In this document: positions 1-27,369 of the stretch, in pieces | Numbering within the stretch: position 1 is the first letter of the stretch | How the letters are laid out: the number at the start of each line of letters is the position of its first letter | Assembly (NCBI GenBank): GCA_040755995.1 | Contig: JBFMAF010000047.1 | Coordinates: 1-27,369, forward strand | DNA from: Acidobacteriota bacterium | GTDB taxonomy: Bacteria > Acidobacteriota > CAIWXX01 | DNA length: 27,369 nucleotides | Direction of reading: 5' to 3' | The notes under the pieces: model-generated | What the model was told of the DNA's origin: nothing | Database searches by the model: none | The model's input: only the letters and a program-made list of their open reading frames with translations | Made by a program: the position numbers and the translations under genes

Positions 1-95
1 ACCCCCATGGCCGCCGAGGAGATGCATCATGGGATTTTTATGTGCTGTGGTCCAAGGAAGGATGATCGCAGTATCAAGTACTTACCGAAGCAACT

Positions 96-486
96 CTACA
101 TAACATTCCGCTGCGCATAATAAATCATCGTCGTCCTGACGTCGCTGTGACCCAGCAGTTCCTGGACCGTCCGGATATCGTACCCGCCTTCCAGCAAGTG
201 GGTGACGAAGGAATGCCCCTTTCCAGACTGCCGGTCGAGCTTGCCCAGGTCCATGGCTGAGGGAGCTCACCCGACGAAGCGAAGGGTCCACGTCAACCGG
301 TTCTCCCGCGAAGAGGGTGAGAGGTCGGATCAACATCCCCTCGCTATCCGGCACTGTCCAGTACTTCTCTTGCGGACGCCAGCGTCGATCAGGGATACTC
401 TTGATCTTCATCACCCGTTGCGAGTCATATGGCATGACCACCCTCAGCCGCCCCTTCGGTCCTGGCTCAATGACCACAGAACTCAC
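96..486 (-). pseudogene. Internally deleted integron-integrase-like tyrosine recombinase
   Basis: A minus frame at 215..96 reads [32 protein letters not shown], the box II/catalytic Tyr region typical of IntI/Xer recombinases. An N-terminal piece (MSSVVIEPGPKGRLRVVMPYDSQRVMKIKSIPDRRW..) starts at 486 in another frame. The SAM-like domain and box I are missing. Confidence 0.8.
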
Positions 487-584
487 GGCTACGAACTCCC
501 TGCATCATGAACCGACATGACGTGTGGGTCAAGACCGGTTGCCCACCCCCACCCATGCCGCTGATCTTGCGAAATCCGTACCAA

Positions 585-738
585 CAGCCCCGCGGGCACC
601 TTGAGGTGGTGCAGGGTGAGGAGTTCCGGGAAGGCCTCGCGAAGCGAATCTGCGGCGGATTCGTTGATGGCCCGCAACCACCTCTCGAACTCTTCGAGCA
701 TCCCTCATGCGTCCTCGTAGCTGTTCTGCTGCAGGGCT
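585..738 (-). mobile_element. IS256 (Mutator)-family transposase fragment
   Basis: Reads ALQQNSYEDA*GMLEEFERWLRAINESAADSLREAFPELLTLHHLKVP, resembling the helical region before the TNxIE motif of IS256 transposases. It has an internal stop and no IS ends were seen. Confidence 0.65.
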
Positions 739-878
739 GAGGTACGCGCCCTTGCCCCCATAGCGCCCCACGACGGTCTCGGCCGCAGCGCGGTCGACAC
801 GGATCTCCGGCACTACCTCCACCTTGCGCTCCCGGTACGCCCCGTATCGAGCCATGGAGGCGATGACATTGGCGAGCA
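735..878 (-). pseudogene. Fragment resembling the inter-domain linker of NDP-forming acyl-CoA synthetase
   Basis: Reads LANVIASMARYGAYRERKVEVVPEIRVDRAAAETVVGRYGGKGAYLSP, similar to the AcdA/AcdB junction (MARYxxxR..P...VD...A......YL). Only about 48 codons. Confidence 0.45.
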
Positions 879-935
879 ACACTGACGATCCTCATTTGAC
901 AACCGCACCGGCACGGGAGCCGATCGGGTTTCAGA
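878..935 (-). mobile_element. Possible IS91-like transposase C-terminal scrap
   Basis: PDRLPCRCGCQMRIVSV resembles the DPLxCPxCGGxMRII motif. Very short. Confidence 0.3.
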
Positions 936-1050
936 TGACTGCTCTCGGCGCCACTGCGTTCACTCATGCCACGGCGCGCCACGACCGCATCAGCGCCGGT
1001 GCGCCGTCGATCGCGTCGGCTGTCTTCGTGCTGATCGGCGACGGCACCCG

Positions 1051-2838
1051 TCAGCTCCCGGCTCGGAGCTCGATGACCAACAGCGGACTCGACAGAGGCA
1101 GATCGATCCGCTTCCCGTTGAGCTTGCGGGGTGACTTCCCCATCTCGAAGGCCGATCCAGTGAGGGCGGACGAGCTGGAGAGCGTGAGCCGGCCCGTAGC
1201 CGCGCCCGAGTACGCGAAGAGAAAGTACCGGCTCGGATCATCCCGGTCGGTGTAGTACTCGATTCGGGTCCGAGCAGGAGCGGTCAGGGAGAAGGGCAGG
1301 TGTGCGTGCAGCGACCCGAGAGAGACGACATTCGGGAAGTTGAGAGGAGGCTGCCGATCGCTCCCCCATTCGTCACGGGTGGCGTTCTCGCCGAGGAGCA
1401 CGACCCGCAGGTCTTTCACAAGGCGGAACTCGTCGTCGCGCATCGACTCGATCCCCGGGAGTACGGCGGCATCGACATCGGGAGTGGACGCGAGAGTCTC
1501 GAGTGGCACAATGCGGAAAGGGAGATGGCGTTCCGATAGCGTCCTGAATGCTGTCACGTATTTCGAGAAGGCACCCTCGTCCGAGTATGTCCAGTCCTTG
1601 TTACGCGCGGAATAGATAAGAGCGACCTCGGCGTAAGGGACTCGCCGATCGAGCACGTCCCCGATTGTGTCCATGAACGAGAAGGCCCCGGCCGGGTGAG
1701 GAGAATCAGCCGTGGGGTAGTAGTTGCCCGACTCGCAGATTGCGATGGCGAATTCCTTCAGCGCGTCTGCGGAGCTGGCCGGCCAGCCGAGGTAGATGAT
1801 GGGCTGGTCGAGGCGGATGTCCCGCGCGAATTTCGCCATCCGGAAAGCCGCCAGATCATCTCCTTCCGGCTCGATCTCAGGCGAGAACGCGGCGCCGCTC
1901 TGTACGGAGAAAGAGGGGTCGTTGCCGAGGAGCGTGCCGTCGGACGTGTCGTTCGTGGAGGCTTCGAAGAACGTGGCGGCGCCGGCGCTGCTCGCGGCCT
2001 GCGTGAGATACGCGAGGTAGGACTGGACGGCCTGGTGCCTGAACCAGACGAACTTCCGCCACTCGGTCGAGCTCCAGTCGACTCGCGCCGGTACCGCCAG
2101 GCCGTACTGCTTGCGGAAGGCCGACGCGAACCGTGGGTCGCTCGACGCCCAACGCTCACCAAGGTTCTGCATCCCGGGCAAGGAGACCTGGTCGATGTAG
2201 AGGGCGTCGACCCCGGCACGAGCGAGCGAGATGATGCGGCGCCGCATCAGTCCTTTGAAGCCGCTATAGGGCGACGCCCACGCGTCCTCCATGTCCTCTG
2301 TGATCCAATCGTTCTCGATGCAGGTCCAGACCATGGGCCGCCCCGAGATGTCCTTCTGGAGCCACTCCGGATGCGTGCGGGAGAGAGACCTGGTCGTCTG
2401 GTCGTCGCAAGCATCGTGCGCCATGACCTCGAGCCCGTTCAGGTAGCAGATCGTCTTCAGACCCGCCGCGTGCGCTTCCTCGACGAGCGTTGCGGCCTTG
2501 GCCAGGATGCCCTTGAAGCCCGCCTCATCGACGATGGTGCGGTACATCTGCTCCTCTTCGAGGTAGAAGATGAGAGTGTTCGCCCCTGCGCGCCGCGCAC
2601 GGTCAACCCCCTCTTCGATCTCCTCGTCCGATGTCTCCGGATAGAGGATGTCGAACGGCCACAGCTTCATCCGCCATGTCCATTCAGGAAATCCAACTGC
2701 CCGATCGGCTCCTTCTGCATGCGAGGGCGAAAGCTGGCAGAGGAGGAGCAAGAAGACCGGAAGGAGGGGCACCAGGACACTCGCAATCGGGCTCACCGGC
2801 GCCGGCGGGCGGATCTGCGTTGTTGCGAGGCTGTTCAT
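1051..2838 (-). CDS. Secreted glycoside hydrolase-like protein (TIM barrel + GATase-like/beta-galactosidase trimerisation-like domain)
   Basis: 595 aa with a hydrophobic signal peptide ending SHA-E. Motifs include LVEEAHAAGLKTICY, HPEWLQKD, GVDALYID, FRKQYG...W..F..FR and a C-terminal VALIYS/LPFRIV/VLPG segment. Confidence 0.75.
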   Translation of the reverse strand: MNSLATTQIRPPAPVSPIASVLVPLLPVFLLLLCQLSPSHAEGADRAVGFPEWTWRMKLWPFDILYPETSDEEIEEGVDRARRAGANTLIFYLEEEQMYRTIVDEAGFKGILAKAATLVEEAHAAGLKTICYLNGLEVMAHDACDDQTTRSLSRTHPEWLQKDISGRPMVWTCIENDWITEDMEDAWASPYSGFKGLMRRRIISLARAGVDALYIDQVSLPGMQNLGERWASSDPRFASAFRKQYGLAVPARVDWSSTEWRKFVWFRHQAVQSYLAYLTQAASSAGAATFFEASTNDTSDGTLLGNDPSFSVQSGAAFSPEIEPEGDDLAAFRMAKFARDIRLDQPIIYLGWPASSADALKEFAIAICESGNYYPTADSPHPAGAFSFMDTIGDVLDRRVPYAEVALIYSARNKDWTYSDEGAFSKYVTAFRTLSERHLPFRIVPLETLASTPDVDAAVLPGIESMRDDEFRLVKDLRVVLLGENATRDEWGSDRQPPLNFPNVVSLGSLHAHLPFSLTAPARTRIEYYTDRDDPSRYFLFAYSGAATGRLTLSSSSALTGSAFEMGKSPRKLNGKRIDLPLSSPLLVIELRAGS

Positions 2839-2903
2839 GCACTATTTATAACGCATTCTTTCGGGATTAGCATCACCCGCCTGATGGCGTAGAAGCGCAG
2901 GTC

Positions 2904-2933
2904 ATGAGGGTAACTTCGACCAGGAGACGTTTA
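2904..2933 (+). promoter_or_regulatory. Putative ECF-sigma-type promoter (ATGAGGG..GACGTTT)
   Basis: ATGAGGGtaacttcgaccagGAGACGTTTA, about 65 nt before ATG 2999. Nearly identical to the copy at 4520. Confidence 0.5.
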
Positions 2934-2998
2934 TCCCGTTTGAAGGCCGATCATCGATCATAACAACTCGGAGTGGGACCTTGCGAAAGGACTGGATC

Positions 2999-4408
2999 AT
3001 GAAAGCAATTCGATTGCTCGCGGTGACGCTGTGGGCAGTGTTGCATGCCGCGATTCTCTTGCCAAGTCCTGTGCGCGGTCATGGCAGGACCGCCCAGCCT
3101 ATACGGGATGATATCCTTCAACCCGAGATCTCACGAAATGTGATTGGTGGGTCCGGGCAACTCGCCGGGTGGGCTGACTTCTATGGCGACATCGGCAACC
3201 CACCAGCGGGAGCTGACTACACGGCCATCGCGGCAGGCGGTGTTTGCGGGCTCGCCCTCAAGACCGACGGCAGCATCTCCGGTTGGGGTGTAAACTTCCT
3301 CGGCCTGGCTACTCCGCCAGTCGGTAACAACTACGCGGCCATCGCCGCTGGCGGTTTGTACAACCTCGCTCTGAGATCCGACGGCGGGCTCGTCGGCTGG
3401 GGAGACAACAGTCTCGGCCAGGCCACACCACCGGCAGGCAACGACTATGTCGCCATTGCGGCGGGCTACGCTCACGGCCTGGCTCTGAAGTCAGACGGCA
3501 GCATCGTCGGCTGGGGGGACAATGCCTACGGCCAGGCCACTCCACCGGCAGGCAACGACTATACGGCCATCGCGGCGGGATACGAGCACAGCCTGGCTCT
3601 GAAGTCAGATGGCAGCATCGTGGGCTGGGGACGAGATTTCGAAGGCCAGGCCACTCCGCCGGCAGGGAATGACTACCATGCCATCGCGGCAGGCGGTTAC
3701 CACAGCCTTGCCCTGCGATCCGACGGCAGCATCGTCGGCTGGGGACATGACAATCACGGCGAGGCCACTGCACCCGCCGGCAACGACTACGTGACGATCG
3801 CAGCAGGCAGTCATCACAGCCTGGCCGTGAAGTCTGACGGCAGTATCGTTGGTTGGGGATCGATCTCTTCCCCGCCGCCGGGAAGCAACTATCTCGCGAT
3901 CTCCTCGCGCGACGTTTACTCAGTGGCACTGTTCGGGTACACGATTTTCGCAGAAAGTTTCGCAGTGGGTTGCACCGTGAGCCCGAGGAGGCAGGCCGTT
4001 CCCGTCGGCGGCAGCGCGCAGGTGACTATGATACCCGACGCAGGCTATCAGGTAGCAGCAATCGTCGACAACGGAGTCTACCAACCGGTTGCCAACCCCT
4101 ATGTCGTCAATAACGCGCACGAGGATCACCTCGTCACCGTCAGCTTCGCGCCCGCAGGCGGGCCCACTATCAGTCGGGTCAAGTCGAAGACGAGCAAACC
4201 CGGGTCATCGGCGACAATCCACGGCTCGGGCTTCGCTACCGACGCGAAGAAGGATCTCATTTACTTTGGAAAGAAGAAGGCGACGGTGAAGAAGGCCACG
4301 ACGGGGAAGCTCACAGTGACGATCCCGAAGGTCAAGAAGGGGCAGGTCGAGGTGTATGTCATGGTCAACGGCTCAAAGAGCAACACGGTCCAGTTCCAGG
4401 TGAAGTAG
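2999..4408 (+). CDS. Secreted RCC1/BLIP-II beta-propeller repeat protein with C-terminal IPT/TIG domain
   Basis: Signal peptide MKAIRLLAVTLWAVL.., 6-7 repeats of AIAAGxxHSLALKSDGSIVGWG, a small beta-sandwich (IPDAGYQV), then IPT (PTISRV..PGSSATIHGSGF..FG...LTVTIP..V.V.VNGSKSN). Confidence 0.85.
   Translation: MKAIRLLAVTLWAVLHAAILLPSPVRGHGRTAQPIRDDILQPEISRNVIGGSGQLAGWADFYGDIGNPPAGADYTAIAAGGVCGLALKTDGSISGWGVNFLGLATPPVGNNYAAIAAGGLYNLALRSDGGLVGWGDNSLGQATPPAGNDYVAIAAGYAHGLALKSDGSIVGWGDNAYGQATPPAGNDYTAIAAGYEHSLALKSDGSIVGWGRDFEGQATPPAGNDYHAIAAGGYHSLALRSDGSIVGWGHDNHGEATAPAGNDYVTIAAGSHHSLAVKSDGSIVGWGSISSPPPGSNYLAISSRDVYSVALFGYTIFAESFAVGCTVSPRRQAVPVGGSAQVTMIPDAGYQVAAIVDNGVYQPVANPYVVNNAHEDHLVTVSFAPAGGPTISRVKSKTSKPGSSATIHGSGFATDAKKDLIYFGKKKATVKKATTGKLTVTIPKVKKGQVEVYVMVNGSKSNTVQFQVK
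3157..3930 (+). repeat. 114-bp (38 aa) intragenic tandem repeats
   Basis: ccggcagg(c/g)aa(c/t)gacta recurs at 3431, 3545 and 3659 (period 114). Unit PPAGNDYxAIAAGxxHSLALKSDGSIVGWGxNxxGQAT. Confidence 0.9.
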
Positions 4409-4519
4409 CTGCGCCAAGGGATCGCTTGCCGACAGGCCGCACCGGCCTCCGTCGAAGTGTCAGATCTCGGAGCGTTGTCGCCTCTCTGTTCGGGACTTGG
4501 TTCCGCAGCAGCGGCAGGG

Positions 4520-4549
4520 ATGAGGGGAATTTCGACCCGACGACGTTTG
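4520..4549 (+). promoter_or_regulatory. Putative ECF-sigma-type promoter (second copy)
   Basis: ATGAGGGgaatttcgacccgACGACGTTTG, with the same spacing as the 2904 copy. Lies upstream of the beta-helix/YcaO unit. Confidence 0.5.
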
Positions 4550-4777
4550 TCAGCTGATGGCTGATCACAGGGTCGGCTGCGCACGCCCGGGAAGCCGCTT
4601 ACGTCGGATACCTCGGAGAAACAGAGGAGGATGAAGAACGACCGAAGCAGTTCGAATCACAGGCGCCGCTCTAGTGCCGGTGCAGCCCGTGCTGGCCGGA
4701 GGATCACCATCGCAAGAAGACGTGGGTCGATCCCGGAAGCCGGGACGGACCGCAGGAGCGCGCTCAGAAGGAGGAAC

Positions 4778-6145
4778 ATGAATTCCAGGACCTTATCCAT
4801 CGCATTCGTCTTGAGTGTGTGTAACCTCTCGACGTTTACACCTCTCTCGCTAGCCCGTCCTCAGGGAAGGGTGTACTACGTGGCCACGACGGGGAAGGAC
4901 ACAAACCCAGGGACGCTGGCGAGTCCCTGGCGTACGGTCCAGAAGGCGGCCGACACGCTGGTCGCCGGGGACACTGTGTACATCAGAAAGGGTACATACA
5001 AAGGGAGGGTCGCCCCGAAGAACTCTGGTACGGATGCGACCCACGTGATTACTTACGCGTCCTACCCGGGGGAAACGGCCACCATCGATGGAAAGGGAGT
5101 CTCGGTGCCCGAATACGTAGGGTTGTTTCACATCGAGGGGAAGAAGTACATCACCGTCCAGGGCTTGAAGGTCGCGAACTCAAGGTATTACGGCATCAAT
5201 GCCGACGGATCGAGCAACATCACCATCCAGAAGAACATCATCTACAAGACCGTTTCGTGCGGGATCGGCGTCTGGGCCTGCTCCAACGTGATCGTCGATG
5301 GAAACGATGTGTCGCAGGCCTGTTCGGGTGGCCAGCAGGAGGCCATCTCGGTGGCCCAGACGAACAAGTTCGAGGTCAGGAACAACCATGTTCATGACAC
5401 GCCCGACAAGGAGGGCATCTGCGCCAAGGACGGCTCCTCACATGGGAAGGTCTACCGCAACAACGTCCACCACACCTCAGACGACGGAATCTATGTAGAC
5501 GCCTGGGAGCGCCACACCCACCACATCGAAGTGTATGGGAACGTCGTCCACGACGTGAAGGAGCAGGACTCCAGTGGTATCGGATTGGCCTCGGAGGAGG
5601 GCGGACTTCTTGAGAACATCCGGGTCTACAACAACATCGTATATCGTAACCCTTGGGTGGGCATCGAGGTTTCTGACTGGGGAGAGGGTGCGTCGCGCCC
5701 AATGAAGCGCATCGAGATCGTGAACAACACCCTCTGGGAGAACGGCATCCCGTGGGGAGGGGGCATTACCTGCCAGAATCCTGACGTGCAGTCGGGCTCC
5801 ATCATCAGGAACAACATCTGCAGCGAGAATTCTGCTTTTCAAATCGCCGTTGTCTCTTCACTGTACAACAAGGCCGTCAAGGTGGACCACAACCTCATAA
5901 ATCGCTTCATGGGCGAGGAGGGCGAGGTTCGTGGGACCAGCTACGTGGAGGCGGACCCGCTCCTGCTCAACCCCGCAAAGGGCGACTTCCATCTCCAGAC
6001 CGGCTCACCCGCCATCGACAAGGGATCGTCCTCGAAGGCACCCGCGGTCGACTACTACGGGAACGCGCGGCCAAAGGACGGTGACGGCAACGGCTCTGCG
6101 GTGTTCGACATCGGCGCCTGCGAGAGGCCGGCGGAGGGAGGATGA
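4778..6145 (+). CDS. Secreted right-handed parallel beta-helix protein (DUF1565-like N-terminus, choice-of-anchor Q-like C-terminus)
   Basis: RBS AGGAGG before ATG 4778 and a signal peptide. Motifs YYVATTGKDTNPGT..PWRTVQKA..AGDTVYIRKGTY, Asn-rich beta-helix repeats and DFHLQTGSPAIDKG...RP.DGDGNG...DIGA.E. Confidence 0.85.
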   Translation: MNSRTLSIAFVLSVCNLSTFTPLSLARPQGRVYYVATTGKDTNPGTLASPWRTVQKAADTLVAGDTVYIRKGTYKGRVAPKNSGTDATHVITYASYPGETATIDGKGVSVPEYVGLFHIEGKKYITVQGLKVANSRYYGINADGSSNITIQKNIIYKTVSCGIGVWACSNVIVDGNDVSQACSGGQQEAISVAQTNKFEVRNNHVHDTPDKEGICAKDGSSHGKVYRNNVHHTSDDGIYVDAWERHTHHIEVYGNVVHDVKEQDSSGIGLASEEGGLLENIRVYNNIVYRNPWVGIEVSDWGEGASRPMKRIEIVNNTLWENGIPWGGGITCQNPDVQSGSIIRNNICSENSAFQIAVVSSLYNKAVKVDHNLINRFMGEEGEVRGTSYVEADPLLLNPAKGDFHLQTGSPAIDKGSSSKAPAVDYYGNARPKDGDGNGSAVFDIGACERPAEGG

Positions 6146-6149
6146 CCTC

Positions 6150-7985
6150 ATGGCCGGCTTCATTCATCACAGGGATGCGAGCCCCGAGGAGACAGTCGCC
6201 CGCCTAGGCGAGCTCCTCTCAGGCGTCGGAATCGCTCTCTCCGAGGTAGGCTGGTGCGACGGTATCGACGGCGCCCGCTCGCTTGCTGTGCTTCCATCGG
6301 CGTTCTTGAAGGCGCACCCCAGCCCCAGCGCCAACGGCAAGGGGACGAATACAGAGCTGGCGCGCGCCAGTGCTTACGCGGAGTTCATAGAACGCCTGCA
6401 GAATACGACCCGGCAGACACCTGTCCTTCTGCCGCGCCGGTTCGGTCTCATGGAACCGGAGCTCGCTGATCCTCCGGACGCCTGCACGCGCACGCTCGGC
6501 GAGCTGCTGGACCACGGCAGCGCAGCTGCCAAGGACCTGTTGCGATTGTACGACGTGCACGGCCCAGACGCGCGGAAGAGCGAGGCAGTCTGCTTCCCTT
6601 TCTTCAACGCGACAACCGGTGAGGCCCAGCTCCTCCCGATGCGCTTGCTGTACAAGGCCTGTCTCAGCAACGGCATGGCCGCGGGCAACACGCCCGAGGA
6701 GGCGCTCGTGCACGCGCTATGCGAGATCTTCGAGCGTTTCGCTGTGACCCGCGCCTATCGCGAGCAACTACGGCTCCCCACCATAGCTCACGAACATCTT
6801 GCGGGGCTGCGTGTCCACACGGCTCTCGAGCGGCTCATGGCAGACGGCCTACGAGTGATCGTCAAGGACTGCTCGTTCGGCGGGGTCTATCCCGTCGTTG
6901 CGCTGATCCTATACGACCCCAGCCGGAACCGCTACGGCCTCAGATTCGGGAGCGACCCGATCCTCGACATCGCCCTCGAGCGCTGCGTGGTCGAGATCTG
7001 CCAGGGCGTGAACTACAAGGACCTCCGCGACGAGATGCTCGATGTTCTGTGGGACGCCGACGAGGCCGGACAGAGCCTCCGGCTTCAGGACCAGCCCGCC
7101 TATGCGCTCGAGCGCTTCATCATGGACGGCGACGCCCAATTCGCGAGCTCGATCTTCATCTCGGCCGGCGAGCCGCGCCACCAGCAGGCCTTCGCGGACG
7201 GCGAGATCGACAATCGTCGCCTGCTGAGGCGCCTCCATCGGGTGCTGCGCCAGGAGGGCTACCAGCTTCTCGTGCGAGACGTCTCGTACCTCGGCTTCCC
7301 GGCCTACTATGTCTACGTGCCCCGCATGTCGGATGCCCATGCGAGCAAGCTGAGCCTGCCCGGCAGCCAGAGTTGGGAGCCTCACCGCTTGCTGGCGCGG
7401 CTGGCCGATGCGTCTGATGCGGAAATCGCAGAGTGGCTCGAAGTCGCCGAGCGTGAGGTTGCGGGGCATGACGCCTGGTCCTGGGCCCGGGATTACGACT
7501 CGCTCTGGTGGTTCGGGCTCATGGTCGACAATGCATCGGGTCTGTCCCGGCTCTATTACTCCGACGTTCTATTCGCCGAGCTTGCCTGCCGGATCGGACG
7601 ATACGACCGCGCGGGCGTCTTTCTTGGCCGCCACCTCGAGAAGGCACGGCGCAACGTGCACATGGAAATCAAGAACCCCGACTATTCCTGGTGCACGCTG
7701 GCGACCCTCAAGCTTCGCGCGCGCGGTGCTTCGCAGGCCGAGGAGGCAGCTACCCTTGCTGATCTCTTTGGGCAGCGGCGTGCGGCAGAGGTGCGCGAGG
7801 ACCTGCACAGCCTGGGACGGCCCCTAGCCGACTCGATGCTGCCTCGCTGCGGTGACTGCTCGCGCTGCGCCCTGCGGCCGCATTGCTACTTTCCGTTCTA
7901 TTCCGCGCTGGTGGGAGAGCTCAACCACCGCATGGCGGACATCCGGATAGACCAAAGCCGGCTCGCAGGTGTGCTACGGGATTGA
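6150..7985 (+). CDS. YcaO-family protein with C-terminal helical extension and Cys cluster
   Basis: YcaO ATP-binding motifs NGKG...ARASAYAEFIER, SNGMAAGNTPEEALVHALCEIFER and ALERCVVEICQG. C-terminal CGDCSRCALRPHC. Start ATG 6150 has a GGAGG RBS and lies 4 nt after the upstream stop. Confidence 0.92.
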   Translation: MAGFIHHRDASPEETVARLGELLSGVGIALSEVGWCDGIDGARSLAVLPSAFLKAHPSPSANGKGTNTELARASAYAEFIERLQNTTRQTPVLLPRRFGLMEPELADPPDACTRTLGELLDHGSAAAKDLLRLYDVHGPDARKSEAVCFPFFNATTGEAQLLPMRLLYKACLSNGMAAGNTPEEALVHALCEIFERFAVTRAYREQLRLPTIAHEHLAGLRVHTALERLMADGLRVIVKDCSFGGVYPVVALILYDPSRNRYGLRFGSDPILDIALERCVVEICQGVNYKDLRDEMLDVLWDADEAGQSLRLQDQPAYALERFIMDGDAQFASSIFISAGEPRHQQAFADGEIDNRRLLRRLHRVLRQEGYQLLVRDVSYLGFPAYYVYVPRMSDAHASKLSLPGSQSWEPHRLLARLADASDAEIAEWLEVAEREVAGHDAWSWARDYDSLWWFGLMVDNASGLSRLYYSDVLFAELACRIGRYDRAGVFLGRHLEKARRNVHMEIKNPDYSWCTLATLKLRARGASQAEEAATLADLFGQRRAAEVREDLHSLGRPLADSMLPRCGDCSRCALRPHCYFPFYSALVGELNHRMADIRIDQSRLAGVLRD

Positions 7986-8089
7986 CGAAGAGGAGAACCG
8001 CAGAACCCCAGCCGTCACATCAGGCCAACCGACAAGAGTTATCGGCGCACGGGCCCAGGGGACTACGCGAGGTGCCTCTGTCCCAGGCG

Positions 8090-8518
8090 CTATCCTCCAT
8101 TGCCGACCAGGTTGCCTGTGCCATTCTTGAGGGACATGAACACGTCCCTGGGTACCGTCTGAGCGACGGCTCTGATGTAGGTCATGACAGCCAGGACGCC
8201 CTGCAATTCCGAACTCTCGACCTTGTTGACATCGTCGACCTCCTGCAATCCCATGAGTTCGATATTGCAGGCGCCGGGTCCAACAGCCGTCAGCCCGCCC
8301 GCTGGGCCTCGCGTGCGTTCCTGAGTGAAGATGGACTGCAACGGATTGGACTGGACGACTTCAAACTTGTCTTTCAGCAGCTCGGCGGACGTTTGCGTCG
8401 CTGCCGTTGTGCCGGGTTTCTCATAGGCCCGAGGCCTGGCGGAATCCGCAGAGGCAGTCGTCTGCGGTTGGATGATCGTCAGCGGTCTGTTCGACGGACC
8501 CTGGATACCTGATGGCAT
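8090..8518 (-). CDS. Hypothetical 142-aa protein, candidate precursor A (leader shared with 17350..18018)
   Basis: GGAGG RBS. The N-terminal 72 aa align with the 222-aa paralogue, which supports both as real genes. Confidence 0.75.
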   Translation of the reverse strand: MPSGIQGPSNRPLTIIQPQTTASADSARPRAYEKPGTTAATQTSAELLKDKFEVVQSNPLQSIFTQERTRGPAGGLTAVGPGACNIELMGLQEVDDVNKVESSELQGVLAVMTYIRAVAQTVPRDVFMSLKNGTGNLVGNGG

Positions 8519-8568
8519 GTGATAACCTCCTCCTGATGGCGGGCAGCGCCATTATGCCCTCCGTCCGA

Positions 8569-8740
8569 CCCGATGCCATACCCCGATCTCCGTCTACAGT
8601 CATCGTCGCCCACCCGACGGCTGTTGACTACGACAGATTTCGCGAACTCAGGCGCGATCCGGGCTCTACGGCCTCCGCCACCTTCCATGTACTCATAGAC
8701 GTCTCAAGAACCAGAATCCCTCATCGCCTTCGTCACGCGG
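8569..8740 (-). promoter_or_regulatory. Conserved upstream region of precursor A (two blocks; includes ATGAGGG-N12-GAGACGT at 8699-8724)
   Basis: Blocks cccgatgccat..cgatctc.gtct..gttga.tac.ac and acgtctcaagaaccaga.tccctcat are shared with 18107-18240. Confidence 0.6.
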
Positions 8741-8966
8741 CGGACGAGTCTGCCGGTGAGAGCCGCGATCGCGTCGCTGGCTCTGCGCCCACCGCGGCGT
8801 CGTGGATCCGAGCTTCAGGCGTGACGGACCTCTGAGGTAGACGAGGGAAGGTCTACGTTCTATATTTTGAAGAAGTGGAGGACCCCGGCTTCATGGAAGA
8901 CACAGTCTTGACCTCGGCCCTTGTCGGCGCACTGTTCGCCGTCTCCTCGACGCCCGCGGCGCGGCC

Positions 8967-10583
8967 GTGAAGCTCAGGAGAGCCTGGAGATGCGCTCTCC
9001 CCGTTTGGGCCGCGGCATGGCCGCTCGCGATTCTTCTTGGCGTGGCCGCGCAACTCATCCCCGAGCCCGCGCACCGCTTGGAGGACGTTGGACTGCGCAA
9101 CAGGAGAGGAATGCCTTTGCGAACCCTCGTCTTCGCGCCGGAGCCCGCGGCCGCCGCCGGCCTCCCTGCCGTGGTAATCATCCAACCGTTCAACAACCCT
9201 CCTGAGTACGCGCGCCTCCTCTCGCTTGAGTTGGCCCGCGAAGGATTCGTCGTGCTGACCTTTGACTGGAGGGGCCGCACGGCCCGCGAGAATCGACAGG
9301 CCCTTCGCACGGACGCGCTCGATGTCATGGGCGCGGATGTCGCGGCGGCTGTCGCCTATCTGCGGAAACGGCCGGAGGTCGATCCAGCTCGCATTTCCGT
9401 CGTGGGCCACTCGGTCGGCGCGACGCTCGCCGTCGAGGCCGGCCTCGATGATCCGTCAATCGCCGCCGTCGTGGCGATCGGGATGGAGGCGATGGCGGCG
9501 CCGCGCGTGCCGAGCAATCTGCTCTGGGTCATCGGCCTCTATGATGAGTTCTACGGGCTAGGAAGGATGCGCGCCTGCTTTCGCGAGAGCACGGGAGCTG
9601 CCGTCCCGGAGAACACCACCGTCGGGGACTTTAAGGATGGGACGGCACGGAGACTGGCGGTGTCGTTGACTGCGGATCACTTCTCTGAGTTGCAGGACAA
9701 GAATGTTCATCGAGAAGTGGTGCGCTGGCTCGGGCAGGCAGCGGGCCTTTCGTATGAGCCGAGCGGTCCGTCGATGGAAATGCATTCGCTCCTGATCGCG
9801 GCGACCTGGCTCACCGCGGTCGTCGCCGCGATCCTGACTGTGCTCCGGCCAGGCAGGCGCTGGCCGGTTGCCCGGCGCCTCGCGCCAGCCGCGGCTCTCA
9901 TGGGCATCCTGTTGCTCGCACATGTCGAGGACCAGACTCGCATGGTGACGGCTGACGCCATGCTCGGCCTGCTGATCTTCGGTCTTATAGCCGGTGCTCT
10001 CTGCAAGGTCCCGCCGGAAACGCTCGCACGCAAGCTCCGCGCGTGCGCCCGGGTCGCGCTCACAATCTGGATCAGCGTTCTGCTCACACTCTTGGTCAAT
10101 GCCGTTCCGGCCTTCGTCGATAAGCCAGGCCGCCTGGCGTCCGTCCCCGAGTTCGCTATCCGGCACCTCTTCGATCTGCTCTACGCCTACGTACTCGTTT
10201 TCCCGCGACCGTACGTCATCTCGCACGCGGCGGGCGCCGTCGTCACTCCCAGAATGTGGGTGCTCCTTGTCCTCGCTGTGGAAGTGGCAGTCCCGGGCCT
10301 GTTCCTTGGATGCCTCGCGCGCCTGATCAACCCGCGCGGAACGCGAGTCGAGCCCCGTGCTGCATCAATTCGGGACGCCGTCGTCCTGACTGTCTTGGCA
10401 CTGATCCTGGCGGCGATCCTTTGGCTTCGATTCCAGCAGGGCCTCTTGACCGAAGAGAGCGCCCTCGCCGCTGGGCTCTGCATACTCCGCTACGCGCTGC
10501 CGCCGATCATCATCTTTGCGCTCCTCAGTCGCTGGACGAGGCGCATGAGCCCCAACCGACAGCCTGATGGGGGCGCTGCCTGA
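8967..10583 (+). CDS. Alpha/beta hydrolase with multi-pass membrane C-terminal half
   Basis: Motifs LAREGFVVLTFDWRG, VDPARISVVGHSVGA (GxSxG), GLYDE and ADH, followed by about 8 hydrophobic helices. Start uncertain (GTG). Confidence 0.8.
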   Translation: MKLRRAWRCALPVWAAAWPLAILLGVAAQLIPEPAHRLEDVGLRNRRGMPLRTLVFAPEPAAAAGLPAVVIIQPFNNPPEYARLLSLELAREGFVVLTFDWRGRTARENRQALRTDALDVMGADVAAAVAYLRKRPEVDPARISVVGHSVGATLAVEAGLDDPSIAAVVAIGMEAMAAPRVPSNLLWVIGLYDEFYGLGRMRACFRESTGAAVPENTTVGDFKDGTARRLAVSLTADHFSELQDKNVHREVVRWLGQAAGLSYEPSGPSMEMHSLLIAATWLTAVVAAILTVLRPGRRWPVARRLAPAAALMGILLLAHVEDQTRMVTADAMLGLLIFGLIAGALCKVPPETLARKLRACARVALTIWISVLLTLLVNAVPAFVDKPGRLASVPEFAIRHLFDLLYAYVLVFPRPYVISHAAGAVVTPRMWVLLVLAVEVAVPGLFLGCLARLINPRGTRVEPRAASIRDAVVLTVLALILAAILWLRFQQGLLTEESALAAGLCILRYALPPIIIFALLSRWTRRMSPNRQPDGGAA

Positions 10584-10598
10584 TGTGCTAGACTACTG

Positions 10599-12287
10599 AT
10601 GAAGGTACCCATGCGAATGCCGGCCAGGGCACTGCTGCGTAGTCTACCCGTTCGGGCGCTGGTGTTCGTGTTCGCCGGCGCCATCCCAGCCGCAGCCGGT
10701 GAGTGGGTCGAGACCGCAACGATCGTGGCGGACAAGGTGATGGTCTTCAACGGCATCCCGCGCAGGTACGGATGGGGTGAGGATTTCGTTTACAGGGCAG
10801 CCTCGAGCACGGCCGACACCCGCTCGATCGGCTCGCCTTGGCTCGGGGGAATCCCCGTGGTGGACATCTGGGCCGAGGGGCAGGGCGGAGTCGCTCTATT
10901 CAACACGACGCCATACCACGAGCCGTTCAAGGTCCAGGTGCTGGTGGGGAACGGCAGGGTGACAATCAGAGCCGCACAGGGTGCGAACATCGAAAAGTAC
11001 GAGCATGACGGCGACTACTTCGAAGCGCTGAGGGAGTACGCAAGGAGGATGAGCGTCAAAGGCATCGCGATGCGAAGCGCGCCAGGCTGGGCGTTCGACC
11101 CCATCTGGGAGACGTACGGGTTCGAAGAGACCTGGACGGCGGCGACCGTCCGCAACATGCTTCCACTGCTGAAGCAGCTCGGCATCAAGACCATAACTCT
11201 CGACTCAGGATGGTACGGTGAGGGTACCCGCGACTGGGATGCCCACACCGGGGATTTCCCGGTGAATCCGGACACGATAGGCACGGAGCAGGATTTGAAG
11301 GACCTGATTGCGGAACTTCATGCGCAGGGGTTCCGGGTCCGGCTCTGGTGGGTTGGCGGGGTTTCAGAGACGAACACGCGTCTGCACCGGGATCACGCCG
11401 ACTGGTTCTACTCCAAGGTCACACCATCCTGGGGCGACCCGGGTGATACGGGTGATTGGTATCTGGATCCGACCTACGGCGCCGTCCGGGAGTGGAACAA
11501 GCGCATCGTGCAGCGCTTCATTGGTTATGGAGCTGATGGATTCAAGATCGACGACGTGTACGAGATCGACGAAGATGATGATGTCAAATCGTACCACTCC
11601 GCTTACTCACAATTGTTCAGGGAGGCGTACGAGACGGCCACCGCCAGCAAAGCGGACTTCTGCATCAACATATGCAATTGCGGCATCGCTCAGAACTTCT
11701 TCGACCTGCCCGGAGAAAACCAGCTCATAACTTCAGACCCCGTTGGACCGAAGCAGTTCCGTCATAGAGCCAAGTACCTGCATGCACTGAATCTGAACCA
11801 CGGCGCGGTTCTGGGAGACCATGTGGAGCTGACCGAGGGAGACGTAGGGCCGGAGGAGCTGAAGCGCCCGGGTTTCTACGCGTCAATCGCAGATTCGGAT
11901 TTCGCGAGCACAGTCGCGCTCGGGATGGTCCTCGAGACGAAGTGCCGGATCGATCCTGGATCACGATACAGGAGATGGTTCCAGGCGTACCGTGAACACA
12001 AGTTCTATGAGATGGAGTGGATCAATGTGCCCTATTACTCGTGGAAGAGGATCGAGACGTACCTGCTGAGGAGCTCGAACGGCGATCTCTTCTTTTCGTT
12101 TTTCGCCGCCAACAAGGGCAGCTACTCCGGCAACGTCACCCTCTCGAATCTGCAGTCGGGGGCCAGGTACTCCGTTTACGACATCGTGGGCGAGCGCACG
12201 CTCGGTTCATTCACCGCCCAGGGCTCCAGCAAGGATTTCAAGGTGAAGGTCAAGGATTGCCTCGTGGTGCGTGTGAGCAAGGAGTAG
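10599..12287 (+). CDS. Secreted clan GH-D glycoside hydrolase (GH36/GH27 alpha-galactosidase-like)
   Basis: Signal peptide, ITLDSGWY (DDGW-like), LHAQGFRVRLWW, YGADGFKIDD (nucleophile KxD) and a C-terminal beta-sandwich. Confidence 0.8.
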   Translation: MKVPMRMPARALLRSLPVRALVFVFAGAIPAAAGEWVETATIVADKVMVFNGIPRRYGWGEDFVYRAASSTADTRSIGSPWLGGIPVVDIWAEGQGGVALFNTTPYHEPFKVQVLVGNGRVTIRAAQGANIEKYEHDGDYFEALREYARRMSVKGIAMRSAPGWAFDPIWETYGFEETWTAATVRNMLPLLKQLGIKTITLDSGWYGEGTRDWDAHTGDFPVNPDTIGTEQDLKDLIAELHAQGFRVRLWWVGGVSETNTRLHRDHADWFYSKVTPSWGDPGDTGDWYLDPTYGAVREWNKRIVQRFIGYGADGFKIDDVYEIDEDDDVKSYHSAYSQLFREAYETATASKADFCINICNCGIAQNFFDLPGENQLITSDPVGPKQFRHRAKYLHALNLNHGAVLGDHVELTEGDVGPEELKRPGFYASIADSDFASTVALGMVLETKCRIDPGSRYRRWFQAYREHKFYEMEWINVPYYSWKRIETYLLRSSNGDLFFSFFAANKGSYSGNVTLSNLQSGARYSVYDIVGERTLGSFTAQGSSKDFKVKVKDCLVVRVSKE

Positions 12288-12305
12288 ACGAGTACGCGCG
12301 CCAGC

Positions 12306-15170
12306 ATGAATCTTGAGACCCGTGGTCCAGGCCGCCCAGCGTGCGCACTTGTGCTCCCGATCGCTGCTTGTCTGATCTTCAACGATCCTGGTGGAGCGGG
12401 TAGCGCATCGTTTCGCGACTGCGAGGCACTCGTAAGTGCTCAGCCTGACGATCTGGCTTCGTACGAATGTTTCTACTGGACTGCTCTGCGCACAAGAGCA
12501 CTGGCGACTGCTCGCCGGTATCTCGAAGCTCTACTTGCTCGCGACTCCGCCAACCATCGCGCTCGACTGGCCCTCGCGAGGATCTCGGCCGCCAACGGCG
12601 ATCAGGATGCCGAGTCGTTGTACCGCGCCGCTGCCGAGGGACTCGCTGCGCAGGGTGATGCGAGCTCCGAGGTGGTGGCGCGAACGGAGCTCTGCACCTT
12701 CTTGAAACGCCGAGGCAGATTCGAAGAAGCACGGACGGAGCTTGAGGAGGCGAAGAGCACAGCCGAACGGTCAGGCGACCCGATGTCGATCGCCCGTGCC
12801 TCCATCGAAGAGGGGTTTTTGGCCTATGCGATGTCCGACTATGGGCTCGCCTGGACCTCTTTCAAGCGCGCAGAGCCTCGGGTGTTTCCCGAAGGCCCGT
12901 CCGATCTCCAGAGCGCCGTACTGCAAGGCATCGGGGCCGTATCGTGGGCTACAGGCCGGTACCGGGAGGCCTTTGAATGTTACGGCCGAGAGGCCGATCT
13001 CCGGAGGGCCGCCGGCGATCCAGTCACTGAAACCCGGGCTCGCTACAACATGGCCACGATCGCGTGGGATCTGGTGGCCGAAGGGGAAATGGATGCCGGT
13101 GAAGCGCGCCGGATCACGCGAACGGCCTTGGAGGCGGCCGTGCGCGCCGGGAACGTGGACGCCGAGGCCTCTGCCCGAGCGCTCCTCGCGGCCGATCCGA
13201 CCCTCGACCCGAAGACTGCCGTCGAGGAGTGCGAGAAGGCGCTTGCAGGGCACCGGCGGGGCGGCCGCATTGACCTCATCGTCTGGGATCTGAACGGCCT
13301 CGCTTCGGCCCTCCTCAGGGCGGCCCCAGAAGCCCCTGGGCGAGCATACAGGGCCGTTGACCAGGCCATCGAGCTGGCCCGGAGCCGCGGCGCCTTGGCT
13401 CTCCTGGCCGATTCGAGAATCACCCGGGCTGCCATGCGCGAAAGAGGGGCGACACCATCCGAGGTGATCACCGAACACCTCTCGGCCTTCGAAGCGATAG
13501 AAGCGGTTCGCGACCTGCAGCGCGATGACCTTGTGCGCGCCGGCTGCTTCTCCGGCTACACTCCAGCCTACTATCAGCTCGCCAGCTACCTGCTCACGGA
13601 AGCCGGCGGCCACGACGTTGATACGGCCATGAAGATCGTGGAGCGAATGCGGGCCCGCGTACTACTCGATCGTCTCGATGCCTCACACGCCACGGCGGCC
13701 CTCTTGCAGAGTACTCCGCTCACGAAGCGCCGCTCGCGACTCCTCGACGAGATCGCGCAGGTCCAGCGGAGCTTGCTTGAAGAGGAGCTTTCTCCGGAGA
13801 CCCGGGCCGCTGCTCTGAAAGAGCTGGATCGGCTGGAAGTGGAAGAACGCGCGCTCCGCAATGAAATCGCGCGCGCCGATCCTCGCTTTCGCGAGATGCA
13901 TCGTCCGGAGCTCGCCGGGGTATCCGATATTCAGCAGTCGCTGGCTTCTGACGAAGCGCTTCTTTCCTACCAGATCCCGGGGCGCGCGACGGGGGCGGAT
14001 GGCGGTGAGGGCGGTTCGTGGCTGGTGTCGATCACACGCGAGCAGGTGCGGGCCTATCGGTTGGCCGACCCGGAGGAGATGTTGTCAGGCGTCGAGCTAT
14101 TCCTCGGAATGATCGATCGCCGTGATGGAGCCGGAGAGGCGGCCTCCTCGCGCCTCTTCGACGACCTGCTCGCGCCGGCGCTCCGCGATCTGCCTTCCAC
14201 GAAGACGCGGCTCATTCTGGTGCCCGACGGCGTCCTGTACCGGCTGCCGTTTGACGCGTTGCGTTGTGATGGGCCTCGACGCGAATTCGTGGTGGATCGG
14301 TACGTCCTGAGCCTTGTCCCGTCTGCTACGGTGTGGCTCCGGCTACGCAATGCCCCCGACGCACCCTCCAGCCTCCCTGCTATCATTCTCGCGGACCCTG
14401 CTTTACGACGTTCTCGATCCGGGCCGGCGGCTGCGGAGAGCGCCGAACGTCTTTGGGTCCTCGACAACAGCGGCTTGCTTGATGCGCTGCCCCAGGCGCG
14501 TGCCGAAGGGCGGGACGTGCGCAGATGGCTCGGCAGGAGCTGCCTCTTGCTGGAAGGACCCGCGGCGACCGAATCCGCCATCAAACAGGTCGACCTGGAC
14601 CGCTTTCGAATACTTCACTTCGCCGCTCACACGGTCCTCGATGAACAGACTGCCGAGCGTTCTGCTGTTCTGCTCGCGCCCGGCGCACCTTCGGAGGATG
14701 GTCTTCTGCAGATCCGCGAGATCGTCGGGATGCGCATGACGGGCAAGGTCGTGGTCCTCGCGAGCTGCCGCAGCGCGTCCGGCGCGATCCTCACCGGCGA
14801 AGGCGTCGTCGGGATCGCCCGTGCATTCCTGCAGGCGGGGGCGCGCGTGGTCGTAGGCAGTCTGTGGCCGCTGAGAGACGCCGACGCGCGGCTCTTCTTC
14901 GAGGCCTTCTACCGGGAGCTGCGAGACGGCGCCGGCGTGGCCTCGGCAGCGGCCGCCGCACGGCGGGGCTTCGCCGACCGCTGCGCGCCGGCCTCGGAGT
15001 GGGCCGGCGTCGTCGTCATCGGTGACGGCCGGCTGACGCCATTTCCCCATGGCTGCCCCCGCGATCTCATGACGTGGCCCCCCGACCCTCTTCTGACGCT
15101 CGGCCTGCTCATCGCCGCCCTGGCCGCAAGCCTGGCTCCGTGGGAGCGCCGCCGGGCCGACACGACCTGA
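12306..15170 (+). CDS. TPR + CHAT (caspase-like) domain protein
   Basis: Ala-rich TPR-like helices, ERMRARVLLD, LILVPDGVLYRLPFDAL, ILHFAAH (His), EDGLL, VVLASC (Cys), AFLQAGARVVVGSLWPLRD, WAGVVVIG and a C-terminal hydrophobic tail. Confidence 0.9.
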   Translation: MNLETRGPGRPACALVLPIAACLIFNDPGGAGSASFRDCEALVSAQPDDLASYECFYWTALRTRALATARRYLEALLARDSANHRARLALARISAANGDQDAESLYRAAAEGLAAQGDASSEVVARTELCTFLKRRGRFEEARTELEEAKSTAERSGDPMSIARASIEEGFLAYAMSDYGLAWTSFKRAEPRVFPEGPSDLQSAVLQGIGAVSWATGRYREAFECYGREADLRRAAGDPVTETRARYNMATIAWDLVAEGEMDAGEARRITRTALEAAVRAGNVDAEASARALLAADPTLDPKTAVEECEKALAGHRRGGRIDLIVWDLNGLASALLRAAPEAPGRAYRAVDQAIELARSRGALALLADSRITRAAMRERGATPSEVITEHLSAFEAIEAVRDLQRDDLVRAGCFSGYTPAYYQLASYLLTEAGGHDVDTAMKIVERMRARVLLDRLDASHATAALLQSTPLTKRRSRLLDEIAQVQRSLLEEELSPETRAAALKELDRLEVEERALRNEIARADPRFREMHRPELAGVSDIQQSLASDEALLSYQIPGRATGADGGEGGSWLVSITREQVRAYRLADPEEMLSGVELFLGMIDRRDGAGEAASSRLFDDLLAPALRDLPSTKTRLILVPDGVLYRLPFDALRCDGPRREFVVDRYVLSLVPSATVWLRLRNAPDAPSSLPAIILADPALRRSRSGPAAAESAERLWVLDNSGLLDALPQARAEGRDVRRWLGRSCLLLEGPAATESAIKQVDLDRFRILHFAAHTVLDEQTAERSAVLLAPGAPSEDGLLQIREIVGMRMTGKVVVLASCRSASGAILTGEGVVGIARAFLQAGARVVVGSLWPLRDADARLFFEAFYRELRDGAGVASAAAAARRGFADRCAPASEWAGVVVIGDGRLTPFPHGCPRDLMTWPPDPLLTLGLLIAALAASLAPWERRRADTT

Positions 15171-15180
15171 AGGCGGACCT

Positions 15181-15199
15181 GGGCTGCCCGTCGCAGCCC
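15181..15199 (+). terminator. GC-rich hairpin after the CHAT gene
   Basis: GGGCTGC-ccgtc-GCAGCCC, 10 nt after the stop. No U-tract. Confidence 0.3.
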
Positions 15200-15406
15200 C
15201 CGGCAAGGACGCTGGCGCCTTCGACGAGAAGACCGGGAAGCTCGTCGGCATGAGGGAGATCCCGCTGCCGAAAGCGGAGAAGCGAACTGGCCGCCTGATT
15301 ACGACAGGGCGGCTGGACTTAGGAGCAATGAAGGCACGGTAGCCGAGAGCCGCAGTCAGGATGATTCTGGTTCAGCGCGCCCGCACGCGTTCCTTCGGAG
15401 GATGGT

Positions 15407-17311
15407 CTACTCCGTCGCACCGTGGTTGGTTCGGTCTTCGAATGCGGCGCTGATGCGTCTCTCTGCGATCTCCGGAGTTGACGCGACCGCCAAAGACAGA
15501 TACTGCCCGTCCTCCTCGAACATCAGACTCTCGGCCACGAGAGCGCGGAGGGCCCTCGTCACCTCCTCCGCACCGGCCTCCGCAAACCGCCCGTCGATCG
15601 ATTCGCGCGAGCGGATCTCCATGCAGAAGAGATAGATCGAACGCCAGGGCTCGATCAGGGTAATGGACCGGTATCCGTGGCGCCGGTCGAAGATCTCCAT
15701 GAACGTGCCGCCGTCCTGGTAGTAAAGGGGATGGTGGAACGGAAGCCTCGCGTCGTCGGCGATGCGAGAAAGCAGGTCTCGCCAGCTGTTGCGGGCCGAC
15801 TCGACCTCACTCCAGTCCGCTCGGCGGCCCTCGCCACGCCACTCGAGCTCGTTCAACTCAAGCCGGGCAAAAGCATCCTCGGGGAGCCCGGCCCGGTAGA
15901 ATTCATGCTTCTCGACGTGGGCGATGCCGTAGTCGTGCCGGAACCGGTCCACGGCACTCCCTGCGGCCAGCTGAAAAGGGCTGAGTCTCGCGGCGGGTGA
16001 GTATGAGATGGCATGGCGCTGGATATTCCGAGCCGTCTCCGCCACCTCTTCCTGCGTGCTGCCGGGGAAGTTGGTGATCAGCGTGGTGCTGTTGCGAAGG
16101 CCTAGCTCGTGACAAGTCTTGAGTGCCTGCAGATTGAGAATGACGGAGGTGCCCTTGTTGAGCCTGCGGAGATAGCTGGAGGAGAAACCTTCGATTCCGC
16201 ATTCGCAGAAAACCAAGCCGGCCTTCTTGAGCGCGAGGAGCTCCCGAGGCCGTATGTTCGACCGCATCGCGGCGAAGAAGTTGTATTCTCTTCTTCCTGC
16301 CAGAATCCGCTCTGCAAGCTCCATCAACTCCCTCGATCGCATCGCTCTGTCACAGAAGCCGAAGCGGAGGTTCCGGTAGCGGTCGGCAAGGGCCTCCATC
16401 TCCGCCGCCAGCCTGGCGGCCGACTTGGCCCGGTAGCGGGTCGTGGAGTAGTTGCAGAAGTGGCATCGATCTTTCGGATTGCCCGTGCCGGCAGAGCGAT
16501 CCCACCAGCAACCGCGCGAGCCCTCGATGGGGACGTACCAGAGCATCCTCGATCGCTCACCCAGCGCGGCGTACTCGTCATAGTCGGGGATCGGCAGGCT
16601 GTCGATGTCCTCGATCTCGGGACGGACGGCATCGGGCGACATATCGATCGTCCTGCCAATCAGGCCGGGCGTGGAGGGGATCGGCCTCCCATCTCGAAGC
16701 CTCTCCAGCAACGAGACCAGCGGCTTCTCGCCTTCTCCCTGGACCACATAGTCGATGAACGGGTACTCGCTGAGTATGGACGGTCCTGCTCCTCCGTCCA
16801 GCGCCGCCCCACCAAGAACGATGACCACGCGCGAGGAGAGCCTCTTTACCGCGGCGGAGAGCATGAGACTCGAGAAGGTCTGCGCGAGCGATGTCGTCAG
16901 GCAGATGACATCGAAACTCTCGGCCAGCCGCCGCGCGAGATTCAGGAGGTGCCCGGCAAGTTCGTCGCGGACAGACTCGAAAAGCTCCGACCAGCTTCCG
17001 CAGCCCGGGCGCAACGCAGAGGAGGCCTTCTCACCCAGTTGTTTGGCCAGGAGCTCCGAGCAATATCGACACACCCGGTCCCTGCGTTCGGGGTAGAGAT
17101 GCGAGAGGTAGAGGAGCTCCGCGATCGCGCGGCGCTCGCCAATCACTCGGTAGAGCTTGGAGCCGATACGCTGAGCAACTGTTAGATGCTCCGAATGACA
17201 AACCAGGTCGATCCCGTCTGCTTCACGACGCACGTATGCGGCTAGCACGCCCAGGGCGGCGCAAGGGGCGTTTGGCTGTGCCCAGGGCATCCCTACCAGC
17301 GCGACGCGCAT
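15407..17311 (-). CDS. B12-binding RiPP-maturation radical SAM (TIGR03975/PoyC-like, probable C-methyltransferase)
   Basis: Motifs MRVALVGMPW...ALGVLAAY, IVLGGA..FIDYVVQGEGE, LPIPDYDEY, IEGSRGCWW-x12-CHFC, GIEGFS..LRRLNKG..NLQALKTCHELG and LVAESLMFEEDGQYLSLAV. Confidence 0.9.
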   Translation of the reverse strand: MRVALVGMPWAQPNAPCAALGVLAAYVRREADGIDLVCHSEHLTVAQRIGSKLYRVIGERRAIAELLYLSHLYPERRDRVCRYCSELLAKQLGEKASSALRPGCGSWSELFESVRDELAGHLLNLARRLAESFDVICLTTSLAQTFSSLMLSAAVKRLSSRVVIVLGGAALDGGAGPSILSEYPFIDYVVQGEGEKPLVSLLERLRDGRPIPSTPGLIGRTIDMSPDAVRPEIEDIDSLPIPDYDEYAALGERSRMLWYVPIEGSRGCWWDRSAGTGNPKDRCHFCNYSTTRYRAKSAARLAAEMEALADRYRNLRFGFCDRAMRSRELMELAERILAGRREYNFFAAMRSNIRPRELLALKKAGLVFCECGIEGFSSSYLRRLNKGTSVILNLQALKTCHELGLRNSTTLITNFPGSTQEEVAETARNIQRHAISYSPAARLSPFQLAAGSAVDRFRHDYGIAHVEKHEFYRAGLPEDAFARLELNELEWRGEGRRADWSEVESARNSWRDLLSRIADDARLPFHHPLYYQDGGTFMEIFDRRHGYRSITLIEPWRSIYLFCMEIRSRESIDGRFAEAGAEEVTRALRALVAESLMFEEDGQYLSLAVASTPEIAERRISAAFEDRTNHGATE

Positions 17312-17349
17312 CAAGTGCCTTCTCGACGCTGCTGTCGAGCCTACGAGGA

Positions 17350-18018
17350 CTACGGCTCGGTCGTTGGTTGAATTCCGGTCGGAAGACCGACCACACTAGC
17401 GGTCGGCAGGGCCTCCGCGGACGCCGGGCCCTTGGTCCTGTCAGTATCCCCATGCGCCGGCGAGGGCTCGGCGCTCCCGACACCCGTTGCGAGCGGTATA
17501 GCCGACTGGGTCGGAAGAGCCTCCGAGCCCTCAGCGGCTCTTACACCCGCCCACGTCGGCAACGGCTGTGAAGCGCCTTGCTGAATCCCCGTCGAGAGGC
17601 TATTCTGCGACGCGGTGGGCAGCGCCTCCGAAGATGGCGTGCCCTCAGCGGCTCCTACACCAGCCCACGCCGGCAAGGGCTGTGCGTCGACCTGCCGCTC
17701 GTTCCAGATTCCCTGCGGCATGGCGCCCGTTTCGCCGGCGAGCTCCCGAATCGTCATCTGGGGACCCGTGGGCGTCGAGGGTCCCTGCGTGCGGCCCTCG
17801 CCAAATATGGACTGCGACGGGTCGGGCAGGACGATCTCGAATGTGTCCTTCGGCAGCTCGACCGACGTCTGCCTCGTTGCCGTCGACGCTGTCTTCTCAT
17901 CGGCCGACACCTGCGTTGTACCGGCGACGTCTTGAATCTTGGCCGATTCCGCAGAGGCAGTCTGCGGCTGCGTGATCGTCACCGGCCTGTTCGACGGACC
18001 CTGGATACTCGATGACAT
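17350..18018 (-). CDS. Hypothetical 222-aa repeat-containing protein, candidate precursor B
   Basis: GGAGG RBS, leader homologous to 8090..8518, C-terminal repeats. Ends 38 nt upstream of the co-oriented radical SAM. Confidence 0.8.
   Translation of the reverse strand: MSSSIQGPSNRPVTITQPQTASAESAKIQDVAGTTQVSADEKTASTATRQTSVELPKDTFEIVLPDPSQSIFGEGRTQGPSTPTGPQMTIRELAGETGAMPQGIWNERQVDAQPLPAWAGVGAAEGTPSSEALPTASQNSLSTGIQQGASQPLPTWAGVRAAEGSEALPTQSAIPLATGVGSAEPSPAHGDTDRTKGPASAEALPTASVVGLPTGIQPTTEP
17353..17682 (-). repeat. Interleaved peptide repeats in precursor B
   Basis: QPLP(A/T)WAGV(G/R)AAEG x2 and (S/A)EALPTxSxxxLxTG(I/V) x3. Confidence 0.85.
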
Positions 18019-18106
18019 CTGATAGCCTCCTGTTGATTCAGGGGACGGGGATGATCCTCTCGGAGGACGCCGCTGATCTCATCGGCCCGGACTCCGTGCG
18101 GCGACG

Positions 18107-18240
18107 CCCGATGCCATCCCTCGATCTCTGTCTTGACTTATTATCGCTCAAACGACCCCGGTTGAGTACTACGAATTTCCAACCACCCATACCTTCACTA
18201 ACGTCTCAAGAACCAGAGTCCCTCATGGTGTTTGTCACCC
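18107..18240 (-). promoter_or_regulatory. Conserved upstream region of precursor B (includes ATGAGGG-N12-GAGACGT at 18201-18226)
   Basis: Homologous to 8569-8740. Confidence 0.6.
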
Positions 18241-18509
18241 GGCTGAGGGCGCGACCCTGCCAGCGTGGGCCGTGGCAGTCGGGAAGTGGAGGCGACGGGT
18301 GGAGGTGAGTATGGGATCACCCGGCGGCCGCTCGGCACTTGTCTGACACGACGGCTGCGTCATCATGAGGACATGAAGGGAAGCGGCGAGATCTCCCGAA
18401 CCGGACTCGCCCCTGCAATCACGATCAGCAACCACAACCACACTCCTGTACCAATTGACTTCCCGATCGCCAGGGCCTACATTTGAGTGAGGGGGGCCCA
18501 TGGACCGAG

Positions 18510-18596
18510 TGCGATCAGGTCTGCGCTGAGGTGAGCGACACGGGCGTGGGCATTGCCCCCGAACACCAGGGCAAGGTATTCGAGCTGGGCGCGTAG
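18510..18596 (+). pseudogene. Histidine kinase HATPase_c fragment
   Basis: CDQVCAEVSDTGVGIAPEHQGKVFE matches the G1 and F boxes. No intact ORF surrounds it. Confidence 0.6.
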
Positions 18597-18606
18597 CGGC
18601 GCACTC

Positions 18607-18638
18607 TTGACATTCCGATCCGCCCCGTGTCCTAATCT
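18607..18638 (+). promoter_or_regulatory. Possible sigma70 promoter of menA
   Basis: Perfect TTGACA at 18607; imperfect -10 (TGt-CCTAAT, 18-nt spacer). Confidence 0.35.
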
Positions 18639-18740
18639 AGCCTCGTATCGGACGACGGACGGCCTCAGGGTGGGCAGCCCGGCCGGTCTGGGCCGCCTCG
18701 GACCGTCCGCGGGAATCTTGTGAAGAGGAGAGAGTGAGGA

Positions 18741-19688
18741 ATGGAACAACCGTCATTTCTTAAGAAGTGGATGATTGCTGTACGACCGTTCGCGTTTCCG
18801 GCATCGACGATGTCTGTCATCTTCGGGACTGTTCTCGCCGTCACGGTCGGACAGGCGCACTTCCGGCCGCTGCCATTCGTGCTCGCCTTTCTCGGCATGG
18901 TCCTTCTGCACGCTGGTGCCAACATCCTGGGCGATGTGAATGATTTCAAGAAGGGGCTCGACAAGGTGCCGACCCCCGTGAGTGGCGCCGTTGTTCGAGG
19001 CTACATCTCAACGGGTGAGGCGCTGACCGCGTCTATCGTGTTGCTCGCGATCGGCGCCGCCATCGGCCTCCTGCTCGTCTACTGGGTCGGCACGGCTGTC
19101 CTGTGGATCGGCGTCGCCGGCATACTCATCGGCGTCTTCTACACAGTCGGCCCGATAGCTCTCAAGTATCACAGACTCGGCGACCTGGCCGTGTTCCTCA
19201 ACTTCGGCATACTCGGCTCACTCGGCGCCTGGACCGTGCAGACTGGGGAGCCGTCGTGGGTGCCCGCCGTGTGGGCCATTCCGATGTCGATGCTGGTAGC
19301 CGCCATCCTCCACGCCAACAACTGGCGCGACATCTCGACCGATACCGAGGGTCGTATCGGAACCATGGCTTCTCTCCTGGGCGATCGTCTGTCTCTCCCC
19401 TACTACGGAGTCCTCGTATTCGGCGCGTTCGTCTGCATCCTGGTGATCGTGCTCCTCACCAACCTCGCGGGATTGCAGCCCGTGATGCCGTATACCTTCG
19501 TAATCACACTCCTTGCTCTGCCTCTCGCGCTGAAGCTCTGGCGCAAAGGACGGCTGCGGGCGAGTCCGGCGCAACCCCTCGATTTCGTCGCGTTGGACGG
19601 CGCCACGGCGCAACTCAACCTGCTCTTCGGTCTCCTCTGCACGGGCGCCCTGCTGCTGGACTCCCTGGTTGTGCACCTGCTCCGGTGA
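18741..19688 (+). CDS. menA: 1,4-dihydroxy-2-naphthoate prenyltransferase (UbiA family)
   Basis: W..AVRP, ANILGDVNDFKKGLD, YTVGPIALKY..LGD, ANNWRDISTD..G..T; multi-TM. Confidence 0.85.
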   Translation: MEQPSFLKKWMIAVRPFAFPASTMSVIFGTVLAVTVGQAHFRPLPFVLAFLGMVLLHAGANILGDVNDFKKGLDKVPTPVSGAVVRGYISTGEALTASIVLLAIGAAIGLLLVYWVGTAVLWIGVAGILIGVFYTVGPIALKYHRLGDLAVFLNFGILGSLGAWTVQTGEPSWVPAVWAIPMSMLVAAILHANNWRDISTDTEGRIGTMASLLGDRLSLPYYGVLVFGAFVCILVIVLLTNLAGLQPVMPYTFVITLLALPLALKLWRKGRLRASPAQPLDFVALDGATAQLNLLFGLLCTGALLLDSLVVHLLR

Positions 19689-20350
19689 CGCAGAAACCCT
19701 CTGAGTGCGCCAACGGCGGGGTGTCGCTCGCCGTCCTGAGCCTGCTCGCGGCGCTGCTCTTCTTCCCGCTTTTCATCACCCGCGGCATCGGCGCCTTCGA
19801 TTTCTGGTGGTGGATGGCATCGAACAACCTGCTGCTGGTTACACTCGTGATCGCCTCAAGCCGCGACTACCGGCAGGCGCTCGGCGCCGATGCCGGCCAG
19901 GGACTGCTCAAGAAGATAGCCCTGGGGCTGCTGGCTGCCCTGGCTCTCTTCGTGGTGTTCTACATAGGCAACCGCGTCTCACGCGCGCTCTTTGCGTTCG
20001 CAGGCACCGGAATCGACAATGTCTACGGCTTCAAGGAGGGTGCCTCGACGCTTCGAATCGGCGCTCTCATCGGCTTCATCATCGGACCGGGCGAGGAGCT
20101 GTTCTGGCGCGCCTTTCTGCAGCGCGCGCTTTCCCAAAGATATGGGCCCGTCCGCGGCTACGCAGTCGCTACGGCCTTCTATGCGCTGGTGCACGTGGGA
20201 AGCGGCAACACGATGCTCGTCTTCGCCGCTCTTGTCTGCGGCCTCTTCTGGGGCTGGCTGTACCTTCGATTCAATTCGGTGGTCTTGACCGGTGTAAGCC
20301 ACACTACCTGGGACCTCGTTGTGTTCCTCGCGCTTCCGTTCGGAGCGTGA
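19685..20350 (+). CDS. CPBP (CAAX/Abi) intramembrane glutamic endopeptidase
   Basis: GPGEELFWRAFLQ, FYALVH, SHTTWD. The GTG start overlaps the menA stop (GTGA). Confidence 0.88.
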   Translation: MTQKPSECANGGVSLAVLSLLAALLFFPLFITRGIGAFDFWWWMASNNLLLVTLVIASSRDYRQALGADAGQGLLKKIALGLLAALALFVVFYIGNRVSRALFAFAGTGIDNVYGFKEGASTLRIGALIGFIIGPGEELFWRAFLQRALSQRYGPVRGYAVATAFYALVHVGSGNTMLVFAALVCGLFWGWLYLRFNSVVLTGVSHTTWDLVVFLALPFGA

Positions 20351-20357
20351 GCTCCGG

Positions 20358-20386
20358 TTGAAATCCCGCTTCCCGATTCATATGAT
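20358..20386 (+). promoter_or_regulatory. Sigma70-type promoter
   Basis: TTGAAA-N17-TATGAT, 37 nt before the REC-ANTAR start. Confidence 0.65.
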
Positions 20387-20423
20387 CTGTGCTTCCTGGG
20401 CATAGCAATAGGGGAGATCGGCA

Positions 20424-20999
20424 TTGAGAAAACTTGACATTCTGGTTGCAGACGACGAATCCATCATCCGGCTCGGTCTCAAGGGAATCCTCGAGGAGGC
20501 CGGGCACACAGTCTACACCGCGTCCGACGGCCTGGCGGCCGTCCGACTCATGGAGAACCTCAAGCCCGATCTGGCTATCCTGGACATCAAGATGCCCGAG
20601 ATGGACGGCATCAGCGCCGCGCGCGCACTTCTGGACAGGTCGCCCATGCCGATCATCTTCCTCACCGCCTACGGCGAGCGGGAGCTCATCGAGCGCGCCG
20701 CGCGCCTGCCCGTCATGGGCTACCTGATCAAACCCATCAAGGAAGCCGAGCTGCTCGCGATGATCGAAGTCGCCGTCAGCCGCTTCGACGAGCACACGAG
20801 CACTGCGCAGGCGGCCGCCGAGCTGAAAGAAGAGATCGCACCCAGGCGCGCGGTTGACCGCGCAAAAGGAATGCTCATGCGCGAAGAAGGCATCAGCGAG
20901 CTGGAAGCCTACGAGCGACTGCAGCGCAGGGCAAGGGCCGAGCGGCGGTCGCTGCAGGAGGTGGCCGAGGAGACGGTGAACGAGCATGAGCGCGCTTGA
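20424..20999 (+). CDS. REC-ANTAR response regulator (AmiR/NasT/EutV type)
   Basis: REC residues ADDE, LDIKMP, FLTAY and IKP; ANTAR motif RRAVDRAKGMLM..GISE.EAY..L...A...R.SL.EVAE. TTG start with GGGGAG RBS. Confidence 0.92.
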   Translation: MRKLDILVADDESIIRLGLKGILEEAGHTVYTASDGLAAVRLMENLKPDLAILDIKMPEMDGISAARALLDRSPMPIIFLTAYGERELIERAARLPVMGYLIKPIKEAELLAMIEVAVSRFDEHTSTAQAAAELKEEIAPRRAVDRAKGMLMREEGISELEAYERLQRRARAERRSLQEVAEETVNEHERA

Positions 21000-21058
21000 G
21001 TTGAGCACTTCGATCGCGGATCGTGCCTCCACTCTCTACTCCAGATCCGGGGGCGACT

Positions 21059-23572
21059 ATGTCTAGATACCATGTCCACACCCACCCGGCGCCGGTGCCG
21101 TTCGAGCTACCGGCCGTCTTCATGAAGGACGAAACCGACAACTACGTCAAGTATGGCCACCGCGTATTCCAGGGCACATCGCAACGCGGCGACGGGTACT
21201 GGACGGCGGAGATCATCAGCCAGACGTGGTACCAGGCCGAGACGGGCCGCATCCCGATTAGCGGCGCGGGCTACGGGGGCCCGTTCTCGGGCGAGGGCTT
21301 CGAAGCCATGTGGCTGGACATGAGCGAGATCGTGCGCCCGACTCGCGACGGAATCCACGGCCGCGAGTACATCTCGACGGAGGTGATACTGGGTGGAGCC
21401 CCCGAGATGCTCGAGTTCGACCGCGACGGCCGCTTGCTCACACAGATGCCGCCCATACTTCACGTGCCGCTGCCCGTGATCTTCGGACCGCTGCCAATAC
21501 CGCTGCAGGGCCGGTGGGCCACACAGGCCATGACCCGAGCCGCTGACCGTCTTGGCACTCTCTTCATTCTGAGCACCGACGACCTCGACCTGGCTCCGGC
21601 CCGCAACCTGGCGATCCGGCTCGGCTCCGCCGACTTCGACGCCGCCGGTCTGCCGCGCCTCCCGAAGGAGCCTCAGCCCGTGTATGTCGAGATCGAGGAC
21701 GAGCCGTGGGCGCTGGAGCGCTGGCAGGCCGCGAGCAAGCACTGGCCGCATGCCCTTGTCGCGCTGCGTCATGCGCTCGGACCCGACAGCGCCGCCGAGA
21801 CCGAGCGGCTGCTGCGCCGGGGCGTGCGGCTGTTCCACTTCTACGGTGATCACGAAGGCCGCGACGCCGCCGGCCGGCCGCTGCCGGATTCGCTCCGCGC
21901 CGTGCACACGCACCTGGTGCAGCGCCTTTGGCGCGACAGCCTGTCGTTTCTGGTGAGCGGCGGGATCGCCGCGGCCGAACACGTGCCCAAGATCATCGCC
22001 TGCGGCGCCGACGCCGTCGTGCTGGACCTGGTGCCGATGGTGGCCTGGGGCTGCGGGCTGTGGGCGGACAAGCGGACCTGCCCGGTCGAGACGCGCGAGC
22101 AGGGTGTCGAATGGGCCGCACAGCGCCTCGTGAACCTCATGGCCGCCTGGCGCGACCAGCTTCTCGAGGCGCTCGGCGCAATGGGGATGCGCGAAGTCCG
22201 GCGGCTGCGCGGCGAGGTCGGCAGGGTGATCTTCGACGAGGTCGAAGCCAAGTCTTTCCGGCGTCTGTTCAAGGACACGGCGCCGGCCTCTTCGTACGCG
22301 CGGTTGCCGGAGGAGGAGACGGGCGAGGGCGACATGCGCTGGACTCACGCGCTGCTGGCGTCGTCCCACGAGCAGGCCCGGACGTGCCGGCCCAGCTCCA
22401 AGTTCGAGTTCCGCGCCGGCGGCTCCGGAGGCGGCTTCGATATGCTGGCGTTCCCGTTCGAGCTCACGGACGAGTGGCACCGAATGCTCCAGCGCCAGAT
22501 CGATCCGGCGGCGCCTCCTTCCGCCAACCCGTTCCTTGCCGACCCGGCCGGCTTCGACCTCGCATTGCCGCTGAACCGCCGGAAGGACGGGCGTCCCGAG
22601 CTCACGATACCGCTTCCGTGGTACGGCGCCGGGATGTCGTTCGGCAGCGTGGGCGTGCCGGTGATGCTGAGTCGCGCGCGCGCGGCCCAGGCCCTGGGGT
22701 CGTTCACGTCCACAGGCGAAGGCGGGTATCCCGATGAGTTGATCCCGTACGCCGACCACATCATCACACAGGTGGCCACGGGGCTGTTCGGCGTAAGGGA
22801 GGCCACGATCCAGAGGGCGCGGCTGGTCGAGATCAAGTACGCGCAGGGCGCCAAGCCCGGGCTTGGCGGCCATCTGCTGGGAAACAAGAACACGAATAGC
22901 GTCGCGAAGGAACGCGAGGCCGTGCAGGGGACGTCGCTCTTCAGCCCATTTCCGTTTCACAGCGTCTACTCGGTCGAAGATCACCGCAAGCATCTCGACT
23001 GGCTCAAACACATCAACCCGCGCGCCCTGGTGAGCGTGAAGGTGAGCACGCCGACTGACGTCGACATGGTCGCAGTCGGATCGTACTTCGCCGGAGCTCA
23101 CATCGTTCACATCGACGGCGCCTACGGCGGCACTGGGGCGGCTCCTGAGATCGCCAAGAAGAATATCGCTATGCCGATCGAATACGCCATCCCCAAAGTG
23201 CATCGCTTCCTGGAAGGCGAGGGCATCAGAGACGAGATTACGCTGATGGCGTCGGGAGGCATTCGCACAGCCTACGACGTGGCCAAAGCCATCGCGCTCG
23301 GAGCCGACGGCTGCATCATCGGCACGGCGGAGCTCGTGGCGATAGGGTGCACGCGGCTGGGGAGCTGCGAGCAGGGGCTGGGCTGTCCATTCGGAATCAC
23401 CACGACCGACCCGGAGCGCAGCAAGTTGGTCGACAGCGAAACCGGCTGGGGCCGGATCGTGAATCTCTACACGAGCTGGAAGTGGCAGCTCGCGGCCATA
23501 CTGCAGCGGCTCGACTTGAAGAGCATCCGCGAGCTGCGCGGGCGCACCGATCTCGTGGTGTACCTGGAGTAG
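21059..23572 (+). CDS. Glutamate synthase FMN-binding (GltB2-type) protein with two tandem FMN-barrel domains
   Basis: Domain 2 has GMSFGS, STGEGG, QVATGLFGV, EIKYAQGAKPGLGGHL, VSVKV, IDGAYGGTGAAP, SGGIR..DVAKAIALGAD and CTRLGSCEQGLGCPFGI. Domain 1 is degenerate (VSGGIAAAEHVPKIIACGAD..LGAMG..LRG). Confidence 0.85.
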   Translation: MSRYHVHTHPAPVPFELPAVFMKDETDNYVKYGHRVFQGTSQRGDGYWTAEIISQTWYQAETGRIPISGAGYGGPFSGEGFEAMWLDMSEIVRPTRDGIHGREYISTEVILGGAPEMLEFDRDGRLLTQMPPILHVPLPVIFGPLPIPLQGRWATQAMTRAADRLGTLFILSTDDLDLAPARNLAIRLGSADFDAAGLPRLPKEPQPVYVEIEDEPWALERWQAASKHWPHALVALRHALGPDSAAETERLLRRGVRLFHFYGDHEGRDAAGRPLPDSLRAVHTHLVQRLWRDSLSFLVSGGIAAAEHVPKIIACGADAVVLDLVPMVAWGCGLWADKRTCPVETREQGVEWAAQRLVNLMAAWRDQLLEALGAMGMREVRRLRGEVGRVIFDEVEAKSFRRLFKDTAPASSYARLPEEETGEGDMRWTHALLASSHEQARTCRPSSKFEFRAGGSGGGFDMLAFPFELTDEWHRMLQRQIDPAAPPSANPFLADPAGFDLALPLNRRKDGRPELTIPLPWYGAGMSFGSVGVPVMLSRARAAQALGSFTSTGEGGYPDELIPYADHIITQVATGLFGVREATIQRARLVEIKYAQGAKPGLGGHLLGNKNTNSVAKEREAVQGTSLFSPFPFHSVYSVEDHRKHLDWLKHINPRALVSVKVSTPTDVDMVAVGSYFAGAHIVHIDGAYGGTGAAPEIAKKNIAMPIEYAIPKVHRFLEGEGIRDEITLMASGGIRTAYDVAKAIALGADGCIIGTAELVAIGCTRLGSCEQGLGCPFGITTTDPERSKLVDSETGWGRIVNLYTSWKWQLAAILQRLDLKSIRELRGRTDLVVYLE

Positions 23573-23583
23573 GGGCCAAAGAC

Positions 23584-26187
23584 ATGTTGACGAGCAAGAT
23601 CGAGCAAGCAAGGCGGCTGATTGATTCGCGCCGCGCGTTGGTCGCAGGCGCGCGGGTTGCGCCGCGTCCCCCCGAGGCCGCCGAAGGCGGCTGCGGTGTG
23701 CTGGGCTTCGCATCGAACGTGCCGCTGCCGGGAAGGCACGTCGTCGGCGCCAGCTGCCAGATGCACAACCGCGGGAACGGCAAAGGAGGCGGCATCGCCG
23801 TCGCCGGTCTGGATCCGGAGCAGATGCGGGTGTCGCCGGACGTGCTGCGCACACACTACCTGGTCCAGGTAGCGTACCTGGACGAGGCCTCGCGAGGCGA
23901 GGTGGAGCGGGAATGCATCACCGGGCGATTCGACATCGCTGAGATGTATCGCGTCGAGACCCTCGGTGACTACCGGACAGTCGGCGGGCTCGACGTACGC
24001 CCGCCCGAGGTCGTGAGGTACTTCGCGCGAGTCAAGCCTGAGCACCTGGCGCGGTTCGCCGAGGAAAACGGGCTTCGCCATCTGCCCGCGCGGATGGTCG
24101 AAGACGAGTATGTGTACCAGAACACGTTCCGCCTGAACCAGCGATACTACGCGAGCCTTGGAGACAAGCGCGCATTCGTGCTGTCTCACGGCCGTGACAT
24201 GCTCGTGTTCAAGATCGTCGGGTATGCCGAGCAGGCGGCGGAGTACTACCGGCTGGAGGACCTGCGGGGTCACGTCTGGATTTCGCACCAGCGCTACCCG
24301 ACGAAGGGGCGGATATGGCATCCCGGTGGAGCCCATCCGTTCGTGGGCGTCAACGAGGCGCTCGTTCACAACGGCGACTTCGCCAATTACCACAGGGTCA
24401 CAGAATACCTGCGCCAGCGCAACATTGTGCCGCTGTTCCTTACGGACACCGAGGTGAGCGTCTTGCTGTTCGATCTCTGGGATCGGACGTACGGGTACCC
24501 GTTGGAGGCGCTGTTGGAGGCGCTTGCGCCGACGACGGAGCGCGATTTCGAGATGCTGCCCGAGGACAAGAGGCAGCTCTACCGCGCGATTCAGCAGACG
24601 CATCTGCAAGGCAGCCCCGATGGGCCCTGGTTCTTCATAGTGGCGCGGAGCAGGCCGGACCTGGGCGAGTGGCAGCTTCTCGGGATCACGGACACGTCCA
24701 TGTTACGGCCCCAGGTTTTCGCCCTGTATGAGCATGAGTCGGGCGACGCAGCGACGCCGGTGCAGATCGGACTGATCGCGTCCGAACGCCAGGCCGTCAA
24801 CGCGTGCCTGAGGAGTATCGCTGCCGAGGATTCGAGGTTTCAGCCGCTGGCGGACAAGTACTGGGTCGCGCGCGGCGGCAGCTACACCGACGGCGGCGCC
24901 TTCGCACTTACTGTCTCTCGCTCGGGCGAGAGCCGCCATCTGAGTTGCCATGACAAGTTCGGCAACCCGGTCGAACCGGCACGCCCGCGACCGGCGGCCA
25001 CTGCGTGCGCCCCGAAGGGCGCGCGACTTGCGGATTCGCTGGATGCGTTCGTGGAGAGAGGAGCAGCGAGCTGGTTTGCCGAGACAAAGGCCGCTTTCGG
25101 CTCTCAGAGTCGTGACGGCATCCTGGACGCACTGGATCGGATCGTTACGATCGCGATGCGAGGCCATGCCGAGTGCGATTTCGCCATCGCCGCGCTGTCG
25201 CATGTCCGCGATCGGCGGTTCGACACGGGGGAGCACAAGCGCTCGTGGCTTCTGGCGCAAGTCGATTCCGCTCTGTATCGCGTCTTCCGCGGGCTTCCGC
25301 TGTTGAACGGCCGCGGAGCCGGGTTCGCGCGGATGGAGTTCGCTACGTTAGCATGTTTGCGTGCGCCTCAGTCGGGCGAACATACGCTGGTGGTGGACGC
25401 GCGCGAGTTCGCGCCGGAGGGCGACGATTCGGCTGCAGCGCTCATCCGCCAGGCGCATTCGCTCGGCTGGCGCCGCTTCGTCGCGTTCGACTGGCGCGGT
25501 GGGCGGTTCGCCGGCTGCGGCCTGGGCCCCGCAACCGACGACGTTCGCATCGACATCTACGGCGATCCCGGCGACTACATCGGCTCGGGGCTCGACGGCG
25601 CGCATCTCACGGTGCACTGCGATGCCCAGGACCAGGCAGGCCAGATTCTGAAGCGCGGACGCCTAGTGATCCACGGCGACGTGGGCCAGACGTTTCTTTA
25701 CGGCGCGAAGGGCGGCGAGATCTTCGTCCTGGGCTCGGCGGCGGGCCGTCCTCTCATCAACGCGGTGGGCCGCCCGCGCGCGGTCATCAACGGCACGTGT
25801 TTGGACTACCTCGCCGAGTCCTTCATGGCTGGCGATCCGCTCAACGGCGGCGGCTTCGTGGTTCTGAACGGTGTCGGATTCGATGAGAGTGGTGGATTGA
25901 AGGAGTTGCGGACACCGTATCCCGGAGGCAATCTCTTCTCGCTCGCCTCCGGAGGAGCGATCTATGTGCGCGATCCACGACAAGAGGTGGGGGAGGACCA
26001 GCTCAATGGCGGCCGTATCGCCACGCTCTCTGCCGCGGACTGGGCGCTCGTCGAGCCGTATCTGAGGCAGAACGAGGAGCTGTTTGGAATCGGCATTGCG
26101 GAGCTACTCGCGGTCGACGGCGTCCAGAGGAGGCCGGAAGAGGTTTATCGCAAGATCGAGGTGAAATCGCTGGATGTGCTGCACTGA
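23584..26187 (+). CDS. Glutamate synthase amidotransferase (class II GATase) + GXGXG beta-helix fusion
   Basis: EGGCGVLG (Ntn Cys), HNRGNGKGGG, HQRYPT, AHPF, LVHNGD and TDTE, then C-terminal GDPGDYIGSG/GDVGQTFLYGAKGG/DYLAE repeats. Confidence 0.87.
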   Translation: MLTSKIEQARRLIDSRRALVAGARVAPRPPEAAEGGCGVLGFASNVPLPGRHVVGASCQMHNRGNGKGGGIAVAGLDPEQMRVSPDVLRTHYLVQVAYLDEASRGEVERECITGRFDIAEMYRVETLGDYRTVGGLDVRPPEVVRYFARVKPEHLARFAEENGLRHLPARMVEDEYVYQNTFRLNQRYYASLGDKRAFVLSHGRDMLVFKIVGYAEQAAEYYRLEDLRGHVWISHQRYPTKGRIWHPGGAHPFVGVNEALVHNGDFANYHRVTEYLRQRNIVPLFLTDTEVSVLLFDLWDRTYGYPLEALLEALAPTTERDFEMLPEDKRQLYRAIQQTHLQGSPDGPWFFIVARSRPDLGEWQLLGITDTSMLRPQVFALYEHESGDAATPVQIGLIASERQAVNACLRSIAAEDSRFQPLADKYWVARGGSYTDGGAFALTVSRSGESRHLSCHDKFGNPVEPARPRPAATACAPKGARLADSLDAFVERGAASWFAETKAAFGSQSRDGILDALDRIVTIAMRGHAECDFAIAALSHVRDRRFDTGEHKRSWLLAQVDSALYRVFRGLPLLNGRGAGFARMEFATLACLRAPQSGEHTLVVDAREFAPEGDDSAAALIRQAHSLGWRRFVAFDWRGGRFAGCGLGPATDDVRIDIYGDPGDYIGSGLDGAHLTVHCDAQDQAGQILKRGRLVIHGDVGQTFLYGAKGGEIFVLGSAAGRPLINAVGRPRAVINGTCLDYLAESFMAGDPLNGGGFVVLNGVGFDESGGLKELRTPYPGGNLFSLASGGAIYVRDPRQEVGEDQLNGGRIATLSAADWALVEPYLRQNEELFGIGIAELLAVDGVQRRPEEVYRKIEVKSLDVLH

Positions 26188-26223
26188 TTGCCGCAGCGCG
26201 TGGCATTGAGGGGAGGGGGGCTC

Positions 26224-26544
26224 ATGACAATGACGATAGTCTTGTACTCCAATGACCCCGAAACCGTTTGGAACGCCTTCCGCTTCGGGAACTTCGCCAT
26301 GACGCACGGCGACGATGTCACGTTCTTCCTCATCGGCAAGGGTGTCGAATGCCGGTCGCTGGACCTGGGTCCCTTCACGGTGACCCAGATGATCGCGGAT
26401 TTCATCGAGGCCGGCGGGAAGGTGCTGGCATGCAGCACCTGCCTGGAGCTGCGGGGCATGGGCTGCCCATCTGGGTTCGCAGCGGCGACGCTGAAAGAGC
26501 TGCACGAGCTGGTCGCGCAAGCCGATCGCGTGTGTTCGTTTTAG
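26224..26544 (+). CDS. DsrE/DsrF-like protein
   Basis: NDPETVWNAFRFGN..VTFFLIGKGVE..GGKVLACSTCLELRG..ADRVCSF. Confidence 0.85.
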   Translation: MTMTIVLYSNDPETVWNAFRFGNFAMTHGDDVTFFLIGKGVECRSLDLGPFTVTQMIADFIEAGGKVLACSTCLELRGMGCPSGFAAATLKELHELVAQADRVCSF

Positions 26545-26682
26545 CGACGCTGCGCCCTCGGAGCGACCGGTCTCTCGCGTTCCCCTCCTGGGGCGCGGGC
26601 GCGCCCACAACATCCTCGTCGGCCCAGGCAGTTGGCTGCACCCGTGCGCTCAGCGCGCTATAATTGCGTCGGGAGGTCAAGC

Positions 26683-26952
26683 ATGGCGTTGAGGCAGATC
26701 CTGGCTGACATCCATGCGTTGGAGCTGGAGTTGCTCGAGTTCGAGCGCAAGTACGGCCTTCGCTCCGAGACTTTCTACGCCGCCTACGCGGCAGGGGAGG
26801 AACCGGAGGACGACAGTTGGGTGCTGGATTTCGGTGAATGCGCTAGTGTCTACAGGACCTGGCTCGCTCGACAGGCTGACTATCGAGACGAGGTGCAGCG
26901 GCTCCAGCCTGACGCGCCCAGCCTCGCGGGCCTCATCCGAGTTGGCGTGTGA
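26683..26952 (+). CDS. Small acidic antitoxin-like protein (TumA-like)
   Basis: LLEFERKYGLRSETFY..DFGE; GGAGG RBS and TATAAT at 26659. Overlaps the next gene (GTGA). Confidence 0.6.
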   Translation: MALRQILADIHALELELLEFERKYGLRSETFYAAYAAGEEPEDDSWVLDFGECASVYRTWLARQADYRDEVQRLQPDAPSLAGLIRVGV

Positions 26953-27290
26953 TCAACCCCCTGCGCACACCGGATGACTACGAGCTGTTCCTGTACACAC
27001 TCGCCGACCGTTACCCATCTGTTCGACGCTCTACCCTGACATTTGTCGGCATCGGGGCGACTCTGGCGCGCGTCTCGGGTGAGCTGGCCTTCGACCGCGA
27101 CATCCGGCTGATCGTGCGGCAGCCTATCGTCTATGATCGGTTGCCTGCTCTTATCGACTGGTACGGGTACGAGGTTTGGCGGGCAGGAGAGAAACTGTAT
27201 TGGCACGACTCGCAACCCCATCCCCAGGAGCCAGGCTTGCATGCTAGCGCATGTTTGCAGGCGAGTGCGAAAACTGGGCTGAAACGATGA
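26949..27290 (+). pseudogene. TumE (DUF6516)-like toxin, apparently C-terminally truncated
   Basis: YGYEVWRAGEKLYWHDSQPHP..L matches the family, but the expected (F/H)PHHxH motif is replaced by unrelated sequence after about 27238. Confidence 0.55.
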
Positions 27291-27369
27291 GAAGCTGGAT
27301 GAGGTGAGTGTGGAATTTACGACAGACGTAGAGCACTTCTCGAAAAGTGTAGTGACCACCGACGTCGAA

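Follow-up and report, generated by a model that had tools for sequence, protein, structure and literature searches.

Two Small Acidobacteriota Proteins with a Shared, Type III-Like N-Terminal Module beside a YcaO and a B12 Radical SAM Enzyme

What is the function of a segment that two otherwise different proteins share, when each protein is encoded next to a different enzyme of the RiPP type? The question is raised by a 27,369-nucleotide stretch of an Acidobacteriota genome (GCA_040755995.1, contig JBFMAF010000047.1; here, the window), in which gene A lies beside a YcaO gene and gene B beside a gene for a B12-type radical SAM enzyme (here, rSAM). An earlier note, made from the sequence alone, took the segment for the leader of a new RiPP-like precursor family. 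Here, we report a computational analysis in which, judged by sequence, the front end of A and B resembles a type III secretion tag more closely than a peptide-antibiotic leader.

One module, two bodies

Gene A (positions 8090..8518, minus strand; convergent with the YcaO gene) encodes 142 amino acids, divided into a shared N-terminal module (residues 1-72; 8303..8518, minus strand) and an unrelated 70-amino-acid tail (residues 73-142; 8090..8302, minus strand). Gene B (17350..18018, minus strand) encodes 222 amino acids, with the shared module at residues 1-80 (17779..18018, minus strand) and a low-complexity repeat tail (17350..17778, minus strand). Both reading frames are preceded by AGGAGG, were predicted by a self-trained gene model, and are present in the NCBI protein collection. 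The leaders of A and B share 45 of 71 aligned residues (tblastn E value, 2e-18; local score, 195, with 66 as the highest of 2,000 shuffles); the tails, with a score of 22 where shuffles average 25.8, are unrelated. The two open reading frames, their common start, and their separate ends are thus as first described.

The module of A is polar, rich in S/T/P/Q, and devoid of a hydrophobic signal, and it carries an Asp-x-Phe-Glu...Ser-Ile-Phe motif. The tail of B contains three EALPT-type and two PLP[AT]W-type repeats, and B is rich in Gly/Ala/Thr/Val. Pfam and NCBIfam profiles matched no family in A or B, an Rfam scan of the window gave no match, and structure models of the two proteins were of very low confidence (pLDDT, 0.37-0.40).

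The DNA homology of A and B extends about 230 nt upstream of the start codons, over a putative promoter/5' UTR (8519..8744, minus strand, with Shine-Dalgarno sequence AGGAGG, for A; 18019..18246, minus strand, for B), where conservation equals that of the coding part. Two repeat blocks are 39/46 identical (8744-8699 versus 18246-18201) and 54/73 identical (8641-8569 versus 18179-18107). The duplicated unit consists of the putative promoter region plus the leader and stops at the tail junction. By its substitution rates (dN, 0.21; dS, 0.62; dN/dS, 0.34), the leader is under purifying selection.

None of 40 relatives carries the leader. A protein-collection search found a single outside homologue, P0002, for three known sequences in total, across all of which the leader motif is conserved; P0002 also retains both repeat types of the B tail. 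With a family of three sequences only, generality is limited. Locus scans for the leader gave 126 and 74 pattern matches, none confirmed, and for the tail of A no candidate homologue turned up in the range of 38-123 amino acids. P0005, considered as a homologue, was dropped as an unrelated cysteine-rich repeat protein.

The neighboring enzymes

The rSAM (15407..17311, minus strand) belongs to the TIGR03975 RiPP C-methyltransferase family (307.3 bits; cut-off, 281.85), as had been proposed, and has a Cx14CxxC motif whose cysteines are invariant in 32/32 sequences. PoyC, which we take to be a member of the same family, has Cx7Cx2C. The score against PF02310 is below the cut-off (24.2; cut-off, 32.1); the fold nonetheless matches B12 radical SAM enzymes and resembles OxsB, TokK, and TsrM. 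The C-terminal winged-helix domain (15440..15751, minus strand; about residues 522-625) is RRE-like by fold likeness to TbiB1 and TigE (TM by query, 0.56-0.57; E values of 0.2-0.3, not significant), and because of this domain the enzyme probably reads some leader.

The stop codon of B and the ATG of the rSAM (17311) are 38 nt apart in the same orientation, the spacing reported before; genome-wide, 40 of 6,183 genes adjoin a B12-rSAM-like gene. In a tree from a quick search, the three sister enzymes (SH-aLRT, 99; 48-51% identical to the rSAM overall and 48-61% in the RRE-like domain) each lie directly downstream of a low-complexity small protein, which amounts to about two independent cases because L014 and L015 are near-identical loci. 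These small partners start with Sec-like hydrophobic signals and not with the A/B leader; a leader HMM gave no match in the sister-enzyme loci at an E value of <0.4, and the similarity of B to the partners is not significant (the best score was reached by 19/300 shuffles). Among the 12 closest rSAM relatives, 6 are without a small upstream gene, and no leader-bearing gene adjoins a second close paralogue, at C6.

On this arrangement, the low base rate, and the RRE-like domain, B is a plausible substrate of the rSAM, with the repeat tail as the candidate methylation target; to this extent the proposed RiPP-like precursor family is supported. At least one of the two genes probably encodes a protein methylated by the neighboring B12 enzyme before export.

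The enzyme beside A (6150..7985, plus strand; 611 amino acids with a C-terminal Cys cluster) is a YcaO-family ATP-dependent backbone-activating enzyme, and its identity, like the 104-nt gap that separates it from the convergent gene A, was given correctly in the earlier note (PF02624 E value, 6e-50; TIGR00702 above cut-off). The gene starts 4 nt after a beta-helix gene, is single copy (its one tblastn match in the genome is itself), and its product aligns end to end with the G002 relative. Full-length-type relatives with genomic context adjoin small double-Gly precursors in 4/4 loci, a count that leaves out one E. coli-type relative, and A is the sole small gene adjoining the YcaO gene here; this placement is the part of the precursor claim that is supported for A. 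A link between the two is possible, with the tail of A as the candidate YcaO target, and A may be a substrate, although we rate this as rather doubtful. An Asn-Gly-x4-Val-Gly-Asn sequence common to the C-terminal parts of A and the G002 precursor (reached by 9-11 of ~6,180 genes) was spotted post hoc, does not occur in the precursors of the remaining three loci, and is offered as a lead only.

YcaO relatives were found in 2/400 cases in the same phylum (one of them E. coli type) and in 0/301, 3/351, and 0/251 cases in three other phyla. Viral contigs held no YcaO relatives; 18 plasmid records matched at <60% identity, and of the 15 listed, those with an annotation encode ordinary YcaO proteins.

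N-termini and the type III export locus

The leader had been described as neither NHLP, Nif11, nor double-Gly, and the profiles agree. No NHLP or Nif11 profile matched A or B, in a search in which genuine Nif11 precursors do score. Double-Gly profile scores were 8.8 for A and 12.8 for B versus 29-40 for the seeds and were reached by 121 and 52 of 300 shuffles; an embedded double-Gly leader was rejected on these scores. C39-domain matches occur on C9 and C44 only, with none among the window genes scanned, and the C39-ABC exporters there accompany canonical NHLP/Nif11 clusters.

For residues 2-26, S+T+P minus L+D+E places A in the top 15 and B in the top 4 of 6,183 genes; an S/T/P-rich, Leu/acid-poor N-terminal bias has been reported for type III substrates (PMC2669295). 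Neither protein contains a hydrophobic stretch (maximum KD10, 0.39 for A and -0.04 for B, versus 1.97-2.74 for the sister partners). Asp-x-Phe-Glu occurs in 6/45 polar-start genes versus 57/5,590 others (P = 9e-6), or in 4/43 polar-start genes without A and B (P = 0.001), with the motif and composition filters both designed after A and B had been seen. Ten further dispersed genes have similar polar Asp-x-Phe-Glu-type N-termini on varied bodies, none of which has a radical SAM or YcaO gene among the nearest two genes on either side, and a second shared-leader family in the genome has four members with unrelated tails. Since a motif HMM from seven nonwindow members did not recover A or B at an E value of ≤20, their tie to the wider set consists of a four-residue pattern plus composition. 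An N-terminal [IVL]xGP motif was not enriched (12 versus 11-14 in control windows). Atlas likeness was 0.86 to the EspF cluster and 0.79 to the Cj0814 cluster, both under the tool's bar. C39:4266 was left out of the motif set, since by sequence it resembles an unrelated ATP-binding/DNA-binding protein.

A non-flagellar type III export locus is present at C10, where SctV, S, R, N, and L pass their NCBIfam cut-offs. Its gene set comprises SctJ, L, N, O, P-like, Q, R, S, T, U, and V, FliO-like, and FHA genes and includes a FliK/HpaP-type gene. Secretin searches gave seven matches in the genome and none on C10; no flagellin was found in the genome (the search control matched in 4/14 genomes), and no needle gene was found in the C10 locus by a search that matched no control either. 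One cargo family of the shared-leader kind is present in 5/300 other genomes; 4 of these 5 belong to the 20 genomes whose SctV passes the cut-off, counts in which kin are not independent. Cargo homologues in other genomes had the motif at the leader position in 0/10 loci (2 without an N-terminus), and a VTINNSH-type leader search in five type III-positive genomes gave one spurious match.

Competing explanations and known systems

The explanation that we favor, while giving it somewhat less than an even chance, takes the shared segment for an export module, made up of a promoter and a type III-like signal, on two cargoes, with B methylated and then exported. The promoter and N-terminal export module would have been duplicated and then fused to two unrelated bodies, much as in terminal reassortment, and the module would most likely direct A and B to the C10 apparatus. 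B would be cotranscribed with the rSAM gene, would probably receive C-methyl groups on its repeat tail while still in the cytoplasm, and would then be exported unfolded, with the A/B leader taking the place of the Sec-like signal of the sister-enzyme partners; A may be a YcaO substrate by an analogous arrangement. A fuller scenario, in which a RiPP-like pathway uses a type III signal, B is C-methylated, A is YcaO modified, and a needleless type III system delivers both, perhaps in interbacterial predation, is speculative and, in our estimate, unlikely; in that case, the genes with Asp-x-Phe-Glu leaders would be candidate substrates of such a machine.

We also consider it improbable, if not negligibly so, that the segment is a new RiPP leader read by the RRE of the rSAM and possibly by the YcaO, with A and B as variable-core precursors of one dispersed pathway. 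Each copy adjoins a RiPP-type enzyme despite the low base rate and the single-copy YcaO gene, both gene-enzyme pairs fall within 12 kb, and the RRE-like domain, the purifying selection on the leader, and the precursors in all four YcaO loci point the same way. Against this, the sister enzymes, close as they are, pair with proteins that have no such leader, and the C6 paralogue has no leader-bearing neighbor; the double-Gly site is absent, the C39-ABC exporters are confined to C9 and C44, and the promoter was duplicated together with the leader. With the type III-like composition of the segment and the ten similar genes away from such enzymes, the claim of a new enzyme-recognition leader is not supported.

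We give a small chance to an incidental placement of A and B, as type III cargo or as protein-level orphans, next to enzymes that act on other peptides in trans or are relics. The same ten genes would fit incidental adjacency, as would the convergent YcaO gene placed behind a beta-helix gene, the lack of homology between B and the sister partners, and the half of close rSAM relatives with no upstream partner; the 38-nt spacing of B and the rSAM gene behind one promoter region, the repeated arrangement in 3/3 sisters, and the low base rate for both adjacencies argue against it. Least probable is a fairly recent regulatory duplication of promoter and translation start, in which the N-terminus would serve as a disordered linker with no part in export or recognition and B would be a repeat protein of the cell interior or surface. 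The three known sequences, the 0/40 relatives, the equally conserved upstream DNA, and the very-low-confidence models agree with it, but dN/dS is 0.34, the motif is kept in three sequences, and it recurs in unrelated genes.

Like proteusin-type B12 radical SAM C-methyltransferases such as PoyB/PoyC (PMC11285071), the rSAM here passes TIGR03975, has the B12-rSAM fold and an RRE-like domain, and is encoded directly behind a small protein. Unlike proteusins, A and B are without an NHLP/Nif11 leader, a significant double-Gly site, or a nearby C39-ABC exporter, and candidate substrate B is a 222-amino-acid repeat protein. The earlier analogy with bottromycin extends to the YcaO and B12 radical SAM classes, which both occur within 12 kb; it is weak because in bottromycin, as described in PMC11285071, the core is N-terminal and a follower forms the C-terminal part. 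The bottromycin genes form one compact cluster, whereas here three unrelated genes intervene and the shared part is N-terminal.

Like type III substrates, A and B have S/T/P-rich, Leu/acid-poor N-termini and no Sec signal, and, as in the terminal reassortment described for such substrates (PMC7555288), one 5' module sits on unrelated bodies dispersed from the apparatus. Unlike them, A and B have no known effector domain and adjoin RiPP-type enzymes. No secretin or needle gene was found in the host locus, and a C10 locus without secretin in a genome where no flagellin was found recalls the needleless T3SS* of Myxococcus (PMC3459982, PMC12075869), a likeness in gene content with a genus of another phylum. 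The T3SS* passages of these papers name no substrates or export motif; effectors of needleless type III systems are called still hypothetical (PMC12075869), and secretion by Myxo-type systems may reach no farther than the periplasm (PMC3459982).

A literature search of incomplete coverage returned no description of type III cargo tailored by RiPP enzymes or of swappable export signals. If the export-module explanation is true, chemical tailoring by RiPP enzymes extends to type III cargo, and a modified-peptide precursor can exchange one export signal for another, of the double-Gly/ABC, Sec, or type III route, with the enzyme unchanged. Needleless type III systems would also gain concrete candidate substrates and a leader.

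Two paralogues with a common upstream region and leader

The window is the whole of contig C47 of a 7.7-Mb genome (G000). Gene A (8090 to 8518, minus strand, 142 amino acids [aa]) and gene B (17350 to 18018, minus strand, 222 aa) were confirmed as the open reading frames (ORFs) described in the earlier note, each with AGGAGG ahead of its ATG and each predicted by a self-trained gene model. The common N-terminus and unrelated tails reported there also held: 45 of 71 aligned N-terminal residues are identical (dN 0.21, dS 0.62), and the tails align with a score below the shuffle mean. The distances to the neighboring enzymes were correct (104 nt between A and the convergent YcaO gene at 6150 to 7985, plus strand; 38 nt between B and the co-oriented B12-type radical SAM [rSAM] gene at 15407 to 17311, minus strand), as were the enzyme assignments (rSAM passes TIGR03975; YcaO passes PF02624 and TIGR00702).

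Overlooked was that the repeat continues for about 230 nt ahead of each start codon, so that the duplicated unit comprises promoter region plus leader. Upstream identity lies in two blocks (39/46 and 54/73 bases), compared with 46/71 at leader third codon positions, a comparison biased because the blocks were chosen as best matches. A and B are the two sole copies in the genome, and the family was absent from all 40 related genomes. In the B tail there are three repeats of the EALPT type and two of the PLP[AT]W type. P0002 (194 aa, from a protein collection), the one homologue from outside this genome, has the leader and two copies of each repeat type. No homologue of the A tail was found.

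Two further features of the window are presumptive: the intergenic plus strand at 18480 to 18600 reads like a fragment of what we take to be a response-regulator-type gene, and 529 to 882 looks like a transposase remnant.

Enzymes beside A and B

In a quick maximum-likelihood tree of 43 proteins, rSAM groups with three sister enzymes (L013, L014, and L015; 48 to 51% identical, SH-aLRT 99). Each has a co-oriented low-complexity gene (115 to 165 aa) 18 to 96 nt upstream, which amounts to about two independent cases, because L014 and L015 are near-identical loci. These partners begin with hydrophobic Sec-like stretches (maximum KD10, a hydrophobicity measure, 1.97 to 2.74 versus 0.39 for A and −0.04 for B), have no detectable homology to B, and lack the leader: a search with its HMM of the ORFs from L006, L010 to L092, L094, and L095 gave no match at E<0.4. 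Among the 12 closest rSAM relatives (at least 37% identical), a small upstream gene was seen in 6 and none in 6; these upstream genes encode, among others, a double-Gly peptide at L010 and a repeat peptide at L016. The predicted rSAM model folds like B12 rSAMs and has a C-terminal winged-helix domain, whose best TM matches by query (0.56 to 0.57, E 0.2 to 0.3) are the RiPP recognition element (RRE) protein TbiB1 and the rSAM TigE. B is thus a plausible candidate substrate. PoyB and PoyC methylate Val, Ile, and Met residues (PMC11285071, available text), and by analogy similar chemistry might act on the Val/Ile/Thr-containing B repeats.

A second close rSAM paralogue (about 40% identical) lies at C6:23727-26046 (L003, L007), preceded by an 80- to 93-aa ORF of no known family. 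Canonical NHLP/Nif11 clusters with C39-ABC exporters occur at C9:57.5-72 kb, where three B12 radical SAM genes stand in tandem, and at C44:78.7-94.4 kb, where five do; the C9 precursor is conserved in another genome (G002).

YcaO is single copy, starts 4 nt after a beta-helix gene, and aligns with Escherichia coli YcaO across the N-terminal catalytic region; we take its ATP/Mg-binding motifs to be intact. Small double-Gly precursors, Nif11-type in two cases, adjoin all four same-type relatives with context (L121 to L124), and a peptidase-ABC exporter is present in three of the four; the window has neither such a precursor nor such an exporter. A, the only small gene adjoining YcaO, is on the opposite strand and has no significant double-Gly motif. 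A link between A and YcaO is possible but doubtful. Complete genes of the L121 to L124 subfamily encode a C-terminal Cys cluster. Two of these loci have tandem precursor arrays together with a TIGR04500-like partner, and two have Nif11 precursors.

Leader composition and a candidate export role

By Ser+Thr+Pro minus Leu+Asp+Glu over residues 2 to 26, A ranks in the top 15 and B in the top 4 of 6183 genes; an S/T/P-rich, Leu- and acid-poor N-terminal bias is described for type III substrates (PMC2669295, available text). The genome carries a locus for non-flagellar type III export that also contains FHA genes (L103; C10:29842-46186). Its SctV, S, R, N, and L pass the cut-off, and its matches to SctU, T, J, and Q fall short of it. 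No flagellin was found in the genome and no secretin on contig C10. In these respects the locus is similar to the needleless system of Myxococcus (PMC3459982 and PMC12075869, available text). In the phylum sample, 21 of 301 genomes had an SctV match exceeding the cut-off.

Our best reading, held tentatively and at somewhat under even confidence, is that the duplicated unit represents a promoter plus an export module, fused onto two cargoes; the co-transcribed rSAM would methylate B, which would then be exported, and YcaO would perhaps modify A. The model for such module-body fusion is terminal reassortment of type III substrates (PMC7555288, available text). No description of a type III-exported RiPP was found in the literature searched, as far as its available text extends.

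The earlier note had instead proposed a RiPP precursor family. Its suggestion that B is modified by rSAM remains plausible; the pairing of sister enzymes with partners lacking this leader indicates that the rSAM clade does not need it. A and B do not show the features examined that mark proteusin and bottromycin precursors. A true shared leader recognized by the enzymes is rather unlikely. Incidental adjacency is unlikely too: a B12-rSAM-like neighbor is found for only 40 of the 6183 genes. In its favor, neither radical SAM nor YcaO lies within two genes of any of 10 other leader-like genes (one is 3.5 kb from a B12 rSAM). Duplication of regulatory DNA alone seems improbable.

Wider leader set and minor observations

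A polar N-terminus, then Asp-x-Phe-Glu and a Phe further on, are found together in 6/45 polar-start genes versus 57/5590 others (4/43 without A and B, p 0.001), by filters devised after A and B had been seen. Four motif genes make up a second family in which one leader is joined to unrelated tails. One LysM-bearing gene of the motif set has homologues in 5/300 other genomes, 4 of which belong to the 20 whose SctV exceeds the cut-off (two families only). Several results count against the export reading: a profile built from seven motifs outside the window failed to recover A or B, the motif is not kept in the LysM-bearing gene's homologues, and the Atlas likenesses to secreted-protein clusters fall below the tool's bar.

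The members of this second shared-leader family, orphan genes at C11:38590, C19:53751, C44:23810, and C49:45280 (L096, L098, L101, and L102), combine an Ile-Asn-Asn repeat leader and Asp-x-Phe-Glu with unrelated tails; the C44 gene ends with three LPWVG-type repeats, 3.5 kb from a B12 rSAM, and the C19 gene presumably has a sigma-54-like promoter. Polar leaders also occur on the LysM or LysM-like proteins encoded at C20:162528, C21:41174, C26:103832, and C8:156369, which have homologues mostly in SctV-positive genomes. Those on C20 and C21 have a peptidase-like tail (C20, weak Pfam C70 match) and a similar small downstream gene, and are possibly cargo-immunity pairs.

Within the window, glutamate synthase-like genes (21023 to 26187) occupy two large ORFs, adjoining an ANTAR response regulator, and divide their domains in an unusual way (Glu_synthase; GATase plus GXGXG). 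A pair of short, coupled ORFs lies at the end of the contig (26632 to 27290); the second has a weak TumE match (E 0.01), and the two are a possible toxin-antitoxin pair.
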